From: a virus
Virus genome (UHGV): UHGV-1351772
Reading direction: 5' to 3' (one strand)
DNA length: 64,000 bases
Shown: positions 1 to 64,000 of the stretch, one piece after another
Layout of the letters: each line of letters starts with the position of its first letter
Position numbering within the stretch: the stretch's first letter is position 1
The notes under the pieces: model-generated
Told to the model about the DNA's origin: nothing
Seen by the model: the letters and a program-made list of their open reading frames with translations, nothing else
Database searches by the model: none
Translations under genes and position numbers: made by a program

Positions 1-1184
1 TCGACGAGTGTCATACCGTGGACGAATTTTCGGTCAAACGTTTTAGGAAGTTCTTCAATATCGTAGAACACCTTAAAATGTTTGGTGTCTTGGTAAACCA
101 ACGCAACGTAGTGGGTGTCGTCCAACATAATCGGCTGATGGCGAAGCCCGCGAGCTTCCATTCGGTTGATTAAGGATTCAATCCCATCGTCGGTGGTGAA
201 GGTGTCGTATACACGACCACCTACTTCCAAGAATTCACGTTTAAGGGTTTTGGTGTTTACGCCGTAAAGGTTGCCATCACCGGCACGGATGTTACCGAGG
301 TAACGTTCACGTATCTGGTATTGGGCGACAGGGAGTAATGCTTTTAAACCCTGGTATAAACCAATTTTGGTGTCGGTAGGACGAATAGCGTCTTCACGAC
401 CCATGCACTTAGACCCCGTCGAGAACGAGGACAGTACGTTACGTGTCCCGTTCATTAATTTACGAGACGTCACTTTACGACGTTGGAAACCCCCTTTACC
501 GTCTTGGATGTTAAAGAAATACATCCAGATATCGTTGAAGGTTTGTTGCAGCTTCCAGCGTACGGGGTTAGTTAATTCAACACGGGTTGCCCGGTCAGGG
601 ATCGCCCTGGCGAGAGATACCAACCGACGATACATCCCGCCGATTTCTTCTTCCTGTTCTCTACCATCTTGTCGAATTACTAAATCGCGTAAACCCGCGG
701 GTAACACGAGAACGTATCGACTAAGACTAACGGGACGGAATTTCAAAAAGAAATCCACGGTTTCGTCACGTTGTAGGGACTCGTTACGCTTAGGTTTTAA
801 ATCGTTATAGTGATTGAGGAAGAAGTTAAAACCGGTATCTGCGCCTGGGTCTCCCGGCAAGGCCGGTTCGAAATCTTTTTCTTTTTCGCTCCACGTTGCG
901 TAGCGTTTTCCAGAACAAATTTCTTCGTAGAGTTGTTTGAGTTGGAATAACGCCAAACACACTGTCGGCGAAATGATATCGAGTTTAATATCGATATAAG
1001 AGAAAGTAGAGTCTCGCGCTTCACTCCCCGTGAGTCCAAATATCTCTGTAGAGTAAAGACCTTCGGGGTGAAAGTTTTTTGTTAACCCCTGGAAAGTATC
1101 CGTGGTCGTGACGGGTCGTAATCGCGACACAAGAGACTTGTTTACATTGAGCAGATAAAAGTCAACCCAATTAAGTTTATTCAC
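1..1184 (-). CDS. RNA polymerase beta-prime-like subunit, N-terminal part (partial; gene continues beyond position 1)
   Basis: Absent from ORF track because it runs off the window. Minus-strand GTG at 1184 with AGGAG 8 nt upstream (1192-1196); in-frame stop just upstream; open to position 1. Translation MNKLNWVDFYLL...; segments VLVLPAGLRDLVIRQDGRE..GGMYRRLV and DGKGGFQRRKVTSRKLMNGTRNVL align by eye to bacterial RpoC [27 protein letters not shown] and [24 protein letters not shown]. Confidence 0.6.
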   Translation of the reverse strand, partial: MNKLNWVDFYLLNVNKSLVSRLRPVTTTDTFQGLTKNFHPEGLYSTEIFGLTGSEARDSTFSYIDIKLDIISPTVCLALFQLKQLYEEICSGKRYATWSEKEKDFEPALPGDPGADTGFNFFLNHYNDLKPKRNESLQRDETVDFFLKFRPVSLSRYVLVLPAGLRDLVIRQDGREQEEEIGGMYRRLVSLARAIPDRATRVELTNPVRWKLQQTFNDIWMYFFNIQDGKGGFQRRKVTSRKLMNGTRNVLSSFSTGSKCMGREDAIRPTDTKIGLYQGLKALLPVAQYQIRERYLGNIRAGDGNLYGVNTKTLKREFLEVGGRVYDTFTTDDGIESLINRMEARGLRHQPIMLDDTHYVALVYQDTKHFKVFYDIEELPKTFDRKFVHGMTLV

Positions 1185-1260
1185 GCTAAATCTCCTGATA
1201 CGGATTAAACGTTATGGCTAAAAAGGTAAAGATGATTTCGATGAAATCGATCTTGATAAC

Positions 1261-4200
1261 ATGGACGACTGGGACGATTTTGATGAGCCCCCTCGTCAAC
1301 AAGACCAATCGCGTAACCCGGTCATGGACACATTTCGTGCTGCCCGTAAGTCGGCGTTGTCGACTATCTGGCCCGAAAACAAACGTGATCAGGTTATTTT
1401 AAAAGGGATGCCTAAACCTGCGGCAGAAGCCTACGAAGGCTATCAAAACGTTAAAGCTGCAGGTCAAGACATTCTGGCCCATACGAAAGACGAGATTGAA
1501 AAGACGTCTCGCGTCGTCAAGATGCAAGCGAGACAGTTAGGTCCAACACTGAAACGGTATTTACCGGAATCCGTAACACGGAAAATCGACAAGTGGGCAC
1601 GTAACGATCAAATCGACTATGGGAATTACGATCCTAAACAAGCGATGATGGATCGTGAGCTGGACAGCGTGTTCTCAGGCGCACCGCAAACAGCGGACCA
1701 GCAACGTGAGGCGCAAGAGGGGATGGTTGAAGACCGCTTGCGCGACACGATTAAGGACATGAAGTCCGACGCACTGTTCCAGACCGTAATCGGTATTGCA
1801 AAAGACGTCAACTTAACGACTAGCCTAAGTCGTGGCGTGTTGTTGAATGTTCAGCGTAAGCAGTTAGAGCTGCAATATCGGACGCTGTTTGCTTTGCAGG
1901 ATATTGCGAAACTCAAACAAGACGAGTTTGCACGCAACACCCCGGCATTAGAAGCCATCGTTAAGAACACGGCACTACCCGACTACGCGAAGGAAGAGTT
2001 TTCTGAAATTCGTTGGGCTAATGTAAAACGTAAAGCTGCGGAGTGGATGAACCCCTTACACTACGCAGATAATTTCATTGGCCAGATTCGCGAAAACGCG
2101 AAGAAGAAAATCTCGAACATCTTTAGTGATGGTCGTGGGATTCTAGAACAAGTTCTAGGGATGGCTCAGGAAGATGACTTTGACATGTCGGACAGCTCAT
2201 CGTTGTCTCCTGACCGTCGTAACACAAACTCGCGTAATAAAGCGGCAGGTTTTGCAGGTGGTTGGTTAGCAAAACGTCTCTTACAACCCCAGATCGAACG
2301 ACTTCAGAACTGGACGCGTGGCGAGCTAGAGAAAAACCCAGAAGTCATGAAACGCCTACAGTTGGCGAAGTATGGCTTTGGAAATTTGTCGTCTATTTCT
2401 AACTCGGCAATAGCGGGAGAAACAAGCGGTCCGTTAGCTGATCTGTTTCGACTAATGCACGATTTGGGACTAGTTAACCCGCTACGTCGCGAAACCTTAG
2501 CATTAGACGATCGTTCTGCGGAATCTCTTTCTGCGGCGGCGAAGTTCGATCGTAAAGCTTACCTTAGTATCACAGAAGTTATTCCGACGTTACTGTCCGA
2601 GATTAACAAATCTATTCGTCGTGGGTATGGCGAACACCACGATCAGGTTTATGACCTGACCACGCGCGGTATGGTGGATCGCAAAGTTATTGGTAATCGT
2701 GTACGTAAGGCCGTTGCTAATGACGATCAGCGCAAACGTTTACAGACGTACATCAACGACACTGTCGACTTTATCGATAAAGATAAAACGCTCGATAGGA
2801 AAACACGTCAAGCGTTAGCGGACTACATCGAGTCTCGTGCCTCGGAAGGGAAAGCGTTCGATGTAGGGTCTTTATTGAAAGACCCGATGCACATGTATCG
2901 ATACATGAACGCAAACGCTGTGGAAGCGATTCAGGGTGTTTTAGAAGCCCGTTCTGCGGAACTGGTTGGCGGACACCATGAACTGAGTAATGCGATTTCA
3001 AACAAAATCGCCGCTATCCAGTCAACGATTCGTGCACGTCAAGACACGGTTGATGCTGCGTCTGTGATTTACGGCGAGAACGCACTTCGTGATTCCGGTA
3101 TTTTTAAATACGATGCGAAGAAAGACATTTTCGAGGTCGATAAGGACATTAACGATCCCTATACGTTATTTAATGACCTGTCGATGGGTAAGACCCGCTC
3201 TGGACGTTCGTTAACCCGTGAGCAAGAGATTCAGCGTAAATTGCAAAACGGTTCTGCGCTGGGTGATTACTTGCGACGGATGGGTGCAGGCGCAGAGCCG
3301 AGCTTTGAAGACAAAGAACTGTCCAATGTACGTGGCGGTGGAAAAGGAGGTCGTGGTCGCGGTTTAAGCGCACGCCAACTCGCTGCGGTACTTTATGGAG
3401 AGAAATCCACTAACTTTGTTGAACTGTTAAGCAGTCGTCCAGACACGAACGCCGGGTTGGAACAGCAATTCGACCGTTTGATTGATGCTGTACGTAAACA
3501 GCCCGAATCTAGCACAGTGCAAGATATCCTCAAACACGTTAAGAACATGGATGAGGAAGGTATTCTCCTAGCCAGTTTAGGCGGTAGTCGTGATGACGGT
3601 GACGAATCTGAAAGTTCGAGTGACTCGGGTCGTAAACGTCGTCGTAAACGCAAACGTATTGTGCTAGGCGAGACAGGCTTGTTACGCCGTTGGGCTGGGG
3701 TGCTTTGGGATACCGGTTCAGGTGTAGGGCGGTTTGGTAAGAATCTGTTCCTACGTGGGAAAGATCGTCTGCAGGCTTTAGGTGGTTTTATCCGTGGGAA
3801 ATTCTCAGGCGGCTCCTCCGAAGGACCCGGTGTATTTAGCCGACTGAAAGGGTTAGTAACAGGTACTCTATCGACAGGTTGGAATTCTGCTGTAGCTTTC
3901 GGTAAAGGCGTTTTAGGTGTTCGTGATATTTACGATGAACGTGGCAACGTCGTATTACAAGGAAGTCGTTTAGAAGCTGGGGAATATTACCAGGCTGACC
4001 CGAAAACTGAGAAGCTGATTCAACTTAAAACCCTCGACGATATTAAACTGGGACGTGATATTGTCGATGAAGCGGGTAATTTAATCTTAGCTGCTGCTGA
4101 TTTGGCTGCCGCAGGTAAACTGCGTTTCTACAAAGGTGGTAAAGTTCAAGCGCTTTTCCAGTACATTTCTGGGAAAGCAGGAACGGCGGTAAACAAAGCT

Positions 4201-7200
4201 GTGACTTTACCGAAGAAACTTTTAGGCTTCATTTCACCTAAAGCGGCTTCGTTGTTCGAGAAAGCACGTGAGTGGCTAAATGAGGTTCCAGAGGGCGCAG
4301 AGAAAACCCGTTTACAAAGCATGATTTCCCGTGTAACGGGAATGCCAGCGCGTTTGTGGAACAATGCAAAACGCGGGTTTGAGAAGCTCAAAGAGTTGGC
4401 TTCTGATAACCCTCTGACACGTTGGTGGCAGAACCGTAAGGAAGGGGGTTCTGGTGGTGGGTTTAGTGTGTTCTCATGGTCGAACGGCCGTAAAACTAAC
4501 CACATCTTAATCCGTATCTACAAACTCCTTAACCGGAGATTGCCAGGTGAACCAGAAGATGATACCTGGACAGAACAGATGGAGCGGAATACGGGAGCCA
4601 GTTCAGTTAAAGGATTATTCCAACGTGCTAAAGACATACGCGATGGGTTCCGTGAACATTTTCAGGGGTTCCGGGATTGGCGCGGTCGGATGCGTGACAG
4701 AATGTCCCGTTATCGCGGTGCGGTAGGCGATCGTCTTTCTCGTTGGGGCGGTACCGCACGTGGTTGGTTTGATCGTTTCCGTGGCCGTGCAAGCGATATG
4801 GTCGATACTTTCCGCGATCCGCGTTACGATATCGGCACACGTTATCGAATGGAGAGTCGTTTAGCAGGACGCGATGACGATGTTGCTGAGTTTTATCGTC
4901 AACACATCTACGCAAGAGGTAAGGTGTCTAAAACACGTATCATCGATGCGGCAAAAGAAGACTTAGACACCGTAACGGATAGCGCTGGACGTGTGATTAA
5001 TAAAGGGAAACAGAAAGCCCGTAGCGTTGGGTCAGCTTTACTGGAACGCCTGAACCGAATGGTTAATCTTCAGGAAATGTCATGGTTTAACACCATGCGT
5101 GATTCTGCGGAAAAAGCAGGTGCTTCGGATGGTTTGTTAAGAACTATGTTCAGTAAGTTCGGCCAACGCAATAAACCGCCTGCCAGTGATGAAAAACGTG
5201 ATTACTTCCAGTTCTTCCGACGCCGTCGTCGTTCTAAGGAAGAGGAAAAGGCTAAGAAAGAAGCCGAGAAGAAAGGTGGTAAGCGCGGGGTGATGGATTT
5301 CCTTAAAGGACTGCCGTTGGTAGGACCGATTGTGAGTATTTTAGGCACAGTAGGTTCAATCTTAGGTAAAGTCGCGAAATGGGGAATCTTTAAGCCGGTT
5401 GGGTTTGCAGGCAAAGCGTTGTGGAACGTTGGTAAGTTTGCTGTGACTCGTTTGGCTGTCCCTGCGGTGAGTGCTGTCGCGACGGCAGCATCTGCAGTGG
5501 TAACTGCGGTTGGCTGGCCGATTATCGGTTTGGTCGCTGCAGGCGCTGCGCTATCTTGGTTTGCATATAAAACTGCAACCCGTGTGAATGCTCAGTATTT
5601 GGATAACATGCGATTGGCACAGTACGGATTTAGAGATCACGATGAGTGGTCTTCCGACGATGGCGCAAAAGCACGTTATTTAGAAGACAACTTGAAACCG
5701 TACATCTCTTATACAGAGAATGGCCAAGCACAGTTGCGTGGTTTGTCCGGTGACGACGTGAAGAAACTGGCCGAAGGGTTTGGTACTAACGTAGAAGACA
5801 AAGGCGAAATGCTGGCGTTTAGTGCGTTTATGCTACAACGTTTTGTGCCGATCTATTTACGTTGGATTACGGCACTGAAATCCATGGATAATGATATCGC
5901 GTTAGCAGATGTCGGTAATCCTGCGAAAGTGTCGAAGGCAGACATGTTGAATATCTTCAACAAAATGAAGATGTCGAAAGATGCGCCTGCATTCCGTGCA
6001 TTAGAAGATCCCCGCAAGGTTAACCAAGGTTGGTTCTCTAAAGCGTGGGATTTCGTAACGTTTACCCCGGCCGAGTTTTTGTCAGGCGAAGAAGTCGTTG
6101 AAGCGCAAGAACGCGTGCTTCGTTCGATTAACATGCGTCGTGATGAAAAACGTAAGGATGTAAATGCTACAGGCGGTGTGGCCGAAGGACACAAAGTTGC
6201 TTCTGTGGCAGAATCGACCCAAGCGTTGGCTCAAGCGGATGCGGAACGCAACAAAGAAGTTGCGAAAGTCGAAGGTTGGGAAGACGGCACCGAACAAGTT
6301 CAGGTTCAAGTCGACTGGAGAAGCTTACCTAAAGAAACCGATCTCCGTGATTTGGAGTCCGTAAGGTTGAAAGCTTATGGTGCGGTGAGTATTACTCAAA
6401 CAACCCGTAACCTCTATACGCTCTTGGAACGTCAAGTGTTGCAAGACACCGATGTGAAAAGCTGTACGTATAAAGGCGACTGGAAACGTGCGATTGCGGT
6501 GATTGCGCCTGACGCCATTGGTGGGCCAAAAGAAGATCGGTACAAGAACTGGTTCTATAACCGCTTCTTACCTGTCTTCATGACGTACGTGGTTGGGGTG
6601 AAACGTTATGTCCCTGCTGCCGATCCGATGGACCTACGCGTTACGGGTGGGTTCTTGTATGAAATCGCACTGATGATGCGTGGTGCATACAACCTGAAAG
6701 GGGGTATTCGTCAGTCAGTGTGGGAGGTACCGTTTAACCCGTTAGGGGGAGACGCTAACACCGACGCCGGTTCAGTTGCAACGGAGTTAGAGAACCTGAA
6801 AGAACTGTCTAAGGAAGCTGATTTGGCAGTACGTAAAACGCTGCGTGCTACGCCTTCTGCGGGTTTCCGTGTGAACTGGCAGCGAAAAGATCGCGCGACT
6901 CAGATGTTCTTGACCGACGATGAGAAGGAGCAACCGTCTCGACCACAGATGAACACCTCCTCCTCTTATCGTGACCTATTGCAACCAGCGGCAAACGACG
7001 GTGGGAATTACGGCACACCAAACGATTTGGCCGGTGCTTACGGTCAGATGGGAGCTAAGAATTACGCTGCATTTACTACCGGTAACTTCGGCGTGAAACT
7101 TGGCGATATGCAAGACGGTGACTATAAAACGTTAGCGGCTAAGTATCCAATTTCAACGTTGGGTGACGGATTGAAGCCTAACTTGAATGCGGTTGCAGCA

Positions 7201-8337
7201 CTGATTACAGACGTAGCGAAGATGATGGGTGTTCCTCCAGCGTTAGCACTGGGAATGGCACAAGCAGAATCTGGGCTTAGATACGGTATCAAAGCTAAAG
7301 GAAGTTCTGCGGCTGGCTTGTTCCAGTTCATCAACGATACCTGGGGTGCGCAGATGAAAGCTTATGCGAGACGTTATGGTATCCCGCAAACCAACCAGTA
7401 TGACCCGTGGGCGAATGCTCTGCTTGGCGTCCGTCATATTCGTGATAATATCGAGAAAGCCAGAAAGGATTTAGGTGGTATCGATCCTCCAGGTGCAGCT
7501 GTTTACCTCTACCACTTCTTAGGACAAGGTGGCGGTAAGAAATTCCTGCAAGAATGGAAGCGTGATCCGAACGGGCCATCGTCGCGTGGTGCGTCGGCCG
7601 ATCAAATCGCGGCAAACAGCACAATTTTCTACAAGAATGGAAAATTGCGTAGTTTGGATGAAGTGCTCAACATCATGGGTGGTAAGATTGGTGCTGTAGG
7701 AACAAACGCGATCGCGGCTAACCAGGCATCGCTGAAAGACTTGACGACAGGCGTAACACCAATGCCGTCTTCCCCGGCTATCGCTGCAGGCGCTGCTAAC
7801 GATCCGTCTATCACAGGCCCGGCAGATAACCTGCCAGCCGCGAACGAGGCGAATCGCGACTCCGCTTTAGCAGACAAAGGCGCGATGGGTGCTGAAGATA
7901 TTAAAGCTGCAACTGGTGGTGGTCCGGCTGTGCCGAGTCCTGGCGGCGATGTCACGCCGAGCGATGCGTCAGTTGTTGTAGAGACGGTGGGTCAAAATGC
8001 ACGTGCTGATGGCCTGGCCGAAGAAGAGGTTGCTAAAGTAAAAGAAGGTGCTAGACAGCAGATGGAGAAATCGGCCCGTCCTGCACCAACGGTAACTTCC
8101 GATGCTCAGAGCGGTTCTACAGTGAACAGTGGTGATCCGATCAGTGTACAACAGCTGGCGGTTGCAAAAGAGTCTGCAGGCTATCTGAAAGAGATTGTAA
8201 CAATTCTTCGCCAGCGGCCACAGGCTATGCAAAACGGTCCGGCTAACCCGGCGTCAACCGCTCCGGGTTCGGCGTCACGTAACGTGTCAATAACTCAACC
8301 CGCGCCGCAACTCGACGTTAGTCGTAAATCAGCGTAA
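1261..8337 (+). CDS. Giant virion-associated protein (2358 aa) with lytic transglycosylase domain; tail lysin / tape-measure-like
   Basis: Single uninterrupted ORF. Long helical N-terminal half with Gly-rich and basic RKRRRKRKR segments, hydrophobic cluster about aa 1335-1440, SLT motif near aa 1980-2100, Ala/Pro/Gly-rich C-terminus. Size and domain order resemble phiKZ gp181-type tail lysins (from memory, not searched). Confidence 0.8.
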   Translation: MDDWDDFDEPPRQQDQSRNPVMDTFRAARKSALSTIWPENKRDQVILKGMPKPAAEAYEGYQNVKAAGQDILAHTKDEIEKTSRVVKMQARQLGPTLKRYLPESVTRKIDKWARNDQIDYGNYDPKQAMMDRELDSVFSGAPQTADQQREAQEGMVEDRLRDTIKDMKSDALFQTVIGIAKDVNLTTSLSRGVLLNVQRKQLELQYRTLFALQDIAKLKQDEFARNTPALEAIVKNTALPDYAKEEFSEIRWANVKRKAAEWMNPLHYADNFIGQIRENAKKKISNIFSDGRGILEQVLGMAQEDDFDMSDSSSLSPDRRNTNSRNKAAGFAGGWLAKRLLQPQIERLQNWTRGELEKNPEVMKRLQLAKYGFGNLSSISNSAIAGETSGPLADLFRLMHDLGLVNPLRRETLALDDRSAESLSAAAKFDRKAYLSITEVIPTLLSEINKSIRRGYGEHHDQVYDLTTRGMVDRKVIGNRVRKAVANDDQRKRLQTYINDTVDFIDKDKTLDRKTRQALADYIESRASEGKAFDVGSLLKDPMHMYRYMNANAVEAIQGVLEARSAELVGGHHELSNAISNKIAAIQSTIRARQDTVDAASVIYGENALRDSGIFKYDAKKDIFEVDKDINDPYTLFNDLSMGKTRSGRSLTREQEIQRKLQNGSALGDYLRRMGAGAEPSFEDKELSNVRGGGKGGRGRGLSARQLAAVLYGEKSTNFVELLSSRPDTNAGLEQQFDRLIDAVRKQPESSTVQDILKHVKNMDEEGILLASLGGSRDDGDESESSSDSGRKRRRKRKRIVLGETGLLRRWAGVLWDTGSGVGRFGKNLFLRGKDRLQALGGFIRGKFSGGSSEGPGVFSRLKGLVTGTLSTGWNSAVAFGKGVLGVRDIYDERGNVVLQGSRLEAGEYYQADPKTEKLIQLKTLDDIKLGRDIVDEAGNLILAAADLAAAGKLRFYKGGKVQALFQYISGKAGTAVNKAVTLPKKLLGFISPKAASLFEKAREWLNEVPEGAEKTRLQSMISRVTGMPARLWNNAKRGFEKLKELASDNPLTRWWQNRKEGGSGGGFSVFSWSNGRKTNHILIRIYKLLNRRLPGEPEDDTWTEQMERNTGASSVKGLFQRAKDIRDGFREHFQGFRDWRGRMRDRMSRYRGAVGDRLSRWGGTARGWFDRFRGRASDMVDTFRDPRYDIGTRYRMESRLAGRDDDVAEFYRQHIYARGKVSKTRIIDAAKEDLDTVTDSAGRVINKGKQKARSVGSALLERLNRMVNLQEMSWFNTMRDSAEKAGASDGLLRTMFSKFGQRNKPPASDEKRDYFQFFRRRRRSKEEEKAKKEAEKKGGKRGVMDFLKGLPLVGPIVSILGTVGSILGKVAKWGIFKPVGFAGKALWNVGKFAVTRLAVPAVSAVATAASAVVTAVGWPIIGLVAAGAALSWFAYKTATRVNAQYLDNMRLAQYGFRDHDEWSSDDGAKARYLEDNLKPYISYTENGQAQLRGLSGDDVKKLAEGFGTNVEDKGEMLAFSAFMLQRFVPIYLRWITALKSMDNDIALADVGNPAKVSKADMLNIFNKMKMSKDAPAFRALEDPRKVNQGWFSKAWDFVTFTPAEFLSGEEVVEAQERVLRSINMRRDEKRKDVNATGGVAEGHKVASVAESTQALAQADAERNKEVAKVEGWEDGTEQVQVQVDWRSLPKETDLRDLESVRLKAYGAVSITQTTRNLYTLLERQVLQDTDVKSCTYKGDWKRAIAVIAPDAIGGPKEDRYKNWFYNRFLPVFMTYVVGVKRYVPAADPMDLRVTGGFLYEIALMMRGAYNLKGGIRQSVWEVPFNPLGGDANTDAGSVATELENLKELSKEADLAVRKTLRATPSAGFRVNWQRKDRATQMFLTDDEKEQPSRPQMNTSSSYRDLLQPAANDGGNYGTPNDLAGAYGQMGAKNYAAFTTGNFGVKLGDMQDGDYKTLAAKYPISTLGDGLKPNLNAVAALITDVAKMMGVPPALALGMAQAESGLRYGIKAKGSSAAGLFQFINDTWGAQMKAYARRYGIPQTNQYDPWANALLGVRHIRDNIEKARKDLGGIDPPGAAVYLYHFLGQGGGKKFLQEWKRDPNGPSSRGASADQIAANSTIFYKNGKLRSLDEVLNIMGGKIGAVGTNAIAANQASLKDLTTGVTPMPSSPAIAAGAANDPSITGPADNLPAANEANRDSALADKGAMGAEDIKAATGGGPAVPSPGGDVTPSDASVVVETVGQNARADGLAEEEVAKVKEGARQQMEKSARPAPTVTSDAQSGSTVNSGDPISVQQLAVAKESAGYLKEIVTILRQRPQAMQNGPANPASTAPGSASRNVSITQPAPQLDVSRKSA
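5305..5570 (+). other. Hydrophobic/transmembrane-like segment cluster inside the giant protein
   Basis: GLPLVGPIVSILGTVGSILGKVAKWGIF...AVPAVSAVATAASAVVTAVGWPIIGLVAAGAALSWFAY: several consecutive hydrophobic helices. Confidence 0.5.
7198..7572 (+). other. SLT (family 1 lytic transglycosylase) domain within giant protein
   Basis: GMAQAESGLRYGIKAKGSSAAGLFQFINDTWGAQMKAYARRYGIP ... LYHFLGQGGG: E-S catalytic motif and GLFQF..TW pattern typical of lysozyme-like lytic transglycosylases. Confidence 0.7.
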
Positions 8338-8345
8338 TAACAACA

Positions 8346-8373
8346 GGGGGGTAGGAAACTACCCCCGTTTTTT
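8346..8373 (+). terminator. Rho-independent terminator after giant gene
   Basis: GGGGGTAG-GAAA-CTACCCCC stem-loop followed by TTTTTT. Confidence 0.7.
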
Positions 8374-8384
8374 AGAGGTATAAC

Positions 8385-10556
8385 GTGGACGCTAGATCAG
8401 CTAACGACTCAAGCTGGGTCAGAAATCTATTTAAGGGAGAGTTGGAAGGCCGAGATGAACGTTTTCTGGCCTTGCGACGCTACTCTAACGGTATGATGTC
8501 TTTTGAAGATACGACCATGGGCGGTAGCAAAGCGATTAATAGCCCTCCACAGTTTACGTGGTTTGCAGACCCCCCATCAACAGGGGCATTTGCACGACCC
8601 GGTAATCGTGAAGCGGAGAAAAAGGCGTTGGCTAACGGTATGCCAACCTCTTCTTATCGCTTAGGGACGTATTATTACGAAAGCATTAACCAAAATTCGT
8701 TTTACGTACATTGTCGCTTCGGCAAGCCGAAATATCTGGGAATGGCCGCATTCTTTGCGAATATGTACGATTCCAACTTAGCGTATTTAGCGCGTACGGG
8801 CGATTATCCGGGAATGATCCGCACGATAGCAAGTTATATCGGTGCGGCAGCGATATGGGCCACTGTAGGCACTGTCGCTTTTGCGGTAATTTTAATTACT
8901 CCTCGCATTCTCGCAGCAGCGTTGAATAAACAAACGTCGCGTTACTATTACGTTAAACCGACGATGCATCTGTATTTGCGTGCTGTACAGAACATCTTGA
9001 ATACGCAGCTTGTTTATCGTCGTTTGGTTCCCACGGGTATCTTAGGTACCTTCCAGGTTAGTCAAGACGGCGATGGAAAAGGGAACAAAAAAGCACGTGA
9101 TGATGCTTTTGAAGCGTTGCCGGAGGTTTGGAAAAAAGACGGTGAATTCGATGTCTTTAAGATGATCAACCGTTATCAAACCCTGGCGAACTATCAGAAT
9201 CAACGTTTAAAAGAACTTCGTAAGCAGTCCTCAAGTGACGATGATTTCGCCGAGCGGATACGAAATTTCTATTTGGACAGCACATATGGTGCGGCTTCGT
9301 ATTCTGACGATGTGAGAAATTACGAAGTTTCTTTGCAAGACATGGAGCGGTTAGCTGCATCCGAGCGCGGTGGCTATGCGGCGAAAGACGCGTCGGGCAA
9401 AGATATTAATAGTGTTGATGAACTGGAAAAAGGGGTTCTCGATGCGTTTAGTTCCGGGCTACAAACTGGGGGAACGGCAAGCGACCTAGAGGCGCAGGCG
9501 GCAGAAATCCAAAACAAAATGAACGAGGATTTGGAAAATGCCGATGCGAGTAACCTCACCGAGGGACAACAGATTACGATACAGTCCTGGGCGGATAAAG
9601 GTAAAGAATCGACTATGGAGACGTTCTTCGGCGACTTTGTTAAAGTGGTTGGCGAACAGATTGAAGGGATTAAAGCACAGGCGCTGTCCGAAATCTACAA
9701 CGGTTCTCAGTGGGTAACCTGGAGAATCGATGGGAAGGACACCGTCTCTCGTTCGTTCTCTAACTCTACAAAAGAGCCGGAGATCTCTAGCACAGTTAAC
9801 TCAATGACAGCGAAAGCTCGTCAACTTGAAGTAAACTTGTCCGGCGGGCAAACCGGCTTCAACGCGGTCGATTCATTAATTACGGGCTTTAAGTCCGTAA
9901 TGCGTGGGTTAGCAGATACGTTGCATCTAACGGGGATTATGTCGTTATATAATTCATCCGTCATTGACTTCCCAGAGGTGTGGGACAGTTCAGATGCCTC
10001 GGGCGATGATATTAACTTGACAATACCTTTACGTGCATGGTCTGGAAGTGACCTGGATATCTTCCAGGAAATTCTAGTGCCACTATCCTTTTGGATCGCC
10101 GCAGTATGTCCAATTGCGACAGGTAAACAATCGTTCACTCATCCGTTTTATCTGGAGTGTTACTCGCAAGGTCGATTCTCGTTCCGTAATGCTATCGTAA
10201 CATCTTTGTCTTTACAATTCGGTGTGGGTGGTTTAGGTTGGCGACCAGGTGATTCTGTTCCACTGTCTTGTGATATCAATGTTACCATCCGTGATTTGTC
10301 GCGTGTGATGTATATGCCCATCGTTACAGACACAGGTGTTTGGGACGACGATAATAAATTCAGTGAGTTTATGGCGTGTTTGGGTGCAGCGACGTTGTAC
10401 GAACGTACGAACGGTATAGAGCGTGCCAAGATCCAAGGAAGCATTTGGGCGCAGAACTGGGCATCTGCGTGGTCACAGGGCAGTTTTATTAACTCTGCGT
10501 TTGATGTGCTTCCAGCACGCCAGATCGCGAACATCTTCTTGCCGCAAGCACGTTAA
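8385..10556 (+). CDS. Hypothetical protein, 723 aa, probable virion/tail protein (one predicted TM segment)
   Basis: GTG start at 8385 with AGAGG upstream; long ORF co-directional with and immediately after the giant virion gene; hydrophobic stretch AAIWATVGTVAFAVILITPRILAAAL. Confidence 0.65.
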   Translation: MDARSANDSSWVRNLFKGELEGRDERFLALRRYSNGMMSFEDTTMGGSKAINSPPQFTWFADPPSTGAFARPGNREAEKKALANGMPTSSYRLGTYYYESINQNSFYVHCRFGKPKYLGMAAFFANMYDSNLAYLARTGDYPGMIRTIASYIGAAAIWATVGTVAFAVILITPRILAAALNKQTSRYYYVKPTMHLYLRAVQNILNTQLVYRRLVPTGILGTFQVSQDGDGKGNKKARDDAFEALPEVWKKDGEFDVFKMINRYQTLANYQNQRLKELRKQSSSDDDFAERIRNFYLDSTYGAASYSDDVRNYEVSLQDMERLAASERGGYAAKDASGKDINSVDELEKGVLDAFSSGLQTGGTASDLEAQAAEIQNKMNEDLENADASNLTEGQQITIQSWADKGKESTMETFFGDFVKVVGEQIEGIKAQALSEIYNGSQWVTWRIDGKDTVSRSFSNSTKEPEISSTVNSMTAKARQLEVNLSGGQTGFNAVDSLITGFKSVMRGLADTLHLTGIMSLYNSSVIDFPEVWDSSDASGDDINLTIPLRAWSGSDLDIFQEILVPLSFWIAAVCPIATGKQSFTHPFYLECYSQGRFSFRNAIVTSLSLQFGVGGLGWRPGDSVPLSCDINVTIRDLSRVMYMPIVTDTGVWDDDNKFSEFMACLGAATLYERTNGIERAKIQGSIWAQNWASAWSQGSFINSAFDVLPARQIANIFLPQAR

Positions 10557-10572
10557 TGTTTGAGAGGAAATA

Positions 10573-11136
10573 ATGGCTAATACGCTATTAGGTAAATCAG
10601 GAAAACAACTGGTTTATGAGTTATTAGTAAAAAAGAATCCTGGTTTGGTAGAGAAAGGTATTACAATCGATAAGTTGAATTTTGGTACACCGTCACATAT
10701 TCCTGCGGTAGAAACACCAGAAACCCAATTTACACGATTAAATACCCAACTTAGCGTCCAGGGAATTATTGAACAGAAAACGTTTGGTAAAATCGACGTT
10801 ATTTATCGTCGATTGGATTTAGAGCACCTCTTAGGTGACTTTGTAGTTTCTGTTGCGGGTGTTAATGCGGCTACGGTATCTGAGGTACTACAGCTTTTCC
10901 GCAATAAGTACAATTTACAGATTACCGACGATGAAGTTGAGAACCCAACAGCTGCACCAGACAGCAAAGATAAAACCATCATTATCATGAATGGGACATC
11001 TTTGGCATGGACAGGGCGGCTGGAAGTGTACTTAACAGAGCTGCCGTCCGACGGTAAGGATATTTCGAAGTTGATTAAAGTCACTGAACTTGACGGTTTG
11101 ACGTATATCTCTTCTGGGATTGTTCCAGGCGCTTAA
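10573..11136 (+). CDS. Hypothetical protein, 187 aa
   Basis: ATG with GAGG upstream, 16 nt after previous stop; last gene of plus-strand module before terminator. Confidence 0.65.
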   Translation: MANTLLGKSGKQLVYELLVKKNPGLVEKGITIDKLNFGTPSHIPAVETPETQFTRLNTQLSVQGIIEQKTFGKIDVIYRRLDLEHLLGDFVVSVAGVNAATVSEVLQLFRNKYNLQITDDEVENPTAAPDSKDKTIIIMNGTSLAWTGRLEVYLTELPSDGKDISKLIKVTELDGLTYISSGIVPGA

Positions 11137-11157
11137 AAAAGAAAAAAAATAAGAAAG

Positions 11158-11192
11158 TCTACCTACCTCCGAAAGGAGGTAGGTACTTTTAT
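11158..11192. terminator. Bidirectional rho-independent terminator between convergent modules
   Basis: TACCTACCTCC-GAAA-GGAGGTAGGTA stem with T-run on plus side (CTTTTATTTATTT) and A-run upstream (U-run on minus strand). Confidence 0.75.
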
Positions 11193-12023
11193 TTATTTCG
11201 CCAGATCTGCTTCTTTTACAAAGATACCGTCGGCGTTCAGATAACCTTTACGGTCTTTGATTTCGTGCCAGGCCAAAGAGAAACAATGGCGAATGTTAAG
11301 ACGATAATAGAGAGCGAGTCGCGCAAGACGATGTAAAGCCCAACCTAACGTAACAGTACCCAGTTCAGTACGTAAGAACGCAGTAGCGAAGATTTCGGTA
11401 GCCTCTAAATACAACTGGTGTGGATATTTGGTATCGTTTAAACGTTCTTCAACGTCAGCGACATCATCTACCTGCAATTGTAAACCGCGTTCGATGACTT
11501 CAGCGGTTGTCATTCCGCCAGTCACTCTGTCCTTATCCAGTTCCAGGATGTTTACCAGAACCACCAACGCATCGCCGATGCCGTCCATGATCAGTTCAGG
11601 TTTGTTTTTGCTGATACCTGTTGCAATCTCACCAAATTCTTCATAGAACTTTGTGATTTGAGTTTCCAGTTTACCGTTGTCGAGAATACCACGTTCTTTA
11701 GACCAACCTTTAACACGTTCTACACAGTTTTCAATAGAGTAGACCGGAACAGATTCTGTATGCATTACCGTGCCGTTGTAAACAGCATCGGTAAGCTTAA
11801 TAGGCGCTACAATTGTTTCGATGTCCAGTTCTTGATTACCGGTGTGACGTTTACCTTCTACACGAATACGGTTGGTACCAGGGTTTACACCAATTGTGTA
11901 AATAGCATCGAACTGTACTGCATTCTCATTCAGAGCGCGCAGTTGTGCGTTAACTTCTTCCAGGTGCTGACCAGGATTAACCACGATGTTGTAAATAGTG
12001 TTGATGTCAAAACGTTCGCCCAT
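11193..12023 (-). CDS. Putative MazG-like all-alpha nucleoside triphosphate pyrophosphohydrolase
   Basis: 276 aa; EEFGE ... DGIGDALVVLVNILE resembles the EExxE...D motifs of the MazG/dimeric dUTPase-like family; GGAG SD upstream of ATG 12023. Confidence 0.45.
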   Translation of the reverse strand: MGERFDINTIYNIVVNPGQHLEEVNAQLRALNENAVQFDAIYTIGVNPGTNRIRVEGKRHTGNQELDIETIVAPIKLTDAVYNGTVMHTESVPVYSIENCVERVKGWSKERGILDNGKLETQITKFYEEFGEIATGISKNKPELIMDGIGDALVVLVNILELDKDRVTGGMTTAEVIERGLQLQVDDVADVEERLNDTKYPHQLYLEATEIFATAFLRTELGTVTLGWALHRLARLALYYRLNIRHCFSLAWHEIKDRKGYLNADGIFVKEADLAK

Positions 12024-12044
12024 CTTAAAACTCCATTAGTTTAA

Positions 12045-12084
12045 ACAAAAAGAATAAGGATTAGGGGTGCTACATAAGCACCCC
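12045..12084 (-). terminator. Rho-independent terminator (minus strand)
   Basis: GGGGTGC-TACATAA-GCACCCC hairpin followed on minus strand by a U-rich tract. Confidence 0.55.
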
Positions 12085-12092
12085 ATGAACTG

Positions 12093-12455
12093 TTAAATTT
12101 TGCAAGCCCCGCCTGAGCAGTTATCGTCTTCCGTGGTTGGATCAGCACCCTTCTCTACGGTAGCTTCCGGGTCTAACCCAGGGATTGCAAATTCGTCAGT
12201 TTCTTTAACGTTTTCTACTTTAACTTCTTCAGACATTTTAGTTCCCAAATTTCTTACAAAGGGGTTAACAGTTTTGATTTTAAGATTGGCAAATGGTGAT
12301 AGTAGCATTGCCAACCGTGGTAGACTTGGCGGTGCCTCTTTATATTGTACAACGCGCACCTTCGACCTACCAGGACCCTTACGTACACGGTTGTAGCCAA
12401 TAAAATATACAGTACCTGTAAAGTATCTAAGGCTGTGAAAGCGTGGTTTCTTCAT
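12093..12455 (-). CDS. Hypothetical small protein (120 aa from ATG 12455; alternative start 12236 gives 47 aa)
   Basis: AAGGAAG SD upstream of ATG 12455; basic N-terminal half, acidic C-terminal half ending CSGGACKI. Start uncertain. Confidence 0.35.
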   Translation of the reverse strand: MKKPRFHSLRYFTGTVYFIGYNRVRKGPGRSKVRVVQYKEAPPSLPRLAMLLSPFANLKIKTVNPFVRNLGTKMSEEVKVENVKETDEFAIPGLDPEATVEKGADPTTEDDNCSGGACKI

Positions 12456-12575
12456 CGCACTTCCTTTTCGACAACTAACCCATTAAATGTATTACGACGT
12501 CTTTAGTTACTGAGTTTGCCAGTAAGCGGAAGAACTTCATGTAACGGAAAATGCTAAAGAAAACCCCAGCGTTAT

Positions 12576-12920
12576 CTACAATAACAAGACTGTATTTTTC
12601 TTTTCTGTACCCATTTGGTAACCGATGATTTGAGTGATACTCTTCGGTAAGTCTTCGAGACCCAAACGGAATAGCACATCGTCCTCTAAGAACCCTTTTG
12701 GATTAACGAACAATACTTTCCCTTTATGGTTCTTAGCTAACTCGACAGCAAAGTCTGTAAGTCCTGTCTGTCTACCTGTACCGTAGCGGATAGTACGGAA
12801 CTCAGATAAAGCTTTGGCTCCATAACGATCGGTAAACGGATTATCTTTAGAATCCAGATCAGTTAAACCTTTTGATAATTCTTCTACTACGATGTTATAG
12901 TTAACATGAGTTTTAGACAT
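12576..12920 (-). CDS. Hypothetical protein, 114 aa
   Basis: ATG 12920 with AAAGGA SD; no recognised motif. Confidence 0.6.
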   Translation of the reverse strand: MSKTHVNYNIVVEELSKGLTDLDSKDNPFTDRYGAKALSEFRTIRYGTGRQTGLTDFAVELAKNHKGKVLFVNPKGFLEDDVLFRLGLEDLPKSITQIIGYQMGTEKKNTVLLL

Positions 12921-12954
12921 TTCATTGTTCCTTTTAATTACAAGCGAAATAACT

Positions 12955-13251
12955 TTATTGAAAATCTCGTTTGGCCTTGCTGATGATTTGAGATATTCGG
13001 CTTGGCGTCACTCCGTGTATTTCGGCCAATTTCTTGTTACTTAGGCCACCCAATTTACCAACAAGAATATTCAATACACGTAAGTCTTTTAACGTTGCCG
13101 AAATCTTTTCTAAGATTTCGATATCAGCTTGATCAAACTTACCTTTGGTCTGCAATGCTATCCCAGCACGCTCGGTAATAGTTTTTAGCTCAGCTAATCG
13201 ACTAATGCCGAAAGAAGTTAACTCCGCGTACGATTTCTCATTAATCATCAT
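12955..13251 (-). CDS. Small helix-turn-helix protein with sigma-70 region-4-like motif (putative transcription regulator)
   Basis: 98 aa; C-terminal LSNKKLAEIHGVTPSRISQIISKAKRD resembles the region 4.2 HTH of sigma-70 family and LuxR-type regulators. Confidence 0.5.
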   Translation of the reverse strand: MMINEKSYAELTSFGISRLAELKTITERAGIALQTKGKFDQADIEILEKISATLKDLRVLNILVGKLGGLSNKKLAEIHGVTPSRISQIISKAKRDFQ

Positions 13252-13258
13252 GTACCCC

Positions 13259-14293
13259 TTAGACAGCTATGGGAGCTTTAATTGTGTCGTGCGATTGATA
13301 TCCAACCAATTCGAAGTCTTCGAATTTGTAATCGAAGATGGAATCAGGTTTACGTTTGATAACCAGTTTAGGTAGCGGGTAAGGTTCGCGAGTAAGTTGA
13401 AGTTTTGCCTGCTCCAGATGGTTAGAGTAAAGATGAACATCTACGCCACTATAAACCAACTCGTCTGGAACCATATTGAGTTGTTGAGCAATCATGTGAG
13501 TTAACAACGCGTAAGAAGCGACGTTAAACGGTGCGCCAAGTAGGTAATCGTTGCTCCGCATCATGTAAAAACACGAAAGTTTACGACGAGGGATACCTTC
13601 ACGATCTAAGGTTTCATGAAGTCGTTCTTCGTTATCGATATCTTCGTGGTTAATAAGCGGTGCGTTCGCAAACTTTTCCGGTTCGTTTACTTCGTACCAA
13701 TCCAGTCGTTCAAGCAACGTCATTTCTGTTGTGTAAAATTGGAAATAGTTGTGACATGGATTGAGTGCCATATCGTCCAGGTCACCTACATTCCAGGCAC
13801 TAACGATAATACGGCGGGAGTCAGGGTCTTCACGAAGTTGTTGGATAACTTTACTGATCTGGTCATGTGCTTTTTCATAAACCAAATACGTCGTACTATC
13901 TTCCTTCATATTCCCGATATACTTGTAACCCCGCTGCATTAGTTGTTGTGTACGTCTTACGTCATGACACTCCACAACTTTACAGTCGCGCCATTCCCGC
14001 CACTGGTGTCCGTAGACAGGACCTAAATTCCCTTCTTCATTCGCCCAAGCATCCCAGATTTTTACCCCGTTCTCTTGCAGGTACTTCACGTTAGTGTCAC
14101 CGTTTAAGAACCACAATAGTTCATGAATGATACTTTTCAGGTGAACCTTTTTCGTAGTAACTAATGGGAAACCTTCTTTCAGGTCAAAACGTAGTTGACG
14201 ACCAAATACAGAAAGTGTCCCTACACCTGTGCGGTCTTTCTTGACAACACCGTTATCCAGAATGTCTTGCATTAACGCTAAATACTGTTTCAT
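13259..14293 (-). CDS. thyA: Thymidylate synthase family enzyme (ThyA-like) with two ~40-aa insertions
   Basis: 344 aa; near-colinear with E. coli ThyA: [37 protein letters not shown] catalytic Cys, [20 protein letters not shown] (Asn of PFN retained), C-terminal KAPIAV. Extra segments after HQWREW and after FQFYTTEM. Confidence 0.9.
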
Positions 14294-14610
14294 TTGTTAT
14301 TATTCCCCATTCGTTTCGTTAAAATGTCTAAATTACGTTGCGCTTGCTCAGGACTAAAAATAATGTTTTCCTGGCTATACGTTACATGGAAATGTTTTTT
14401 GTTAACAATCTCAACCTTAAGGCCACGAACTTCGAATTGCCGTTTAGCCTCTTCAACCTTTTTTGGTGAGATTCTAAGAAGACCCGGAAATAGTTCGTCT
14501 GCAGGAACGTAGTATTTGATTTCCTTAGTTTCGGGAATTAATTCGATTCTATCTAAACTGACGCTTATAATCTCGTCAATCTTTTTCTTTATATTGTCGT
14601 TCACAGTCAT
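14290..14610 (-). CDS. Hypothetical protein, 106 aa
   Basis: ATGA start/stop overlap with thyA-like gene (translational coupling). Confidence 0.6.
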
Positions 14611-14918
14611 TAGATTTTGTCCTTTTCGAGTTCAGTTAAAATTTCAAATAGGTCTGCGTTGGACTGCAGTACGATTTCACTGCCTTCTGCTACAACGGTA
14701 ATTGAAGGCTTCTTACCACGTAGCAAGAACTCCCAACGCATTGTTCTTACGTGGCTGTCGAGTAACTGCTTTAATTTGTGGTTAACTTCGACTTCCAATT
14801 TGCCCAGTAACTGAGGTGTAATAGCTTCGCCTGAGTTTTTGTTATAAAGTGTACGCACTAAAGAACGTAAAGAATAACCAATGCACTGCGAAATTGCCCA
14901 ACCCGAATAGTTTTCCAT
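14610..14918 (-). CDS. Hypothetical protein, 102 aa
   Basis: AAGGA SD; TAATG overlap with downstream gene. Confidence 0.6.
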   Translation of the reverse strand: MENYSGWAISQCIGYSLRSLVRTLYNKNSGEAITPQLLGKLEVEVNHKLKQLLDSHVRTMRWEFLLRGKKPSITVVAEGSEIVLQSNADLFEILTELEKDKI

Positions 14919-14919
14919 G

Positions 14920-15465
14920 TTAATCCTTCAAAATGTCTTTAAGCTTTAGTTTTGTATAGAACGGAGAACTGCTTAGTTCTTCTGTCCAACTTATACGTCC
15001 GTTCTGTAGAACCCGGTCGAAGATTAGGCCGTTCATCTTTACAATTCTAGCCAACTGATAAAAGAGCGTCGTGAGGTGTAGTCGACGCTCCATTTGTGCG
15101 CGTGCGGTACAACTACGTACCGCTTTGATAGCAAGTACCGCTTCCGGCATCAACGTCACCGCGATTGTCTCAGGATGTTCGTTTTTCCATTTCTTAATGG
15201 CTAGTAGTCTGTGTAACGATTTTTCAAGGGGACGTAAATCCCCGTTATTCATCACGTAAACCAAAGCAGCAAGATCCCACAAGGCAATACCTACTGCTTT
15301 AGCAACAAACAGCCCGTCGTGTGTTGTCGTGGATTCACAGACTTTGCCAATACTTCCGTAAACACGTGCAGTCCATGCGTCTGTCTGTTCGCCAGGTTTT
15401 ATACCCGCGTTATCCAGAAAGTGTTTAAACGCATTAACGTGTTCAGTTAACTGTATTTGTTTCAT
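14920..15465 (-). CDS. Hypothetical protein, 181 aa
   Basis: ORF in co-directional array; weak SD. Confidence 0.55.
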   Translation of the reverse strand: MKQIQLTEHVNAFKHFLDNAGIKPGEQTDAWTARVYGSIGKVCESTTTHDGLFVAKAVGIALWDLAALVYVMNNGDLRPLEKSLHRLLAIKKWKNEHPETIAVTLMPEAVLAIKAVRSCTARAQMERRLHLTTLFYQLARIVKMNGLIFDRVLQNGRISWTEELSSSPFYTKLKLKDILKD

Positions 15466-15479
15466 TTCCGATACCCGAT

Positions 15480-15944
15480 TTAGTCACGAGACTTTATTTT
15501 AAGGTACGCAACCGCAGCTCCCATGATTGCAATACCGGCACCCCAACCTATCTTTTCTATTACACTCATATCGTCCCATCTTTTCTCTACGTTACGTCGT
15601 TTGGCCTCTTCTGCCCGTTCTCTCCACATCGCTTCGCGTTCCAGACAGCTGGGATTTATTTCCTCTTCACAACGACGTTTCCGTTCTTCTTCCCCAATCA
15701 GTTCTTCTAAATAGAGTCTCGTTTCTTCCACAGCTTGTTCATAGACGTCTATGTGATCAGGAAGAACTCTCCTGTGAGCGGCTTTGTTGCGAACGGAAGC
15801 AATCATGTGGAGTTTCCGTTCGTATTTTGGTTCGAGAAGATGAGCTATGCTTTTGGTCTTCCCATGAAGCCCATGACCGGTACCGCCGAGTTTTTCCACA
15901 AGTTCTTCTACAGAAATTGCAAGATCGAGAATATATCCACGCAT
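15480..15944 (-). CDS. Putative HEPN-like protein with C-terminal transmembrane anchor
   Basis: Start moved to ATG 15944 (GGAG SD; MRGYILDLAIS...). Contains LHMIASVRNKAAHRR (R-x4-H as in HEPN RNase motifs), a charged coiled-coil-like stretch and C-terminal IGWGAGIAIMGAAVAYLKI. Confidence 0.35.
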   Translation of the reverse strand: MRGYILDLAISVEELVEKLGGTGHGLHGKTKSIAHLLEPKYERKLHMIASVRNKAAHRRVLPDHIDVYEQAVEETRLYLEELIGEEERKRRCEEEINPSCLEREAMWRERAEEAKRRNVEKRWDDMSVIEKIGWGAGIAIMGAAVAYLKIKSRD

Positions 15945-16004
15945 AATTGTTTCTCCGCTTAAACGTAGTCTTGGGAGACATAAGTTTGTTCCCAACTGTA
16001 AAAA

Positions 16005-16373
16005 TCATTTCAACAAAACAAGATGAATTTGGTATTCGTCATCCGCAGGAGAAGAATAATCGCCAGTTACAGGTAACGTTATATCTTCCAGTAGAGCGTG
16101 GAAGGGTAATCCACGAGCAGCCTCAACAATTCGTACAAGCGGAAAACCCGTTCTTTTAATCCAATTGTAATCGACAAACATAACACCGCCAGGATTTTCC
16201 GAACCTTCCCACACACGAATTTCCACAGTCTTTCCCGAAAAGTTGGCCAGAACGGTGCGCAGTCCTAATTGCACATAACGGGGGAAGGGTACTTCAATAA
16301 CTTGTTTTGGTAAAACAAATTCAGGGAATTTAAAACCGAAACCTTTGGGTGTACTAAAAAACTGAGCTTGCAT
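16005..16373 (-). CDS. Hypothetical protein, 122 aa
   Basis: ATG 16373 with AAGGAG SD. Confidence 0.6.
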   Translation of the reverse strand: MQAQFFSTPKGFGFKFPEFVLPKQVIEVPFPRYVQLGLRTVLANFSGKTVEIRVWEGSENPGGVMFVDYNWIKRTGFPLVRIVEAARGLPFHALLEDITLPVTGDYSSPADDEYQIHLVLLK

Positions 16374-16404
16374 GATAATTCTCCTTTAGGGTAAAAAATG
16401 AAAA

Positions 16405-16432
16405 TACCCTACTCCTAGTCAGGAGTAGGGTA
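16405..16432 (-). terminator. Rho-independent terminator, CCCTACTCC-stem family
   Basis: TACCCTACTCCT-AGTC-AGGAGTAGGGTA hairpin, U-run on minus strand downstream; sits 5 nt after stop of 16437-17096. Confidence 0.7.
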
Positions 16433-16436
16433 GATG

Positions 16437-17096
16437 TTACATACGGGTAACTGAATCCCAGTAATCACGAAGATATTCTTGGTCTTCTGGGTCTTTCGGT
16501 GTAGCAGGGATATGACCGTCAAACTCAAACGGAATCACAGACAGAACATCGGCAATCTCGTAACGTTCGACTTCCAGTTCAACTTTCACCCAGTCACCGA
16601 CGCTGGTACTGCTACGCATTTCGGTGAGGAGATCGTTAAAGTCACCCGAAACCTCAATTGCTGGGTGTCCGGTGGTGACAGTGAAAATATCAATATCCCA
16701 ATGCTTAGCACCCTTATCGGCTAATTCACCCGGTTCTAAGTGAATACGTTTCACCAGGTGCGCCAAATAACCGTCCTTGTAAAAAGAGAGTGCAGAACTA
16801 ATCCCGATATCCGAATTCTCTTCAACCTTTCCGTCCAGGAATTTACGCTTAAGCGTTAGCTGTGCTGTACCGTCTTCTTTAATACGGATACGGCGACGCC
16901 CACCTTCTATCGGCATGAGAATGTCCATGAACATCTTAGTGGACTGTGCGTGTAGCCAATCCCATCCCGCTTGCGTAGGTTTAACCCAGACGCAATATTC
17001 CTTTTCCACTTCGCGTTTAATGGATTCGCCCGCAACGCGAATAACCTCTTCTTCCTGCGCTTTTTCCAATTGCGCAAGGGTATCGAATAATCCCAT
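16437..17096 (-). CDS. Hypothetical protein, 219 aa
   Basis: ORF in array; TAATG overlap with upstream gene. Confidence 0.6.
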   Translation of the reverse strand: MGLFDTLAQLEKAQEEEVIRVAGESIKREVEKEYCVWVKPTQAGWDWLHAQSTKMFMDILMPIEGGRRRIRIKEDGTAQLTLKRKFLDGKVEENSDIGISSALSFYKDGYLAHLVKRIHLEPGELADKGAKHWDIDIFTVTTGHPAIEVSGDFNDLLTEMRSSTSVGDWVKVELEVERYEIADVLSVIPFEFDGHIPATPKDPEDQEYLRDYWDSVTRM

Positions 17097-17916
17097 TAGA
17101 TTAATCCCATACTTTCACTGACGCTCGTAATGTCGAACGTTGTGTCGTTAAAGTCGATGTTTTCTACAATAGAAACCACCAGATTAGGAAGCCATTCCGA
17201 ATGGGGTGGTGTAATAACCCGGCCGTTCATAACGTAGTAATGCAAGAACGGTAATCCCATCGAATGGCAGTACGATAACACATTACCTAAGCAGCTTCCG
17301 TCAAACTTCAAGAGTCGGAGCTTACGCAATAATGCGTTTTGAAATGCACCGTTCGCGTAATCGCTAAACTCGCCAGGCCGATAATCCGTGCCCCCGTAGA
17401 TACTCGCCTTTAATCGTCGTCCGTGTTGTATACATTCAGCCCCAGTCAGGGTGCGTAATAAACGGATGTCAGGATATTCAGTTTCCAAACGACCCAAAGC
17501 GTTTATTCCGTAGCCTTTGTAGAACAGATAGTCTACGATCCTTAAATAATGATAGTAGCCTTCTAACGTTAAAAACTGACCGTGAATTGTGTCGAATTTC
17601 GCACCGTTAGGTTGCGCGTAGAAGTTACTGATCATTTTCCCTACGGTAGTACGACCGTTAGAGTAAAGGTTAAGATGGTTGATACCATCGGTAAAAGGGA
17701 GTTTTTCGGGTAACGCACAAACGTAGCCTAAACGACGAAGGTATAGGACATAAACAAAGCGCTCATCAGGAGTAAGCACGATGTTTGACGCGTTAACGTA
17801 TCCATTAGGATTATTTCGCCCAGGTTGATAACCCAGCGTTAATGCCAAAGCTTGATTGTCTTCGCCCTGGCTTTTGATCTTCTTTAATACGGAACGCAGT
17901 AATTGTGGTTCGGACA
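17096..17916 (-). CDS. Putative NADAR (YbiA/DUF1768-like) domain protein
   Basis: Start moved to ATG 17916 (AAGAGG SD; MSEPQLL...). Segment VGKMISNFYAQPNGAKFDTIHGQFLTLEGYYHYLRI and later YANGAFQNALLRKLR resemble by eye the NADAR pattern G.FSNF..P....G..F.T.EHYFQA.K ... G.N.LG..LM.LR. Confidence 0.4.
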
Positions 17917-17927
17917 TAACCGGCCTC

Positions 17928-19202
17928 TTAAATTGCAAAATAGTCTTCCACGATTTTATCGGTAGACTGGTAACTTACACTGCCTGCAGCAATCACGTAA
18001 TTACGTTTCTCGGTGGTTAGTAGCGCCTGAATCGCATTTACGCCCGCATAGGTGTAAAGTTTAAGTTCAGTCATTTCTGGCGTGATGTTTTTCGCTTTGT
18101 CCCATTTTGCATCTAATCCTTTAAATAGCGTTAATAGACGAGTGCCATACGTTTTGAAACTGACACCGGGTTCAACCCGAAGGTTAGCCATAAGGTTCTG
18201 GATAACGGTGGTTGCGATCTGAGTCCCTTGCCCCGGTTGGAGTTTATCCAGATAGTATTCCGTTGAATCCAGATTACCTGTCGCTGCTGCCTGAATCATC
18301 AGCTCGCCGTACAGTACCTCTTTCGCTTGTGCATCAGTAATCGCTTGAAGCATCGGTTCGATTTTAGCCGGTAAACCATAACTGTTCAGTTTAGTAGACA
18401 GGCCATAAATCAGCGCTGAAGAGGTATTAATGTCTAACGTGGAGAAACTGTTGCTGCCTTTAAAGCTGTTAATCAGGTTATCGATGGCTAGGAAGTCGTC
18501 TAAGTCTTTGTAGCTGTCGAAAGTATGCTGTACGTCATCAACGATCGAGGTGATTTGATAACGCATACTGTTGACTTCGGACATAAAGCCGTTGACTTCT
18601 TGACTAACTTCCGAGGGGAGTTTAGCCAGTTGCCCAGCAATGTTCATCGTCCCTTCGAGACGTTTTTTCACTGAGTTAAAGTCGGTGCCGATACCTGATA
18701 AAACAGAGTCGGTTAAGCTGCCGATGCTGTCCCACCCTTTATTTAACAGTTTCCCCATCCCACCCGGACTTAGGTAGTCTAGCGCTTTTAGACCATCTTC
18801 ATCCTTTTTCTTAAAAGGTTCAGAAACGTCACGCTTTTGTGGATCGAGGACAGGAAGTGTTTCTTTGGTATTAGATGCAAACCCGGGAACTTTTTGTCCC
18901 GGAGATACACCGGAAGCCGAACTCCCAGCAGTCTTACTTCCGCCAACACTGGCGGTATCACTACCGCCAAAAAGGTTACCAATTTTGCTGGTCAGTTCGT
19001 TACCACCGCCAATCAGTTTGTTGAATGTTTCACCCGCACGTTCTGACAATCGGTTGACGCTATCGACCGTGCTTTTAATACCACGCTCCGCATTCTCCAC
19101 CGTCGATTGTACGCGGTTTGCGGCGTTCTTTGCCGTATTAACGGAATTATCGATTGCTGACTGACCTTTATTTATCTGACTGGTTATTTGGTCGATTTTC
19201 AT
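17928..19202 (-). CDS. Hypothetical protein, ~424 aa (Ser/Gly/Thr-rich N-terminal region)
   Basis: Start placed at ATG 19202 (GGAGA SD; MKIDQITSQ...); ORF track start 19229 is a non-ATG codon further upstream. Confidence 0.55.
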   Translation of the reverse strand: MKIDQITSQINKGQSAIDNSVNTAKNAANRVQSTVENAERGIKSTVDSVNRLSERAGETFNKLIGGGNELTSKIGNLFGGSDTASVGGSKTAGSSASGVSPGQKVPGFASNTKETLPVLDPQKRDVSEPFKKKDEDGLKALDYLSPGGMGKLLNKGWDSIGSLTDSVLSGIGTDFNSVKKRLEGTMNIAGQLAKLPSEVSQEVNGFMSEVNSMRYQITSIVDDVQHTFDSYKDLDDFLAIDNLINSFKGSNSFSTLDINTSSALIYGLSTKLNSYGLPAKIEPMLQAITDAQAKEVLYGELMIQAAATGNLDSTEYYLDKLQPGQGTQIATTVIQNLMANLRVEPGVSFKTYGTRLLTLFKGLDAKWDKAKNITPEMTELKLYTYAGVNAIQALLTTEKRNYVIAAGSVSYQSTDKIVEDYFAI

Positions 19203-20010
19203 TCTGGTCTCCAATTTGGTATTCGTCAAGGTTTACCGTGACCTGAACTTCGTAGATTTTATTGTCTTTCTGACGCCTTAAGGTCAGAAGGATTTCGAAA
19301 CTACGAACATCAATTGCCTTGAGTACCCTCATAAACCATTTCCAGGAAAACTTCTTTTTTAACCTTAGATTGTGCTGCATGTTGTGCCGCAAATCATTTC
19401 GTTTCGACGGTGTCTGCTCACAGTTAGCAGGATCGTTAACGAAGTTTGTGGAAAGACGGTACCACCAATCCGCATTCATTTTCATGTTTGCGAAGATAGT
19501 CCAAGTTAGCCGAGATAACGGATGCACCATCATCTTTGCGGTCTCACCACAGTTCTGGAAATAACGGTTCAATTGCGCAGTTGCAGACTCTTTAGGTCGT
19601 TCGTCGTTATCTTCGAACAAATCCCGAGCGAGATCTTCACGCACGCGTGTGGTAATTTCAGATACGGTTTTTGTTTTGAAGTGTCCTCGGTAAGTGGTTA
19701 CACAAATCCGCAGTGTCTCCACTCCGGTAATCACCAACCCTTCTGTAAAACCTCGCCAGGTAAGATCGACAGGTAGTGCAGGAATGTTACCTGAACTCAG
19801 CTTCGTGGAGATACGTTGTATTCGATCGTCCATCGTTGCTTTTGAACGTGTTTTAAATTCCGGAGACAGAATATGTTTGGCGACGGCGAGTTTATAATCC
19901 GAAGGCTTCCATCCGATCAATTCTTTATAATTCCAATATAGTGTTTGAAGTGGTCCGCCTGCACGTTCGTCTTCAGCGTCCACGACCACACTTACTTTTT
20001 TGCTATCCAT
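19168..20010 (-). CDS. Hypothetical protein, ~280 aa
   Basis: ATG 20010 with AAGGTGA SD; 3' end overlaps next gene start by ~35 nt. Confidence 0.55.
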   Translation of the reverse strand: MDSKKVSVVVDAEDERAGGPLQTLYWNYKELIGWKPSDYKLAVAKHILSPEFKTRSKATMDDRIQRISTKLSSGNIPALPVDLTWRGFTEGLVITGVETLRICVTTYRGHFKTKTVSEITTRVREDLARDLFEDNDERPKESATAQLNRYFQNCGETAKMMVHPLSRLTWTIFANMKMNADWWYRLSTNFVNDPANCEQTPSKRNDLRHNMQHNLRLKKKFSWKWFMRVLKAIDVRSFEILLTLRRQKDNKIYEVQVTVNLDEYQIGDQNENRPNNQSDK

Positions 20011-20043
20011 CACATCACCTTGTTACAAGGGGTTACTGGTTTA

Positions 20044-20592
20044 TTAAATAGGACGTTCTAAAAGGTAGTGTTCAATCAACGTTTCCAACTCCCGGAATAA
20101 ATGCGCAGTTTGATTTACCAGCGCTTTGTCTTCGTCGGACTCCGGTTTAAGGAACGCCGATTCATAGGGTTGAATTAGCGCGAGTAATTTACCCAGCTTA
20201 TAAGCGGCAACCTCAGGACTGGACGTCCCAAAATAAGTGTCTAGCCATCGGTATTCCGCCAAGTCGTTTCGTTTATTTAAAGCGTCAGGTAATGGCAGCC
20301 ATTCGATTGAACTCCTGTTAATTGCTCGTTGGTATTCATTAATGAGAAATGCCAAACGTTGATAAACGAGGTCAATGTTATTGATACGCAATTCGAGGAA
20401 ACCGCGAAGGCTGGGACGAAAGGGTTCTTCATTTATGTTTAAAGGCAACGTAAGCAATTGTAAGCCGGTAAAGACTCTGACATAGGGGTTGTGGGTGTTC
20501 TTATGGAACTCCTGCTTCAGAGACTCTCTGAGGGCTTTTAAACGATTATTCTCTAACCGTTGTTTAAAACGAGTTATTATTCCTGTTAACAT
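20044..20592 (-). CDS. Hypothetical protein, 182 aa
   Basis: ATG 20592 with AGGAG SD; first gene leftward of a 72-bp divergent intergenic region. Confidence 0.6.
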   Translation of the reverse strand: MLTGIITRFKQRLENNRLKALRESLKQEFHKNTHNPYVRVFTGLQLLTLPLNINEEPFRPSLRGFLELRINNIDLVYQRLAFLINEYQRAINRSSIEWLPLPDALNKRNDLAEYRWLDTYFGTSSPEVAAYKLGKLLALIQPYESAFLKPESDEDKALVNQTAHLFRELETLIEHYLLERPI

Positions 20593-20620
20593 AATTCACT
20601 CCTAAAGAATGTCTCACGTA

Positions 20621-20630
20621 GATAATATCT
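20621..20630. promoter_or_regulatory. GATAATATCT element in divergent intergenic region (candidate -10-like promoter element)
   Basis: Exact 10-mer also at 29737 and 39226; lies 29-38 nt upstream of minus-strand ATG 20592 and 34-43 nt upstream of plus-strand ATG 20664. Confidence 0.35.
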
Positions 20631-20663
20631 GTCTGACTTCTTTTTGAAATTGAGGTAGTAAGA

Positions 20664-21128
20664 ATGGCTGACGAAGAAGTGAAATATCAGGCGTTTGATG
20701 GAGATGTGGACGACGAAGAATCGCTTCTCCGCCAAACGCAACAAGCCCGTGTACGGATTGTGAATCTCATCTTAGACGATCCACAAGCACACAAAGACTT
20801 GAAAACGGTAGACCGATTAGGGTCTTTGCTTAACGACGTTGACAAACAAATCATTTCCAAACGTCGCGTCGCTGCTGCACAGAAAAACAGCGAAGCTAAC
20901 CAAGATTTGGCGAATGCACTTAATAGCATCCTCATGCAACGTGGTAATATCAAAATACGTCGTCACGATGAGGAAGTCGAAGAAACCCAGGGCTACCAGC
21001 CCCCCGTTCCTGTTATTCCGGATGTTGAAGTAACAGAAGGGGAGCTGGCACCAGTAGGCGAACAAATCGATGTTAGGTCCATTATGACGGCGGCGTTTGC
21101 ACGTCCTGAGCAGGGCGAGCAAGACTAA
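20664..21128 (+). CDS. Acidic hypothetical protein, 154 aa (plus-strand gene embedded in minus-strand array)
   Basis: GAGGTAG SD; N-terminus MADEEVKYQAFDGDVDDEESLL and acidic C-terminus; 3' end overlaps convergent gene 21082-21804 by 47 nt. Confidence 0.6.
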   Translation: MADEEVKYQAFDGDVDDEESLLRQTQQARVRIVNLILDDPQAHKDLKTVDRLGSLLNDVDKQIISKRRVAAAQKNSEANQDLANALNSILMQRGNIKIRRHDEEVEETQGYQPPVPVIPDVEVTEGELAPVGEQIDVRSIMTAAFARPEQGEQD

Positions 21129-21804
21129 ATAAAGCGGCATCTCGTGGGTCGACACCGACCCACTCTGCCATAAACCGGATATGTTCCTTAAACGGGTTAA
21201 CCCCGTCTTGTTTGATTTGTTCAACCAATTCCCCGGTCAGTTCTGGTGTGAGCATGGCAGGGTGTGTGATGGTAAAGCTCGGAATCGGTTTTTTCAAGTG
21301 CGTAGCATTAAGCTTAATCCACTCGAACCAATCGTACATTATCCAGCAATCCCACGCCAACGACAATCTCCCCGGTGTGAGATCTTCTAACGACCAAGAC
21401 ACTAATTCAACTTGTACGTTATTGTAGTACATCCGAAACAGATTCAAAAAGGCTTGAAGTTCTTCGCCCGTTAAATCCGTATAAGGCCACGTATTGATGG
21501 TCAGAGTGGGTTTTTCAATTGGCGAATGCATTTCGATTTCAAGCAACATACACTCGAATTCGTTTTTCATTGTTGCCAATAATTCAGTAGGCTGCGCATT
21601 AATCAACGCGCGCTTATCCCGCTTCCGCCACACTTCATCCCATTTTTCAAATCCAAGTACGCCAGCCCAAGCTTCTGTATAGCGACGACGATAAACGTCG
21701 TAGTCTAGCAATGTTAAGCTTTCAGGCTTAACGGCTTTTACCCAACCTAAACGCGTATCAAATAACGTATCAATATCGATTAAGAAACGCCGAGATAATC
21801 TCAT
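21082..21804 (-). CDS. Hypothetical protein, 240 aa
   Basis: ATGA coupling with upstream gene. Confidence 0.55.
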   Translation of the reverse strand: MRLSRRFLIDIDTLFDTRLGWVKAVKPESLTLLDYDVYRRRYTEAWAGVLGFEKWDEVWRKRDKRALINAQPTELLATMKNEFECMLLEIEMHSPIEKPTLTINTWPYTDLTGEELQAFLNLFRMYYNNVQVELVSWSLEDLTPGRLSLAWDCWIMYDWFEWIKLNATHLKKPIPSFTITHPAMLTPELTGELVEQIKQDGVNPFKEHIRFMAEWVGVDPRDAALFSLARPAQDVQTPPS

Positions 21805-22469
21805 GACGGATGGCCTATGTTGTTACCGATATGCATCGCTTTTAGGTACGCCGACCACGTACGCGTTGCTTTAGAACTCGTTCGCTCCGCCCCAGGCAAA
21901 TCAATACGCCCTTTACCGGTTTGGCGTAGCGACTGATAGAAAGCACGTTGTAATGCGTCGTTACCACCACGCGCCCACAAGAACTCTTTCAGCGTCCAGT
22001 CGTGACCATCGGAATACATGATGTATGCTTCTGGGAAGGACACCCCAGATGCTTTGGAAGGACCAACGACTTGACCGGAGAGCTTATCGCGGACTTTGTC
22101 GTTTTTCGCAACCGCCATTTTCTTTTCTTGCATCTGTGTCTGACGACGGACAGGCAAGCGTAAGACTAAGTGAGGGTAACGAGTACGGTGATAGACACCC
22201 GTTTTTGGTTCTGTTAACCAGAGTCGTTGCTCCAGGTTTACCCCGAGAATTTTGCACACCTCGATATTGCGCAGGTGGTCAATTTCGACTTTACTTCCCA
22301 CCGGGTTGTAAATAGGTAAACCGTTACGAAGTCGATTAAACTGTTCGTCGGTCATTCGTGCGAAGGCTTTCTTCGCGGCTTCAGCATTAATGCCAGAAGG
22401 GTCTACCAACTTTAAGATTTGTAAGGCGTAGGCTTCCGCCTTTTTACGCCGTGCTGGTTCGAGTTTCAT
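21801..22469 (-). CDS. Hypothetical protein, 222 aa
   Basis: ATG 22469 with AAGGCGG SD. Confidence 0.55.
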   Translation of the reverse strand: MKLEPARRKKAEAYALQILKLVDPSGINAEAAKKAFARMTDEQFNRLRNGLPIYNPVGSKVEIDHLRNIEVCKILGVNLEQRLWLTEPKTGVYHRTRYPHLVLRLPVRRQTQMQEKKMAVAKNDKVRDKLSGQVVGPSKASGVSFPEAYIMYSDGHDWTLKEFLWARGGNDALQRAFYQSLRQTGKGRIDLPGAERTSSKATRTWSAYLKAMHIGNNIGHPS

Positions 22470-22743
22470 TGTCTACCGCCTTACGTAAATTGGATAACGT
22501 TTCTGCTTCAAGCAGGTCAATCCAGTAGCTGATAGCTTCCGTGTTTTCAGGAAGTTCGGAACGTACTGGCGCATACCCGTAACGTACTAATAGATTCGAG
22601 TAATACTCAGCGACCTTTAAACAAAAAGATTCCAGATCGGGAAACGGAAGAGTGAAGGCTTCACGAAATTCGGCCGCTGTTTCTAAATTAACACTTGCCA
22701 ATCCTTCACTTAAGCGTTCCACAATCTCCGTTTGATAACGCAT
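22444..22743 (-). CDS. Hypothetical protein, 99 aa
   Basis: ATG 22743 with AAGGAG SD. Confidence 0.55.
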   Translation of the reverse strand: MRYQTEIVERLSEGLASVNLETAAEFREAFTLPFPDLESFCLKVAEYYSNLLVRYGYAPVRSELPENTEAISYWIDLLEAETLSNLRKAVDNETRTSTA

Positions 22744-22754
22744 GATGACTCCTT

Positions 22755-22783
22755 AGGTCGGGTAGGGTTTACCCTACCCGAGC
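22755..22783. other. GC-rich hairpin GGTCGGGTAGGG-TTTA-CCCTACCCGAGCC
   Basis: 12-bp stem between two minus-strand genes; T-rich tract follows on the plus strand only (TATTTATTTCTTTTT), so it looks like a plus-orientation terminator inside a minus-strand array. Confidence 0.5.
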
Positions 22784-22787
22784 CTAT

Positions 22788-24284
22788 TTATTTCTTTTTC
22801 GTCAGGAACTTCGGTTCTAGTCCATCGACAGCCATACCCAGAATGGTACGTGCAGTCAGTGTACGTTTACCACCTTTGGTTTCCTGGTCTTTAAACATCC
22901 AGTATTCTACCGTGTTGTCCAGAATTTCATTCCAGTCCCACTTCTCGTCAATCATTTTGTAAATCTCACCCATGCTGAGATGATACTTCATTTCAAGACG
23001 ATGGTAGTTGTTTTGCATATAAGCAATTGCCGCCGTGATCTCTAAAGCGCGACGTAAGCGTGCGTTATCAGAAATCATATCACGGATTGTCGTGCGTTGG
23101 AATTTCACACCAGGTAGAATGTCCAGTTCTTTGATGGAGCCGCCACTACCGCTTGACGTAAAACCAAAGTCTGACTTCTTCAGCGTGTCACTTAAATAGT
23201 GCCACAGGCTCAGGTGATATAACAGACCCATTTCCTGAGAGAAGATCATCTGGAATTTCACACCAGTGTGACCACCCTTCGCACGATACTGAGTAAAGGT
23301 GATAATCTTCAAGTCGTTTACCGAAGCATTCATCGCTTTAGAACGTGACGTCGGATAAAGTTCTTCGTTAACACCGGTCTGCGCGTTATAGCTCTGGTCT
23401 TTTTTCAGCTCCCCTGATTTCGTCGCGACGATAAAAGAGTTTGTTAAAAAGCTAAGCTGACGGCGAGGAATACCTGCGAATTTTAAATCGTCGTTGGCAT
23501 CGTCAAGAATTTTCGCATTTGCTTTTTGTGCCTGACGGCCACCTGCCATCGCTTTCCCAGAGTCATCGGCCATCTGTGCCACGAAGCCCATGTAAAAACC
23601 ACCACGTGCAAACGCAGACGGCCAGCGGCTCATCATATTCGATTTTTGCAGCGCATCGTGGGCGTTCAGGATGTTCTGATCAGAATCCCCAATATCCGTT
23701 TTTGCGTGCTTGTCTTCCAGCGAACTGGAATGCCACTCTGACAGGGAGTCGATAGAATAAAGCCAGGGGTCCAGGATTTCTTTTAACTTACGACGAACCG
23801 GATCGGGGAACGGTGTTACGCGGGTTTTACCAGACATATACTGTTTGAAGCGTTTTTCAACTTCATCACGAATATAATCACTGTAATACTGTTCCCCAGG
23901 CATTACGTCAGAACCGACCAGGTTATAACGACCTTCGTGGATAAGTTCCAGTACGGATGTTCCGTCGTCGATACCGTTGGCGTTCATGGCAGAGATGTAC
24001 CCAGTTTCTAAACGATCGAGGGCAGCTGACACTTCTGTATCGTACTTAGAACCCCACTCTGCTTTATAACGTTGCAGGATTTGGAAAATACAGAAATCTA
24101 ACAAGGTGGATTTAAAAGTGTTACCGCGCCCTGCGAAACCCATGATGTGGGCAAAACCACCGTTAAGGTAGTACAAACCATCTTCACCTTTTTCGTAGTT
24201 ACCTAAGGCATGATCCATGATGGTGTAAACGTTAAAACGTGGACGAATTACTTCACCGATAACTTGCTTAGTTGGGCCTGCCAT
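22788..24284 (-). CDS. Hypothetical protein, 498 aa
   Basis: ATG 24284 with GGAG SD; GRGNTFKST is not a canonical Walker A; no confident assignment. Confidence 0.65.
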   Translation of the reverse strand: MAGPTKQVIGEVIRPRFNVYTIMDHALGNYEKGEDGLYYLNGGFAHIMGFAGRGNTFKSTLLDFCIFQILQRYKAEWGSKYDTEVSAALDRLETGYISAMNANGIDDGTSVLELIHEGRYNLVGSDVMPGEQYYSDYIRDEVEKRFKQYMSGKTRVTPFPDPVRRKLKEILDPWLYSIDSLSEWHSSSLEDKHAKTDIGDSDQNILNAHDALQKSNMMSRWPSAFARGGFYMGFVAQMADDSGKAMAGGRQAQKANAKILDDANDDLKFAGIPRRQLSFLTNSFIVATKSGELKKDQSYNAQTGVNEELYPTSRSKAMNASVNDLKIITFTQYRAKGGHTGVKFQMIFSQEMGLLYHLSLWHYLSDTLKKSDFGFTSSGSGGSIKELDILPGVKFQRTTIRDMISDNARLRRALEITAAIAYMQNNYHRLEMKYHLSMGEIYKMIDEKWDWNEILDNTVEYWMFKDQETKGGKRTLTARTILGMAVDGLEPKFLTKKK

Positions 24285-24299
24285 TTAGCGCTCCGATAA

Positions 24300-24599
24300 T
24301 TAACGATTCTTGGTCGGAAGAAGAAGACGGCGGTTGTGCCAGAATTCAAAGTAGGTCTCTACCCACTCAGTAACTTCTTCCGCATTTTCAGGATAAGGGT
24401 TTTCAATAGACTCGAAACGGCGTTTATTACGCTCGTCAATTTCCAGTTCCATAACACGTTTACCGCTCGGGCACGACGTTACGCTCAAGACTTTTCCAAC
24501 TTGAATAGGTTTACCGTTCTGACCTTTTTTAACAGGGGTCAGATAAATTTCCGGTTCTAAACGCGGTGTGGTGTTTCGAGTCAGTAATTTGATTTTCAT
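24300..24599 (-). CDS. Hypothetical protein, 99 aa
   Basis: ATG 24599 with AAAGG SD. Confidence 0.55.
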   Translation of the reverse strand: MKIKLLTRNTTPRLEPEIYLTPVKKGQNGKPIQVGKVLSVTSCPSGKRVMELEIDERNKRRFESIENPYPENAEEVTEWVETYFEFWHNRRLLLPTKNR

Positions 24600-24697
24600 C
24601 GAGCTTTACCTTTATGGAAGAGTCTCGGTCATAAGGTTTGGGTGAACTGTAAAAAGACTTTACTATGTAACCCTGACTTATAATCCGAGGTTTTAGA

Positions 24698-25486
24698 ATG
24701 AATGTAAATCCACTTGCAGCGTTATCTAGCTTCGCCGCTAAAGCGTCTGCAATCTTACCGAAAGGGTTTAGTGGCCCTCAACAAGAGATTGCATTAACCA
24801 CTTATGACGAGATGTCGGACGTTTCCAAGTGGATGCAACAAGAAAAATTCCTACACTTTGCGGGAATGTTGGTTATCGTTCCACCTGGGTTTAATACCTA
24901 CGTGATGGATCACTTGAACCGCTTAGAATCTGTATGGAGTTCACTACAAAACATCTATACGGGTATTCTGCTACCGGTCGATAAACAACTTTCGGCCCTT
25001 ACACATGATGTGGGGGTACTGTCATTACCGATTGGTTTCCGTTACAAAAACGTTAATTTACCGTTACGTAATGTTAACCCGAAAGACCTGGTTAACTTAT
25101 TAGCGAAATCGTACACTAATAACGTTATTGACCAGCGACCAATTGAGAAGACGTACCACAGCGCGTCTGAGATTGACGTTGCGTTCAATCGTGCTAAAGC
25201 CCTGAACGTTGAAATTACGAAACGTTTACGGACGAATATCGACAAGTCAATCGAGTCCATTCGCACTACGTCAGAAATCTTGTCCGAACAAAACATTCAT
25301 CCGAATGTAGCAAAAGAACTGACGATGATGTTAGATTTTGCATCCGATTGGGTGGAGCTGTTTGGTCTGTTCATGAAACAGGTTAACGAGTTAATCGAAT
25401 GCCTGAACGTTACTGCCGAACGCTTAAAAGCGCTTAAGGCAAACAAAAATAAAAAAGTAAAGTTACCCCTAGACCGTGTGGTCTAG
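24698..25486 (+). CDS. Hypothetical protein, 262 aa (plus-strand gene embedded in minus array)
   Basis: GAGG SD; TTATAAT -10-like box about 15 nt upstream of the SD; stop codon lies inside terminator hairpin. Confidence 0.6.
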   Translation: MNVNPLAALSSFAAKASAILPKGFSGPQQEIALTTYDEMSDVSKWMQQEKFLHFAGMLVIVPPGFNTYVMDHLNRLESVWSSLQNIYTGILLPVDKQLSALTHDVGVLSLPIGFRYKNVNLPLRNVNPKDLVNLLAKSYTNNVIDQRPIEKTYHSASEIDVAFNRAKALNVEITKRLRTNIDKSIESIRTTSEILSEQNIHPNVAKELTMMLDFASDWVELFGLFMKQVNELIECLNVTAERLKALKANKNKKVKLPLDRVV

Positions 25487-25490
25487 GGGT
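25465..25490. terminator. Hairpin terminator between convergent genes
   Basis: ACCCCTAGACC-GTGT-GGTCTAGGGGT; U-run on minus strand (rc of 25441-25464). Confidence 0.6.
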
Positions 25491-25497
25491 AAACTAT

Positions 25498-26397
25498 TTA
25501 TTTCCCACGATAAAATCCAGAAATGTAACTCGGCGCTATCCATCGCCATTCGCGCCAGCGCATTTCTGACATCTTACCACACCATACACGCTTCCAATGC
25601 GCACGACGGATATGTGCGGCGCAATAAATCGCCAAACAAACCTCGTGTCCTTCCTTGCGTTGCTGTTCTATATCTTCCCATTGTACCGGACTTACATCTA
25701 AAACGACTGCTTCACTACGTGGGCGAATCTCTGTATCGGGAACATAACGAATGGTCCTTCCGCGAAATTCTTTCTTCTCACGTTCAGTACGTTTAATTCG
25801 TGACGAAAGGTATAGTCCGATATAGACAGCGTCGAGTAGTCGTTGATTCTCCTTAACCGAAATAAGGAGCGGCTTTAGCTCGACGAAATCATCTTTACTT
25901 TTATCGATTTTGTAAATCTCAAACTCCATGTATACCGATTCTTCACGTTCTTCGCATGACATCACAAAGAGAACTTCTTCGCCTTCGTAAAGACGTCTTC
26001 CGATAAATAACGTGATTGGACTTTCGTCGAGATTTACAGTAACCGAGAAAGTAAATGAAGGGATGGTTTCTATCCAGAAGTACGGGATGTTTTTTAGTCT
26101 CTCAGTTTTTGCTAAGAGTGCCATCAGTTCTTCATCCGAGATGATTTCAACAGCAGCGTATTGCCATCCTAGTCCCAGGGACTGCTTAATCAGTCTGGGA
26201 ATCTGTTCGGTAACGCCATACTCTCGATAGGTCGGATCTTTAACTGGCATAAACGTTACGGGTATTTGACGTTTATGCTCGTTAATGAACCGAATAAAGC
26301 GGCACTGATCTAATCCGTGAATTGTTTGGTGTGCCTTTTCTATTTGTTCGCTCATGCGTCTTAGCGCTTTCCCGTAAAGTCTATTATTCGTTGTCAT
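25498..26397 (-). CDS. Hypothetical protein, paralog A of a basic Trp-rich C-terminus family
   Basis: Start moved to ATG 26397 (AGGAG SD; MTTNNRLYG...). C-terminus AAHIRRAHWKRVWCGKMSEMRWREWRWIAPSYISGF matches paralog B. Confidence 0.6.
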   Translation of the reverse strand: MTTNNRLYGKALRRMSEQIEKAHQTIHGLDQCRFIRFINEHKRQIPVTFMPVKDPTYREYGVTEQIPRLIKQSLGLGWQYAAVEIISDEELMALLAKTERLKNIPYFWIETIPSFTFSVTVNLDESPITLFIGRRLYEGEEVLFVMSCEEREESVYMEFEIYKIDKSKDDFVELKPLLISVKENQRLLDAVYIGLYLSSRIKRTEREKKEFRGRTIRYVPDTEIRPRSEAVVLDVSPVQWEDIEQQRKEGHEVCLAIYCAAHIRRAHWKRVWCGKMSEMRWREWRWIAPSYISGFYRGK

Positions 26398-26422
26398 TTT
26401 AATACTCCTAAACACTTTTAGC

Positions 26423-27349
26423 TTAATTGTGGGGTACGTAGCCACGGACAAATGTAGGTGGAATCCAACAAAGTTTTCTCTTTCTTTCACCATTTCTAGG
26501 GCCGACCCAATATCTGCGCCAGTGAGCGCGACGGATGTGGGCAGCCTTAGCATGTTTGATACCCTGCATGGTTTTCAAGTCAGTGTTAAACCCTTTTAGA
26601 TAATTCACTTGTCCTGGCGTGATATCTATCTTAACATCGCGTTCACGAGGTTTAACGTCGTAGCTAATACTACCGTTCTTTTTGATTTCTTTGAACTTAA
26701 TATCATTAAAAGACTCCCTGTAATTGGGCGGGATTAGCGTACACAGAAATATCATCGAAGTAGCGGCTTTGGCCAGAGATAACCATAGCATCTTTTCTTG
26801 TTCGTTCTCCACACCGTCGGCATAGTCGATTTCCACAAGCCCGTTTCCTGCGCTACGAAGCTCTAACGAACAAGTGGCAATTGTGGTAACGCCTTCTGTT
26901 AACCCGTAATCAGTATTTGTAGCAATTATAATAAACCTTCTCTTCCCGTTTTTTCGATAGCCGAGAAAGAAAGTCTCATCCTCTTTACCTACGTCGATTG
27001 CTACAGTCCAAGTAGGTATAAAGTCCAACCATTCTTCAGGGAATTTACTGGGCATCTCAGTCTCGAAAACAAGTTCTCTAAGTGCTTGGTTGGATATTAA
27101 GGAAGCACCACCGTATAGCCATCCAATTGCCAATGTTTGAGCGTGAAGGGAACGGGGATCTTTGAGACCTAACTCAGCGTCGTAAGGTATAAAGGCATTG
27201 GTTAAATGGTTACGATTCTTTTTTATCCATTTCGAGACAGGATTTTCCTTTATTCGGTTTTCTTCCATGACATTTTCAAGATGCTGAGACCCCATTTGTC
27301 TAAGGCAGTCTTTAATACCTTTTACTTTTTTACTTTTGTACAAATACAT
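26423..27349 (-). CDS. Hypothetical protein, paralog B of a basic Trp-rich C-terminus family
   Basis: ATG 27349 with AGGAG SD; C-terminus AAHIRRAHWRRYWVGPRNGERKRKLCWIPPTFVRGY; internal similarity to paralog A. Confidence 0.6.
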   Translation of the reverse strand: MYLYKSKKVKGIKDCLRQMGSQHLENVMEENRIKENPVSKWIKKNRNHLTNAFIPYDAELGLKDPRSLHAQTLAIGWLYGGASLISNQALRELVFETEMPSKFPEEWLDFIPTWTVAIDVGKEDETFFLGYRKNGKRRFIIIATNTDYGLTEGVTTIATCSLELRSAGNGLVEIDYADGVENEQEKMLWLSLAKAATSMIFLCTLIPPNYRESFNDIKFKEIKKNGSISYDVKPRERDVKIDITPGQVNYLKGFNTDLKTMQGIKHAKAAHIRRAHWRRYWVGPRNGERKRKLCWIPPTFVRGYVPHN

Positions 27350-27365
27350 GGTTTATTCTCCTAAA

Positions 27366-27402
27366 ATGGTTAAAAATAAAGTAACCCTAGCCGAAGCTAG
27401 GG
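27366..27402 (-). terminator. Rho-independent terminator (minus strand)
   Basis: CCCTAGC-CGAA-GCTAGGG hairpin with U-run on minus strand. Confidence 0.55.
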
Positions 27403-27408
27403 TGTCTA

Positions 27409-27894
27409 TTAATCGATTTGGACGTAGTTCGGATAATTGGCTTTTAACCACTCCCACAACTGATATGCAAGTTGACTTTGATCGGCACTGATAAGAGCTA
27501 CTATTTCAAGATAAACGCTTTCATTACTCCAAATCTGGCTATAAAAGCGTCGCCATTCAGGAGCAGTGTAGGGTACTATTACGTCAGGCATGTACCCGTT
27601 GTGCCAGCCATTAACTATCGAACGTAGGGTTTCGATACGGATGTCGTAAAACCGACGTCTGATAGAAGTCCATGTAATAGGCCCTGGCTGATCGAAGAAA
27701 TTGTCCAGATTCATTAGTAATGTCGCACGATATCTCGCAACGATAACGCCAGCTGCCTGTGAAGCTATCCAAACAGCGTCCACTGTTTTTGGAGCTAACA
27801 AGTTACGTATCGACTGTTCCATGCGATCGCAGTGGTTCAGAAACTCATGGACAATGTCGCTATTAGAGAGATTGATAATTGCATTTACGTTCAT
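27409..27894 (-). CDS. Hypothetical protein, 161 aa
   Basis: ORF in array. Confidence 0.55.
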   Translation of the reverse strand: MNVNAIINLSNSDIVHEFLNHCDRMEQSIRNLLAPKTVDAVWIASQAAGVIVARYRATLLMNLDNFFDQPGPITWTSIRRRFYDIRIETLRSIVNGWHNGYMPDVIVPYTAPEWRRFYSQIWSNESVYLEIVALISADQSQLAYQLWEWLKANYPNYVQID

Positions 27895-27895
27895 T

Positions 27896-28420
27896 TTATT
27901 GTCCTAAAATTGGGGAGAGTTTGTCTGCGGTGTTTAACAACGCTTTTGTAATTTCGTGGTTGGTCTCTTTTAGGATGGCGCAACAGAGAGTGGTATAAAC
28001 CTCGATTGCTAACGCGATTTCTTGTTCAGTCAGGCACGGTTCGGTACCGTCAATCCCGTAACGTTGCGCCGCATATTCAATTTCAAGTTTCAAACGTTTT
28101 CGTAGTGCCTCATCGTTAGTTAAACGCGTACACGCCCGATCGAAACGTCTATTGTAAGCCTCGATCTTGTGGACAATTTCGCGTCGCAGTTGGTCGACAT
28201 TTACGTTATCATCAAGAGTGATGGTGACGTTGTCAACTAAACAGTAATGTACTGTGTGTCGTAAGTTGTGTAATGTGGCGACAGTAACGACCCGCTCCTG
28301 ATGGTCGCTAAAGCCATGAGCACCACAGAGCTTGCGTGCAACCGCGCCAGAGATTTTCTCCTCTAACGCTATCGGCGTGGCAATGGTTGTTTTCTTACGA
28401 AGCTGAATTAAAATATCCAC
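27896..28420 (-). CDS. Hypothetical protein, 174 aa
   Basis: GTG 28420 with AAGGAG SD. Confidence 0.55.
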   Translation of the reverse strand: MDILIQLRKKTTIATPIALEEKISGAVARKLCGAHGFSDHQERVVTVATLHNLRHTVHYCLVDNVTITLDDNVNVDQLRREIVHKIEAYNRRFDRACTRLTNDEALRKRLKLEIEYAAQRYGIDGTEPCLTEQEIALAIEVYTTLCCAILKETNHEITKALLNTADKLSPILGQ

Positions 28421-28422
28421 GA

Positions 28423-28965
28423 TTATACTCCTTTAGGTTGACCGTATTTTGATGACAGGTAGATGAGCTCGGCATGGCAGATTTTCTCAACTAACCCGAG
28501 TGTTTCAAGGAAAATATCCCGGATACGGGACATTGTTTCGTTGGTAAGAATATCGCTCCAACACGTTGTGTCTATTATATCCGTCGTTGAAGATTGCCGC
28601 TGCAATATGGCGACATACACTTCGTCGAGGGTATCTGGAGCATTATTCTGTAAGTAATGCGCGGCATGTAGAAAGGCTTTCTCAAGAATCAGGTGAATAT
28701 CCGTATCGGGATCAGTTACCCGCACCAAATGTGGGTATGTCATGGCCGAATGGATTTTTCGCTCTAACTGTTCAATGAGATTATTCACCATCGCTTCTGA
28801 ATCCAGGATAGTAATTTCGACCCCACTGTGTTCTTCAGAAATCTTGTTCTCATGTACTGCTATCGCGTCGTGCAGTTCAAACGCAACGCGGCTACGCATC
28901 CCACTTAACAGTTTGTTTAATTTACCCCGTGACTCGCTGAGTGAGAAATCGATAAGTATTTTCAT
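28423..28965 (-). CDS. Hypothetical protein, 180 aa
   Basis: TAATG overlap with upstream gene. Confidence 0.55.
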   Translation of the reverse strand: MKILIDFSLSESRGKLNKLLSGMRSRVAFELHDAIAVHENKISEEHSGVEITILDSEAMVNNLIEQLERKIHSAMTYPHLVRVTDPDTDIHLILEKAFLHAAHYLQNNAPDTLDEVYVAILQRQSSTTDIIDTTCWSDILTNETMSRIRDIFLETLGLVEKICHAELIYLSSKYGQPKGV

Positions 28966-29708
28966 TATGCATATTCCTGATAAATTGCCCGACCCCGATC
29001 TTCTCGAATCTGGCAGTAAGTTACAACAGCACCATTAGGGATTTGTGCTCCGCTGTCTTCAAGGTAAATAACGCCCGTAGCTTCACAGAGATAAAACGAC
29101 CACAATCGTGAGATACCAAGCCGTGCGTTCTCGTAGTCACTGAATGGCCAGAAACCACAGTGAAGCTCAACATAGTCTCCACGTTCTATCCCGTAAGCAA
29201 TCAATTCTTTTTCCCACAACGTACATTCGGCGTCGTAAATCGAAAACCAGAAACCAACGAGGTTCTTTGTTTGTTTAACGTTGAGCAAGTCGTTATAAAT
29301 GGGGAAGAGTGCTTTATTGAAACTTTCTAACATCTCTGGAGAGAATAGAAAATTCATGTAGTATTCTAGCCATTGATAAACGGCCTCCCAGACATCTTCA
29401 GAAGAGAAATGTTCGAATACAGCGTCATCGCAATCGTAGTTATCGAAGATCCCTGAGAGATCTATTTCGACTACGCCGCGAAGGTCAAAGTTTCGGTTGG
29501 TATTGACAGCCTCGATAACTTCGGAGATGAGACGAGTAAAGACGATTGTGCAAGCCGTCTGTGCGGTATAAAAGAATTCTCCTTGTACGGTTGACCACTT
29601 CGGGTCCTTCAAGTGTTCATTGAAGTATTGTGGCCAAATTTTATAAAAGATTCCCTCGAACAACGAGGGATTGATACGTTGTAATTGAGGGACATAAACT
29701 TTTAGCAT
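28965..29708 (-). CDS. Hypothetical protein, 247 aa
   Basis: ATG 29708 with GGAG SD; GATAATATCT element 29-38 nt upstream. Confidence 0.55.
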   Translation of the reverse strand: MLKVYVPQLQRINPSLFEGIFYKIWPQYFNEHLKDPKWSTVQGEFFYTAQTACTIVFTRLISEVIEAVNTNRNFDLRGVVEIDLSGIFDNYDCDDAVFEHFSSEDVWEAVYQWLEYYMNFLFSPEMLESFNKALFPIYNDLLNVKQTKNLVGFWFSIYDAECTLWEKELIAYGIERGDYVELHCGFWPFSDYENARLGISRLWSFYLCEATGVIYLEDSGAQIPNGAVVTYCQIREDRGRAIYQEYA

Positions 29709-29736
29709 TTTAATAACTCCAATGGTGTTACACCTG

Positions 29737-29746
29737 GATAATATCT
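29737..29746. promoter_or_regulatory. GATAATATCT element (candidate promoter -10 region for gene starting at 29708)
   Basis: Exact 10-mer; same spacing to the minus-strand ATG as at 20621. Confidence 0.35.
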
Positions 29747-30413
29747 ATCTAAGAATATTTTTAGCGAAAAAAGGATCGACTGTAAACTCCCTCACCTGTG
29801 AGTCATAACCCGAATGTATCTGATCGCTACTGAGCAAATACCCGTCTAAATCGTGTGGAAGAATCCAAGAATCGCCTTGTTTAAAAATACCATAATCTGT
29901 TGTTCCAGAGGAAAAAACGATTTCCTCTGGAGACGAATAGATGTGGCGTAAGGCAAGATCTGACGGCTTTAACACGATTAATCGAACGGGATGTTGACTG
30001 ACTGCCTCTTTAATAAACTGTTCACGATTAAACCAAATTATTTTTTCGGGGTAAGTTTCGAATTCAGCCCATGTCCGCGTGATAACTAATTTGGAAATCT
30101 TTCTCAATTCTTCAGAATGCTCTGCGTAGCCGATACACTCCTTGCGCACTTCATGATTTTCTACCGATGCTGTGAATTTTTGGAATAGGTGTTGTTGGAA
30201 AAAGCCGTTCTCCGGGATATCACAACCCGCGTTGTATAGTGCAATGATCTCCCACAACAACGAAAGAGAAAACACAAATGCTAACTTTTCCACAACTTCC
30301 CAATCTTCGGAGTAAGGGGCTTTAAAGCCCCAATACTGCCGTGCGTTATACATAAAGTGAGTTTGTAAAAACCGAGGGGCTTTTGACAAGACCTCACTAT
30401 AAACGATCAGCAT
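29745..30413 (-). CDS. Hypothetical protein, 222 aa
   Basis: ORF in array; 7-nt overlap with upstream gene. Confidence 0.55.
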   Translation of the reverse strand: MLIVYSEVLSKAPRFLQTHFMYNARQYWGFKAPYSEDWEVVEKLAFVFSLSLLWEIIALYNAGCDIPENGFFQQHLFQKFTASVENHEVRKECIGYAEHSEELRKISKLVITRTWAEFETYPEKIIWFNREQFIKEAVSQHPVRLIVLKPSDLALRHIYSSPEEIVFSSGTTDYGIFKQGDSWILPHDLDGYLLSSDQIHSGYDSQVREFTVDPFFAKNILR

Positions 30414-31927
30414 TCAAGCTCCTTATCCGTCAATATTCGTTTGTTTGAATAATAGCCGCACCACAACCCATGATATTTTTCCCCAATATAAACCAACGCG
30501 TACTCGATATACTGCCGTTCTGGACGCCGTACCGCCACGTAGAATCGTCCTTCTGGTTCTTTCATACGGTTGATTTCCGTACGCGTCGGTATGTCGATAC
30601 CACGAGTAAGGATAGTTTTAACCTTGTTTTTACTACCAGGGATATGGATGGTTACGTCAAAACCTTTATCTACGTTACGATAAAAATCTTTCTTCGGCTT
30701 ACCTTTCTCATCGTAAAGCAGGTCAGTAATGTCGTTCATCACGACTGAGTTTTTCCCTTCCATGGCATCGCGTAACCAACCTGCAAGCTCATCACGAATC
30801 GTAATGCAGCGATAAGACAATAACGCGGGACGAAGAATTCGTGTAATCGAAAGATCTTCAAACATCCATAGGTTTTTGTCTTCGCTAAAATGCATCCGAT
30901 CGACAGGAATACCGTTACCTGCGGCTTCTGCGAACTTCTTACGTTTTACGAATAAGTTAAAAACAACGGCGATGGGATCAAACTGACGTAAACGGGGCAC
31001 CCCTTCCCACGCTTTCGCAGAGTGGGTATTTACCAACTCGTATACGTTGTTCCATGGTTCTTTGGTAAACATTACGCAGAATTGCGCGTCTGGAATGTAC
31101 TTACCAACGAAGACGATATCGTCCTTCTGTTTTGCATGGTTCCCACCGAACATGTAATAAAGTTTATTACCGTTAACTGTAACAGTGGGATGCGGTTCGT
31201 TCACCATCGGGTAACAGAACTTCGTAACACAGATATCGGGAAAAGCAGACAAATTGACGCCTTCACCAACAACTTCTGGTTGCTGATCTTCCTCAGGCAT
31301 CTCGTCTTTTGACCAATACGGTGTATAGTCTAGCCCATCGCCTCGTGCCGAGATACTTGAACCCTTCCGTGCTAACTCGTCGGCACGCTCGTTTCCATAA
31401 CGTCCTGAATGCCCTTTAATTTTAAGGACACGAACACCTTTCCCTTCTTTCTTTAACCGCTGTTTAACCTCCCACATCCGTTGGATTAATTCCAAGTTCG
31501 CAATGGGCGTACCGTCTGCGCGACGCCAACCGCGTGCAGCCCAACCATCAATCCAATCGTTATACGTGTTGACAACGTAAGATGCGTCGATATAGATAAC
31601 ATAGTTTTTAGCAACGAAAGGTGCATGTTCGAAAACGGTCAGGAAAGCCACGAGTTCTGCAACGTCGGAGTGTGACATTTTTGGTACAGGCACAACACCG
31701 TCAATAAACTCCACAGCTTCTGGTAAAGATGGAAGTTTTTCATCCTTGTTTATCTGGCGGTATCCTGACGTCGTAATCCCCTCGGGAATAGAGGGATGGC
31801 GGTAAACCCGACCATCCTCAATCGTTTCACGATTAAATAAGTATCCATGAATCCCCGCTCCTGTACCGAGCGGGGAGGTCAAATGGCTACCATCCGTGTA
31901 AATTACTGCAACATCAACGTTCTTCAT
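30407..31927 (-). CDS. RNase HI domain fused to a ~310-aa C-terminal domain of unknown function
   Basis: 506 aa; N-terminal VAVIYTDGSHL..GTGAGIHGY, SDVAELVAF, IDASYVVNTYNDWIDGWAARGWRRADGTPIANLELIQR, KGHSGRYGNERADELARKG match the RNase HI DEDD plus His catalytic set and surrounding motifs. Confidence 0.85.
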   Translation of the reverse strand: MKNVDVAVIYTDGSHLTSPLGTGAGIHGYLFNRETIEDGRVYRHPSIPEGITTSGYRQINKDEKLPSLPEAVEFIDGVVPVPKMSHSDVAELVAFLTVFEHAPFVAKNYVIYIDASYVVNTYNDWIDGWAARGWRRADGTPIANLELIQRMWEVKQRLKKEGKGVRVLKIKGHSGRYGNERADELARKGSSISARGDGLDYTPYWSKDEMPEEDQQPEVVGEGVNLSAFPDICVTKFCYPMVNEPHPTVTVNGNKLYYMFGGNHAKQKDDIVFVGKYIPDAQFCVMFTKEPWNNVYELVNTHSAKAWEGVPRLRQFDPIAVVFNLFVKRKKFAEAAGNGIPVDRMHFSEDKNLWMFEDLSITRILRPALLSYRCITIRDELAGWLRDAMEGKNSVVMNDITDLLYDEKGKPKKDFYRNVDKGFDVTIHIPGSKNKVKTILTRGIDIPTRTEINRMKEPEGRFYVAVRRPERQYIEYALVYIGEKYHGLWCGYYSNKRILTDKELEC

Positions 31928-31929
31928 TC

Positions 31930-32664
31930 TTAATCCCTGGTTAATTGATCACGAATCTGCGGCGCAACATACTCGCCCGTTTTCAGTTCTTCGTGACAGG
32001 CTTTGGCGCGTTCAAACCCGTATTGGCGAGTGACCAAAGCGAGGTGATAAATACGTGCCGTGGTGTAGGCTTCTTTTGCTGCATCCCACATAGCGTGGTG
32101 CTCAAAAGCGGGCTTACCGCGTGTCCAGTAAATTTGCTCTACGGTTAGGTCAGGCTCGAAACCAAATGCAAAGGCTAAACGTTCTGCGGTACGATCGCTA
32201 TCCAGTGCACTGAATTTACGGAACTTCCCTGGCGGAATATCACATTGTGCGAACGCGTTCATGAAAATAGGTGCATCGAAGTCAGGACCACGCATGGTAA
32301 TAACAAACTCATGTTTTGCGGTGATCTCCCCGAGCCATTTTTGCATCGCCCACAGCGCGTCTGGCAATGCTGTCGTCCCACCCCATGCTTCCGCATAGGC
32401 TTCACGAGACGGTGCGTATTCGGGTTCGCCTTTACCTTCCCACCAACCAACGGTTTGTGGGTCTTCGTGGAAAATGGCTTTTGCTTTAGGATCGTTAGGA
32501 TCGATCCTGATGTATGAGGAACCGACCATTTTCAATGTAGGGACGTCAAAAGCCACTAAACCTGCACTTAACAGATAAGCATCGGGACGTAATGATTTGG
32601 TTTCAGCATCAGCGCCAATAACCAGCGTCGGTGTGTACGGGGTGACAATTTTTGGGTAGGTCAT
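31930..32664 (-). CDS. Putative DnaQ-like (DEDDh) 3'-5' exonuclease
   Basis: 244 aa; LVIGADAETKSL (Exo I-like D-x-E) and HHAMWDAAKEAYTTARIYH (Exo III-like H..DA); AGGAG SD. Confidence 0.5.
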   Translation of the reverse strand: MTYPKIVTPYTPTLVIGADAETKSLRPDAYLLSAGLVAFDVPTLKMVGSSYIRIDPNDPKAKAIFHEDPQTVGWWEGKGEPEYAPSREAYAEAWGGTTALPDALWAMQKWLGEITAKHEFVITMRGPDFDAPIFMNAFAQCDIPPGKFRKFSALDSDRTAERLAFAFGFEPDLTVEQIYWTRGKPAFEHHAMWDAAKEAYTTARIYHLALVTRQYGFERAKACHEELKTGEYVAPQIRDQLTRD

Positions 32665-32702
32665 GTTGAATTCTCCTGTTAGTCTACATTAAAATAGTTG
32701 CA

Positions 32703-32750
32703 AACGTTAAAAAGAAAGACCCTCCTGTACCACGAAAGGGTACAGGAGGG
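32703..32750 (-). terminator. Rho-independent terminator (minus strand)
   Basis: CCCTCCTGTACC-loop-GGTACAGGAGGG hairpin followed on minus strand by UCUUUCUUUUU. Confidence 0.65.
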
Positions 32751-32754
32751 GGTG

Positions 32755-33210
32755 TCAGTACAAACACGATGTCAAGTATTGGTTGTACGAATCGAGTAGT
32801 GTCTGACGGTCGGAGCGGTAATTCCACAACAAATTATTGAGTTTACGCGATAGGTCACGGCTAATCTCCTGGGGCGTTAAAGAGCTTTCGTCAAGAGATA
32901 AGCGTTCAGGTACAACATGTAACTTCGGTAACTCATAACGCTCACAAAGTGGAGCCAGCATTGGTGGGCTCCAGCCACGTTTAACGGCTTGTTGGTTTAA
33001 ATTTCGGGTGTAGACATAAACGTAGTAAGCATAGGTGTTGACATCCGCAACATACTCACGCATTGCGTTATTGTCAATTTTCCAATTCACCATTATTGGT
33101 GGTGTAGGAGGAAGTTCCAGTGGCCTATAAGCTGGACGTTTAACTTCGTCGCCGTAGCTATTACTCACCAACCCCACGAACACCATCATGATGAATAACA
33201 GCATTTTCAT
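32755..33210 (-). CDS. Secreted proline-rich protein (signal peptide, no lipobox)
   Basis: Start at ATG 33210 (AAGGAG SD): MKMLLFIMMVFVGLVSNSYG then PAYRPLELPPTPP. Confidence 0.6.
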   Translation of the reverse strand: MKMLLFIMMVFVGLVSNSYGDEVKRPAYRPLELPPTPPIMVNWKIDNNAMREYVADVNTYAYYVYVYTRNLNQQAVKRGWSPPMLAPLCERYELPKLHVVPERLSLDESSLTPQEISRDLSRKLNNLLWNYRSDRQTLLDSYNQYLTSCLY

Positions 33211-33213
33211 CAA

Positions 33214-33717
33214 TCACTCCTTAGAAGACGTTAACGTCTTTATGATCTCCTGTCGAAAACTGTTCGCATTTAAATTGCCAACAGGTCTCGCCGAAGCCTC
33301 TTTACGTTGTTCTGGTGTTGAAGCTGGATTAACAGGAGTTTCTGGTTTTGTCGAAGACAGATCCTTCGCCGTACCGCTCGCTTTCGATGAATTAAACGTG
33401 CTTTCATATGGCGGTTTCTGGCCGAGGCAAACGAAGAGCCTGTCGTATAACTTCCCATTATCTTCTTTTAGTTTATCTCGATCTTGTTTCATCTCTTGGT
33501 AAGACTGCGACATATACGTGTCATGAGACTGCACTGCAACGAGCGCGTGAAACTGTTGTACATAGGCGTAGGAGACGAAGCCAGAATACGACAACAAGAT
33601 CGTGATGATTAAAGTCATTATCTTGCTTGCTCTTGATACGTTTTCTCCTTCTCCTGGTTTAAATGCTTCCATTAACATCTGAAGGAAGAACGGAAGCACT
33701 TTAAAAAATGAACCCAT
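33214..33717 (-). CDS. Membrane protein with N-terminal TM helix and periplasmic coiled-coil-like domain (i-spanin-like architecture)
   Basis: 167 aa; TM IMTLIITILLSYSGFVSYAYV; then QEMKQDRDKLKEDNGKLYDRL; GAGGTGA SD. Confidence 0.55.
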   Translation of the reverse strand: MGSFFKVLPFFLQMLMEAFKPGEGENVSRASKIMTLIITILLSYSGFVSYAYVQQFHALVAVQSHDTYMSQSYQEMKQDRDKLKEDNGKLYDRLFVCLGQKPPYESTFNSSKASGTAKDLSSTKPETPVNPASTPEQRKEASARPVGNLNANSFRQEIIKTLTSSKE

Positions 33718-33742
33718 TGCTCACCTCGGAGTATTTTTAATT

Positions 33743-35116
33743 ATGTTAGACTTACAAGGTTTTATTCAGATACCGGCACTGTTTGACAATCAGGACGGCG
33801 TCACCGCTCCGGTGGGCGAGCTGTCGGATTTGACACTCTCGTACGCGAAGAGTAAACAGACGTTTACTAAAACCAATTTGCAAGTTCAATTGGTGACTTT
33901 TACGTCTAAACGAGAAAAACAGACGGTTGTTGTACCAGCCGAATTTTCTGATCATATTCTAACCGTTTCTCAATGGATTTACCAGCAAGCCATCTTGGGG
34001 AATCTGAGAAATGACGAACTCGAATTCCAGCGCCTGTTATTAGGCCAATTCCAATCAACCATTTCTGGTGTTCAGTCTGGTGCGATGATACAGACGAACA
34101 GTAACTGGTTCCCACGTTGGGTGAGCTGGAAATATGAAGTAACGGCAGATCAAGTACAAGATGACACTGATGTAGATAATCAGATCATTGTTTGGTTCTC
34201 GGATGAAGACTTCGATCAAGATTACACAGGGTTCGAAATCGAAGTACAGATGCCGATTTCGCCAATCGACACATTTTTGTCGACCAAGTCAGTCGTTGAA
34301 AAGGCGATGGAAGGGTTTAACCTTACCGAACACCATAAGAAAATCAATGAGTTAATGGCAGGGTTTCCTTATACCGCCATCCAAACCAACTACTATACTT
34401 GGCACGATCAAGAAAACTACGAGTCTACCCTAGTTGTCCCAATGTCGGTTATTATCTACGGACGTGCGGGAAAAAACCCAACGAAAATAAAGCAAGCGTT
34501 GCGAGAACATATTCTCGCTAATTCTAGCTTTACTGTCCCTATCGGGGTAAAAGTATTTCCCGAAATTTTCACTACCACGAAATTTACAATTGTCCCTGGA
34601 TGGAAAATTCGTGGGATACCCAATGAGGAAGATGTGGCGGCGCTTTATTCCCCCATCCTTCCATATGATTTCTGGGTCAAAGCTATCAGTCGGTTTGGAG
34701 AATGGGCAGACCAGACGGTAGCAGAAAGAAATACTAAAACGATCAGTAAACCTACAACAGACGTAACTGACTTACCAACAGTTTATAAATCATTAAACTG
34801 TGTTGTAATCAGTGGGCCGGAAAACGATACACGGAAAGCGACCTTACACGAAACTATCCCGGATTATGCGTTAATTGCGACGACTAACCCTGATATTGCG
34901 CGTATGTCGAAAACAACGACCGAATGGTTGGCGTTATTCTTCCAGGCACTTATTGCTGCGGAAGAATACCACCCGTATCAAACCAGCTTAGATGTTGTAA
35001 AACTGGTCGATGAGGCTGACCCTGATAACTACTTCTGGGTGTTTGAATACGACAACGTAGAATATCGTATCCTGTCTCGGAAAGCGAAATGGTACACCGA
35101 GTTAGACGAGGAGTAA
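33743..35116 (+). CDS. Hypothetical protein, 457 aa
   Basis: Plus-strand ORF starting 25 nt from divergent minus gene; no recognised motif. Confidence 0.6.
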   Translation: MLDLQGFIQIPALFDNQDGVTAPVGELSDLTLSYAKSKQTFTKTNLQVQLVTFTSKREKQTVVVPAEFSDHILTVSQWIYQQAILGNLRNDELEFQRLLLGQFQSTISGVQSGAMIQTNSNWFPRWVSWKYEVTADQVQDDTDVDNQIIVWFSDEDFDQDYTGFEIEVQMPISPIDTFLSTKSVVEKAMEGFNLTEHHKKINELMAGFPYTAIQTNYYTWHDQENYESTLVVPMSVIIYGRAGKNPTKIKQALREHILANSSFTVPIGVKVFPEIFTTTKFTIVPGWKIRGIPNEEDVAALYSPILPYDFWVKAISRFGEWADQTVAERNTKTISKPTTDVTDLPTVYKSLNCVVISGPENDTRKATLHETIPDYALIATTNPDIARMSKTTTEWLALFFQALIAAEEYHPYQTSLDVVKLVDEADPDNYFWVFEYDNVEYRILSRKAKWYTELDEE

Positions 35117-35119
35117 TGA

Positions 35120-35644
35120 ATGGCTACGCGTTTACCACTCCAGGTACCAGTCAACACCACGGGACTGTTTAAAGTAAAAACACCATTTACTTTGGCCGAG
35201 ACCGTCATTTATACGGTAGAAGCGTCACGTACCTTCCCAGATTTAGTACGTCAGAATATTGACGTTTATAACTCGTATTACCAGCCAGTAGGGCTAGGAC
35301 GTGAAGAATATTTAGCAGATGCGAATGTTAGTGCGTCGATTCTGACATTTAAATCTCGGGACGGTCAAGTTGTATACATACCTGACACCTACCTGGAATC
35401 ATACCCAGGTTTATCCGGGATCACGTATCAACGAAATGTGTTAGTGGTAGATTTGGCACTGGTACCGGATTACGTGAAAGTGTCGTCTATAACAAAAGAC
35501 GTTTCAGATATTCTCACGCATACACTAGGGATTGAGCCGAAAGTTGAAATTACAACGCTCGAGTATGAGGGGAAGGTAACGGAGGAACAACACTTGCAGA
35601 TGGAAGCGGCACGAAAAATAAAATTCGTGAATCTATTCCATTAG
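35120..35644 (+). CDS. Hypothetical protein, 174 aa
   Basis: Starts 4 nt after previous stop. Confidence 0.6.
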   Translation: MATRLPLQVPVNTTGLFKVKTPFTLAETVIYTVEASRTFPDLVRQNIDVYNSYYQPVGLGREEYLADANVSASILTFKSRDGQVVYIPDTYLESYPGLSGITYQRNVLVVDLALVPDYVKVSSITKDVSDILTHTLGIEPKVEITTLEYEGKVTEEQHLQMEAARKIKFVNLFH

Positions 35645-35748
35645 GTGAGAAAGTTGCTGCGTTGACAGAAGAGAACAAAAATTAAAAGAGTTAAACAACC
35701 AAATGTTAGAGATTCTTAAAGCTAACGGGTTAGTTAACTAAAAAAGAT

Positions 35749-35780
35749 TACCCTACTCCTTCGGGAGTAGGGTAGCTTTT
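35749..35780. terminator. Bidirectional terminator, CCCTACTCC-stem family
   Basis: TACCCTACTCC-TTCG-GGAGTAGGGTA followed by GCTTTTATTTT; A-run upstream gives a U-run on the minus strand. Confidence 0.75.
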
Positions 35781-35783
35781 ATT

Positions 35784-36335
35784 TTAAATGTCAACTTCTA
35801 GTTTACGGTAATCGATGACGCCTTGAGCAATCATAGCAGCAACATCGTTCCAGGTACGAAAAATGAAGTAAACTGTGTCTCCGTTTAAAAAGATGTTAGA
35901 TTCTTTATCCGGAAAATCGTCTTCGCTGAGGTAGTAGTAGGGTTTGTCGAAAGGGAAGTCGCGCTCATCAGAGGAACCAAGTACCGCATAACGATTGCCA
36001 CAATCAAAAAGAATCTTCCAACCAGACATTTCACTATTAGCGTCAATACGATCGTCGATTTCAACGGTAATAGGAGAACGATCAAGAAAGCTGATTGTAA
36101 CCTCCCCGTTATGCTGTCGTTTAAATCGACGAATATCCGTAGGCACAATTTCAGATGCTGCTATAAGGGAATAAAGTTGTGTTACGGTGATCTTTTTGTA
36201 AACACTATCGCCATCCCACAAACGATCAAATAAGAAATTAGCCAGGAAATTTATATCCTTTAAACGTGAACGGAAAACAGAACCACGACGAATACCGTAA
36301 GCCAGATGAGTTAAATATTCAGACGATGGAAACAT
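35784..36335 (-). CDS. Hypothetical protein, 183 aa (paralog of 36397-37329)
   Basis: MFPSSEYLTHLAYGIRRG vs MTFPSEVIYELANTLRRR; LNGDTVYFIFRTW vs LNGGVVYFILSNW; AGGAG SD. Confidence 0.6.
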   Translation of the reverse strand: MFPSSEYLTHLAYGIRRGSVFRSRLKDINFLANFLFDRLWDGDSVYKKITVTQLYSLIAASEIVPTDIRRFKRQHNGEVTISFLDRSPITVEIDDRIDANSEMSGWKILFDCGNRYAVLGSSDERDFPFDKPYYYLSEDDFPDKESNIFLNGDTVYFIFRTWNDVAAMIAQGVIDYRKLEVDI

Positions 36336-36362
36336 TTTAATACTCCTAAGGTGGAAAAAGAA

Positions 36363-36392
36363 TTAACCCTACTCCCGGAGGAGTAGGGGATT
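36363..36392 (-). terminator. Rho-independent terminator, CCCTACTCC-stem family
   Basis: CCCTACTCC-CGGA-GGAGTAGGG, U-run on minus strand. Confidence 0.7.
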
Positions 36393-36396
36393 TAAA

Positions 36397-37329
36397 TTAC
36401 TTTTTGGTTTGACCCAGGTTTTCAAGAACCAGTTCACGAATGTACTTCTGAGTACGTTTCTTCGGCGGTAAAGCCATAAGGGTGTCAACGATTCCCTGCC
36501 CACCGATAACCTTGCTGACGAGTTGTTGAACTTGGAAGAGTTCTGCTTCTTCGTCACTGATTTCATTAGCTTGGTCTTTCTGACACAATGCTTCTACCAG
36601 GTCAGCTACGGATATTTCATTTTCGTCACCAGGGAAATCCAGGTTTAACGATTCGAAAACATCACGCTTAACGAGCACAGATTTCAGATCATCGTAGTTT
36701 TCACAAACGGCGACTTCTGTGCCAGGTACCGTTTCTTCTTCGTCTTGATCTTCATTCTCAGCGGAGAGGTAACTTACTTCTGTTGCGTGGAATGTTGCGT
36801 CAGCTTTTCTCAGGACGTAGCTCACATGCGACCAATTGCTCAGGATGAAGTAGACAACACCCCCATTTAATCCGATATTGCCCTGGCGAAGTTCGAGAGC
36901 AATTTCCAGGCGGCGTGAAATCTGCCCCAAGTCAAAGAAAGACTCGTCGCGTGCCGCAACAACTTCGTACTGATTCACCCCTTGTTCTACAACAACGAAC
37001 CAGTTATCCGGGAGAGGATACGGGTTGCGCATGAAAGAAAGTTCGTTCCCTACGCCTGGGTCAACAGTAACGGATGTATGGCGCATTCCCATGGAGAAGT
37101 TGAACGTATCCCCATTTAGAACCGCAATTGCACCGTCAATCGGAAGAATTTTGGTGGTACGATCAATAGAGAAAATCTCTTTCTGCGTAATTGAAGGCTG
37201 ATTACTGCCTAGGAAGTGATTACGCAGAAAAGCAGCGGTTGGGCCTACGCTGGCTTGCAGTATATGGTGGTTATAACGACGACGCAGTGTGTTAGCCAGT
37301 TCGTAAATTACTTCTGATGGAAAAGTCAT
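36397..37329 (-). CDS. Hypothetical protein, 310 aa (paralog of 35784-36335), acidic C-terminal tail
   Basis: See paralog evidence; ATG 37329. Confidence 0.6.
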   Translation of the reverse strand: MTFPSEVIYELANTLRRRYNHHILQASVGPTAAFLRNHFLGSNQPSITQKEIFSIDRTTKILPIDGAIAVLNGDTFNFSMGMRHTSVTVDPGVGNELSFMRNPYPLPDNWFVVVEQGVNQYEVVAARDESFFDLGQISRRLEIALELRQGNIGLNGGVVYFILSNWSHVSYVLRKADATFHATEVSYLSAENEDQDEEETVPGTEVAVCENYDDLKSVLVKRDVFESLNLDFPGDENEISVADLVEALCQKDQANEISDEEAELFQVQQLVSKVIGGQGIVDTLMALPPKKRTQKYIRELVLENLGQTKK

Positions 37330-37382
37330 TTTAATAGTCCTCTTTTAGGTTTGTTCAAATCAACTAAGGGTTATGTAAAAAG

Positions 37383-37862
37383 TTAAAATAATGGCAAGTT
37401 ACGCCATTGTCCTACCGAGTAAAAAGCTTTTGGATGTTTACGGATATACGCTTTCGCTTCTTCTGGCAACCAACGGTCACCTACCAGTTTTTGTTGTGCA
37501 ACAATTACTGCCATCAACAAATAAGGGTTTTTCGCACCGGGAAACTTTGCATTGGTTTCTAGCGCAATATCCAACATTGACGACCAGCCCAGTAATTTAT
37601 GCTGCGCCGGTAAACGTTCTTCAATATACATCAGCCAGTTCATGATTTGTTTAGGTTTATACGGACAGGTATAATTCGCCCAACACACCATGACGAACTT
37701 AATAGCCTTCGCAATCACCCATACAGGGACAGTCACGAAAAGGCAGAAAATAGCCAACTGCGATGCGGGCGCTTCGACAAAAGTAATCGCCACAAGGACC
37801 ATAAACAATTCAAGTACCACAAACCAAAAACGCGTTGGATAACGCCAAATGAACTTTATCAT
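37383..37862 (-). CDS. Integral membrane protein, 159 aa
   Basis: Multiple hydrophobic helices (FWFVVLELFMVLVAITFV, LAIFCLFVTVPVWVIAKAIKFVMVCWA); AGGAG SD. Confidence 0.6.
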   Translation of the reverse strand: MIKFIWRYPTRFWFVVLELFMVLVAITFVEAPASQLAIFCLFVTVPVWVIAKAIKFVMVCWANYTCPYKPKQIMNWLMYIEERLPAQHKLLGWSSMLDIALETNAKFPGAKNPYLLMAVIVAQQKLVGDRWLPEEAKAYIRKHPKAFYSVGQWRNLPLF

Positions 37863-37895
37863 AACTCTGCTCCTTTAGGGAATGAAAATAAAAGT

Positions 37896-37930
37896 ACCCC
37901 TTACTCCACAAAGGGTAAGGGGTAGGGATT
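37896..37930 (-). terminator. Rho-independent terminator (minus strand)
   Basis: CCCTTAC-loop-GTAAGGG hairpin, U-run on minus strand. Confidence 0.55.
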
Positions 37931-38438
37931 AGAAGAACGGCTGATTTGGAATGACAGCGTACTCTAAAATGAACATGTGTTCTGGGGCGTCTTCTTTACG
38001 CCAGACCTTGTGTGTCGACACAAGTTTTTCCAGAATCGTTAGAAAACTACGCTGGCAGTATGTGTTTTCACCAAGCAGTAGATTTTGAAGTTCTACAGTA
38101 GCGTCCATATACGCCTGTTTAAAGACTAAATTACGGTTATACTGCCCGGTAAAATTCCAAAGCAAGACTTTCCCTTCTTCGGTTTCTTTTACCGTTGGTC
38201 GTAAACCACAAATCCACAGTAAGGCAAGGTTGACGTTCCAGTCAAACTCTAAACCTTCTTCTTCGTCATCACCGAATGCTGTGGGTAAAGCATCGTAAAA
38301 TTCGTGTTTCTCTGCGAATTCTTCATCCGACTTAATCTCGTCTTCGATACTGCTTCGGACGATACTGTAAACGTCTTTCGCGGTCAATTGTGCGGCTTTT
38401 GTAATGCCTTTATACCAATCGGTTACTACGATGCTCAA
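37929..38438 (-). CDS. Hypothetical acidic protein, 169 aa (TTG start)
   Basis: TTG 38438 with GAGGAG SD; TTGA overlap with upstream stop; no ATG until aa ~122. Confidence 0.5.
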   Translation of the reverse strand: MSIVVTDWYKGITKAAQLTAKDVYSIVRSSIEDEIKSDEEFAEKHEFYDALPTAFGDDEEEGLEFDWNVNLALLWICGLRPTVKETEEGKVLLWNFTGQYNRNLVFKQAYMDATVELQNLLLGENTYCQRSFLTILEKLVSTHKVWRKEDAPEHMFILEYAVIPNQPFF

Positions 38439-39133
38439 AGGGTAACTCCTCTATTGATTGGAAAACTCGTGTTTATCGTATCCCAAATTCTACTAACTTC
38501 CGCCAGTTGAATCTGACGTGGTGTTTTCTTCGCAAACGCAAGCTGACGTGGGGCCGAGCCCACAACAACAGGCACATCGATTTTCGCGCTATAGAACGCG
38601 GCGTCTTTCATAAAGCCTGCCATTTCTCGTTGTGCTGCTCGAGATTTGCTTTTGATTCGCGTGTGAGCGCCACTTTCACCCCAGTGGTAAGCTAACGCAA
38701 TTTCAGCCATGGTGGGCTTGCGTTTGAGTCGTTTGGTTAACCCCTTCTCAAGATGTTTAACATACGCGGCAGCCAGCAAAACAGCATTACGCGGATTATA
38801 TAAATCGGCGTTCTGACTAAGACCTAATTCTTTTCCATAAAGCCTTAGCAGATTACGCTTGGTACTTGGAAGCATCTGTACCAGGCTGTGTGCTCGTGAG
38901 CTTTTGTTGTAAGCCTTGGGATCAAAACGTGATTCGCGATAAATCAGCGTAATCATCAGCTTAGGATCAACGCCTTGCTTTCGTGAGATTTCCACAATTA
39001 ACGGGCTGACTTTTTCGAACCGATGTTGGATTTGTGCAAACTCACGCTGATGCTTAGAATGTGGCGTTGACGTTGACGCCTGTGCGTTAAACGCGAAAAG
39101 TGTTACCAGTAAAAGAAAGAAGATACGAAACAT
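38435..39133 (-). CDS. Secreted lytic transglycosylase (signal peptide plus SLT domain)
   Basis: Start moved to ATG 39133 (GGAG SD): MFRIFFLLLVTLFAFNAQA signal peptide; ESRFDPKAYNKSSRAHSLVQMLPST ... YNPRNAVLLAAAYVKHL. Confidence 0.6.
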   Translation of the reverse strand: MFRIFFLLLVTLFAFNAQASTSTPHSKHQREFAQIQHRFEKVSPLIVEISRKQGVDPKLMITLIYRESRFDPKAYNKSSRAHSLVQMLPSTKRNLLRLYGKELGLSQNADLYNPRNAVLLAAAYVKHLEKGLTKRLKRKPTMAEIALAYHWGESGAHTRIKSKSRAAQREMAGFMKDAAFYSAKIDVPVVVGSAPRQLAFAKKTPRQIQLAEVSRIWDTINTSFPINRGVTL

Positions 39134-39225
39134 TTTGTTTCTCCAGTTGGATTTATACATTTCCGTATTCCGTAAGACGAAATGACGGCGCGGACAGCTA
39201 ATACTCCTTTGTTGTGTGCCCTAAT

Positions 39226-39235
39226 GATAATATCT
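39226..39235. promoter_or_regulatory. GATAATATCT element
   Basis: Third exact copy of the 10-mer, upstream of the secreted lytic transglycosylase gene. Confidence 0.3.
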
Positions 39236-39731
39236 ATTTAAAAGAGTTTGGAATTAATGACTCTGCTTCTTGATACAACTTATCAGGTAAGTATAACGTG
39301 TAGCGTTGCCTCCTCGGTTCAAGTTTTTTGTAAAGCCACAAAAAGATTTCTTGTCTTTCCCAGGAATCTAACCACCCGTTTGCCATTCCAAGTGGAGGGA
39401 TAGCAACGCTGGTATCCAGATCCTCAGCACAATCCGCCAGTGCGGTAATGCCCGCAGTAACATAAGAAACCTGGGACTTTAAGCGCCAATGGGTTTTCGT
39501 GGGGAGCAAGATACACTTTTCGTCAGAGTAAACGTAAACGTTTCCAATCTTAATTTCGTTTTCACGACACCGCTTACGATAATTCTGGTAAAGGTTGGGG
39601 TAGCGTTCACGACACGCGAGTGCAATGCCGCGACCCATCGCTCCTACGCAGTTAATGGTAACGACTTTATAGTCTTCGGGCGCATTAAAAAGATCGTTAT
39701 CAATTTCAGATTCTTTACGTACCGTTAACAT
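39234..39731 (-). CDS. Macro domain protein, TARG1/OARD1-like
   Basis: Start moved to ATG 39731 (MLTVRKE...). NDLF...VVTINCVGAMGRGIALACRERYP and VAIPPLGMANGWLDSWERQEIF resemble by eye TARG1 GDLF..[25 protein letters not shown] and LSMPRIGCGLDRLQWENV. Confidence 0.55.
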   Translation of the reverse strand: MLTVRKESEIDNDLFNAPEDYKVVTINCVGAMGRGIALACRERYPNLYQNYRKRCRENEIKIGNVYVYSDEKCILLPTKTHWRLKSQVSYVTAGITALADCAEDLDTSVAIPPLGMANGWLDSWERQEIFLWLYKKLEPRRQRYTLYLPDKLYQEAESLIPNSFK

Positions 39732-39818
39732 AACGAAACGCCCGGAGTTGATGTGTAGTATTAAAACGTGTACCGCCGATTGATAGCTCGACAAGTATAG
39801 CGATATATGTTTTACCCA

Positions 39819-40187
39819 TTATCGATTTTTCGTAATCCATTGCTTGACCGCCGCTTCTAAACCCTCGTGTTGTAAGCCCAGGCGTTGCATAGTCAGTGCC
39901 AAGTTAAGCGTGTGTACGACCTGCTCACGGAACCGATGATCGTTCATACGGTCCCAGACCTTCTCTACTGAAATATTGTGTTTCCAGAGCAAATAAGCTT
40001 CACGACACGATGCACGACGAACTAAGCTAGGTTTAACAAAAGGCAACTCGATTTCAGGCAAGTAACCTAAAAGCTTAACTAACGGCGTTACTTGTGTCTT
40101 ACCGAAGTCGCCACACTGATAACAAATTTGTAGAATATCAATTTCATTCAACGGTATACCGTAAATTGATGGGTTCTCTGTGAACAT
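39819..40187 (-). CDS. Hypothetical protein, 122 aa
   Basis: ATG 40187 with GAGGAG SD. Confidence 0.55.
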   Translation of the reverse strand: MFTENPSIYGIPLNEIDILQICYQCGDFGKTQVTPLVKLLGYLPEIELPFVKPSLVRRASCREAYLLWKHNISVEKVWDRMNDHRFREQVVHTLNLALTMQRLGLQHEGLEAAVKQWITKNR

Positions 40188-40389
40188 TCATATTCTCCTC
40201 AGGCTCGAAATGTGTTTCGGGTGGCAACGTCCCTAAAGCCCCTTGGATACAAGCCGTCAGTGAAGGTTTGCCGAAACAGACCTTACCTATTGTCCCCACA
40301 TTGGGATGCTGTAAGAACGCTTTCGCACGTTCGTATTCCTTCCAACAAATACTCGTATCCAAACCACCCACTCCGTACGATTTTAACAT
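40144..40389 (-). CDS. Hypothetical protein, 81 aa (3' end overlaps next gene by 44 nt)
   Basis: ATG 40389 with AGGAGAG SD. Confidence 0.5.
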   Translation of the reverse strand: MLKSYGVGGLDTSICWKEYERAKAFLQHPNVGTIGKVCFGKPSLTACIQGALGTLPPETHFEPEENMNVHREPINLRYTVE

Positions 40390-40455
40390 AATTAGCTCTC
40401 CTGACGTAAATTTCTCACACTCATAGTGAGGTACGCCAAGAGAGCTTTATTGTTT

Positions 40456-40899
40456 TTAGAATGTTTTGCTAAAATCGACCCACTCACGATCGCGTGAGTA
40501 AACCGCCTGATAGCCGCGTCGGATGAAATACTCTTTTGCTTCTTTACATTTCGCATACATGCCAGTAACAATCTCGCCGAAAACTTCATCAGCTGCAATT
40601 GCTTTGAAAATCTCTTTCATTACACCCCGTTGACGATAGTCTGGGAGCACGTATACCGAACGTATCTTAAGTGAACCGTTACGATTCCGATAACTACAGT
40701 ATCCTACCGCGACATCATCCTGATACACCAGAACTATGCAGTTACCTTCGATCAGCTGTCGCGCATTTAACTTCGGCACCGACGTTTTGATTTTCAGTAA
40801 CGTGGCCTGGTGGTCTAAGTAACGGTAGTGTAGTTTGAGTAAATCGGCAGCTTGTCGCTCACCGACTTTAGAAGATGCGTTCAACAAATAAATTTCCAT
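40456..40899 (-). CDS. Putative GNAT-family N-acetyltransferase
   Basis: Start at ATG 40899; VGYCSYRNRNGSLKIRSVYVLPDYRQRGVMKEIF resembles GNAT motif A. Confidence 0.5.
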   Translation of the reverse strand: MEIYLLNASSKVGERQAADLLKLHYRYLDHQATLLKIKTSVPKLNARQLIEGNCIVLVYQDDVAVGYCSYRNRNGSLKIRSVYVLPDYRQRGVMKEIFKAIAADEVFGEIVTGMYAKCKEAKEYFIRRGYQAVYSRDREWVDFSKTF

Positions 40900-40930
40900 T
40901 TGCAAACCTTAGAGACGCAAAAAAAGTAAA

Positions 40931-41059
40931 ATTAAAACCAACGCGCGATGACGAAAGCCGCAGCGGCTAATATGGCTGTGGTGATTATTAATCCACCCCA
41001 TGAAAGTTCCGCGTCGTATAGTGCGGATATCGCTACATTCGTAGCGTTTATCGTGGTCA
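40931..41059 (-). CDS. Small membrane peptide, 42 aa (not in ORF track)
   Basis: ATG 41059 with AGGAG SD; MTTINATNVAISALYDAELSWGGLIITTAILAAAAFVIARWF. Confidence 0.45.
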
Positions 41060-41117
41060 TTTTCTGCTCCTGTCAATACCCTCACACCGGAGGGTATCTT
41101 CTGGATTATCTGGGTGG

Positions 41118-41216
41118 TTAATCTTCGAATGCCCAACGGTGACGTTTAATCAGCCAGTTTAAACCTTTACCAATTAACCACAACGAGCCAAGTGTTAACA
41201 GAACCCCTACAACCAT
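41118..41216 (-). CDS. Small membrane peptide, 32 aa (not in ORF track)
   Basis: ATG 41216 with AGGAGAG SD; MVVGVLLTLGSLWLIGKGLNWLIKRHRWAFED. Confidence 0.45.
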   Translation of the reverse strand: MVVGVLLTLGSLWLIGKGLNWLIKRHRWAFED

Positions 41217-41226
41217 ATTCCCTCTC

Positions 41227-41406
41227 CTAATTCCGCCATTCGCATTCGCGTTGACGCCAAATTGAACCCCACGATAGTTTAATCAGATAAGATGAAACTA
41301 CCCATAAAATCATCACCACACAAAACATGACATAAAGAACCGCTAGAATGGACATGAAGCCAAACCCTGCCGCATCCACAATATGACGGAACCAATCAGT
41401 TTGCAT
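41227..41406 (-). CDS. Small membrane peptide, 59 aa
   Basis: ATG 41406 (AAGGAG upstream); MQTDWFRHIVDAAGFGFMSILAVLYVMFCVVMILWVVSSYLIK...; overlaps stop of ATPase gene. Confidence 0.5.
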   Translation of the reverse strand: MQTDWFRHIVDAAGFGFMSILAVLYVMFCVVMILWVVSSYLIKLSWGSIWRQRECEWRN

Positions 41407-43900
41407 AAACAATTTTTACTCCTTCGTTATACACCGCAGGCAATGTCACCCCTTCCGGTTCGATGACACAGTACGATGCTTCATTAAGTTTAGAATGAAC
41501 CTCGGCTTCGTGGGAGACTACCAACAGTTGAGAAAATTCTCCCGAGTTTGCTAACGTTTTAATAAAGCCGACCAGGTTGTTACGGTGCTCCTCATCCATG
41601 CCTTCCGAAGGCTCATCCAAAAGCAATGGAAACTGATGCAACTTCAGCGCTTTGTACGCAGTCAGCCTGAACATCAGATTAAATATCGCACGCTGCGCCT
41701 TAGACCCTTTACGCACGTCAGGAACAGGCTCAGGATGCGTTTTTAGCTGGACAGGAAAAGTATAATCCAAATCGCCGTCAGTGAGGTCACAAGGCATAAC
41801 GCGCATGGGGTACGTCCAGACCTGTTCGATATAACGCGTCATTAACTCTGTGATTCTAACGATAGCGTTGTAAAAATACTTTCTAAGTACACCCTTTTCT
41901 GGAGAGAAGGCTTGAATCATCAGTTTGTTATTGAACTGCTGGGCTTGTAAGTCAGCAAGTTCGCGTTCCAAACTGTTGAGCTGATTCAATTCATTTTCCA
42001 TCTGACGATAACGTTCGCGTGCGGTTGTAAAAGCATCCAGCTTCCCTTCTCGTGCACGTAAGAGTTCCTCGACGACCGTATTTGTCAACGTAACCTTAAC
42101 ATCACTCTCTAACCGTTCGAATAACGCACTGAAATCATCTACAGCACGTTTAACATTCACCAGATAGGTAAGTGTCGTGTTAGCCAGTTCGTGCTCTCTA
42201 CGACGCATTGAGAGCATTTCTGTGGCTTTACCTAATCGTGACTGTTGGAAAGCGATTTTCTGTTGTAAAGCACCATCGACGTTACCAACGGCCGCCACGG
42301 CATCCTGCCATTCTTTTTCCGCCTTCACTAACCGTTGTCGGGTTTCATGGTACTCAATAGCAGAGTACAACTCGCTGTCAAACGCTGCGCATAGACTCCC
42401 GAACTGTTCACGTGATTCTGTGAAAACGTTACGTTCTTGCAAACGCTTAAAGAACATGCTCAATACCGGGTCCTTTGAATACGTCAGTACAATCTCACGA
42501 ACCTGCCGCATATAAGTTACATCAGATTCTAATTCAACACGATCGCGTAATAAGGTCTCTAACTGCGTTTGCAGTTCCGTGCGCTGCTGTTGTTGTCCGC
42601 GAATCGAAGACTCAAGTTCAGGTAAAGAACGCGTAACACCAGGCCGAAACTTAAACCGACACTGCGGGCAATCCACTTCCGCTGTTTCTAAGTAGTGATT
42701 ACGTTCGTGATTTAAATTCTGTAAAACGTTCTCCACTCGCTGGAGTCTATCCCGCAACCCTGCGGTTTTTTGATCCATCACCAGAAGCCGTTCTTCCAAA
42801 ACATTGAGTTTTTCAGTTGAATGAATTGCGTCCAGTGTTGTTCCTAACCGTTGCCCCCAGACACGCGCATCGGTAGCCGCACGAAGTTGGTCTAAATTGA
42901 CGTTGTCGTTAAATAGACCCGGAAAGAGATGCTCGGTGTCCCATTTGGTAAGTAACTCACGTAAACGCGCCAATGTATTCTTGAGACCTTCGTGATTCCG
43001 CATCAGGTAGTCTTGTCGTGTCGATTCATCCATCAATAACGACAAGTCTTTATTCAACATCGATACCTCTGTTTCAGTAGACACGACAGCTTCGCGGGCC
43101 GTCGCTTCGTTTTGTCGCGCGGCCAGTATCTGTTCATCAGTAGGCAGTCCACCACGATGTTGTAATATTGCGTCGATGGTTGGGCCCAAGCTGTTTAATA
43201 ACGCTTGGATTGTTTCGATGGTGACGGCACGATTTAATCCTGGCAACTGTTCGATTTCTCGGTTCAGTTCACGTAAATCCGATTCCAAACCTTTTAATCT
43301 CGTCGCCAACTGCTGCCGTTCTTCCTCGTTCTCAATAACACGCGTCCGCAATTCGGCGATTTTACGGCTGGTGATTTCAATACCCCCATTTAAGGCAGTA
43401 AGGTTTTTACGTAAACGTTGATAAAACCCTAACGCGTAGGTGAGGTCAGAGGTACTTAAACGGTAAAACCACTTACGACGCAGTTCCGTTCCTGCATCCG
43501 TTAAAAGCACTTCTCCGTTCAGTAGTTCTTTAATCTCTTTTGTAATGCCTGTGATTTCTTCAACACGGGAGTTGTAGACTTTCGCATTACCTTGCTCGAC
43601 GATCTTTGCCCCCGTGGTCAAGTTCTCAATATCACAAACCAGTGAGTTCCCTTTACGGGCAACTTTGAATCGATAGCGTTGATCACCAACTAAACAGTAG
43701 TTCGTGTAAGAACCGCCGTCCCTGAATTCGGTTTTGGCCGGTGCTAAGGGTAAGAATACAGACAGTAGACTGGTTTTCCCGCAACCGTTTCCACCCAGGA
43801 TAATTGTTGTTGGGGACTGGATAGTGAAATCGAATGTTTCAATTTCATGTAACCCCATCCCCGTAAAACCTTTGAGTATAATGCGTTCAACTTTTAGCAT
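41396..43900 (-). CDS. SbcC/Rad50-like SMC-family ATPase with coiled coil and CxxC zinc hook
   Basis: Start moved to ATG 43900 (GGAGGTG SD). Walker A GGNGCGKTSLL, long coiled coil, hook EVDCPQCRF, signature-like SKAQR, Walker B LLLDEP, H-loop VVSHEAE. Confidence 0.75.
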   Translation of the reverse strand: MLKVERIILKGFTGMGLHEIETFDFTIQSPTTIILGGNGCGKTSLLSVFLPLAPAKTEFRDGGSYTNYCLVGDQRYRFKVARKGNSLVCDIENLTTGAKIVEQGNAKVYNSRVEEITGITKEIKELLNGEVLLTDAGTELRRKWFYRLSTSDLTYALGFYQRLRKNLTALNGGIEITSRKIAELRTRVIENEEERQQLATRLKGLESDLRELNREIEQLPGLNRAVTIETIQALLNSLGPTIDAILQHRGGLPTDEQILAARQNEATAREAVVSTETEVSMLNKDLSLLMDESTRQDYLMRNHEGLKNTLARLRELLTKWDTEHLFPGLFNDNVNLDQLRAATDARVWGQRLGTTLDAIHSTEKLNVLEERLLVMDQKTAGLRDRLQRVENVLQNLNHERNHYLETAEVDCPQCRFKFRPGVTRSLPELESSIRGQQQQRTELQTQLETLLRDRVELESDVTYMRQVREIVLTYSKDPVLSMFFKRLQERNVFTESREQFGSLCAAFDSELYSAIEYHETRQRLVKAEKEWQDAVAAVGNVDGALQQKIAFQQSRLGKATEMLSMRRREHELANTTLTYLVNVKRAVDDFSALFERLESDVKVTLTNTVVEELLRAREGKLDAFTTARERYRQMENELNQLNSLERELADLQAQQFNNKLMIQAFSPEKGVLRKYFYNAIVRITELMTRYIEQVWTYPMRVMPCDLTDGDLDYTFPVQLKTHPEPVPDVRKGSKAQRAIFNLMFRLTAYKALKLHQFPLLLDEPSEGMDEEHRNNLVGFIKTLANSGEFSQLLVVSHEAEVHSKLNEASYCVIEPEGVTLPAVYNEGVKIVYAN

Positions 43901-43927
43901 ACCCACCTCCATAAAGACGGAGTGTGG

Positions 43928-43973
43928 TGTAAAAAGAAAAAAATAAAGAAAGGGAGAACCCGAAGGTTCTCCC
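43928..43973 (-). terminator. Strong rho-independent terminator (minus strand) upstream of ATPase gene
   Basis: GGGAGAACC-CGAA-GGTTCTCCC hairpin followed on minus strand by UUUCUUUAUUUUUUUCUUUUU. Confidence 0.75.
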
Positions 43974-43978
43974 AAACG

Positions 43979-44587
43979 TTATTTGGTGTACAGGTGATAA
44001 CCCATTGAAGTCCAATAATCGACGTTCTTCGTGTTTTCTACCCAAACCTGTCCCGCCTTTGTGGCTAAGACTTCCATTGTCAATGTACAGATCAGATTTG
44101 TTACCGGGATACAATTTCCAGGTGTAACATCATCCAGATAAACCGGATATAAAAACGGCGATTTAATGGATTGGTACGGGTAAGAATAGTGGCTACCGAC
44201 CTTCCACCCTTCTTCTACAGGACAGAGATTAAAAGTGCGTGTTTCAGGAACTGCGTTTTCAGAGATCCAGTTAACAACATCGGCTTTAATTCGATCGTGG
44301 TCGATATAGTAGAACACAACACGTTGTGGGATACTTGTGGTACCAGCCGGGTCTAAAGCCTCCAGCGCCTTGAAAGGCGACGTCAACAACGTTGTACTGT
44401 TTTCAAGCGCGTAAACCAACTTTTCGTAAGCGGTCGGCGTTTTGCGTTTAAAATATTCCCGTAAGCGAGGGTATGCCAGGAAGCCCTCTACTTCTTCTTC
44501 CATTAAGTCAATGAATAAAGGCGTATGTGAAAAGCGCTCTGCATTTTGCATCGCTTCAAGAAAACGAACTAATGTAATTTCGTTCAT
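43979..44587 (-). CDS. Hypothetical protein, 202 aa
   Basis: ATG 44587 with AAAGGA SD. Confidence 0.6.
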   Translation of the reverse strand: MNEITLVRFLEAMQNAERFSHTPLFIDLMEEEVEGFLAYPRLREYFKRKTPTAYEKLVYALENSTTLLTSPFKALEALDPAGTTSIPQRVVFYYIDHDRIKADVVNWISENAVPETRTFNLCPVEEGWKVGSHYSYPYQSIKSPFLYPVYLDDVTPGNCIPVTNLICTLTMEVLATKAGQVWVENTKNVDYWTSMGYHLYTK

Positions 44588-44602
44588 CTGGTCTTTCCTT
44601 TT

Positions 44603-44636
44603 AGATCAAAAAAAGAAGCCCCGAGTAAACGGGGCC
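44603..44636 (-). terminator. Rho-independent terminator (minus strand)
   Basis: GCCCCG-AGTAAA-CGGGGC hairpin plus U-run on minus strand. Confidence 0.6.
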
Positions 44637-44643
44637 GGGCTAA

Positions 44644-45120
44644 TTACAGCCCTAAGTGCGTGAGTGATAAAATAGGTTGTGTTTCACCTTTAATCGTCGC
44701 GAAGGAACGATACATTTCTGCGTTACTTGAAAAAACTTCGTTAGCAACGATACATTCACCCGTCTCTAAAGAAAGGAGATAAATGTAGTCGCTCCATACG
44801 CTTTGTACCAATACCCACTCAAGTGCGGTGTCATTTTCGCGTGTTGTTCGCAGGTGATGAAAGTAAGGACGGATCGCATCAACTGCCGCATTAAAACGAC
44901 GGTGATAAATTCGGGTTAAATCAAAGGTCCAGATTGTTTCCAGGTCGACTGGATGTAGTGTGCGCACCGTTTCGATAATTGTCGACTGATCGTTAAGGCG
45001 CGAGGCTTCGGCGATACGCAGCAGTTTCCAGGCCACCGTTAAGTTGTGGCGAATTTGTTCAGGTTTAGCCGACAGGTCATGATGAAATTGCGCAGCTTGG
45101 TAAACGTTAGATAATTGCAT
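44644..45120 (-). CDS. Hypothetical protein, 158 aa
   Basis: ATG 45120 with AAAGGAG SD. Confidence 0.6.
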   Translation of the reverse strand: MQLSNVYQAAQFHHDLSAKPEQIRHNLTVAWKLLRIAEASRLNDQSTIIETVRTLHPVDLETIWTFDLTRIYHRRFNAAVDAIRPYFHHLRTTRENDTALEWVLVQSVWSDYIYLLSLETGECIVANEVFSSNAEMYRSFATIKGETQPILSLTHLGL

Positions 45121-45144
45121 TTTAATACTCCTTTAGGTAAACAT

Positions 45145-45177
45145 GTCGTAAAAAGGACCCCGGACGTACCGGGGTCA
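45145..45177 (-). terminator. Hairpin terminator (minus strand)
   Basis: GACCCCGG-ACGTA-CCGGGGTC hairpin, short U-run. Confidence 0.5.
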
Positions 45178-45186
45178 AGACTACAC

Positions 45187-45576
45187 TCAATGATCTAATT
45201 CAATAGCACCAGCCATCTTGCCCCGTTCTTCGATAACAATCAGATAACGGTCGCGAGATTTGCTTTTAGCGAGAGTTAAGACAACAGTAGGGTCGCATGT
45301 TTTCGTGGTGATAGGAAGAACCTCTCTTTCGACGGAATCGAGCAGAAAGTAATAACCTGCGGGACACATTGTGCCACCGTCAGCTTTTACCAGAATATAG
45401 CGCCCGTCTGCGCCGACTTCTTGGCAGATTGTTTCACCGACTTCGCAAACTTCAAACCCCGGAGGATTGTACTGATAATCGGTATTGTTGTTTGGGGTTA
45501 GCAGTAAATCGTTAACTTGAGTAGATGCTGCTACACTCAGGGAGAAGAAGAATGCTAAAACGCAGACGAGACGCAT
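45187..45576 (-). CDS. Small secreted Cys-containing protein 1 (signal peptide)
   Basis: MRLVCVLAFFFSLSVAAS signal; CEVGETICQEVGADGRYILVKADGGTMC; AAGGAG SD. Confidence 0.65.
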   Translation of the reverse strand: MRLVCVLAFFFSLSVAASTQVNDLLLTPNNNTDYQYNPPGFEVCEVGETICQEVGADGRYILVKADGGTMCPAGYYFLLDSVEREVLPITTKTCDPTVVLTLAKSKSRDRYLIVIEERGKMAGAIELDH

Positions 45577-45586
45577 GAGTTACTCC

Positions 45587-45997
45587 TTAAATTTTAAGTT
45601 TATCCATAGCTACAACGATAGGTTTTTCCGAAGTGTCTAATATCCCTACCATTGGCACACCATCTACGACTTCGAAGAATGGTTTGTTATTACCAGAGCA
45701 TAGACGTTTGTCGTTGTATTCGAGACGTTGGGCCTTCCACGTTTCGAGGTTGAGTACAGACATTGGGCTGTCGTAGCACCAGGCACCACCTTGCTCAACG
45801 ATGAATACGTATCTGCTACCTTTGTATTTAAACAGACTCTTCGCCTGACAGTACAACCCGTCAATTTCCGTACAATAGAAATCATCGGTGCTATTGACGT
45901 ACTTAATATTGTCTGGCAACTGTATTGTCTTTGCTGTAGCGTTGACAGAGAACAGAACAGCCATTGCAATGAGAAGAGTATTAATGATAGTTTTCAT
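45587..45997 (-). CDS. Small secreted Cys-containing protein 2 (paralog of protein 1)
   Basis: MKTIINTLLIAMAVLFSVNATA signal; CTEIDGLYCQAKSLFKYKGSRYVFIVEQGGAWC. Confidence 0.65.
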   Translation of the reverse strand: MKTIINTLLIAMAVLFSVNATAKTIQLPDNIKYVNSTDDFYCTEIDGLYCQAKSLFKYKGSRYVFIVEQGGAWCYDSPMSVLNLETWKAQRLEYNDKRLCSGNNKPFFEVVDGVPMVGILDTSEKPIVVAMDKLKI

Positions 45998-46008
45998 GAT
46001 AAAAGTCC

Positions 46009-46494
46009 TTAGTATTTAGATTGTTCTACGTACTTCTTAACCAGGTAAGCGAATTCGGCAACACCGATATCACCGAACCAAATCAGGTAACCGGGGTCGA
46101 TGTTGTAGTAATAACCGACGAGTTTCTTGGTGTGTGGGTTGTATAGCGTTACGATGTATTCCCAACCACAAGCGTTAGCTTTACAACCACCGCTTTCAAT
46201 CCAGATTTTGTTGTTGATGTTTACCGGATACATGTTACCGCCAGGGCCATCCATGTAACCTTTAGAGCCGAACATACCATCCAGTCCCACAGGGTCTAGT
46301 GTTTTATCAACAACGGCTTTAAACGACTTATCGGTATCGTACAAGTCGTTGATGTTTGGGCACGCATTTGGCTGACCTTCCCAAGCGTTTCCATCACAGG
46401 TAAGCAATTCGTCTGCGGAGGCCGCATCTACAGTTGGTGTGACACCGATAAACAAGAAAACCAGAAAGAACATCAGTGCATGTAAACGTTTCAT
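46009..46494 (-). CDS. Small secreted Cys-containing protein 3
   Basis: MKRLHALMFFLVFLFIGVTPTVDAAS signal; six Cys in mature part; AAAGGAG SD. Confidence 0.65.
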   Translation of the reverse strand: MKRLHALMFFLVFLFIGVTPTVDAASADELLTCDGNAWEGQPNACPNINDLYDTDKSFKAVVDKTLDPVGLDGMFGSKGYMDGPGGNMYPVNINNKIWIESGGCKANACGWEYIVTLYNPHTKKLVGYYYNIDPGYLIWFGDIGVAEFAYLVKKYVEQSKY

Positions 46495-46512
46495 TGTAAC
46501 TACTCCTTTAGA

Positions 46513-46905
46513 TTATTCAGCAGGGCGATTCAAGGTAACACGTCCGATTAATTCGGCGTTGTGAAAGAAGTCCACAGCGGTATAGTTACCAACGGATAGC
46601 GGATGGATACTAACTGACATTACTTTTGGTTGTTCGCAGGCGATATCCGTCAGACGTTGGTAGACTTGCGCACGGGTGTCAGCAATGAGTAACCCCGTAC
46701 ACGCTTCACCACGCACTAAACGATAAACTTGCAGTTTACCGAAACTGCGCATTAACGTAGGCGTCTCATCCGGGTTGATAATCGGTGAGTCAGGAGCCGG
46801 TTCGTAATAGCGGACATCCGAATCACCGAAAGCATAAGTGCCAGTAATTCCGACCGCACAGAAAATAATGATGGTATAAAGTATAGTTCTGATATTCATT
46901 TTCAC
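46513..46905 (-). CDS. Small secreted protein 4
   Basis: M(K)MNIRTILYTIIIFCAVGITGTYA signal; start GTG 46905 or ATG 46899. Confidence 0.55.
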   Translation of the reverse strand: MKMNIRTILYTIIIFCAVGITGTYAFGDSDVRYYEPAPDSPIINPDETPTLMRSFGKLQVYRLVRGEACTGLLIADTRAQVYQRLTDIACEQPKVMSVSIHPLSVGNYTAVDFFHNAELIGRVTLNRPAE

Positions 46906-46927
46906 GCACTCTAAAAAAGATTAATAG

Positions 46928-47389
46928 TTATTTGTTAGGACGGGTGTGTCCACAGTTCTGGAAGAAAGTTTCAGACAGACGTTCGCCTTCTACGGTAAAG
47001 TTAGCGGTGTCGTTACCATTGATACTCACACTGAAAGTTTTGGCATTACCGATAGCATTAACGAAAGCAACCCAAGCGTGTTCTGCTTTGTCACTACCGT
47101 CCACGGTAGGGATGTTATAGGTCTTGCCGTTTACGACAATATCCAACGTGTTATCTTCCGCGTTAGTTGCACCTACGGGTTCACCGTAATACCAAACCAT
47201 GTGACCGTAAAATTTGCGATTCGCAGTTTCTGTGTCACAGTTGATAGACAGTCCGTTTCCGGCGGTGTCTTCAATTTCGTAAACTGCCTGGCCAGGGTTT
47301 TGTATTTGTTCCCAGCTGTTGATAGCGGCGTGTGCGCTATTGAGGCCGAAAGTTAAAATGGTTATTAAGAAAGTGATAAAGGTTTTCAT
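46928..47389 (-). CDS. Small secreted protein 5
   Basis: MKTFITFLITILTFGLNSAHA signal; AAGGAG SD. Confidence 0.65.
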   Translation of the reverse strand: MKTFITFLITILTFGLNSAHAAINSWEQIQNPGQAVYEIEDTAGNGLSINCDTETANRKFYGHMVWYYGEPVGATNAEDNTLDIVVNGKTYNIPTVDGSDKAEHAWVAFVNAIGNAKTFSVSINGNDTANFTVEGERLSETFFQNCGHTRPNK

Positions 47390-47435
47390 TGAAATGCTCC
47401 TTCGGGTTATGGGGAAATTCCCACAAATTATGAAA

Positions 47436-47807
47436 TTAAATAACTGTGTTGGGTAATGCTTTAATCTGTGTATAACTATCTCCGATACCTCTTATCATTT
47501 CCAGACGCTCTTCTGTAGAAAGGCTTTGGTTAATGTCTTTGTCAAGATTGAACAGTGTCAAGAGTTTTGCAATTGCAACCGTCAAGTTGTCGGACAGCTC
47601 GTTGTTTTTACGCCATTCTTCGTTACGGAAAATAGAGATAAGGTCTTTCGCCTGGCCTTCAGCGTGCGGTTTGGCTAACTGCGCGTCACGCTGTTCGATA
47701 AGGTATGCTTCGTTAGTAAGTAAACGTTTCAGGTTTTCTGGGTTAGTGGCAGCGCGAGTAACGATCATTAATACAACAAACGGGTCTTTAAATAATTCGT
47801 TTTTCAT
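47436..47807 (-). CDS. Hypothetical protein, 123 aa
   Basis: ATG 47807 with AGGAG SD; conserved hairpin plus 21-mer module upstream. Confidence 0.6.
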   Translation of the reverse strand: MKNELFKDPFVVLMIVTRAATNPENLKRLLTNEAYLIEQRDAQLAKPHAEGQAKDLISIFRNEEWRKNNELSDNLTVAIAKLLTLFNLDKDINQSLSTEERLEMIRGIGDSYTQIKALPNTVI

Positions 47808-47860
47808 CTTTAGTTCTCCTAAAATGGTTTTCGTTAAGTGAGAGCTTTTGTACTCTCACC

Positions 47861-47881
47861 TAAGTAATATATATCTGAAAT
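47861..47881. promoter_or_regulatory. Conserved 21-mer TAAGTAATATATATCTGAAAT preceded by hairpin (47838-47859)
   Basis: 20 of 21 nt identical to 52147-52167; contains GTAATATATA; lies 54 nt upstream of minus gene start 47807. Confidence 0.45.
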
Positions 47882-47896
47882 TATTTTTAATAATAA

Positions 47897-47932
47897 CGAA
47901 CAAAAAATAAAAGGTGGGGGTAAACCCCCACC
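47897..47932 (-). terminator. Rho-independent terminator (minus strand)
   Basis: GGTGGGGG-TAAA-CCCCCACC hairpin with U-run on minus strand. Confidence 0.7.
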
Positions 47933-47936
47933 GATG

Positions 47937-48515
47937 TTATACATCGAACCGGTACTGCCGGGAGTTAATGAGGAACTCGGTATTCAGCTCAATCCATTCG
48001 AGTAAATCGCCCAACGGTAATCGGTTTGGGTTTTCTAACTCAATAGACGCTACCGGATAAGAGTTTACTAATTCCGTAATTGCCTCAATACCCTCTTGCG
48101 TTCCATCGTCTTCTAAGGTGATTGTAAACGGCATATCGGTACGATCCGCATTAGGATTGTACAAACTGACTTTCGTTGCTTGGACAAACGCAGTCAGGTC
48201 GTCACGTATAATGCGTGTATCAGGCGCTAGAACTACCCAGAGATGTTGTCCAGGCTGGAGTTTACGTTTTGCGTAGTTTAAGAACGGATTAGCCGGTAAG
48301 CTTTCCAAACCACTGCAAATGTTCCGTAAATGAATACCTCGTGGGTCTTTATAGTCCACGCTGAAGATTCCTACCGGTTCCTTCGCTGCCTGTTTTATCA
48401 GAAAGACCAATACCGTGTCCGCTCTTTCTGGTAAGGAAAGCTCTATTCCCTCAAGCTCCCCATCGACGAGGTTTTCCAACCAAACGTCTTTTCGCATTTC
48501 TATTAATCGGTACAC
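47937..48515 (-). CDS. Hypothetical protein, 192 aa
   Basis: GTG 48515 with GAGGTGG SD. Confidence 0.55.
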   Translation of the reverse strand: MYRLIEMRKDVWLENLVDGELEGIELSLPERADTVLVFLIKQAAKEPVGIFSVDYKDPRGIHLRNICSGLESLPANPFLNYAKRKLQPGQHLWVVLAPDTRIIRDDLTAFVQATKVSLYNPNADRTDMPFTITLEDDGTQEGIEAITELVNSYPVASIELENPNRLPLGDLLEWIELNTEFLINSRQYRFDV

Positions 48516-48527
48516 GGTACCACCTCA

Positions 48528-49301
48528 CTATTGATTAAGTTTTACATCGGCAATAAACAGCAATTGTTTACCATGTTGCTGCACTTCTTTCCAACCCAGT
48601 TTCATAGCAGCGTCAACAACATCTAACATGCTGTAACGGGACATCAACGCGGTTGATTTTGTTCCTGACATTAAATAAAGTGGCTCATTAGGGCAACGGT
48701 CTCGAGCATCAGGAAGTTCTCGAATAACCACTGAGCCTTCGGGTACGGTAACAACATGAATCACGGTAAATGGTCTCTTGTGTGTTAAGTAGATACGGAA
48801 CCCAACGTGTTCAGATTCATGAAAGATTTTCTTCACGACCACATCTTTCAGTGTCGTCTGAACATCAGCCCCAGGTAATATCGTGGTTTCACGTGAAACG
48901 AAGCAACGACTATTTTCAATCGTGGAGAAATAATTACGTATCGGCAAACTGGCGTTATGATCGCGCAGTTTTTTGCTCAGTAGATCGAAGTTCAGTTCTT
49001 TAACTTTTTCTAACCACTCTTTGGCTTGTTGAATGTAATAACTACCGACAGCGCGATAAGTTAATACCTTACCTGTGCTCACTTGCCAAAGCTTGATGCT
49101 TAGTGAATTTGGCTTATAGCGACGATACTCACCCCGCGTATGGTTGATGCGCTCGTAACGCTCTACATCATCAACGGGTGCAGATTCGACCGATTGTAAT
49201 TGCAGCGTACGATCTAATCTATCGGCAAATAGTAGTGATGTTAGCGAACCTTCGATCATATACGGTTCGGTTTTAAAGATATCGTCTAAATGGACTTTCA
49301 T
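48528..49301 (-). CDS. Paralog family member 1 (C-terminal GW..V...G.QLLF motif)
   Basis: 257 aa; ends KLGWKEVQQHGKQLLFIADVKLNQ; N-terminus MKVHLDDIF similar to member 4 MRELLDDIF. Confidence 0.65.
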   Translation of the reverse strand: MKVHLDDIFKTEPYMIEGSLTSLLFADRLDRTLQLQSVESAPVDDVERYERINHTRGEYRRYKPNSLSIKLWQVSTGKVLTYRAVGSYYIQQAKEWLEKVKELNFDLLSKKLRDHNASLPIRNYFSTIENSRCFVSRETTILPGADVQTTLKDVVVKKIFHESEHVGFRIYLTHKRPFTVIHVVTVPEGSVVIRELPDARDRCPNEPLYLMSGTKSTALMSRYSMLDVVDAAMKLGWKEVQQHGKQLLFIADVKLNQ

Positions 49302-49309
49302 TTCTATTT

Positions 49310-49342
49310 CCTTCTTAACAAAAGCCGCGACTAAAGCGCGGC
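49310..49342 (-). terminator. Hairpin terminator (minus strand)
   Basis: GCCGCG-ACTAAA-CGCGGC hairpin plus U-rich tract on minus strand. Confidence 0.5.
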
Positions 49343-49368
49343 AGTTAGAGAAAGTGTAGTTTCACTTA

Positions 49369-50520
49369 TTAAATGTTGGCAACAAACAACAGTTGGCTGC
49401 CGTATTTTTGCACGTCAGCCCAACCGTAGTCTTTCCCGATTATAGGTAGATGTAAAGCATCCAGCTTCTCGTCTTTCGCCTTCAGTTTCGCCACTAACGC
49501 ATTGGACTCCTCAGCACCGAGCAGTAATGCGGGTTCTTTTTCAGTACGTCCTTCTGCGGTCGGGAAGAAATCGTAATAGCTGCGAGTAGGTAAATCGACA
49601 GAAAAACTACGATTGCCTATTGTGATGAAGAACGCAACTCCTTCACAGTTAACATCTACACTACACGACCACCCCGCCTCTGTTAAAAGGTCTTTTAACA
49701 GACACCACACTTTAAGTTGGTTCTTAGAAAGTGTACGGTAGATAGCAAGATGGTCAGGAAGTAAATGCACCGCCATAATCATGTTTTCACATTTCTCGTC
49801 AAGCAACCTTGGATGTTGAATCGGGAACAATAATTCACTGATACCCACGTTATCAATTTTGTTAACAAAATCAGTTAATTCATCTTTTAAGGTACGCACG
49901 GATTTTTCTCCTTCGACTTCAATAATCTGGTGGGGTTCGCCGCTAATTAAAATGTGGTAAACGATGTCGTCGGTAGAACGGTAAGTGAGTTTGATAGCTT
50001 TATCACTTAACATTTCGTAGCGGAAGAAACTTTCGTACCAAGTTGACCCGAAATCGTTTCGTGTAAGTTCCTGCTCAACTTTGATGGTTTTTGCTTCAAA
50101 GCCGATTAACCCGCTTAATAACGCGAGTTCTGGTTTAGTTAAAATGCCCGCACCGTGAAAGGGCACTTTCTCAAGCTGAAAACATAAATTACTGACTTTA
50201 CCACTTGGGAAGACCTTAAACATAATCTTCCGGCTGCTACTCTTTTCCCTAACAACGAGTTTACGGTAATTTAGTCCACAATTTGTGTAAACCGCGAACT
50301 TGTAACCTTCAATTTCTTCATCGTAAGTACAGACATCGACAGGTGCGATAATCTCATTGTATTCAGTAAGTACACAGCAGCCCAAGTTATAACCAAACAA
50401 CTCACGTTGTAATGAAGACTCGATGGTTAAGCTTGGTAGTGACCAAACCCGATTATAGCATCTGTCCATCAGTTCTTTTAGGATCTTGGCATGTCCTGGT
50501 TTAGAAATAATATTACGCAT
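49369..50520 (-). CDS. Paralog family member 2
   Basis: 383 aa; ends KDYGWADVQKYGSQLLFVANI; AAAGGAG SD. Confidence 0.65.
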   Translation of the reverse strand: MRNIISKPGHAKILKELMDRCYNRVWSLPSLTIESSLQRELFGYNLGCCVLTEYNEIIAPVDVCTYDEEIEGYKFAVYTNCGLNYRKLVVREKSSSRKIMFKVFPSGKVSNLCFQLEKVPFHGAGILTKPELALLSGLIGFEAKTIKVEQELTRNDFGSTWYESFFRYEMLSDKAIKLTYRSTDDIVYHILISGEPHQIIEVEGEKSVRTLKDELTDFVNKIDNVGISELLFPIQHPRLLDEKCENMIMAVHLLPDHLAIYRTLSKNQLKVWCLLKDLLTEAGWSCSVDVNCEGVAFFITIGNRSFSVDLPTRSYYDFFPTAEGRTEKEPALLLGAEESNALVAKLKAKDEKLDALHLPIIGKDYGWADVQKYGSQLLFVANI

Positions 50521-50550
50521 TTTTACTCTCCTTTAGTGTTTTTTCGTTAC

Positions 50551-51105
50551 TTAAGCAGGGTAAGCTAAGAACAACAGCTGCTGGCCGATTTTACGTACGG
50601 TATACCAACCGTGGGCTTTAGCGACCGCGATCAACGTTTCCCAGTCGTCAACATCGCACTGTTCATTCCGAAGTCTTGTAAAGAGTGCCTCGGCTTCGCT
50701 TTGGTTTAATAACTTACCTGGGTTGTCTGGGGTGCAGTCAGTAGGGGTTGGAAAGAAAGTATACTGACGCGCTAGGAGAAAATCGACCAGATACTTGGTA
50801 TTTTCTTTATAAACCAGCGTGGAAGACTTTCCTTCGTGGAAGAAGCTGCCTGTTTTCCAAGCGCTATCCCCCAGTAAGCTCTGAAGGTAATCTGTAAAGC
50901 CCGTTCTGAAAGGGATATGGTTTTTACGTGTGATGTTACGACGCAGCGGGGTTTCCTCTACAGCTTGTACACTTACCCCTACTATCATCGCACCTGGCTG
51001 AATAATGCTATTGGTCAGTACGGTATAAGGACGGACAAAGAAATGTTCGCCTACGCCCTTTTCAAGGGTTTGGATAATTTCATTTTTCAGTTCAGTTTGA
51101 AACAT
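50551..51105 (-). CDS. Paralog family member 3
   Basis: 184 aa; ends KAHGWYTVRKIGQQLLFLAYPA. Confidence 0.65.
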   Translation of the reverse strand: MFQTELKNEIIQTLEKGVGEHFFVRPYTVLTNSIIQPGAMIVGVSVQAVEETPLRRNITRKNHIPFRTGFTDYLQSLLGDSAWKTGSFFHEGKSSTLVYKENTKYLVDFLLARQYTFFPTPTDCTPDNPGKLLNQSEAEALFTRLRNEQCDVDDWETLIAVAKAHGWYTVRKIGQQLLFLAYPA

Positions 51106-51136
51106 GGTATATTCTCCTTTTTTTCGGTTTTCTTAA

Positions 51137-51874
51137 TTACGCAGTTTTAATTAACAGCAGATAGTCCTTCGTAATCTCAGCACAACTCCACCCTCTCATC
51201 GTGGCGATTTTACGAAGATCAATTTTCTCGTGATATTTCAATAAGGGATCGTCCGGGTTAATTTCAACCAGGTGTGTGGCTTTAGAAATCGTTTCCACAT
51301 CTGGGATCTGTTTTGCTAAGTCGGATGCAATCAGTTCAATAACGCGGTATCCCTTTAACACAGAAACATAGATGCGCAAGCCATATAGCGTGCCCTCGTC
51401 TTCTAATGGACAAAGATCGATGCCGGGTCCAAGCAGTGATAACTCGACGTTATCGGGAAGGTTTTCTGCATTTCGGAGTAACCCTATCCCATTTCTAAAC
51501 AGAGGGAAGTAAGAGAATAGTGGTGGTAAAGGCCAACCGTTCCCAATAAGCACATCATCGATACTAGTAGGCGTGTTCGCAAGAAGACGAATGTGGTCAG
51601 CCACAACTTCAAGTTCGGCATCACTGATCAACTTATAGATTAACATGACGCTGGTTTCGGTATTAAAAACAAAGAAGACGCGGTTGGCGTAACTACCTAT
51701 CACGTATTCGTCAATCAAGCAGTCGATAACGTCACTGTCTGGATAATCTTCAGGTTTAATTGTTCCAGCATCGATTAACTTAGCAGGTTGCGATTGTTTT
51801 ATTAGTTCGTTAACCACCGTAGAAGAAAGTTCTAAACTGGTATTGGTAAAGATATCGTCTAATAATTCTCTCAT
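51137..51874 (-). CDS. Paralog family member 4
   Basis: 245 aa; ends TMRGWSCAEITKDYLLLIKTA; first gene leftward of the divergent regulatory region. Confidence 0.6.
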   Translation of the reverse strand: MRELLDDIFTNTSLELSSTVVNELIKQSQPAKLIDAGTIKPEDYPDSDVIDCLIDEYVIGSYANRVFFVFNTETSVMLIYKLISDAELEVVADHIRLLANTPTSIDDVLIGNGWPLPPLFSYFPLFRNGIGLLRNAENLPDNVELSLLGPGIDLCPLEDEGTLYGLRIYVSVLKGYRVIELIASDLAKQIPDVETISKATHLVEINPDDPLLKYHEKIDLRKIATMRGWSCAEITKDYLLLIKTA

Positions 51875-51968
51875 GATTTACTCGCTAATCCCAATGAAGG
51901 GAAGGCTATTATTATGGATTGTAAAAGAGGTATAAGGAAGTCACTACGTTCCTCTGGGAAGAGTATGT

Positions 51969-52035
51969 CGGTATACTCCGTATACCTCCGCTATTTATAT
52001 CCGTATACATAATGCCCCTACCCCTACCGGTATCC
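51969..52035. repeat. Iterated palindromic GTATAC-core elements (c[cg]GTATAC x3 plus ccGGTATCC) in divergent intergenic region
   Basis: cgGTATACtccGTATACctccgctatttatatccGTATACat...ccGGTATCC; GTATAC is self-complementary. Confidence 0.5.
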
Positions 52036-52113
52036 CGAGTAGCAGAATAAAGGGTCATAATGTAATTTTTTAGTAACCTTTAACGAAAGGTACTAAAAGG
52101 GTAACGTGTCCGT

Positions 52114-52167
52114 AGGGACTGAACTGGTACTTCAGTCCCTATTCACTTAAGTAAAATATATCTGAAA
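52114..52167 (+). promoter_or_regulatory. Hairpin (AGGGACTGAA...TTCAGTCCCT) followed by conserved 21-mer TAAGTAAAATATATCTGAAAT, upstream of plus-strand tail module
   Basis: 21-mer ends 27 nt before ATG 52194; near-identical copy at 47861. Confidence 0.5.
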
Positions 52168-52193
52168 TCAATTCCGATCTAAGGAACGTCCCG

Positions 52194-53159
52194 ATGGAGA
52201 AATCCAGTGTTGATTTTTTCTCAATTGGTATCGTCGCGGAAGACAAACCCCGTGGTACAGATCGGGTAAAAGTGATACCAATTGAAACTAACTTTGCTAA
52301 CCCTACTGTGGTGCAATCTGTTTCTTCAGCAACTGAAAAGACGCATGAAACATCTGGTGCAACAGATAACCTAACCATTAAGACGGGAAACACGATAACG
52401 GCAAAGTGGTGGAAGTTTAACTCCAACCGAATTAATTCCCCTGACGTTAAACGAGAAGATTACGTTATCTTGTTACGTTTGGGGAAAACCGATATTTATT
52501 TTTGGATTGATCTGAACTTCGCTAACGTTAAGCGATTAGAAGATGCGGTTTATGCGTGGTCGGCTGACCCTGAAAACCAAATGGCGGATGACTTGTCCAA
52601 TGCGTATGTGTTGAACGTTTCGACGATTGACAAACATATCACGCTAAGAACAAGTATGGTGAACGGTGAGAAAGCGGCGTGGTTGTTTCAGTTTGATAAT
52701 GCAAACGGTACGTGGCAGTGCGTTGACCATAAAGGAAACAAGTATTACATTAACTCGGTTGAAGATGATCTCGGGTTTGAGAATGCGATGCTTTCAAAAG
52801 TGAACATCAACAAAGAAGATGCGTTCATTTATTCAAAGCGTTCTATTAACCTGGAAACGAAAACGATTAATGAAAAATGCGAAGTCCGCAATACGGAAGC
52901 AGCGAATTCCGTTACGTTTAAAACACAAACCTGGTTAACAGAAGCGGGCAGTTCGACAACGTTTAAAACGCCGAACTTTAAACAAGAAGGGAAGGAAGCG
53001 ATGTTCACCGGTAATTTGGAAGTCGCTAAGAACTTCAAATACGGTGGTACGGGTGAGGGTGTGGGTGTCTTTACGGTTAAAGATGCCGTTATTTCCGGTA
53101 TTACCTTTAGCGTTCACATTCACCAAGGTAAACATGGCCCGACATCACCTCCGCAGTAA
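52194..53159 (+). CDS. Putative virion (baseplate/tail) protein, 321 aa
   Basis: AAGGA SD; first gene of plus-strand module leading to tail fibres; no confident motif. Confidence 0.6.
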   Translation: MEKSSVDFFSIGIVAEDKPRGTDRVKVIPIETNFANPTVVQSVSSATEKTHETSGATDNLTIKTGNTITAKWWKFNSNRINSPDVKREDYVILLRLGKTDIYFWIDLNFANVKRLEDAVYAWSADPENQMADDLSNAYVLNVSTIDKHITLRTSMVNGEKAAWLFQFDNANGTWQCVDHKGNKYYINSVEDDLGFENAMLSKVNINKEDAFIYSKRSINLETKTINEKCEVRNTEAANSVTFKTQTWLTEAGSSTTFKTPNFKQEGKEAMFTGNLEVAKNFKYGGTGEGVGVFTVKDAVISGITFSVHIHQGKHGPTSPPQ

Positions 53160-53277
53160 TTCCCCTTTTTCTTACGTTGTTTTTATATATTGTGACCTGA
53201 CGTTGGTAAAGCTTTTTATCAACACTTTTCTTAAACCCATCGTTTAGTTAAGCAGGCCACTTTTTTCGCGCACTCTA

Positions 53278-53297
53278 CTCCTCCCTACGGGGAGGAG
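53278..53297. other. Hairpin CTCCTCCC-TACG-GGGAGGAG upstream of small gene
   Basis: 8-bp GC-rich stem; no U-run on either side. Confidence 0.4.
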
Positions 53298-53365
53298 CTA
53301 TCTTATGCTTCGGTTGTAACACACGTCGGTCTTAGACCACCTTCCTTTTGAAATGGAGAGCTGTT

Positions 53366-53575
53366 ATGTCTATTAAAGAGTTCTCTTCTGCTGAGCATAT
53401 TCCAGAAGAGTTTAAGAAAATCGGTAACGTTAGCGCTTTCGGCGACACCGTTGATCATGTAACGGGTAAGCTGGCTGCTGAAGCTGAAAAAATTGGCGGC
53501 GACGCATTCAAAGTTATCGGTATTTCCGGCAACAACAAACTGCACGGTAACGCAATTGTCTACAAAAAAGACTAA
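53366..53575 (+). CDS. DUF1471 (YdgH/BhsA/McbA-family) domain protein without signal peptide, 69 aa
   Basis: Start at ATG 53366 (GGAGAG SD). KKIGNVSAFGDTVDHVTGKLAAEAEKIGGDAFKVIGISGNNKLHGNAIVYK closely parallels E. coli BhsA QKVGTISANAGTNLGSLEEQLAQKADEMGAKSFRITSVTGPNTLHGTAVIYK (from memory). Confidence 0.7.
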   Translation: MSIKEFSSAEHIPEEFKKIGNVSAFGDTVDHVTGKLAAEAEKIGGDAFKVIGISGNNKLHGNAIVYKKD

Positions 53576-53591
53576 GCGAAAAAAAAACGTG

Positions 53592-53636
53592 CTACTCCTA
53601 CCCTCTTAGAGGGTAGGAGGTTACTTTATTTTTTTC
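53592..53636. terminator. Bidirectional rho-independent terminator
   Basis: CTCCTACCCTC-TTA-GAGGGTAGGAG with T-run downstream and A-run upstream; between convergent genes. Confidence 0.75.
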
Positions 53637-54888
53637 GTGCTCTAAAGCGATGCATTTCTAAATACACTTTTTCCCAGGGACCGAATGGACCGACGATTGC
53701 TTGCGCGTCGTTAATCTTCTTCTGATTATACCACCGGGCTTCACGAAAGACGTAGTTTTGACTGTCGAACTCCGTGGTGTTAAATACCCACTCACCCTCC
53801 TCCCATGTAGGCCAATAGCCCACCGTCTTTCCGAAGCGATTATTTAAGTACCCTAATGGTTTTTCAGAATCAGGATCGCTAGGGTCCTTGAGATAACAAC
53901 GTCCCCAAACTGCGTTATGTGATACACCCACAACCTCTTCTTCTAAATACGGATTATCTACCGTAAAGATAAACGAAGACTCGTGGAGTAAAAGCGCCTT
54001 TAATGTTTCGGGGTTGCGAATACGTTGGACATTAGTAGGTGTTGATAAATCCCCCACACCGATGGCGTCCCAGTCGTAATAGCGACGGGTTTCCAGAACG
54101 GTCCGTGCAAGATCAAAATTCGGTAAAGAAATCATGATCGCACGGTCGGAGAAATAACCGCCAGGAGGCAACCAACGTAATAGTCCACCGATGACGAAAC
54201 CCACCGTTTTTCCCGTGATAGATTCGGGCAGCGAAATCATTAACGTAGAGTAATAGTCGCGTGTAGTGTCGAGCTTGTTTAGGGTAAGGTTGGCAATGGG
54301 GTAAGTTTTAACATTCCCTAACTGACCAAAAACCATACAGCCGATATCTGGCGTACAGGCTCTTCGTACGATTTTACCGGCCCCGGGTAATCGGACACCT
54401 ACGGTATCTGTCTGGTGCGGTACCCATTGACCGTTAATGTTGTACAGTACACTATTACGGTATTTGTCCTTCCACTTGTCCTCACAAACGATGACAACGT
54501 CATCAGCATCGTCTAAGCTGAAATCTTGACTGTGGTGGTACCCAGGCGGACACAGATATGTTTCAACGGGTACGTCAGCATTAATCGATTGGTAATGTGC
54601 CCAACTGAATTCGAGTTTCGGCAATCCGGCTTTTAGAGTAGGGATGACGTTTCCGGCTTTTTCATTTAACCAATCTTGTAAAGTGTCTGTTCGGTTTTGT
54701 AGTTCGGCAAGATGGTATTGGCTGACTAACGTATAGTCTTTACCAAGTGCACTTAAACCGATCTCAAAGGTGTGGTAGTCTGAACACAACGTATTTAAGG
54801 GTTGCGTGACATCGATGGCTCCCCAGGTACGGGACTCTCGAGAGAAGCCAAAAGCGCTGTCGGGCCGCACTTGATAAGCAGTAGTCAC
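53626..54888 (-). CDS. Hypothetical protein, 420 aa (minus-strand gene inside tail module)
   Basis: GTG 54888 with AGAGGA SD; no recognised motif. Confidence 0.6.
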   Translation of the reverse strand: MTTAYQVRPDSAFGFSRESRTWGAIDVTQPLNTLCSDYHTFEIGLSALGKDYTLVSQYHLAELQNRTDTLQDWLNEKAGNVIPTLKAGLPKLEFSWAHYQSINADVPVETYLCPPGYHHSQDFSLDDADDVVIVCEDKWKDKYRNSVLYNINGQWVPHQTDTVGVRLPGAGKIVRRACTPDIGCMVFGQLGNVKTYPIANLTLNKLDTTRDYYSTLMISLPESITGKTVGFVIGGLLRWLPPGGYFSDRAIMISLPNFDLARTVLETRRYYDWDAIGVGDLSTPTNVQRIRNPETLKALLLHESSFIFTVDNPYLEEEVVGVSHNAVWGRCYLKDPSDPDSEKPLGYLNNRFGKTVGYWPTWEEGEWVFNTTEFDSQNYVFREARWYNQKKINDAQAIVGPFGPWEKVYLEMHRFRARKK

Positions 54889-54956
54889 AGCTCTTTTCCT
54901 CTATAGATTCAAGTCATAGTATGAACTTCGACGCCCACGGACTATAGGAGTAGAGA

Positions 54957-57900
54957 ATGGCTGTCGTCCTAGACCCACACTTCAAAAAACCGGGGAATAA
55001 AATAACCGGTGAAGCGGTCGCCGTCATTGGTACGAAATACCGAATGTTGGTACCTGCCCACGCCCCTTTTTTCACCACATCCCTGGTGGTCAAGAGCGGC
55101 GGCAAAATACTGACCTTAGGCGACGATTACGTTATTACACACCCGTACGAGACCGGTATGTTGCGCACAGCCTATCTCATTCACGGGATGATTTGGATTG
55201 TTAATGACAAATACAAATCGAATTTTACGGTAGATTACCACGCCGTTGGTTGTGGTCAGGCTACCCAACAACAGATTACCGCAGAACGCGAACTCAATAA
55301 AGATAAATACCCGTCTGCGTGTCAGTGGGACACCGTCATCGGGGACGTTTACTTTCCGCCGGTCGATATTCAGTTCGATTGGGAGAATTGGAAAGGTGAA
55401 CTGGAATTAATGCAGGCTATTGCTGGATTAGGCGATTCGTTAGGGGAAGTCGTGAGTCGGCTTAACCCCATCGCACGCAATACCCTGGATTTAGAATACC
55501 GTGCTAATAGCAAGGTTATCACTTCCGAGCAGTATGCCGTATACGACAATAAAGGTGGCTTCACCTACAACACTGCCCGTCATCGTTATAGCTTGAGTTA
55601 TAAAACTGCAACCTTTAACGACTACGCCCTGTCAGTGAAACACAGAATTCCTGCTATTCTGCCAGACATGACGAAATTGAATCCAAACGAACAGATCGAT
55701 TGGATGCTCTGTTATGCTAACGGCGGTGCAAGTATTCTACGGCTGCAGCTAAAACAGCGCAAAATCTCACTGGTCTTAACGGTCGCTATTGGTAGCGGTT
55801 CAACAAACTACGATTATACGTTAATCAACGGTTTAACTGACGATGAGTTAAAAAACGATATCGATTTTAGTGTAACCCGTCAACCCGGAAACGGTGTTTA
55901 CGTCATCGTAGTAAAAACAAATAAACAGACCATGGATTACACATTCAACGTCGATACACCGCCTGATGAGTTCTCGGCAGGGTATTCGAAAACGGATGTT
56001 GCTAAATGGTTGAAGTTTAAAACGAACATTAATTTAAACTGGTATGCGGCCGAAAACGATTATATCCAAATTCGTTCTTTACCCGGCGCACCAGAACCTG
56101 ACGTCGATAACGATGTTTACCAGTTAATAGTTAAATATCATCAGTTAGTTGAGCAGCTGTATCGTAACGCGCCTGCACACGAACACGTTACACGTAAGGA
56201 CAACCCGCACACCGATACGTGGGGTCCGATCCGTGCGTTAGAGCTGAATGGTATTGCGTCGGATGCCGCGTTAGCTTACGGGAAAACGAAACAACAGTTA
56301 ACGGATTACGTTAATGCTAAGTACCCAACACAAGCAACGTTAACCGCACAGAAAAAATTGCTTCGTGAATCGGCGAGCAAGAACGTTAACGGCACGATTA
56401 CCACACTTCCGGGTTTTACTTCGTTCACGACGGAAGTTGATCCGGTTTCGATGTCGAAATACGTGAGTCCTTATTTTAGCGAAAGCTATGTTAGTAGTGG
56501 ACACAGATATCACGGTGCGCTTCGTTACACAGGAACGAAAAACGGTTTCAGTGCTAACTTTAATGCGGTGCCTGCCAACCTGCAAGATATTGACTTTATT
56601 GTTACTGGACGTAAGACAGCATCCGGTAATGAAGCGGTCGGTAGGGTTGGTTTACGTTTCTACGAAAACCCGGGTAGTAACTCCGGTAAGTTCGTAGAGA
56701 TTACTGGCCAAATCTGGGGTGGTACCCTTACTATCAGTCTGACATTGAACGGTTACGGGAGTCCGTTACCGTCAGTACGTTATATTTCTCAAGCTCCTAA
56801 TCCGGCAATACCGGATGGGGATTTTACGCTACGTTTTCAACTGAAGCGTACAGGGAACGTGTTTAACGTCGTTATTACCGTAAACGGTAAAACGTATAGC
56901 GGTCGGATTAACTTCGATAACATGGACGCTGCGTTAGAAGCATTAGAGAATCAGCACCACTTTAAATCGCTGATCAATAATGTTGCTGACGCCGTCACTA
57001 TTAGTTCGCAAAACAAAGGTAACACGGTTACCATTAAGAAAGCACCGGATGTTGTTGATGGGGTTCGCTTAGGTGCCCAGTTTGTCGTTGATCCGAAATC
57101 CATTAAGTTTATTGGCCAAGGTTCAACTGATGTTAACGTAGGAAATAACCCCGTAACGTTCCAAGCAGGTACTAACCAGCTTATGTTGTATCCTGATGAT
57201 CGTGGGTTACAGTGGCGTGGTAAAAAACTCTTAGACCCCACCACCGTGGCCCCGTATCTACCAGGCAATACCGCAGGTGGCACAGGTTTATTCTACGCAA
57301 GTTCGACAACAACGGTTACGATCACCGGTAGCGGGATAAAAGCCTCGCCGTTCGTAGCGACCTTTATTCTTCCTACCGCGACCGATACAACAGCTCTGGC
57401 AGCTTGGCAGTTGACCGATGAGTTCGGTACCGCTGAAAACCTTGCAGCAACGCCAGCACTGATTGAAAAACTCGATGCGGAGTTCACCGGTAAGTTAGTT
57501 GCAGTTAAATCGTACATTAACGACATGCAACTTACCAGCTCGGTTACTATCGATAAGATTACCTTTGGTTTAGGTAATGTTGCGAATACGCCCGATGCCG
57601 ATTTACCGATTTCTACAGCACAGCGTGCGGAGTTAGATAAATACTCGCCTAAAGTTCACCAACACCCGTTTACCGCTTTTGGTACTGGGAACGCAACCAC
57701 AGCGCAACGTGGTCTGATTAAATTTGGTCTGGATGTGGATGATGCGACTTTAGCACTCGATGGGAGTGTGGTAATGGCGCAGACTTCTCAGATTGAAAAA
57801 TTGGAGCGCGCTGTCAGCGGTGTTGACTCGGAGGCACGTCTTGACATTATACGTTTTGGTGAGTCTGGTAACGACTTAATAGACCTTACGGTCAAAGACA

Positions 57901-59279
57901 AAATTCTGGTCACGCTTCCAGCTTCAACGTATTTTATCGGTGGTGAAACATACGACGTTCCGTTGATGACGATTAACGTCAGTGAACGTTTTCCGAAATT
58001 GAATACAGAAATCTACGCAGGGATTTTTGTTGACATCGTTGACAACAAAGCGAAGTATATTGTCCACGACAGCTACAGTCAGGCTGAAACGGATACCATG
58101 ACGCGTGTAGGGTTGATTGGTGTTAACGACATTTCTGAGGTGTTCGTTACGGAGATGCGTAATGTCACACGGTTGGGTGATTTCCGTGAACTGAAAGATC
58201 ATAAAGCCGATGACAACGCACACATTCAGCGCTCCGCGTCACGTGCAGCGCTTGGGTTAGCTAACTTAACGGTAGGCGCGCCTTGCTGGGCTTCTGGACT
58301 CCAGGCAGTAGTACGCGGTGAAGCAGATTGGCGTTATGTTGCCGGTGGGCAGTATAAAGCTTTAGACGGGGTGAAATACGACCAGCTCGCATCCAAGTGG
58401 ATTTTTGACGCGAAAGGGGTAAGCGATAACCTTCACGGGTTTATCCACAACATGTTCCCAGCTTTTAAGAACGCAGGAATGCGAGTCAGTTGGGAAACAG
58501 AAAGCAACGCAAAAACCGGCACGGTGTTAGAAACTGTTTTAGGTTGTTGGAAAAACACCGACGGCGAGTTTATGCGGTTGTCGTTACTTATCACTCGTGG
58601 TTATCGTTTAACTGACAGCAACGGTGAATATTGTTACGCAGGGTTCGGTTTGAACTTCGGTAGCGGGAAATCGGTAGTGTTAGGTTTCACACCAACGAAG
58701 CATGTTACGCCTGCACCGTGGAATACGTTACAACCTGACGTAACGTTTACCCACACCCGTGCTGCAAATAACGCAATAACGTTTAACGCAACATTGACCT
58801 TAGCGGGCACTACGTATACCATCGTGGTGTTTTTATCTGCGACTGATAAATACGTAAGTTGCACGGCAGCAGGGGGAGCTACGCAGAAAATCCCTCTAAC
58901 TGACCGTTTAACTGGGTTCAATATCGCACCTATCGTTAACGATCCGTATACCCCTATTTACTACGGTTTAGGGGGACTTTATGAGGATGAAGTTCGTGCC
59001 AACATCCGTTCTACGGCAGATAGCGCAACCGCGAATAAAGTCTATGGTACGTTGTTAGACTATATTAGCAACTATTCCTCATTAAATCGTGTGCGCGTTA
59101 TGGAATTGACCGGTGTCAGTTCAGACCCCGAAACGCTTAATGCGTTAGTGGCAACTGAATTTAATAACAACCTGGCGGATTACGCTGCGTTACCGATACC
59201 TCCTTATCTTAACAAGGAGCGCGTAATGTCGTTTATCGACACCAACAATAAAGTGCAGGCGGTAATCATTCGCGATTAA
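54957..59279 (+). CDS. Tail fibre protein, 1440 aa
   Basis: GGAG SD; N-terminal region APFFTTSLVVKSGGKILTLGDDYVITHPY shared with next two genes; internal motifs ISTAQRAELDKYSPKVHQH and TTAQRGLIKFG resemble T4 gp12/gp34-type fibre repeats. Confidence 0.7.
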   Translation: MAVVLDPHFKKPGNKITGEAVAVIGTKYRMLVPAHAPFFTTSLVVKSGGKILTLGDDYVITHPYETGMLRTAYLIHGMIWIVNDKYKSNFTVDYHAVGCGQATQQQITAERELNKDKYPSACQWDTVIGDVYFPPVDIQFDWENWKGELELMQAIAGLGDSLGEVVSRLNPIARNTLDLEYRANSKVITSEQYAVYDNKGGFTYNTARHRYSLSYKTATFNDYALSVKHRIPAILPDMTKLNPNEQIDWMLCYANGGASILRLQLKQRKISLVLTVAIGSGSTNYDYTLINGLTDDELKNDIDFSVTRQPGNGVYVIVVKTNKQTMDYTFNVDTPPDEFSAGYSKTDVAKWLKFKTNINLNWYAAENDYIQIRSLPGAPEPDVDNDVYQLIVKYHQLVEQLYRNAPAHEHVTRKDNPHTDTWGPIRALELNGIASDAALAYGKTKQQLTDYVNAKYPTQATLTAQKKLLRESASKNVNGTITTLPGFTSFTTEVDPVSMSKYVSPYFSESYVSSGHRYHGALRYTGTKNGFSANFNAVPANLQDIDFIVTGRKTASGNEAVGRVGLRFYENPGSNSGKFVEITGQIWGGTLTISLTLNGYGSPLPSVRYISQAPNPAIPDGDFTLRFQLKRTGNVFNVVITVNGKTYSGRINFDNMDAALEALENQHHFKSLINNVADAVTISSQNKGNTVTIKKAPDVVDGVRLGAQFVVDPKSIKFIGQGSTDVNVGNNPVTFQAGTNQLMLYPDDRGLQWRGKKLLDPTTVAPYLPGNTAGGTGLFYASSTTTVTITGSGIKASPFVATFILPTATDTTALAAWQLTDEFGTAENLAATPALIEKLDAEFTGKLVAVKSYINDMQLTSSVTIDKITFGLGNVANTPDADLPISTAQRAELDKYSPKVHQHPFTAFGTGNATTAQRGLIKFGLDVDDATLALDGSVVMAQTSQIEKLERAVSGVDSEARLDIIRFGESGNDLIDLTVKDKILVTLPASTYFIGGETYDVPLMTINVSERFPKLNTEIYAGIFVDIVDNKAKYIVHDSYSQAETDTMTRVGLIGVNDISEVFVTEMRNVTRLGDFRELKDHKADDNAHIQRSASRAALGLANLTVGAPCWASGLQAVVRGEADWRYVAGGQYKALDGVKYDQLASKWIFDAKGVSDNLHGFIHNMFPAFKNAGMRVSWETESNAKTGTVLETVLGCWKNTDGEFMRLSLLITRGYRLTDSNGEYCYAGFGLNFGSGKSVVLGFTPTKHVTPAPWNTLQPDVTFTHTRAANNAITFNATLTLAGTTYTIVVFLSATDKYVSCTAAGGATQKIPLTDRLTGFNIAPIVNDPYTPIYYGLGGLYEDEVRANIRSTADSATANKVYGTLLDYISNYSSLNRVRVMELTGVSSDPETLNALVATEFNNNLADYAALPIPPYLNKERVMSFIDTNNKVQAVIIRD

Positions 59280-59292
59280 GGAGATTTTTTTG

Positions 59293-62200
59293 ATGAAAGC
59301 GTATCCTTACGATCCTCGGGGGACGAAAGCCGAGAATCACTTCTTAGAGGAGCGTATCATCGGGTCAGAGAACAACAACGATCGGGTGGTGATTTTAGAC
59401 CACCGCCCGTTCTTTGAAGATTTGGTCGTCAGACAACCAGGTTCAACCACCCCACTGAGTCGTGGGGTGGACTACGAACTGCAATATCAGCTGACGGAAC
59501 TGGATGACTCGGTAGCAGCCAACGTGTATTGTGGGGTACACCTTATCAACCCATCCATCAAGGGTATCGTAACCTTTGAAGGACAAATGCTCGGCGGTAC
59601 GTTCTACGACCCGTTTGTTGATATTCTCGATGAACTGGTGAAATATTTGAATAACCCAGTCAGTGCTGACTGGCTGTTATTAGACGGTAGACCATCGTTA
59701 TATCCAGCGACGCCAGCAGCAACGTCCTGGGCGGATTTGCTGAACAAAAAATATTTAGCGTCGGCAGTTCACGATATTGAATTGAAAACCGACGACGCTA
59801 ACCAGCTAATTAAAGACAAATTAGCTGAAGTTAAAGCGTTAGTGACTGCGTTGGGTAAAGAAATCGAAGCATTTAACTACCCGGCACATATCGCAGCGAA
59901 GAACCCGCACGAAACCACATCCGCGCAGATTAACGCGCATCCTGTTAACTTGAAAACACCCGACACCTTTATGGCGTACGGGTTAAAGTTGAAAGCACTG
60001 ACGGATGAGCTGAAAGCGTTTCGTTTACCGCAGTCGGTTATCGATACGTATATCTCTCACTGGATTTCTTCGGAAGTGCGGGGCGTGTTTAACTGTACGG
60101 TGTCAGGAAACCGCGCACAGTTCCGTTCGAAAAACGGTGAGTCCGAAATCATTTTTGCCAACGATGGTTTTACGTTAAAATCCAACGGTTCTGTGGTGTT
60201 AGCGGTAGGGCATCTGGAAGGCACAGGTGCAGGACGCTATATCAACTGGCGTGCCGGTAAAAACACATTACGCATCGAGTCAACAGGCGATGCTTTAGGG
60301 ATGAACAAACTCACCCTGAACGGTAACCCGTTACTGACTACCACGGCGTTGATGGAATACCAACAAGATCCAGATGCGGGTTCTGGTGGCGGTGGCGACC
60401 CTGATGACTCGAAGGTGTACATTGAAGGTCGTAATGGGATTAGCTTTACCGGTAAAGGTTCTCGCGCCGACCCTATCGTGGGGACTATCGACCCAACAAA
60501 AGCGACAACCGCCGAAAAAGGCGTCGCTAAACTTAAAACAGGTAAAGGTACAGAAACGACTGGGGTTGCTGCAACACCGGCTTCGTTAGCACCATACTCG
60601 ACTGACCTATCGGGGTATGTGGCTAAAACGACCATGATTAACGGTAAGCCGATGAATGACGGCTCCAGGACAATCACGAAAGCTGATCTGGGGTTAGGGC
60701 AAGCGGATAACACCGCAGACGTTGACAAGCCGTTGTCTACCGAGTTAAATACGGCGCTTAGTGGTTTAGCGGATGCGGGTCACCACCACGATTGGTCGGA
60801 ACTAGGCATTTATAAAGCCTCGCAAACCGTTTACGGTATCGGTCGTTACGCAACTAACCAGAACGGTTTGGTTGAAAACCGTGCTGTGGTGCCGAACATC
60901 TTAAAAGAACTTTCGGCGCGATTAGATGTGGTTGCTGCGGCAATTGCAAACGCGAAAGAAGGATCGGTAACGGATTTCGCTGCGGTAAAAGGCGCAGACT
61001 GGCGCTTTAATAGTCAGGGTACGGCAATTTCCGTTCAGGATTTGAAATATTTTTATTTGCTGAACGGTACGAAAGCTGATAGCACCGTTACTGGAGCGAT
61101 TGACCTGCAAACTACCCCGATGTTTAACTGGTTCTCGCCGAACAACCAAATTGAGACGACGTGGCCTACGGGGAAAGTGAGCGCTGGTAAGGGTATTAAC
61201 TGGACAGGTATTGAAGAACCGCCACTAATGGGTTTCCAATCTGTTCCTGTAGGTAAAACTGCCTCACAGATGGGTGACCAGTCAGTTGTTACTGTGTTGG
61301 CAAAAACACGGGTAAGGGCACGCCAGTCGAAGCTTTGGGTTTATGCCGCAGGGGGTGGTCCGGTTACAGTTTACATTAACGGTATCCAGGCAGCCACAGG
61401 CCAGTCTCCACTCGTTGCAGTGTACGAAACATCAGCAGACGTTGAAAACTACACCGTAGCGGTTAAAGCTGAGTGTAGCGACACGGCTAAATCCGCAGCG
61501 GTGCAATTCGAAATTTACGACGGTGACTACCCCGTTTATTTCAGTGGCCCTGAAACGCACGTAGAGCTTCTCCAAGAGTTTGTTACAACACACGTAGGCA
61601 TTCGTCATTATCTGTACGTTAACATGCTCACAGGCTCTCTGTATTCGCGTACTGAGCCAATTCAGAGTATTGCAGTTGACCCTGAGCGCGGTTATATCGG
61701 CTACGTTGATATTGTTGCCGGTGAATCTTACTCGAATAAAACCGTGAGTTTTGAAACCACGTTTGATTTCGGGAAAAGTACCGAGGTTAGTGAGCACATC
61801 GACGCTCGTAAAGCACACGGACTCAGTTCTGTAGACTGGACGTTAACGGATAACCCACGGTTGCCGTTATTAAATCGTGCGATTGCTGAACCGAGAACGT
61901 GTATTTTTAGAAAAGCGTTAACGGCCGGTACTGGTGATGTTTTTCATCTGGTAAGTCGTGGTCTTTATACCTACGCACACAACCAAAACGTGAAGTCCAG
62001 TCTTCAATACGTTGTGATACCTGAGGGTGCTACACCGTATTGCTGGTTTACACCGTTTAACCCGAAAGAAAACAACGCGCCGACGTTCGAAGGTTCGTTT
62101 GCGTTCGACGTTGACGATGTCGGTGGAACACAAGCGCTCACGGCTGCACCGGATTTGGTGCTGTGTACGTCAACACAAGGTAGCAGCGTTAAACGTCGTT

Positions 62201-63474
62201 ACGTACGTATTGACCTAACTGCCAAAGCGTGTAAGCTGGGGATTGGTTCTCGTTCAGATTCTGCTGTTACGGATATCCCGTTAGTGATGGAGGAATCTGG
62301 GGAAACGGCGGTGGTGGCAACGTTTAAGGATGTGTTGTTCAACGGCGAGGAAACCAACGCAGCGATACTCGACTTGATAGGCTGGGGTCCAAATAAAGAC
62401 AAAATCTCTGCAAACCATGCGCCACGTGGTATGATTCGTTATCGTTACAACGTAAACACTCGGGTATTACGTTTAGCACTGTCATTCTCACAGTTCGGAA
62501 CGACAACAGTTAAGCAACGTCAGTTGGAAATTCAATTCCCGTTTGATTTAGTGGATTACTTCACCGGTGACGGTGTAGGGTTGTCGTTTAAAGAACTGTC
62601 TGCGAAATGCCGTGTAACGATTAGCCACGCACTGATTGATCCGGTCACGACTAAAATCGATATTGATAAGTACCATTACTTACGCTCGTTATTTGAGTCG
62701 TATTTGGACGCATCTGTTGGTTATTTGGCTGATACCAAAGACGTCGACTTTAGTCAGTCTGTGATTGACCCAGCGACTTATGAGATTAGTCAGAAATACC
62801 GCGTTACCGAAAGCATTGCGCTGCCGACCGGCCAGGGAAGTGTTGCTGTTTCCCATGACGGCCAGTTACCTGCGCAGTTCTTTGACCGTAAGCTTTCTCG
62901 TGGTGCTTTGATGGCCAAGAAAGGTGAACTTCATGCCTCCTGGAACAATGAGTGGAGTACATCCAAAGCTGCCGCAAACCGGTATCGGCATAAACTCATT
63001 CTACGCTTTGCACAAGGTGCTGATAAACAGCAGTACCGTGTTGCAAAAGTGACAGGAACGGTGAAGTGTAACTGGCCGGGTAAGGTGATTATCGGTGATG
63101 CTGGGAAGGACGCGTATGTATCAGCTATTGATAGCGTGCCGTTTGCGCTTTCGACCGCCTCTGATACAGGTAAAGCAATTACTCTTACGCCAAAGGACTT
63201 ACGTGTAGGTCAGGACATTTATATTGTCTTAGAACCACCAGGCAATAATCCAGAAGGTTACGAGCTTAACTTTACCTGTTCGTTAGATGTCACTGACGAG
63301 AAAGGTGTCCGCCAAGATCAACTCAATGCGCAGAGCTTCGAACTCCGTAGCGGCGAAAGTCAGTTCTTAATGGAAAAACGCAATCCGTACCATATCACGA
63401 GTAAAGCGTGGAAGTGGATTTTGGCTGTACTGAAACGAGAACTTAACGGGAAGCAGTTAGGGGATCGTACTTAG
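59293..63474 (+). CDS. Tail fibre protein, ~1393 aa
   Basis: ATG 59293 with AAGGAG SD (track start is TTG 59290). ATTAEKGVAKLKTGKGTETTGVAATPASL, SQTVYGIGRYATNQNGLVENRAVVPNIL and LSTELNTALSGLADAGHHHDWSELG resemble T4 gp12 short-tail-fibre repeats. Confidence 0.75.
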   Translation: MKAYPYDPRGTKAENHFLEERIIGSENNNDRVVILDHRPFFEDLVVRQPGSTTPLSRGVDYELQYQLTELDDSVAANVYCGVHLINPSIKGIVTFEGQMLGGTFYDPFVDILDELVKYLNNPVSADWLLLDGRPSLYPATPAATSWADLLNKKYLASAVHDIELKTDDANQLIKDKLAEVKALVTALGKEIEAFNYPAHIAAKNPHETTSAQINAHPVNLKTPDTFMAYGLKLKALTDELKAFRLPQSVIDTYISHWISSEVRGVFNCTVSGNRAQFRSKNGESEIIFANDGFTLKSNGSVVLAVGHLEGTGAGRYINWRAGKNTLRIESTGDALGMNKLTLNGNPLLTTTALMEYQQDPDAGSGGGGDPDDSKVYIEGRNGISFTGKGSRADPIVGTIDPTKATTAEKGVAKLKTGKGTETTGVAATPASLAPYSTDLSGYVAKTTMINGKPMNDGSRTITKADLGLGQADNTADVDKPLSTELNTALSGLADAGHHHDWSELGIYKASQTVYGIGRYATNQNGLVENRAVVPNILKELSARLDVVAAAIANAKEGSVTDFAAVKGADWRFNSQGTAISVQDLKYFYLLNGTKADSTVTGAIDLQTTPMFNWFSPNNQIETTWPTGKVSAGKGINWTGIEEPPLMGFQSVPVGKTASQMGDQSVVTVLAKTRVRARQSKLWVYAAGGGPVTVYINGIQAATGQSPLVAVYETSADVENYTVAVKAECSDTAKSAAVQFEIYDGDYPVYFSGPETHVELLQEFVTTHVGIRHYLYVNMLTGSLYSRTEPIQSIAVDPERGYIGYVDIVAGESYSNKTVSFETTFDFGKSTEVSEHIDARKAHGLSSVDWTLTDNPRLPLLNRAIAEPRTCIFRKALTAGTGDVFHLVSRGLYTYAHNQNVKSSLQYVVIPEGATPYCWFTPFNPKENNAPTFEGSFAFDVDDVGGTQALTAAPDLVLCTSTQGSSVKRRYVRIDLTAKACKLGIGSRSDSAVTDIPLVMEESGETAVVATFKDVLFNGEETNAAILDLIGWGPNKDKISANHAPRGMIRYRYNVNTRVLRLALSFSQFGTTTVKQRQLEIQFPFDLVDYFTGDGVGLSFKELSAKCRVTISHALIDPVTTKIDIDKYHYLRSLFESYLDASVGYLADTKDVDFSQSVIDPATYEISQKYRVTESIALPTGQGSVAVSHDGQLPAQFFDRKLSRGALMAKKGELHASWNNEWSTSKAAANRYRHKLILRFAQGADKQQYRVAKVTGTVKCNWPGKVIIGDAGKDAYVSAIDSVPFALSTASDTGKAITLTPKDLRVGQDIYIVLEPPGNNPEGYELNFTCSLDVTDEKGVRQDQLNAQSFELRSGESQFLMEKRNPYHITSKAWKWILAVLKRELNGKQLGDRT

Positions 63475-63511
63475 GACAGACTGCCTGCGGGCAGTTGTGT
63501 GTCCGTAGGTA

Positions 63512-63550
63512 ACCCCTCCCTGTAACGGGGAGGGGTATCCATTTTATTTA
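63512..63550 (+). terminator. Rho-independent terminator
   Basis: CCCCTCCC-TGTAAC-GGGGAGGGG followed by TATCCATTTTATTT. Confidence 0.65.
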
Positions 63551-63568
63551 AAAGTAGGAGTCTTTACG

Positions 63569-64000
63569 ATGCCGAGAGAAGACGCGGCGCAGTTTAACGG
63601 TACGTTAAGCACAGCGACGTACCCTAACCGATTTAATGTGGTCATTCCGCCTGAAGGACCTTTTTATCGTATCGGATTAAAACTCACAGTAGCCGACGAT
63701 ACCGCGCCTAACGGACGTCGTACTCTGATTGAGGGGTTGGACTACTATTTAGGCTATTACTTTAAAGAACTCGCAGAAGCTGAACAAGATCAGATTTATG
63801 GCGGGTTCATGTTGTTAACCGCAACAGAAATCGAATATGAGATTTTAGGGGCGGCACGTCAGTATCGTGTACCGCAATCTGAAATCGGAAAGTTCTTAGT
63901 TCGTACTGACCTGGAAGACCCACGTAACGTGGATTGGTCAGAGTTAATGGCGTATGCGCCAGTTATTCAACCTATCGACCCGCCCGCTAACTTAGAAGAA
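63569..64000 (+). CDS. Tail fibre-like protein, N-terminal part (3' partial; continues beyond window)
   Basis: AGGAG SD; PPEGPFYRIGLKLTVADD...LIEGLDYYLGYYF shares the N-terminal pattern of the two preceding fibre genes. Confidence 0.6.
   Translation, partial: MPREDAAQFNGTLSTATYPNRFNVVIPPEGPFYRIGLKLTVADDTAPNGRRTLIEGLDYYLGYYFKELAEAEQDQIYGGFMLLTATEIEYEILGAARQYRVPQSEIGKFLVRTDLEDPRNVDWSELMAYAPVIQPIDPPANLEE

What the first reader, a model, noticed from the sequence alone, without database searches (positions are those of the whole stretch)
1..1184. Multisubunit RNA polymerase beta-prime-like fragment missed by the ORF track
The largest unannotated coding stretch in the window is a minus-strand GTG-initiated ORF running off the left edge. 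Its translation aligns to the conserved region of bacterial RpoC around VLPxLPPxLRPLV and GKQGRFRQ, but lacks the N-terminal zinc-finger cysteines. Phage-encoded split multisubunit RNA polymerases are a hallmark of phiKZ-like jumbo phages that build a nucleus-like compartment, which frames the whole window as jumbo-phage DNA.
Basis: partly seen in the sequence, partly recalled or inferred. Interest (0 to 1): 0.5.

Follow-up and report, generated by a model that had tools for sequence, protein, structure and literature searches.

The report
Jumbo phage virion RNA polymerase subunit
The stretch is the first three-quarters of a well-known jumbo-phage gene, the N-terminal beta-prime-like piece of the RNA polymerase that SPN3US/phiKZ-type phages carry inside their capsids; it is real but ordinary, and it looked unannotated only because the window edge cuts it.

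Summary
Confirmed and already explained. Window 1-1184 (minus strand) holds 394 codons that start at GTG 1184-1182, with a GGAG 7 nt upstream, and run off the left edge. The product matches PHROG 2986 at E=6e-170. It is 86.5% identical to Salmonella phage SPN3US gp240. [quoted passage not shown] A profile of 44 homologues hits the phage AR9 beta-prime N subunit (3e-14), plastid RpoC1 (1e-11) and E. coli beta-prime residues 217-356 (3e-6). An AlphaFold model of a 95%-identical relative also hits beta-prime chains. The N-terminal zinc ribbon is indeed absent. Two public assemblies of the same phage supply the missing 145 codons, which carry the catalytic DYDGD loop and end where cyanobacterial and plastid beta-prime is split. 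The whole window is collinear with SPN3US and holds a second vRNAP subunit, beta-C, at 21801-22469. Pfam, NCBIfam and single-sequence PDB searches see nothing, which explains why relatives are labelled 'hypothetical' or 'beta subunit'. This is a new member of a known kind, of low interest.

The parts
1..1184 (-). 5' part (394 of 539 codons) of the gene for the N-terminal beta-prime-like subunit of the virion RNA polymerase (orthologue of SPN3US gp240). The gene continues beyond the left edge of the window.
   Evidence: Translation. PHROG 2986 at E=6e-170. 86.5% aa identity to SPN3US YP_009153534. The full 539-aa gene is seen in L002 at 8305-9924 and in L006. Window 1-11294 is identical to L002 8741-20034.
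1182..1184 (-). GTG start codon
   Evidence: It is the first start codon after the in-frame TAA at 1214-1212. The SPN3US RefSeq model starts at the equivalent codon. N-terminal residues 4-18 are conserved in homologues.
1192..1195 (-). GGAG Shine-Dalgarno-like sequence, 7 nt upstream of the GTG
   Evidence: Read directly from the sequence.
1035..1064 (-). EGLYSTEIFG, the counterpart of the beta-prime N-terminal 'GLFCxRIFGP' motif. The zinc ribbon that follows it in cellular beta-prime is missing here.
   Evidence: Profile positions 24-53 align to plastid RpoC1 residues 36-65, but this stretch on its own is not significant (1.7 bits); the AR9 beta-prime N alignment is significant. There is no cysteine cluster.
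678..707 (-). VLPAGLRDLV, the counterpart of bacterial beta-prime [13 protein letters not shown]
   Evidence: Aligned to plastid RpoC1 'LPVLPPELRPI' and lies inside the E. coli beta-prime 217-356 match. Coordinates.
471..500 (-). GKGGFQRRKV (continuing to NGTRNV at nt 435-452), the counterpart of beta-prime [23 protein letters not shown]
   Evidence: Aligned to plastid '[23 protein letters not shown]' and to AR9 'GKKGFLRKNIMGSRINFSARNVI'. G229, K230, R241, G246, T247, R248 and V250 are invariant in 44 homologues.
1185..1260 (.). 76-bp, 66% A+T divergent intergenic region between the RNAP gene and the tail-fibre gene (1261-8337, + strand)
   Evidence: No promoter consensus could be defined.
21801..22469 (-). 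Second vRNAP subunit in the window: the C-terminal beta-like fragment (orthologue of SPN3US gp218)
   Evidence: 82.8% aa identity to SPN3US 189763-190425, annotated 'RNA polymerase beta subunit'. PHROG 3233 at E=6e-93. gp218 is assigned as beta-C of the vRNAP in PMC5105663.

Best explanation
Window 1-1184 (minus strand) is the first 394 codons of a 539-codon gene. It encodes the N-terminal beta-prime-like subunit of the virion-packaged multisubunit RNA polymerase (vRNAP) of an SPN3US-related, phiKZ-type (Chimalliviridae) jumbo phage.

Shown here: the gene is intact. It carries the beta-prime clamp-core motifs in the window and the DYDGD Mg-binding catalytic loop just past the window edge. It ends about 55 residues after that loop, at the split site also used by cyanobacterial and plastid beta-prime. 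It lies next to the beta-N subunit gene.

Inferred from the 86.5%-identical SPN3US gp240 and from phiKZ/AR9 work: the protein assembles with beta-N, beta-C (window 21801-22469), beta-prime-M and beta-prime-C pieces into an enzyme without alpha, omega or sigma. That enzyme is packed into the capsid late in infection and injected with the DNA. It then transcribes the early genes from AT-rich phage promoters independently of host RNA polymerase, before the phage nucleus and the second, non-virion polymerase take over.
For: - Family match: PHROG 2986 at E=6e-170.
- Orthology: 86.5% identity over all 394 residues to SPN3US gp240, and exactly one matching place in each of 314 of the 315 phage genomes hit, so one orthologue is detected per genome.
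- Synteny: same gene order as SPN3US, with a divergent tail-fibre gene on one side and the beta-N gene, then the gp244 and prohead-protease homologues, on the other.
- Similarity to beta-prime: the family profile hits the AR9 beta-prime N subunit 7s00_d/7s01_d at 3e-14, plastid RpoC1 at 1e-11 and E. coli beta-prime 217-356 at 3e-6. A second matched stretch covers NADFDGD.
- Structure: an AlphaFold2 model of the 95%-identical P0001 (pLDDT 83) hits AR9 7s00_d at 1.9e-16 and bacterial, cyanobacterial and plastid beta-prime at about 1e-12, probability 1.0.
- Catalytic loop: DYDGD at aa 482 of 539 in the full-length protein.
- Published experiments on the orthologue: gp240 is found by mass spectrometry in SPN3US heads, is lost together with gp42, gp218 and gp244 in a gp241 amber mutant, and is assigned as beta-prime N carrying the catalytic motif (PMC5105663).
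- Published mechanism: vRNAP is injected and transcribes early genes; beta-prime is split after the DPBB as in cyanobacteria (PMC7598289; PMC13282480).
Against: - There is no experimental evidence for this particular phage. Virion packaging and early-gene transcription are transferred from SPN3US, phiKZ and AR9.
- The catalytic motif is not inside the window; it was seen only in other assemblies of the same phage.
- Pfam, NCBIfam and single-sequence PDB searches give no hit.
- Foldseek TM-scores are low (about 0.3), because an isolated multi-domain subunit is being compared with chains from complexes.
- The beta-prime-M subunit (gp42 homologue) and the non-virion enzyme were not looked for outside the window.
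Confidence: 0.93

Rival explanations
1. It is the N-terminal beta-prime piece of the non-virion RNA polymerase (nvRNAP), which is made after infection and transcribes middle and late genes inside the phage nucleus.
For: The closest solved structure is the AR9 non-virion beta-prime N subunit. Both enzymes share the same beta-prime split site (PMC7598289).
Against: The 86.5%-identical SPN3US gp240 is physically in the virion head and co-depends on gp241 (PMC5105663). The gene sits in the conserved vRNAP/virion gene cluster: beta-N, gp244 homologue, prohead protease and tail fibre. tblastn finds only one place per genome, so the nvRNAP paralogue is too diverged to be confused with it. AR9 nvRNAP tops the PDB list simply because the profile search of the PDB returned no closer phage chain, so no vRNAP structure appears to be deposited.
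Confidence: 0.03
2. It is a decaying or inactive remnant (pseudogene) of an RNAP gene, or a captured fragment of a host rpoC, and not a working subunit.
For: It lacks the beta-prime zinc ribbon and gets no hit from Pfam RNA polymerase models. One assembly of the phage shows a frameshift in the neighbouring beta-N gene.
Against: The ORF is intact at 539 codons in two assemblies. There are 26 invariant and many near-invariant residues across 44 homologues down to 37% identity, including the GK...R...GTR.V and D.DGD motifs. Amino-acid identity (86%) far exceeds nucleotide identity (about 73-75%) to relatives, as expected under purifying selection. Loss of the zinc ribbon is shared by the whole phage family and by AR9. 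The neighbouring frameshift disappears in the other assembly. The closest cellular beta-prime is only about 12-14% identical.
Confidence: 0.02
3. It belongs to a different class of phage RNAP related to the multisubunit fold: a single-chain YonO-like enzyme or a crAss-like giant virion RNAP.
For: Those enzymes are also highly diverged DPBB polymerases that Pfam misses (my own knowledge).
Against: The protein ends right after the first DPBB and needs separate beta-like partners, which are encoded next to it and at 21801-22469. Orthology to the five-piece SPN3US vRNAP is direct.
Confidence: 0.01

Closest known systems
Salmonella phage SPN3US gp240 (YP_009153534; vRNAP beta-prime N-terminal fragment), with its orthologues in Erwinia phages phiEaH2, Asesino and Stratton and in Cronobacter phage CR5
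   Same: 86.5% (SPN3US), 84.5% (Asesino, phiEaH2) and 72% (CR5) amino-acid identity over the whole fragment. Same length class (537-543 aa), same GTG start context, same neighbours, and the same motifs including DYDGD.
   Different: It comes from a different phage. Nucleotide identity to anything in the phage collection is only about 73%, and only over parts of the query. Many neighbouring genes are 30-65% identical or have no SPN3US counterpart. The genome is about 228.6 kb instead of 240 kb.
phiKZ-type Pseudomonas phage vRNAP beta-prime N subunit (phiKZ gp180 by my recollection; the gene number was not verified here)
   Same: Homologous over 97% of the fragment at about 32-33% identity, E about 1e-52, one copy per genome. 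Same role in the published five-piece vRNAP scheme (PMC5105663 Fig. 7 legend).
   Different: Much more diverged. The host is Pseudomonas.
Bacillus phage AR9 non-virion RNAP beta-prime N subunit (PDB 7S00/7S01 chain d)
   Same: Closest solved structure, with profile E=3e-14 and Foldseek E=1.9e-16. It shares the Zn-ribbon-less N terminus, the GKKGF.R motif and the DYDGD loop.
   Different: It belongs to the other (non-virion) enzyme of a uracil-DNA phage that forms no nucleus. Identity is only 14-15%.
Cellular beta-prime: bacterial RpoC, cyanobacterial gamma, plastid RpoC1
   Same: Conserved clamp-core motifs (VLP..LRP, GK.GRFR...GKR.....R.V) and the NADFDGD catalytic loop. The polypeptide ends at the same place as cyanobacterial gamma and plastid RpoC1 (PMC7598289).
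   Different: No N-terminal zinc ribbon. About 12-14% identity. Not recognised by Pfam or NCBIfam models. It works without alpha, omega and sigma partners (literature).

Membership tests
Jumbo-phage (Chimalliviridae/phiKZ-type) virion RNAP, beta-prime N-terminal subunit (SPN3US gp240 family, PHROG 2986) | Full-length sequence homology to family members | tested here: met
   PHROG 2986 at E=6e-170, covering profile positions 2-394 of 539. 86.5% identity to gp240.
Jumbo-phage (Chimalliviridae/phiKZ-type) virion RNAP, beta-prime N-terminal subunit (SPN3US gp240 family, PHROG 2986) | Beta-prime conserved motifs of the clamp core (VLP..LR, GK.G..R...R...G.R.V) | tested here: met
   Present at aa 160-169 and 229-250, and aligned to AR9, plastid and E. 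coli beta-prime by a profile search.
Jumbo-phage (Chimalliviridae/phiKZ-type) virion RNAP, beta-prime N-terminal subunit (SPN3US gp240 family, PHROG 2986) | Catalytic D.DGD loop of the double-psi beta-barrel, with the polypeptide ending shortly after it (the cyanobacterial-type split) | tested here: met
   Not in the window. In the same phage's contigs (L002, L006) DYDGD is at aa 482 of 539 and is followed by a stop codon.
Jumbo-phage (Chimalliviridae/phiKZ-type) virion RNAP, beta-prime N-terminal subunit (SPN3US gp240 family, PHROG 2986) | Genome encodes the partner vRNAP pieces (beta-N, beta-C, beta-prime-M, beta-prime-C) | tested here: inconclusive
   Three of the four partners were found. 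Beta-N lies immediately downstream (1388 aa in L006). Beta-C is at window 21801-22469. The gp244 homologue is at L002 1585-2313. The beta-prime-M (gp42) homologue lies outside the sequence examined and was not looked for.
Jumbo-phage (Chimalliviridae/phiKZ-type) virion RNAP, beta-prime N-terminal subunit (SPN3US gp240 family, PHROG 2986) | Protein is packaged in the virion and injected | not testable with these tools
   Shown by mass spectrometry only for SPN3US gp240 and for other phages (PMC5105663).
Jumbo-phage non-virion RNAP, beta-prime N subunit | Orthology to the early-expressed, non-packaged set | tested here: not met
   The orthologue is the virion protein gp240. Only one tblastn place per genome, located in the virion gene cluster.
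Cellular RpoC (bacterial beta-prime) | N-terminal four-cysteine zinc ribbon after the GLFC.RIFGP motif | tested here: not met
   Only 11 residues and no cysteine lie between IFG (aa 48-50) and the next conserved block. The fragment has three non-conserved Cys in total.
Cellular RpoC (bacterial beta-prime) | Recognised by curated RNA polymerase Rpb1/beta-prime domain models; single chain of about 1200-1500 aa | tested here: not met
   No Pfam or NCBIfam hit even at E<=10 / E<=1. The protein is 539 aa.

The most novel reading that the evidence does not exclude
The gene itself is ordinary. The phage that carries it may belong to an undescribed, roughly 220-228-kb SPN3US-related lineage of nucleus-forming jumbo phages. 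Genome-sized contigs of this lineage turn up in many Salmonella, Shigella and E. coli isolate assemblies, and it has been deposited as a 222-kb 'plasmid' in complete E. coli and Enterobacter genomes. That pattern would imply a stable carrier state (pseudolysogeny) of a supposedly strictly lytic jumbo phage in clinical and wildlife enterobacteria.
Probability: 0.25. Interest if true: 0.35.

Novelty: new member of a known kind. Interest (0 to 1): 0.1.

Why it matters
It matters little as a discovery. The family, its split architecture, its virion packaging and its role in host-independent early transcription are all published.

The check is still useful in three ways:
- It fixes the identity of the whole window as a Chimalliviridae jumbo phage related to SPN3US.
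- It shows that standard domain libraries (Pfam, NCBIfam) are blind to this family, so relatives are routinely labelled 'hypothetical', 'beta subunit' or 'alpha chain'.
- It confirms that the profile search of the PDB returned no virion-RNAP chain; the closest solved relative is the AR9 non-virion enzyme.

Tried and rejected
- Domain and structure searches with a single sequence: Pfam, NCBIfam and phmmer against PDB gave no hits. This was rejected as evidence against RpoC homology once the family profile and the structure model gave clear beta-prime hits.
- Apparent extra split of the neighbouring beta-N gene into 439 + 950 aa in Logan contig L002. I considered a real sixth subunit or a -1 frameshift at G-AAA-AAG. 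The NCBI assembly of the same phage has one more A and an intact 1388-aa ORF, so this is an assembly-level discrepancy.
- Exact-pattern scans for that site in viral contigs and genome contigs found nothing.
It worked through the cluster-member id.
- A k-mer search of 33 upstream regions for a shared phage promoter motif gave no convincing consensus, only RBS-like and terminator-stem words.
- tRNA and Rfam scans of the window found nothing.
- Pfam on 20 neighbouring ORFs gave essentially nothing.

Full report
**Observation.** On the minus strand, window 3-1184 translates into 394 codons without a stop and runs off the left edge. The frame opens after an in-frame TAA at 1214-1212. The first start codon is GTG at 1184-1182, and a GGAG at 1195-1192 lies 7 nt upstream of it. 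The ORF lister omits ORFs that run off the source, so the ORF is absent. 'Missed by the ORF track' is therefore an edge effect and not a gene-calling failure.

- VLPAGLRDLV at aa 160-169 (nt 678-707)
- GKGGFQRRKV at aa 229-238 (nt 471-500)
- EGLYSTEIFG at aa 41-50, the counterpart of the beta-prime N-terminal GLFC.RIFGP block

The fragment has only three cysteines (76, 90, 260). None is conserved in the family, and none forms the CxC...CxxC zinc ribbon that follows that block in cellular beta-prime. A second GTG at codon 19 corresponds to an older, shorter gene model (gp240 is listed as 519 aa in PMC5105663). Residues 4-18 are conserved in 44 homologues, which favours the upstream start.

**Identity.** Pfam, NCBIfam and a single-sequence search of PDB sequences return nothing, even for the full-length protein. 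PHROGs gives family 2986, 'RNA polymerase beta subunit', at E=6e-170 over residues 3-393. tblastn finds a match in 315 phage genomes, one place in each of 314 of them. The best are 86.5% identical over all 394 residues, in SPN3US and its Salmonella and E. coli relatives. Erwinia phages Asesino and phiEaH2 are at 84.5%, CR5 at 72%, and phiKZ-type Pseudomonas phages at about 33%. In SPN3US the match is the 537-aa gene at 212357-213970. It is transcribed divergently from the tail-fibre gene and is followed by a 1401-aa 'RNA polymerase beta subunit' gene.

**Similarity to RpoC.** I aligned 44 homologues spanning 96-37% identity (A1) and searched PDB sequences with the profile.

| Target | E-value | Region matched |
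|---|---|---|
| Phage AR9 non-virion RNAP, beta-prime N subunit (7S00/7S01 chain d) | 3e-14 | profile 35-254 |
| Plastid RpoC1 | 1e-11 | 'LPVLPPELRPI' and '[23 protein letters not shown]' opposite the two motifs |
| Cyanobacterial gamma | 4.5e-7 to 8.9e-7 | profile 153-252 |
| Bacterial beta-prime | about 5e-8 to 3e-6 | E. coli residues 217-356 against profile 139-253 |

A second matched stretch aligns the family's 'aDfDGD' with NADFDGD.

An AlphaFold2 model of P0001 (541 aa, 95.4% identical to this phage's protein, mean pLDDT 83) hits AR9 7S00_d at 1.9e-16 in Foldseek. It also hits E. coli, cyanobacterial and plastid beta-prime chains at about 1e-12, all with probability 1.0. TM-scores are low (about 0.3), as expected when an isolated multi-domain subunit is compared with chains from complexes.

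**The rest of the gene.** The adjacent 2358-aa tail-fibre protein (window 1261-8337) is encoded identically on Logan contig ERR975218_44 (L002). Window 1-11294 is base-for-base identical to L002 8741-20034. In L002 the gene runs from 9924 to 8305 and encodes 539 aa. The missing 145 residues contain 'GGLGGDYDGDTGS', with DYDGD at aa 482, and the protein stops 53 residues after that motif. That is the split site after the double-psi beta-barrel that jumbo-phage beta-prime pieces share with cyanobacterial beta-prime (PMC7598289). The same 539-aa protein is on a 228,572-bp NCBI contig, GCA_001292545.1 CYGL01000001.1 (L006).

**Which polymerase.** Thomas et al. 2016 (PMC5105663) showed by mass spectrometry that SPN3US gp240 is in the virion head. 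It disappears from particles, together with gp42, gp218 and gp244, when gene 241 carries an amber mutation. They assign the pieces as follows: gp240 is beta-prime N (it carries the catalytic motif), gp42 beta-prime M, gp244 beta-prime C, gp241 beta-N and gp218 beta-C of the virion RNAP.

The gene order here is the same. Beta-N lies downstream, followed by a 97-aa gene, a 486-aa gene, the gp244 homologue and the S80 prohead protease. Because tblastn finds essentially one place per genome, the non-virion paralogue cannot be confused with it. AR9's non-virion subunit tops the structure lists because the profile search returned no closer phage chain, so no virion RNAP structure appears to be among the solved chains.

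**Context.** Window ORFs are collinear, in inverted orientation, with SPN3US from about 212 kb down to about 150 kb. Amino-acid identities range from about 28% to 83%, and several blocks have no SPN3US match. A second vRNAP subunit lies at 21801-22469 on the minus strand. It is 82.8% identical to gp218 and matches PHROG 3233 at E=6e-93. SPN3US and Asesino are among the phages experimentally shown to build a phage nucleus (PMC13282480).

**Mechanism.**

*Shown here:*
- an intact, conserved beta-prime N-terminal piece with clamp-core motifs and a catalytic Asp triad
- no zinc ribbon
- the gene sits among virion genes

*Inferred from the literature:*
- The piece assembles with four other beta and beta-prime fragments, without alpha, omega or sigma.
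- The enzyme is packaged into the capsid and injected with the DNA.
- It transcribes early genes from AT-rich promoters in the early-infection vesicle, making infection independent of host RNAP.
- The non-virion RNAP then takes over inside the nucleus.

I could not define a promoter motif from the window's intergenic regions. Sigma-70-like sites in the first 20 kb number 16, against 26.1 +/- 5.0 in shuffles. This is weakly consistent with host-independent transcription.

**Side issue followed up.** In L002 the beta-N gene appears as two ORFs of 439 and 950 aa, where SPN3US and the 96%-related phage L004 have one. The cause is a run of five A's (CCGAAAAAG, L002 7030-7041). In the NCBI assembly of the same phage (L006) the run has six A's and the ORF is intact at 1388 aa. 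Conversely, L006 has an extra T that splits the tail-fibre gene, which is intact in the window. These are single-base assembly discrepancies or minor variants, and I do not count them as evidence of a new split.

**Novelty and verdict.** The feature is an orthologue of a published, experimentally studied subunit. The phage is new relative to the phage collection: only about 73% nucleotide identity over parts of the query. Its closest relatives are unnamed contigs in enterobacterial assemblies, where the protein is labelled 'hypothetical'. I file it as a new member of a known kind, with interest about 0.1.

Noticed in passing
window 21801-22469 (-): A second virion-RNAP subunit gene lies in the window. 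It is the beta-C fragment, 82.8% identical to SPN3US gp218, and matches PHROG 3233 at E=6e-93. Pfam and NCBIfam do not recognise it.
   Followed up: yes
L002 7030-7041 (about 1.7 kb left of the window) and L006 position 1003 (inside the tail-fibre gene, window 1261-8337): Two assemblies of the same phage differ by exactly two single-base indels. The Logan contig has A5 where the NCBI contig has A6, which splits the beta-N gene into 439 + 950 aa. The NCBI contig has an extra T that splits the tail-fibre gene into 656 + 1690 aa. The window carries the intact tail-fibre version. These are probably assembly errors or minor variants.
   Followed up: yes
window 1-8000; relatives NZ_CP173450.1 (E. 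coli 98232, 221,873 bp) and NZ_CP134650.1 (Enterobacter ludwigii, 222,441 bp): Relatives at about 78% nucleotide identity are deposited as non-mobilizable 222-kb 'plasmids' in complete bacterial genomes. The 90%-identity protein cluster has 207 members from Salmonella, Shigella and E. coli isolate assemblies, on contigs of 220-228 kb. This suggests a jumbo-phage lineage that frequently co-purifies with, or persists in, enterobacterial isolates.
   Followed up: partly
window 1-1184 and database orthologues: Annotation of the family is inconsistent. Orthologues are labelled 'RNA polymerase beta subunit', 'alpha chain', 'RNA polymerase III large subunit', 'RNA polymerase II subunit' or 'hypothetical protein', although the protein is a beta-prime N-terminal piece. 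SPN3US gp240 is 519 aa in the 2016 paper but 537 aa in RefSeq. Conservation of residues 4-18 supports the longer model.
   Followed up: partly
window 16405-16432, 35753-35775, 36369-36386, 53598-53616; also 8347-8366, 11160-11185, 22744-22787: Intergenic G+C-rich hairpins with a shared stem (CTACYC...GRGTAG: 4 found, 0.05 expected) are mostly followed by T-runs. They are probably intrinsic-terminator-like elements reused between genes. Some sit between convergent genes and could act in both directions.
   Followed up: partly
window 14290-16373, 25498-28420, 35784-37862, 46009-47389, 49369-51874: These blocks of minus-strand ORFs have no detectable SPN3US counterpart and no Pfam domain. Only function-unknown PHROGs match, or nothing. 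They look like lineage-specific accessory genes. ORFs 25498-26553 and 26423-27349 are overlapping tandem paralogues (both PHROG 6160).
   Followed up: partly
window 22788-24284 (-), 41396-43975 (-), 13259-14293 (-), 11193-12023 (-), 30407-32664 (-): DNA and nucleotide-metabolism genes are conserved with SPN3US: a UvsX-like recombinase (PHROG 97), an SbcC/SMC-like protein (gp186 homologue), thymidylate synthase, a MazG-like pyrophosphohydrolase, and a ribonuclease/exoribonuclease pair.
   Followed up: no
window 1-20000: Sigma-70-type promoter-like sites are fewer than in shuffled sequence (16 against 26.1 +/- 5.0). The window has no tRNA genes and no Rfam matches.
   Followed up: no

Follow-up and report, generated by a model that had tools for sequence, protein, structure and literature searches.

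The thyA gene described here most probably encodes a bona fide thymidylate synthase of an insertion-bearing subfamily found in large phages, a reading to which we assign a probability of about 85%. The window, that is the whole stretch of DNA analysed, comprises 64,000 nucleotides of virus genome UHGV-1351772. In the proposed reaction dUMP would undergo reductive methylation to dTMP with 5,10-methylene-tetrahydrofolate, dihydrofolate being released, and ThyA acting together with a phage dihydrofolate reductase (DHFR) would provide a jumbo phage of about 222 kb, related to SPN3US and Goslar, with its own supply of dTMP. Two extra segments would be ancient surface modules, each able to occur without the other, by which a widespread ThyA subfamily is defined, and neither of them replaces a catalytic residue. 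Insertion 1 would be the same small α/β module as in the crystal structure of Burkholderia thailandensis ThyA, and insertion 2 a helical arm projecting from the tip of the hairpin that bears the catalytic cysteine on one strand and Arg-Ser-x-Asp on the other.

Sequence, fold and catalytic residues

The features discussed are listed below, all on the minus strand.

13259..14293, minus: thyA coding sequence, 344 aa plus stop, ATG start, begins MKQYL
13868..13987, minus: insertion 1, residues 103-142, a small β-α-β-β module replacing the 103-108 loop of E. coli ThyA
13754..13756, minus: codon of the catalytic Cys180 (P-C-H motif), corresponding to E. coli Cys146, an invariant column in alignments
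13586..13726, minus: insertion 2, residues 190-236, a four-helix excursion at the β-hairpin tip, replacing E. coli Asp156
13544..13570, minus: FYMMRSNDY, residues 242-250, interface and active-site strand with Met245 (E. coli Gln165), Arg246, Ser247, Asn248 (E. coli Cys168) and Asp249
13523..13525, minus: codon of Asn257 (P-F-N motif), corresponding to E. coli Asn177, the dUMP-selecting residue
11193..12023, minus: MazG-like pyrophosphohydrolase, 276 aa (phrog_7855, E 1.1e-74), downstream of thyA

The Pfam profile PF00303 spans the full product (profile positions 1-266 of 266, 367.3 bits against a cut-off of 24.3, E 4.7e-110), and the cut-offs of the NCBIfam thymidylate synthase equivalogs are exceeded (NF002499, 414.1 versus 405; NF002497, 396.7 versus 327; TIGR03284, 341.3 versus 108.35). 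Alignment with PDB structures using phmmer places the phage enzyme on E. coli ThyA in three collinear blocks, residues 1-102 matching 1-102, 143-189 matching 109-155 and 237-344 matching 157-264. The lengths are consistent, the 264 residues of E. coli ThyA plus 80 giving 344. An AlphaFold2 model calculated from a 50-sequence alignment has a pLDDT of 95.3 and a pTM of 0.93, and superposition of its core on E. coli thymidylate synthase with Foldseek gives a TM-score of 0.96, normalised to the target, as befits a ThyA fold.

E. coli ThyA (264 aa; PDB codes 2tsc, 1tys and 1aiq, among others) shares with the phage enzyme the fold, the catalytic and substrate-binding residues and the C-terminal tail, with approximately 65% identity over the shared 257-264 residues outside the two extra segments. 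Using E. coli numbering, Glu58, Trp80, Trp83, Tyr94, Cys146, His147, Arg166, Ser167, Asp169, Asn177, His207 and Tyr209 are all retained. The phosphate-binding arginines (Arg21, Arg126′, Arg127′ and Arg166 in E. coli; Arg21, Arg160, Arg161 and Arg246 in the phage enzyme) are invariant, as is the Cys180-His181 pair. The C-terminus, KAPIAV, is an intact version of the A-P-(V/I)-A-(V/I) tail that closes the active site. The original prediction had identified a ThyA-family enzyme with the cysteine of PCH and the asparagine of PFN; both are present, as Cys180 and Asn257, in the alignment with E. coli ThyA. The enzymes differ in that the E. coli protein lacks both insertions, having a six-residue loop at 103-108 and a tight hairpin turn at 155-158, and in the replacement of Gln165 and Cys168 by Met and Asn. 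Among the key ThyA residues compared these are the only two positions that differ, and both vary across the family.

Phage lineage and relatives

Over its whole length the product shares 58-64% identity with the ThyAs of SPN3US, the SPFM phages, Goslar, Asesino, phiEaH2, Caitlin and Machina, all jumbo phages of about 240 kb, and the genes around thyA are syntenic with those of SPN3US/Goslar-type jumbo phages. A megablast search of the phage collection with 5 kb around thyA returned only a 228-bp match to thyA itself, with no close DNA relative among deposited phages. Dozens of assemblies of Salmonella, Shigella and E. coli contain ThyAs of 94-99% identity, each 344 aa long, the contigs reaching about 226 kb. 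The window is approximately 86% identical to NZ_CP173450.1, a circular 'plasmid' of 221,873 bp from E. coli 98232 (human urine, Egypt), hereafter the sister genome, and to NZ_CP134650.1, a 222,441-bp 'plasmid' of Enterobacter ludwigii (gull). These matches indicate that the window is part of a jumbo phage of about 222 kb that has been deposited in the form of circular 'plasmids' in complete bacterial genomes. Seoul-like and Goslar-like jumbo phages that encode chimallin and persist in bacterial isolates have already been described (preprint 10.1101/2024.12.31.630880), and the present phage fits these 'persistent virulent jumbo phages'.

The sister genome also encodes a MazG-like protein. Elsewhere in it, at 28603-30724, 61340-62155 and 169521-170072, we note a pair of neighbouring radical SAM proteins together with a DNA adenine methylase and an NT5C-type 5′-nucleotidase.

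Insertion 1

Two large insertions had been proposed from the sequence, of about 37 and 40 residues. They are real, and the estimates were roughly right when set against the net gains of 34 and 46 residues given by the phmmer blocks. In the first, 40 residues take the place of the six-residue 103-108 loop of E. coli ThyA, a net increase of 34. The AlphaFold2 model forms a β-α-β-β arrangement here, with elements at 101-108, 112-120, 124-131 and 134-143. The segment aligns without gaps, and also in three dimensions, with an insertion in B. thailandensis ThyA (PDB code 3v8h). The phage ThyA has the α/β insertion of about 34 residues following Q-W-R-x-W that is a Burkholderia-type feature.

The Burkholderia protein, of the NF010393 type and cellular rather than phage in origin, has in common with the phage enzyme both insertion 1 and a hydrophobic residue at 165 paired with Asn at 168. 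It lacks insertion 2, the hairpin being just slightly longer (PNVERREIS), and overall identity is 39%. The phage enzyme scores below the NF010393 cut-off (233.5 versus 576 bits), and so shares the module whilst lying outside that orthologous group.

Insertion 2

The second insertion places 47 residues where E. coli ThyA has residue 156, a net increase of 46 by phmmer. In the AlphaFold2 model it makes the hairpin strands longer and contributes four short helices, with low confidence only at residues 211-220. The strands, residues 181-190 (10 residues) and 237-249 (13 residues), carry Cys180 and Arg246, respectively. This geometry corrects two points of the original prediction. The insertion had been described as directly preceding R-S-x-D, but nine β-strand residues (KLSCFYMM-R) intervene; and it had been placed near the active site, whereas it sits at the far tip of the hairpin, roughly 30 Å from Cys180 and Arg246 of the same subunit as estimated from the strand lengths in the model. 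The tip presumably lies near Arg126 and Arg127, which reach into the active site of the partner subunit.

No counterpart of insertion 2 was found among PDB sequences or PDB structures. It recurs in an independent predicted structure, that of the ThyA from phage 201phi2-1, which covers 92% of the query model. This protein (B3FJL1), at 457 aa, has further additions beyond both insertions.

A large surface insertion is compatible with normal chemistry, since the long ThyA of the Lactobacillus casei type (316 aa) has an insertion of about 50 aa in the small domain and is fully active. That insertion is located elsewhere, before the GDLGPVYG segment (approximately residues 60-90 of the E. coli enzyme); in the intervals equivalent to 60-88 and 88-98 the phage enzyme has no extra residues.

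Distribution and possible role of the insertions

Both insertions occur at the same positions in all six of the jumbo-phage ThyAs aligned, their sequences being poorly conserved beyond a few anchor residues; the ThyAs of SPN3US, Goslar, Asesino, Machina and phiEaH2 carry the two together. These proteins (SPN3US gp229, Goslar gp141, Asesino gp251, Machina gp242 and those of phiEaH2 and 201phi2-1), from nucleus-forming jumbo phages, are all annotated simply as thymidylate synthase. A search of 1.84 billion cluster representatives gave 5,199 relatives at E ≤ 1e-30, and the best 150 of these, representatives of clusters at 50% identity, were mapped onto E. coli ThyA. Both insertions are present in 72 of the best 150, insertion 2 alone in 40, insertion 1 alone in 20 and neither in 18, although we caution that the ranking favours sequences resembling the query and the proportions are not population frequencies. 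Across the representatives site 1 holds 16-272 aa and site 2 holds 25-90 aa; a further 51 carry a third insertion, at E. coli positions 60-88. Insertion 2 is homologous across the representatives, opening with the conserved anchor T.E(L/M)(S/T)..ER and closing with (L)D...(I/V)P.R.LSC. The modules accordingly look widespread and separable, and, judging from their distribution, both would be much older than the phage that carries them here and shared by many large-phage ThyAs. On the host side, Enterobacteriaceae ThyA has 264 aa and no insertions, yet the ThyAs of other phages commonly have them, and Burkholderia ThyA has insertion 1.

Very long insertions at site 1, of 250-272 aa, are seen in about a dozen distant metagenomic ThyAs (P0129, P0140, P0142, P0144, P0150, P0158, P0169, P0182, P0190, P0199, P0232, P0243 and P0250), and other distant representatives have about 200 aa inserted at positions 60-88. 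A Pfam scan of the long insertions detected no domain, apart from one sub-threshold match at site 1 to a NUMOD-like domain of homing endonucleases. These long segments could be inteins, endonuclease remnants or an inserted domain of a kind not yet recognised.

What might the insertions do? They may add an interaction surface, as the original prediction suggested; their likeliest role would be extra contacts, within the dimer or with partner proteins, leaving the chemistry unchanged. A tentative and on balance unlikely possibility is that insertion 2, a conserved helical arm with ER...P.R anchor residues beside the strand of the dimer interface, is a dedicated protein-protein element of large-phage ThyAs, or else an arm that tunes the phosphate-binding site of the partner subunit or a block on the formation of mixed dimers with host ThyA. 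As a protein-protein element it would dock partners in dNTP supply (DHFR, ribonucleotide reductase, the MazG-like protein, kinases) into a phage-specific complex. If so, one of the most intensively studied enzymes would carry a module for regulation or assembly that has so far escaped characterisation. A role in nuclear import is weakly disfavoured by a published thymidylate synthase fusion, which was perhaps not made with the phage's own insertion-bearing enzyme. In the literature surveyed we found no description of the insertion 2 module, whether of structure or function.

ThyA serves as a model enzyme and has been a classic target for drugs. A large, mostly phage-borne subfamily with a conserved module of about 40-47 residues at the tip of the hairpin that leads into the dimer-interface strand, under purifying selection at least as strong as that on the catalytic core, could inform on communication between subunits or on the way in which phages arrange their dNTP synthesis. 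The question is a modest one, of interest to specialists.

The strand carrying Arg-Ser-x-Asp

The replacement of Gln by Met in FYMMRSNDY had been spotted in the sequence, and alignment bears this out with Met245 at the position of E. coli Gln165. Methionine is fixed here in all 120 close relatives. Within the wider clade Met245 and Asn248 are specific to this lineage, the corresponding segments being QLYQRSAD in SPN3US and the Erwinia phages and MLLARSQD in Goslar. The strand thus differs from that of SPN3US, and the surroundings of the active site are somewhat diverged in this lineage, a point that counts against a canonical enzyme.

The two positions vary together. Of the 99 representatives with Gln165, 96 are non-polar at 168; where 165 is not Gln, position 168 is Asn, Ser, Thr or Gln in 35 of 48 (Fisher p ~1e-19, a value that overstates independence as the sequences are related). 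In 3v8h the segment reads LYIRSNDVG, placing I-R-S-N-D at positions 165-169. By this sequence covariation the change from Gln165 to Met appears as one half of a recurrent pair, hydrophobic at 165 with Asn, Ser or Thr at 168. The coupling suggests that the hydrogen-bonding group has simply moved, and Met245/Asn248 looks like a compensated relocation of the hydrogen-bonding side chain with dUMP selectivity kept.

Evidence on the reaction

The sister genome has an annotated DHFR at 97030-97566, in a region outside the 64-kb window. This argues for a reductive ThyA, since the presence of DHFR implies that dihydrofolate is produced and a hydroxymethylase makes none. A distant insertion-bearing ThyA adjoins DHFR on a 370-kb phage-like contig, and another, on a 127-kb phage-like contig, adjoins the large and small subunits of ribonucleotide reductase and a gene of the MazG superfamily. 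SPN3US-like genomes carry DHFR, thymidylate synthase and thymidylate kinase (PMC6614189), and DHFR and thymidylate synthase co-occur across jumbo phages (PMC7824862).

Aspartate in place of E. coli Asn177, the mark of dCMP hydroxymethylases, is not seen, Asn257 occupying that position in P-F-N. T4 dCMP hydroxymethylase (PDB code 6l18) and the CMP hydroxymethylase MilA (5jnh) have the superfamily fold in common with the phage enzyme, but neither in sequence nor in structure is it closer to known hydroxymethylases, which are far more distant, than to ThyA. Genes for hypermodification (5-hmdU DNA kinase, aGPT-Pplase, glycosyltransferases, a dedicated dNMP kinase) are not annotated among the 225 features of the sister genome, and none was detected with Pfam or PHROGs among the 30 larger window ORFs scanned, most of which gave no match of any kind.

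The literature yielded nothing specific on insertions in phage ThyA, on Gln217/Asn229 or on DNA modification in SPN3US or Goslar, and no biochemical characterisation of any insertion-bearing jumbo-phage ThyA. A paper on ThyA of the Vibrio 'VAAP clade' (PMC6005164) deals with other substitutions and is not relevant.

Alternative readings

Phage homologues of ThyA that act as dUMP hydroxymethylases are established, and the original prediction had taken the insertions as possible hints of such a change in reaction and of thymidine hypermodification. The product would then be 5-hydroxymethyl-dUMP, with tetrahydrofolate, and would start a hypermodification pathway, the insertions shifting the positioning of folate or the access of water and the MazG-like protein removing dTTP or dUTP. 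The synteny of the MazG-like gene with thyA, the NT5C-type nucleotidase and two radical SAM genes of the sister genome and the large share of uncharacterised ORFs leave some room for this. We nevertheless regard it as very unlikely, given a core so close to E. coli ThyA, the intact tail and full set of residues for hydride transfer and closure of the active site, scores above curated equivalog cut-offs, much more distant hydroxymethylases, DHFR both in the sister genome and beside a distant insertion-bearing ThyA, and the failure to find a hypermodification enzyme either in the sister-genome annotation or in the scanned window ORFs. The supposed hints also lose their force because the insertions are clade-wide and older than the phage, and insertion 1 together with the hydrophobic-165/Asn-168 pair is present in the cellular enzyme 3v8h. 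A different consequence of losing Gln165 has to be weighed as well. This residue helps to fix the orientation of Asn177, and without it the carboxamide might flip and allow dCMP to be accepted, giving a dCMP methylase, or an enzyme of dual specificity, that makes 5-methyl-dCMP. Fixation of the replacement in 120 of 120 close relatives and the alanine of Goslar at the same position would fit, but Asn257 is kept rather than changed to Asp, polar residues at 168 accompany hydrophobic ones at 165 as described, I-R-S-N-D is found in a solved Burkholderia enzyme deposited as a thymidylate synthase, and SPN3US and the Erwinia phages of the same clade retain Gln. An altered base specificity is accordingly extremely unlikely in our estimation. 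With both surface modules recurring in many large-phage forms of the enzyme, the gene provides no evidence for unusual DNA chemistry, and a false lead is removed in that the insertions and the Gln-to-Met change would mark neither a new reaction nor a hypermodification pathway.

The extra segments might, on yet another reading, have no function at all, being neutral or selfish in-frame DNA (remnants of an intein, intron or mobile element) tolerated at permissive surface loops. That three loop positions are hot spots for insertions of very variable length, and that one very long site-1 insertion weakly resembles a NUMOD-like domain below threshold, is what such an origin would lead one to expect. 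Against this, in comparison with the 86%-identical copy dN/dS is 0.082 in the core, much the same in insertion 1 (0.083) and lower in insertion 2 (0.021), and among 120 close relatives, all of 344 aa, the insertions are as conserved in identity as the core. The low dN/dS and core-like conservation imply that the segments are maintained as protein. Their folds are predicted with confidence, and the structures are shared with proteins as distant as 201phi2-1 ThyA and 3v8h. Inteins are at least about 130 aa long, have a nucleophile as first residue, end in His-Asn and are followed by Cys, Ser or Thr; 40 and 47 aa is far too short, and by eye the splice-junction residues are absent. We judge functionless DNA to be scarcely credible as an explanation, and favour protein modules on a conventional thymidylate synthase. 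An intron, an intein or a sequencing artefact in the gene itself was considered and rejected, as the frame is continuous, the length is 344 aa in 120 relatives and dN/dS is low.

Neighbouring genes

A MazG-like gene 1.2 kb from thyA had been noted in the sequence, and it is found at 11193..12023 with a match to phrog_7855. The product falls under the Pfam MazG cut-off (19.9 bits versus 22), and the arrangement of thyA followed by mazG is also annotated in Asesino and Machina. In the N-terminal 90 or so residues, ahead of the MazG domain (approximately 96-275), there is by eye an apparent internal repeat, ..INTIYNIVVNPGQ.. and ..FDAIYTIGVNPGT...

Upstream of thyA two adjacent ORFs on the minus strand, 14920-15465 and 14610-14918 (181 and 102 aa), are split by a stop codon and one base. 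The 181- and 102-aa products match consecutive parts of phrog_10269, positions 30-163 and 201-298 of 299, and the MazG-like protein also matches the start of this family. The E. coli 98232 element shows this split in its annotation too, whereas SPN3US has a single gene of 289 aa there. The pair may reflect a gene split that has become fixed or one gene broken by a frameshift, and it possibly encodes a second MazG-like protein flanking thyA.

Between thyA and mazG, at 12093-12236 on the minus strand, lies an ORF for a conserved acidic protein of about 47 aa that ends ...EDDNCSGGACKI*. It is assigned to unknown function in PHROGs and has syntenic ORFs at L001:9108-9296, L003:5878-6033, L004:5924-6088 and L005:5331-5486. 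The tail keeps the pattern DD(N/G)C(S/A/T)GGACKI* throughout SPN3US, Asesino, Machina, phiEaH2 and the E. coli 98232 element. The tail of the E. coli ribonucleotide reductase subunit NrdA, ..DDGCESGACKI, has nearly the same sequence. The Cys-x4-Cys-x-x-end geometry is that of the redox-active C-terminus of E. coli class Ia NrdA, in which the cysteines are residues 754 and 759 of 761 (PMC4728125). A phmmer search of the PDB with the peptide gave no match to NrdA, the motif being too short for such a search, and no ribonucleotide reductase is annotated in the sister genome. The small protein could imitate the NrdA tail as a separate polypeptide and serve the thioredoxin or glutaredoxin that acts on the host ribonucleotide reductase as a decoy or shuttle.

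Follow-up and report, generated by a model that had tools for sequence, protein, structure and literature searches.

The gene and its jumbo phage surroundings

The stretch of DNA analysed here (64,000 nucleotides of the virus genome UHGV-1351772; in the following, the window) stems from the genome of a jumbo phage and carries, on its minus strand, a gene for a protein of 154 amino acids that runs from an ATG at 15944 to a stop codon at 15480-15482 (Table 1). An alternative in-frame TTG at 15995, located 5' of the ATG, would extend the product to 171 aa; the ATG was preferred because a GGAG lies 8 nt upstream of it and because all homologues start at MR[GTE], their N-termini reading MR[GTE][YH]IL throughout an alignment of 18 clade homologues (alignment A1). 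Altogether 57 homologues with lengths of 86-191 aa were found (136-191 aa for the complete ones), several of them on contigs of ~221-226 kb. The gene is real; among seven clade copies the dN/dS of the N-terminal domain is mostly 0.04-0.35, which indicates purifying selection and thus supports its coding status.

Table 1. Features of the locus and their positions in the window.
Feature	Positions	Strand	Basis
CDS, 154-aa protein (predicted tail-anchored mini-HEPN)	15480..15944	-	ORF list and sequence, homologues, dN/dS
Shine-Dalgarno-like GGAG	15953..15956	-	read from sequence
Predicted minimal HEPN-like domain, aa 1-84 (helices 2-18, 25-32, 39-58, 65-83)	15693..15944	-	AlphaFold
Family signature E13 ... 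G20-G-T-G23-x-G25-L-H27-x-K29, aa 13-29	15858..15908	-	conservation in A3 and A4
Predicted catalytic motif R52-N53-K54-A55-A56-H57, C-terminal end of helix 3	15774..15791	-	conservation, position, HepS alignment
Highly charged, variable helical spacer, aa 85-127	15564..15692	-	charge count, A1, AlphaFold
Predicted Gly/Ala-rich transmembrane anchor, aa 132-148, IGWGAGIAIMGAAVAYL	15501..15551	-	hydropathy scans
Short basic tail KIKSRD, 6 residues after the anchor	15483-15500	-	sequence
122-aa ORF upstream, clade-restricted, possible co-transcribed partner	16005..16373	-	homology searches
Intrinsic-terminator-like hairpin (12-bp stem, T-run), just upstream of the 122-aa ORF	16405..16432	-	consensus scan (pattern match)

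The phage nature of the window is apparent from the PHROG matches of its large ORFs, which include a giant tail-fibre/transglycosylase, virion structural proteins, a UvsX-like recombinase, an RNase H, and an SbcC-like protein, and a neighbouring ORF of 219 aa shows 57-59% identity to proteins of SPN3US, Asesino, phiEaH2, and related phages of ~240 kb. Megablast against 50,697 phage records revealed no close DNA match for the window, and tblastn of the 154-aa protein against these 50,697 records returned no match. The same element has been deposited repeatedly: E. coli and Enterobacter ludwigii each have a circular 'plasmid' (221,873 bp and 222,441 bp, respectively) that matches it at ~90% identity. 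IMG/VR contains it as viral contigs of ~221-225 kb, and similar-sized contigs (~221-226 kb) are found in NCBI records named Salmonella and Shigella.

The gene order gp043-gp042-gp041-gp040-gp039-gp038-thyA of SPN3US is collinear with the window and places gp039 in the slot of the 154-aa gene. gp039 was considered as a diverged homologue of the 154-aa protein and rejected (BLASTP E 0.62, hhalign probability 0.07). Within the clade, the gene is kept at the same slot in 7/7 genomes compared. Since the SPN3US slot is occupied by an unrelated gene and the upstream ORF is clade-restricted as well, the 154-aa gene can be counted among the accessory genes of an SPN3US-related jumbo phage, being specific to this clade and filling a variable slot. 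The upstream ORF of 122 aa has no Pfam or PHROG match, no tblastn match in the phage records, and only 11 homologues, of which those on long contigs reside on ~223-226 kb contigs; SPN3US gp040 was compared with it and is not similar. The strong hairpin preceding this ORF likely marks a transcription-unit boundary ahead of the 122-aa ORF and the 154-aa gene, as judged from its pattern in the sequence. The ORFs next to the 154-aa gene gave no match to NTase/MNT or other antitoxin families, and a six-frame HMM search of the window found no second paralogue.

The N-terminal domain and its probable kinship with the HEPN superfamily

The N-terminal domain was modelled by AlphaFold at a pLDDT of 95.5 and a pTM of 0.85 as a compact up-down helical bundle of the HEPN type. 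An earlier note on this DNA had singled out the R-N-K-A-A-H (Rx4H) in a helical context, and the model bears this description out: residues 52-57 stand at the end of helix 39-58, which R52-N53...H57 closes before helix 65-83 comes next. In canonical HEPN domains, the Rx4-6H motif stands where helix 3 ends or where the loop to helix 4 begins, and its Arg usually precedes a polar residue (N, D, or H; PMC3710099); both the place of RNKAAH in helix 3 and the polar N after R agree with this description. Taken alone, the Rx4H motif is not above chance: the 154-aa protein is rich in Arg and His, and Rx4H occurs in 47.5% of its composition-preserving shuffles (Rx4-6H in 85%). It rises above chance because it is conserved among homologues. 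R52, N53, K54, and H57 are invariant in A1 (18/18 clade homologues), and R52, N53, and H57 are invariant in two alignments of diverse relatives at ~30% identity, A3 with 62 and A4 with 52 members.

The motif is accompanied by a family signature, in which an invariant acidic residue in helix 1 is followed by a conserved Gly-rich loop or insert with near-invariant His and Lys. E13 and G23 are likewise invariant in A3 and A4, and conservation is 90% or higher in both at G20, G25, H27, K29, S32, and A49, giving the family consensus E-x-L-L-x3-G-A-x-G-R-G-L-H-E-K-x2-S ... I-A-x2-R-N-K-x2-H-E. Other HEPN families possess a second conserved acidic residue upstream, often as Ex3[KR], that is spatially near the motif (PMC3710099); the 154-aa protein has the invariant E13 as well as E14-x3-K18. 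By analogy to HEPN families that have an acidic residue upstream of the motif and a His within an insert, E13 and the Gly-rich loop may constitute an auxiliary active-site or RNA-binding element. With only 84 aa, the domain is shorter than the 100-120 aa typical of HEPN domains (PMC3710099).

In Foldseek searches, the top matches were HepT toxins (SO_3166) at a probability of 0.96 with E-values that are not significant, and in two independent fold searches the highest ranks showed a strong enrichment of HEPN proteins. The direct Pfam match of the protein is to DUF4145 (PF13643; E 0.086), a weak alignment of residues 12-60 with model positions 22-72; with 13.4 bits against a cut-off of 23.1, assignment to DUF4145 sensu stricto was rejected; only some distant relatives pass. 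Among the close homologues, weak matches to DUF4145 (10/18) and Abi_2 (4/18) recur with a best E of 0.013. The weak Pfam matches to the N-terminal domain (residues 1-84) are to HEPN-clan families throughout, non-HEPN weak matches being confined to few members, and the commonest families among 62 relatives are DUF4145, HEPN_Apea, HEPN_RiboL-PSP, HEPN_Swt1, and DUF3644.

Firmer links to named families are provided by intermediates. An exhaustive profile search with the domain retrieved 329 representative clusters (50% identity) at E <= 0.001. The domain profile matches the intermediate P0060 with an E of 9.5e-14, and over this very region P0060 passes the Pfam cut-off for DUF4145 (30.0 bits against 23.1). 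Likewise, a plasmid-borne tandem-domain relative, with a domain 56% identical to that of the phage protein, reaches 38.6 bits against HEPN_RiboL-PSP (cut-off 28.4), and several relatives are named 'DUF4145 domain-containing' by NCBI. The domain profile gave no significant match against PDB sequences; the best match of a wider profile was HepS at a non-significant E of 0.6, in which RNKAAH is aligned with the RNKYAH of HepS, while immunoglobulin matches to 'IRNKA' in the PDB sequence search were discarded as spurious. The 154-aa protein is without a family in PHROGs, without a match in NCBIfam, and without a match to the PADLOC-DB v2 defence models, to which its relatives show only weak scattered matches, namely to HEPN-bearing models (Cas13, Csm6, PD-T7-4).

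By these sequence relationships, the domain is best described as a predicted minimal HEPN domain that forms a separate mini-HEPN family near DUF4145 and RiboL-PSP within the superfamily clan CL0291. The HEPN-like call of the earlier note is hence upheld by the HepT proteins at the top of the Foldseek list, the position of the motif at the end of helix 3, the HEPN-clan character of the weak Pfam matches, and the intermediates above curated thresholds. We regard it as very probable that the protein is tail-anchored and carries a domain of the HEPN superfamily.

Spacer, predicted membrane anchor, and relatives on plasmids and chromosomes

The domain is followed by a segment in which 26/43 residues (aa 85-127; 60%) are charged and for which AlphaFold builds helices at low confidence (pLDDT 48-64 over residues 91-130, with the anchor low too). 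What had been noted as a highly charged coiled-coil-like segment is therefore charged and modelled as helical, but its sequence is poorly conserved and its length varies from ~0 to ~55 residues among the A1 homologues, those of 136 aa having a short Pro/Ser/Glu-rich linker in its place. Because of this poor conservation and variable length, the segment is better regarded as a spacer.

The only strongly hydrophobic stretch of the 154 residues, as determined by a crude hydropathy method, lies at positions 132-148 and is of borderline hydrophobicity (Kyte-Doolittle 1.54 over 19 residues); the hydropathy scan of the protein detected no N-terminal signal-like or transmembrane (TM) segment. Within the clade, G137, I138, A139, I140, and A144 of the anchor core are invariant, as is the juxtamembrane W123 (A1). 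Outside the phage clade, hydropathy places a TM segment after the domain in 180/245 relatives, with 121 of the 245 being single-pass tail-anchored (anchor <=12 residues from the C-terminus, median length 123 aa), whereas 32/245 have several TMs and 11/245 have two tandem HEPN domains ahead of the anchor. The single C-terminal hydrophobic helix that had been proposed as a tail anchor is thus also a feature of the relatives, and a single C-terminal tail anchor appears, from sequence, to be the dominant architecture and a hallmark of the wider family. As there is no N-terminal signal-like segment, a cytoplasmic N-terminal domain with a C-terminal anchor in the inner membrane would be expected, by analogy to known tail-anchored proteins of E. 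coli.

The nearest non-phage relatives are enterobacterial and include plasmid-borne ones. One of them, a full-length relative of 144 aa, is encoded by the sole cargo gene on a 2,078-bp Col(MG828) plasmid of E. coli and shares with the phage protein the MRGYILD start and the juxtamembrane/anchor motif NWSDMSVMEK...KIK. Relative P0228 (129 aa), also full-length, is encoded in the leading region of conjugative plasmids, on the opposite strand between ardA and DUF1380/YubE/orphan-methylase genes, and a tandem-domain relative of 293 aa is found on a 3,657-bp plasmid, where it is followed by a Gly/Ala-rich hydrophobic ORF. A natural tandem version is that of NZ_CP148488.1. Others are chromosomal: Vibrio relatives occupy a conserved locus between DUF2500 and YhhN as solitary genes, relatives from planctomycetes and on other metagenomic contigs are likewise solitary amid housekeeping genes, and that of Salmonella Claibornei lies in an island of unknown genes. 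Multiple TMs and zinc-ribbon matches occur in some relatives, and many relatives are planctomycetal. The neighbourhoods of nine relatives contained no recurrent neighbour and no MNT or other antitoxin, and the 122-aa ORF was never found beside relatives outside the phage clade.

Proposed mechanism, alternatives, and comparison with known systems

The reading that we favour, at a probability of roughly 0.55, is that the 154-aa protein is a dimerising, membrane-tethered, metal-independent RNase. We infer its RNase activity, dimerisation, cytoplasmic-face topology, gating, and biological role along the following lines. The 84-residue helical domain, with its intact R52-N53-x3-H57 active-site motif of a DUF4145/RiboL-PSP-like branch, would be exposed to the cytoplasm, while the C-terminal Gly/Ala-rich helix would enter the inner membrane and leave only ~6 residues outside. 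In characterised HEPN enzymes, the site is composite and built from two Rx4-6H motifs; by analogy, two domains would pair to create a composite, metal-independent RNase site, a requirement that the 11 tandem-domain relatives fit. Anchor and spacer would concentrate and orient the protomers in two dimensions, and RNA cleavage may be confined to the inner membrane face and gated by anchor association or a trigger at the level of the membrane.

That a solitary gene is tolerated both in chromosomes and on tiny plasmids implies that the activity would have to be either specific or latent until triggered, and the solitary chromosomal relatives argue against a potent unregulated toxin as well as against a purely defence-island role. 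The earlier note had called such a protein toxin-like; since the chromosomal relatives sit alone among housekeeping genes, this wording should be softened to a predicted gated or specific RNase. For the phage, the protein most likely helps one mobile element to compete with others or the phage to take over its host and does not serve a core phage function, as suggested by the accessory status of the gene and its kinship with plasmid genes. In particular, a swapped-in gene of a jumbo phage, the sole cargo of a Col plasmid, and a gene in the leading region of conjugative plasmids together point to mobile-element competition.

A more far-reaching and decidedly tentative proposal is that tail-anchored mini-HEPNs represent a large unrecognised class of monogenic, membrane-gated RNases, in which the anchor serves as sensor and clustering assembles the composite site, and of which a jumbo phage has captured one. 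Such a class would encompass at least 329 clusters at 50% identity, with members in planctomycetes and Vibrio as well as on enterobacterial plasmids and in a jumbo phage, and it might be triggered by membrane perturbation through phage DNA injection, by conjugation, or by loss of membrane potential. A jumbo phage of the nucleus-forming type, its own replication being shielded, might thereby break down the RNA of competitors or of the host at the membrane.

The best of the alternatives, although clearly less probable than an RNase, is a non-catalytic HEPN-like module that binds RNA, nucleotide, or protein at the membrane and acts as membrane adaptor or regulator, or whose anchor is itself the effector (e.g., by membrane perturbation). 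Several HEPN families are indeed non-enzymatic, for example, MtlR, sacsin, and NTase-associated ones (PMC3710099), and the unusually small domain, the tolerated standalone chromosomal copies without antitoxin, and the conserved Gly-rich GxxGxGLHxK loop, which could bind a ligand instead of contributing to catalysis, would suit such a role. However, HEPN domains of this kind typically lose Rx4-6H (PMC3710099), whereas R, N, and H are invariant here at ~30% identity, and the closeness in form of RNKAAH to the catalytic RNKYAH of HepS as well as the tandem duplication of the domain, which fits a composite catalytic site, also speak for an enzyme.

Rather improbable is an addiction or maintenance toxin, in which case the membrane-anchored RNase would be the toxin of a module for post-segregational killing or carrier-state maintenance and would be neutralised by a labile partner such as the 122-aa ORF. 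This ORF is equally clade-restricted and belongs to the same apparent transcription unit, a 2-kb Col plasmid carries one relative as its sole cargo, and the element itself has been filed as the two circular plasmids from E. coli and Enterobacter (221,873 and 222,441 bp) in addition to the ~221-226 kb Salmonella- and Shigella-named contigs. Assembly as a circle would, though, be expected of a terminally redundant lytic phage genome, too. Moreover, nothing that can be recognised as an antitoxin by fold or family, MNT included, was found beside the gene, and the relatives elsewhere have no conserved neighbour and never the 122-aa ORF alongside. Finally, a mere chance resemblance, with the protein being an ordinary small helical tail-anchored one (e.g., a stress protein that, in analogy to ElaB/YqjD, associates with ribosomes or the membrane), is very unlikely: E. 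coli does have tail-anchored inner-membrane proteins without enzymatic domains (PMC6389858), helical bundles cross-match in fold searches, the direct profile matches are sub-threshold, and Rx4H alone arises in nearly half of the shuffles (47.5%), but hundreds of clusters keep the motif together with four or five further positions without change or nearly so, the weak Pfam matches of the N-terminal domain are all to the HEPN clan, intermediates exceed curated thresholds over the same region, and HEPN proteins are enriched atop two independent fold searches.

The favoured membrane-tethered RNase would join a group of established monogenic DUF4145/HEPN conflict proteins, namely RAZR, BxaP, Ishtar, and HepS. 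In RAZR (PD-T7-4), DUF4145 is an experimentally confirmed RNase domain; the phage protein resembles it in that its HEPN domain is small and helical and keeps a conserved R...H motif, and in being encoded by a single gene without antitoxin. However, RAZR is soluble and ring-activated and combines an N-terminal zinc finger with a C-terminal HEPN domain of Rx7H type (R146, H154), whereas the domain of the phage protein is N-terminal, has Rx4H, and is accompanied only by spacer and predicted membrane anchor; nor is the phage protein matched by the PD-T7-4 model of PADLOC. HepS, the 'HEPN solo' anticodon nuclease of the Gifsy-1 prophage (PDB 9oij/9oik), is likewise a monogenic HEPN protein on a mobile element and appears in both fold-search lists; its RNKYAH, which holds the experimentally essential R100 and H105, is close in form to RNKAAH. 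In contrast to the phage protein, HepS is a soluble tetramer without a membrane anchor and has an extra sensor surface for the phage tail-tip protein J, and the sequence match between the two is that with E 0.6. The HepT/MNT toxins (SO_3166, 5yep; 7ae2; 8xdj) are also soluble and always paired with an MNT nucleotidyltransferase antitoxin, whereas no MNT neighbour was found for the 154-aa gene or the examined relatives.

To our knowledge, none of the membrane-associated bacterial HEPN proteins that were predicted in 2013 has been characterised so far, and a literature search found no experimental work on tail-anchored HEPN proteins. The 2013 predictions by Anantharaman et al. comprise three architectures, with N-terminal WP-type TM helices, with an Abi2/Swt1-type HEPN after the TM, or with an N-terminal HEPN followed by two TMs and a Zn-ribbon (PMC3710099). 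Like members of the present family, they are inner-membrane proteins whose HEPN domain is predicted to face the cytoplasm, and RNA processing at the inner membrane face was proposed for them (PMC3710099). By description, the dominant form here differs from these groups (e.g., gi 325108440) in being only ~120-150 aa long, with one anchor at the extreme C-terminus and nothing outside the membrane. A different combination of HEPN and membrane elements is FS_HEPN_TM, reportedly a two-gene system and not a fusion. A review mentions it as a PICI-encoded 'HEPN-TM' anti-phage system (PMC12948488); by description, the likeness consists in HEPN and transmembrane elements on a mobile element that competes with phages. 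The known tail-anchored proteins of E. coli are comparable in architecture only: they lack a signal peptide, are helical in their cytoplasmic part, and have one TM near the C-terminus (PMC6389858); they contain no HEPN domain, and no sequence or profile similarity to the phage protein was detected. The models of Pfam, PHROGs, NCBIfam, and PADLOC do not cover the arrangement predicted here, in which a jumbo phage protein joins a HEPN domain of 84 aa to one anchor at the extreme C-terminus and has no extracytoplasmic part.

HEPN RNases are central effectors in CRISPR types III and VI, in toxin-antitoxin modules, and in single-gene defences such as RAZR and HepS. All of these rely on a soluble sensor or partner to gate the activity, whereas the appendage here consists of spacer and anchor only. 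The conservation of this architecture over hundreds of clusters suggests that the RNase may be controlled by two-dimensional confinement and anchor-driven dimerisation, and the small size of the proteins (~120-150 aa) makes the idea of anchor-gating experimentally tractable.

Phage clade and its records

The window derives from a jumbo-phage clade related to SPN3US; no close DNA relative of this clade was found among 50,697 GenBank phage records. Deposited members of this clade are circular "plasmids" of ~222 kb from E. coli and Enterobacter (L001, NZ_CP173450.1; L002, NZ_CP134650.1), and further occurrences were seen in IMG/VR as well as on contigs of ~221-226 kb in NCBI records named Salmonella and Shigella. 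A carrier state or pseudolysogeny might explain these occurrences, as might contamination of cultures.

Relatives of the HEPN protein on plasmids and chromosomes

In a conserved loop, the HEPN protein of the window and its near-identical IMG/VR twin (L017) carry H24 and G28 (GTGHGLHGK); nearly all remaining members of the family have R24 and E28 (GTGRGLHEK).

Coordinates of the HEPN family members, the variant loop and neighboring features
Feature	Location	Position	Strand	Remark
Thymidylate synthase, 344 aa	Window	13259-14293	(-)	
181-aa and 102-aa ORFs	Window	14610-15465	(-)	Match SPN3US gp038 (phrog_10269)
aa 24 and 28 of the 154-aa HEPN protein	Window	15858-15875		Variant positions in conserved loop
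122-aa ORFan	Window	16005-16373	(-)	Directly upstream of HEPN gene
Terminator-like hairpin	Window	16405-16432	(-)	12-bp stem and T-run; between 219-aa gene and two small genes
P0228, 129-aa relative	L003-L005	6001-6390 / 1898-2287		Conjugative plasmid leading regions
~121-aa family member	L006-L008, L011-L013	6001-6369		Vibrio chromosomes
144-aa relative	L015	580-1014		Full-length relative of phage HEPN protein
Tandem mini-HEPN gene and downstream ORF	L016	683-2066		

On the conjugative plasmids, P0228 is flanked by ardA on one side and by DUF1380, YubE, and orphan-methylase genes on the other, with psiB, psiA, and a ParB-like gene nearby, and it lies on the strand opposite to every leading-region gene. 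The Col(MG828) plasmid NZ_CP145633.1 (L015; 2,078 bp) has only two annotated genes, encoding an HTH protein and the 144-aa relative, the latter being effectively its sole cargo gene. In NZ_CP148488.1 (L016; 3,657 bp), a 293-aa protein has a coiled spacer in addition to two mini-HEPN domains in tandem and carries its anchor at the C-terminus; its gene is overlapped downstream by a Gly/Ala-rich, very hydrophobic 172-aa ORF that looks like a bacteriocin or pore protein; the two may form a two-gene module.

The Vibrio family members share one conserved locus (DUF2500, the ~121-aa gene, YhhN ... RsmD-like methyltransferase, FtsE, FtsX, and a sigma factor), in which ~0.7-0.9 kb without annotation follow the ~121-aa gene. 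Here, the gene looks vertically inherited rather than mobile.

Neighborhood in the window compared with SPN3US

The position of SPN3US gp040 is taken in the window by the unrelated 122-aa ORFan, which has neither a family match nor a match in phages. Only 11 homologues were found, and those on long contigs lie on contigs of ~223-226 kb, as in this phage; the ORFan could be a functional partner of the HEPN gene. The terminator-like hairpin is located between these two clade-specific small genes and the conserved 219-aa gene.

In SPN3US, gp038 is a single protein of 289 aa, the N- and C-terminal parts of which are matched by the 181-aa and 102-aa ORFs, respectively; the gp038 gene is therefore split in the window clade, and the RefSeq records likewise annotate it as two CDS. 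The thymidylate synthase measures 344 aa in the window phage versus 338 aa in its SPN3US homologue. ThyA proteins tend to be shorter, which would point to insertions.

Follow-up and report, generated by a model that had tools for sequence, protein, structure and literature searches.

What two neighbouring genes of a jumbo phage do, when both of their products end in the same basic, tryptophan-rich motif, is the question raised by the locus considered here. It lies in a window of 64,000 nucleotides (the whole stretch of DNA that was analysed, from the virus genome UHGV-1351772), and its two minus-strand open reading frames, A and B, were described in a first-pass annotation as an adjacent paralog pair with further similarity in the central region. 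That description is borne out. Aligned by BLASTP, A and B are 26% identical over ~290 residues (E=2e-20), a similarity far beyond chance that is not confined to the tail but takes in the centre too. They are tandem paralogs, anciently diverged. What the pair belongs to, which parts of it are conserved and which are changing fast, and what it may be directed against are taken up in turn.

The gene pair and its setting

The window is recognisable from its sequence as an SPN3US/Asesino-like jumbo phage. Over conserved genes it has ~70-75% nucleotide identity to the Erwinia phages phiEaH2, Stratton and Asesino, and it is collinear, at ~78% nucleotide identity, with the metagenomic contigs L003, L006 and L007. 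A 222-kb circular 'plasmid' of Enterobacter ludwigii (NZ_CP134650.1) is likewise collinear with it at ~78% nucleotide identity and is evidently a phage of the same clade filed as a plasmid; judged from this one record alone, the host is probably Enterobacter. The window also encodes a thymidylate synthase, an SbcC-like protein and very large virion proteins, one of which is a 2358-aa tail-fibre/transglycosylase protein. A and B belong to a group of small accessory genes, fast-evolving themselves, that lies between the genes for an RNase H-like ribonuclease and a UvsX-like recombinase (Table 1).

The start of gene B needs comment. Its longest open reading frame (25498-26553) would specify 351 aa, with the first 52 codons overlapping the 3′ end of A in another frame; this form was rejected as a spurious upstream extension, an artefact of longest-ORF calling. 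An ATG at 26397, 25 nt past the stop codon of A, has the sequence AGGAG 8 nt upstream of it. Because this AGGAG is at the canonical distance, and because the product from that ATG has the same length, 299 aa, as a database relative 99% identical to B (P0004), the true start of gene B is almost certainly the ATG at 26397, and B is taken accordingly. With their ribosome-binding sites, close spacing and a hairpin on either side, the two genes look like a compact two-gene unit, packed as if co-transcribed. The hairpin that precedes A is kept in Asesino and in Escherichia phage EC001, where the structure is conserved and the stem sequences are different.

Table 1. Positions in the window of the gene pair, its signals, its segments and two flanking landmarks
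Feature	Position	Strand	Remarks
Gene A	26423..27349	-	AcrVA2-like protein, 308 aa; ORF and phrog_6160 match
Gene B	25498..26397	-	AcrVA2-like paralog, 299 aa; ORF, RBS, phrog_6160, BLASTP to A
Shine-Dalgarno of gene A (AGGAG)	27358..27362	-	read from sequence; kept in relatives
Shine-Dalgarno of gene B (AGGAG)	26405..26409	-	read from sequence; inside the 25-nt A-B spacer
GC-rich hairpin with T-run, between upstream gene and A	27384..27403	-	putative terminator or transcription-unit boundary
Bidirectional terminator-like hairpin after B	25463..25492	.	13-bp stem; common to the convergent gene 24698-25486
C-terminal family signature of A	26438..26545	-	residues 269-304, AAHIRRAHWRRYWVG...WIPPTFVRGY
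C-terminal family signature of B	25513..25620	-	residues 260-295, AAHIRRAHWKRVWCG...WIAPSYISGF
Fast-evolving central beta-sheet segment of A	26765..26989	-	residues 121-195; proposed target-recognition surface
Fast-evolving central segment of B	25813..26007	-	residues ~131-195
UvsX-like recombinase	22788-24284
RNase H-like ribonuclease	30407-31927

The tandem pair is present in all five genomes of the clade (the window, L003, L006, L007 and NZ_CP134650.1). A further 32 deposited phages have a homolog, one copy each, among them Asesino, ChrisDB, the SNUABM series, Alexandra, Dickeya AD1, Escherichia EC001 and Salmonella SaP7 and JN03. A is 24-29% identical to these single-copy homologs and B 21-24%, and in a neighbour-joining tree B falls outside a clade made up of A and the single-copy homologs. 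However, as that tree has no support values and its branches are long, the timing and origin of the duplication are not settled by it.

Assignment to the AcrVA2-like family

The first-pass annotation could not place the proteins in a known family. They can be placed: with very little doubt, A and B belong to the AcrVA2/FinQ family (Pfam PF26125, 'AcrVA2-like'; phrog_6160). Both match phrog_6160, which is without an assigned function (A at 4.5e-36, B at 1.6e-17). The precomputed label PF26125 is carried by the proteins P0001, 96% identical to A, and P0004, and both genes of L003, L006 and L007 are labelled PF26125:AcrVA2-like in their gene tables. When A alone was compared by phmmer with all PDB chains, there was one significant match, to AcrVA2 itself (7ci1_A, E=5.6e-5), in which HIRRAHWRRYW of A is laid on HIRRGHWHGYW.

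The link to AcrVA2 was built via intermediate family members. A profile of A, B and five close relatives (7 sequences, here A1) detects by hmmsearch, among 1.84 billion representative proteins, 616 clusters (50% identity) at E<=1e-3, mostly of 300-380 aa. One of them, P0021, bears the NCBI name 'AcrVA2 family anti-CRISPR protein' (E=2.3e-10, profile positions 86-300). From such sequences came a 128-sequence family alignment, A2, and a set of 35 distant members, A3, from which the window proteins were left out. In hhalign A1 matches A3 over 249 columns with 99.8% probability and E=3.2e-28. A3 in turn matches 7ci1 at 2.4e-43, and A2 does so at 1.2e-48 over residues 7-319 of 323. A1, with its 7 close sequences only, reaches 7ci1 at E=0.025, weaker than A alone. 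Scans of A, B and close relatives with the copies of Pfam and NCBIfam used gave no match. These blanks carry no weight, since AcrVA2 itself, like P0021, scores nothing there. A full-text literature search on 'PF26125' found no paper.

Structure prediction points the same way. An AlphaFold model of A on 128 sequences was used, and a 7-sequence version (pLDDT 47) was set aside; in the model used, A has the AcrVA2 three-domain fold. A Foldseek search of the PDB with this model did not recover AcrVA2, and the corresponding search of BFVD found other jumbo-phage proteins of the AcrVA2-like family.

A match to a known family, of which a homing endonuclease and a transposase accessory domain were given as examples, was the outcome that the first-pass annotation thought damaging to its view. 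There is such a match, to the AcrVA2-like family, and it is to neither of those examples: both were rejected as candidates, with no match to an HNH, GIY-YIG, LAGLIDADG or transposase profile. An RNase of HEPN type (Rx4-6H, helical) was also rejected, as the spacing here is R273-x2-H276, the strands are predicted to be beta and there is no Pfam HEPN match.

The C-terminal module

The identity of A and B is unevenly spread, being 41-50% in the last 50 residues and 4-33% in the body. The motif common to the two C-termini, AAHIRRAHW[RK]R.W.G ... WI[PA]P[TS][FY][VI][RS]G[YF], is as it was first described except that its second position, given then as A or H, is A in both. It conforms to the pattern that is the signature of the family, HxRxxHW...W..G...W..P. 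In A2, with its 128 members, R273, H276 and W295 (A numbering) are invariant, the HxRxxH residues are 99-100% conserved, and W77, P104, P112, H271, W277, W281, G283 and P298 are at least 90% conserved. Every invariant family residue is retained in both A and B.

What these residues do in AcrVA2 has been explored by mutation. AcrVA2 lowers Cas12a mRNA and protein more than ten-fold whatever the promoter or codon sequence, and does so by binding the N-terminal, LSKT-containing polypeptide of Cas12a during translation (Marino et al., preprint, bioRxiv 10.1101/2022.11.29.518452). The substitutions H286A, R288A and H291A abolish the knock-down while Cas12a binding is kept, and W79A and D89A cause a moderate loss of function; H286 and R288 are conserved across AcrVA2 orthologs, including the plasmid fertility inhibitor FinQ, and predicted ortholog structures have C-terminal domains that are alike, with divergence increasing towards the N-terminus (bioRxiv 10.1101/2022.11.29.518452). 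When the AcrVA2 sequence is added to A2 (numbering in the PDB chain is +1 relative to native, i.e. H287/R289/H292), H286 aligns with H271 of A and H262 of B, R288 with R273 and R264, and H291 with H276 and H267. Further towards the N-terminus W79 aligns with W77 and W78, E98 with E98 and E99, and D89 with N87 of A and D88 of B. By this alignment the residues needed for AcrVA2 activity are kept in both copies, save for the replacement of D89 by N87 in A; in the equivalent column D is only 67% conserved across the family.

The suspicion that the shared motif is functionally important was thus well founded, since it contains the equivalents of the three AcrVA2 residues needed for mRNA knock-down. 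As it maps on those residues and is conserved family-wide, what had been seen as a basic Trp-rich tail is the effector signature of the family. The older reading, a generic nucleic-acid-binding tail or localisation signal (for instance for import into a phage nucleus) on an otherwise unrelated new family, draws on the richness of the segment in R/K and W, and RNA contact by the module would fit the mRNA-decay phenotype of AcrVA2. To that extent a nucleic-acid link of the motif is plausible, but only indirectly. As a whole we regard that reading as very improbable. The homology spans ~250 residues, far past the tail, and in the predicted model of A the motif forms beta-strands (E271-301) of a hairpin-rich folded module packed in the domain, with no free tail. 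It is nearly invariant across the 616 clusters, which come from very different mobile elements, and hundreds of the members are from plasmids, prophages and bacteria that have no phage nucleus; because of its conservation in the plasmid and bacterial members, the localisation signal was rejected. In addition, AcrVA2 H286A retains target binding and loses only the downstream effect (bioRxiv 10.1101/2022.11.29.518452).

A fast-evolving centre

While the C-terminal module is held nearly constant, the genes as a whole are not. Compared with Asesino and EC001, the neighbouring genes have 59-86% protein identity (UvsX 80-81%), whereas A and B have only 25-29%. Among genomes that are otherwise ~78% identical in nucleotides, the alleles of both are mosaic: A of the window is 94-95% identical to its counterparts in L006 and L007 and 69-71% to those in L003 and L008, and B is 63% identical to its counterparts in all four of these and 99% identical to P0004. 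The low identity of A and B beside a conserved UvsX, together with the mosaic alleles, can be read as the signature of an arms race.

Both genes are under purifying selection, with overall dN/dS of 0.08-0.25. This bears on the notion that one of the copies lacks a separate function, being either redundant or in decay. B would be the candidate, being the more divergent from the single-copy homologs, and a B-type copy is absent from Asesino-like and SPN3US-like phages. Yet both reading frames are intact and have good ribosome-binding sites, neither has lost an invariant family residue, the pair is retained in five genomes, and for the B-type copies of L003 and L006 dN/dS is 0.08. Decay of either copy is, of the explanations weighed here, the one to which we give least credence.

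The constraint is relaxed, or overridden, in one place. In the central segment A has 30-47% identity to its ortholog and 67-100% elsewhere, with dN/dS of 0.37-0.47 there and 0.09-0.17 in the flanks. The corresponding segment of B has 27-43% identity to the ortholog P0005 as against 67-80% elsewhere, and an amino acid identity of 0.45 as against 0.66-0.71 in its flanks. Across comparisons the central dN/dS is 0.37-0.50, that of the remainder 0.03-0.20, and change in the segment is three to five times as fast as outside it. In the least saturated comparison, L003 with L008 (dS ~0.39), the values are 0.45 for the centre and 0.17-0.20 for the flanks. Since the central dN/dS stays below 1, relaxed constraint is indistinguishable from diversifying selection. 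In the predicted model of A the segment is a four-stranded sheet (E125-175), and it covers the stretch of AcrVA2 with D129 and D195 at its sides; these two, together with E98, are the reported contacts with the Cas12a peptide in 7CI2 (bioRxiv 10.1101/2022.11.29.518452). The pattern is consistent with a recognition surface that changes rapidly, attached to an effector module that is conserved; it is no proof of positive selection.

Possible mode of action and targets

By analogy with AcrVA2, A and B would each bind a short peptide motif of one particular protein as it emerges from the ribosome, and the conserved HxRxxHW module would then trigger loss of the mRNA encoding that protein. If the fast-evolving central beta-sheet fixes target specificity, A and B would silence two different targets. 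We lean, with modest confidence, towards this reading as a whole, that is, AcrVA2-like co-translational silencing of two different targets by the two proteins. The presence of N87 in A at the site equivalent to D89 speaks against it, and it is unclear how far blocking new synthesis only would be of use to a fast lytic phage.

A sharper version would have the paralogs hit different nascent polypeptides, of the host or of rival elements and not Cas12a, with the mRNA destroyed on the ribosome and the central sheet acting as an exchangeable specificity cassette. Such a two-gene, two-specificity silencing module is put forward tentatively, as something possible rather than probable.

The most familiar target for a protein of this family would be Cas12a, with one or both of A and B serving as true anti-CRISPRs that, like AcrVA2, read the conserved N-terminal LSKT peptide. 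Family membership, the fold and the conserved catalytic-type residues are in keeping with this, and so is the glutamate that both A and B have at the position of the AcrVA2 contact residue E98. But outside the C-terminal motif identity to AcrVA2 is only ~10-17%, and the hosts of all the related phages are members of Erwinia, Salmonella, Escherichia, Dickeya or Enterobacter. In Enterobacterales, type V-A systems are rare. With Cas12a so seldom present in enterobacterial hosts, other host defence proteins or proteins of rival elements are likelier targets. Two published observations point in the same direction. Members of the family, put at ~1,800 orthologs, mostly occur without Cas12a (Marino et al., bioRxiv 10.1101/2022.11.29.518452), and for some large phages a nucleus-like compartment has been reported that keeps DNA-targeting CRISPR systems away from their DNA (PMC7162821). 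As jumbo phages of the present lineage are said to be shielded in this way (PMC7162821), a Cas12a inhibitor would be redundant for them. Action against Cas12a is accordingly considered very improbable for this pair.

A different departure from the favoured reading keeps the AcrVA2-type mechanism and changes its purpose. The pair might serve competition between mobile elements, or regulation of phage or host genes, instead of anti-immunity, for instance by depriving a co-infecting phage or a resident prophage or plasmid of a key protein. FinQ is a family member with such a role, a mechanism that acts on new synthesis only is well matched to targets made after infection, and the location of A and B within small, fast-evolving accessory genes is congenial to it. 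Sequence, however, cannot by itself separate this from counter-defence, and the two differ in target class only. We consider it unlikely, though far from negligible.

Returning to the tentative two-specificity module, its appeal for a jumbo phage may lie in where translation takes place. If the related phages house their DNA in a phage nucleus, cytoplasmic translation is where inducible defences would still be reachable.

What the pair offers

To our knowledge, AcrVA2 is the only protein reported from the bacterial world to recognise a polypeptide while it is being made and to destroy the mRNA from which that polypeptide is translated. Its family is large, with most members found away from Cas12a. 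The diverged tandem pair is a compact comparative system: key effector residues are identical, the centre is variable and there are clear allelic variants in close relatives. For these reasons it is suited to the mapping of target specificity and to the finding of non-CRISPR targets. Were the two-specificity proposal true, the two targets would be the first non-CRISPR substrates of an AcrVA2-type mechanism in a phage.

The AcrVA2-like family itself was already known, and published work has already remarked on homologs carried by megaphages. Added here are the diverged tandem arrangement, the conserved jumbo-phage site, the allelic mosaicism and the localised hypervariability. There is also a gain for annotation, as the proteins encoded at this conserved site of SPN3US-, Asesino- and Alexandra-like jumbo phages can carry a family name instead of 'hypothetical protein'.

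Relationship to known systems

Among the closest counterparts are gp235 of Erwinia phage Asesino and MGA_211 of Escherichia phage EC001. They belong to the same family (phrog_6160) and occupy the same genomic site as A and B, with the small-gene block that lies downstream of RNase H on one side and a divergent gene and UvsX on the other. They are 25-29% identical to A and B and are present as one copy where the window has two. The single-copy phage homologs are all annotated as 'hypothetical protein'.

AcrVA2, the anti-CRISPR of a Moraxella bovoculi prophage (PDB 7CI1/7CI2), is like A and B in its fold and in its C-terminal H/R/H residues. In structural alignment with A its identity is ~10%, and the N-terminal and central domains are strongly diverged. 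AcrVA2 comes from a Moraxella prophage, whereas A and B are from a lytic jumbo phage of Enterobacterales; they have no adjoining AcrVA1-like gene and, unlike AcrVA2, form a diverged tandem pair.

A tblastn search with A of 72,556 plasmid records (E<=1e-3) brought up no plasmid homolog apart from a genome of a jumbo phage that is filed as a plasmid, and FinQ is likened to the pair here by its published description. FinQ, of IncI/F-like E. coli plasmids, is reported to be homologous to AcrVA2, sharing its HxR motif and resembling it in the C-terminal domain; the mRNA that FinQ lowers is that of the F transfer genes, a non-CRISPR target (Marino et al., bioRxiv 10.1101/2022.11.29.518452). In this it is a precedent for family members that are aimed at targets other than Cas12a. 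In contrast to the jumbo-phage tandem, FinQ is plasmid-borne and single-copy.

As judged from their protein sequences, the alleles of the tandem AcrVA2-like genes A and B are mosaic across the window, its close relatives and one database protein. The window's A allele is 94–95% identical to those of the metagenomic contigs L006 and L007, but only 69–71% identical to those of contig L003 and of L008 (from NZ_CP134650.1). For its B allele the identity to each of these four is 63%, while a database protein (P0004) from a 1.9-kb metagenomic contig is 99% identical to it. This distribution suggests that the two genes have been swapped separately, each being exchanged independently by recombination.

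The hairpin with a T-run that precedes the AcrVA2-like gene is also kept in Asesino and EC001, though the stem sequences are wholly different. That it persists with such different stems is better explained by conservation of a transcription-unit boundary or regulatory element than by coincidence. At the other end of the pair, a perfect 13-bp stem with T-runs on both strands is likely a bidirectional terminator.

The five small genes beside the pair evolve fast and unevenly, with 56–86% protein identity to close relatives versus 96% for UvsX. For two of the five, neither Asesino nor EC001 has a homolog, and L006 lacks one (27896-28420). The block is possibly an island of accessory or counter-defence genes.

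Apart from A and B, the window holds another tandem paralog pair, of giant virion-protein genes, both of which match PHROGs 7557, 8078, 7449 and 2163.

Features in and around the AcrVA2-like pair, and the second tandem pair
Feature	Coordinates	Strand	Position or role
Hairpin, perfect 13-bp stem, T-runs on both strands	25463-25492		between convergent B and 24698-25486
Hairpin and T-run	27384-27403	-	immediately upstream of AcrVA2-like gene A
Five small genes	27409-30413	-	between RNase H gene and AcrVA2-like pair
Giant virion-protein gene, 1440 aa	54957-59279	+	first of second tandem paralog pair
Giant virion-protein gene, 1394 aa	59290-63474	+	second of second tandem paralog pair

L008 (NZ_CP134650.1 29517-38434) carries the same phage genes as window 22415-31320 and is collinear with it, at a nucleotide identity of ~78%. 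The record is filed as ‘plasmid unnamed1’ (circular, 222,441 bp, non-mobilizable) of Enterobacter ludwigii strain 51A:C, whose source was a gull cloaca. This ‘plasmid’ is apparently the genome of a jumbo phage, present in a carrier state or through pseudolysogeny, and its Enterobacter ludwigii record gives the strongest hint of the host genus of the window phage.
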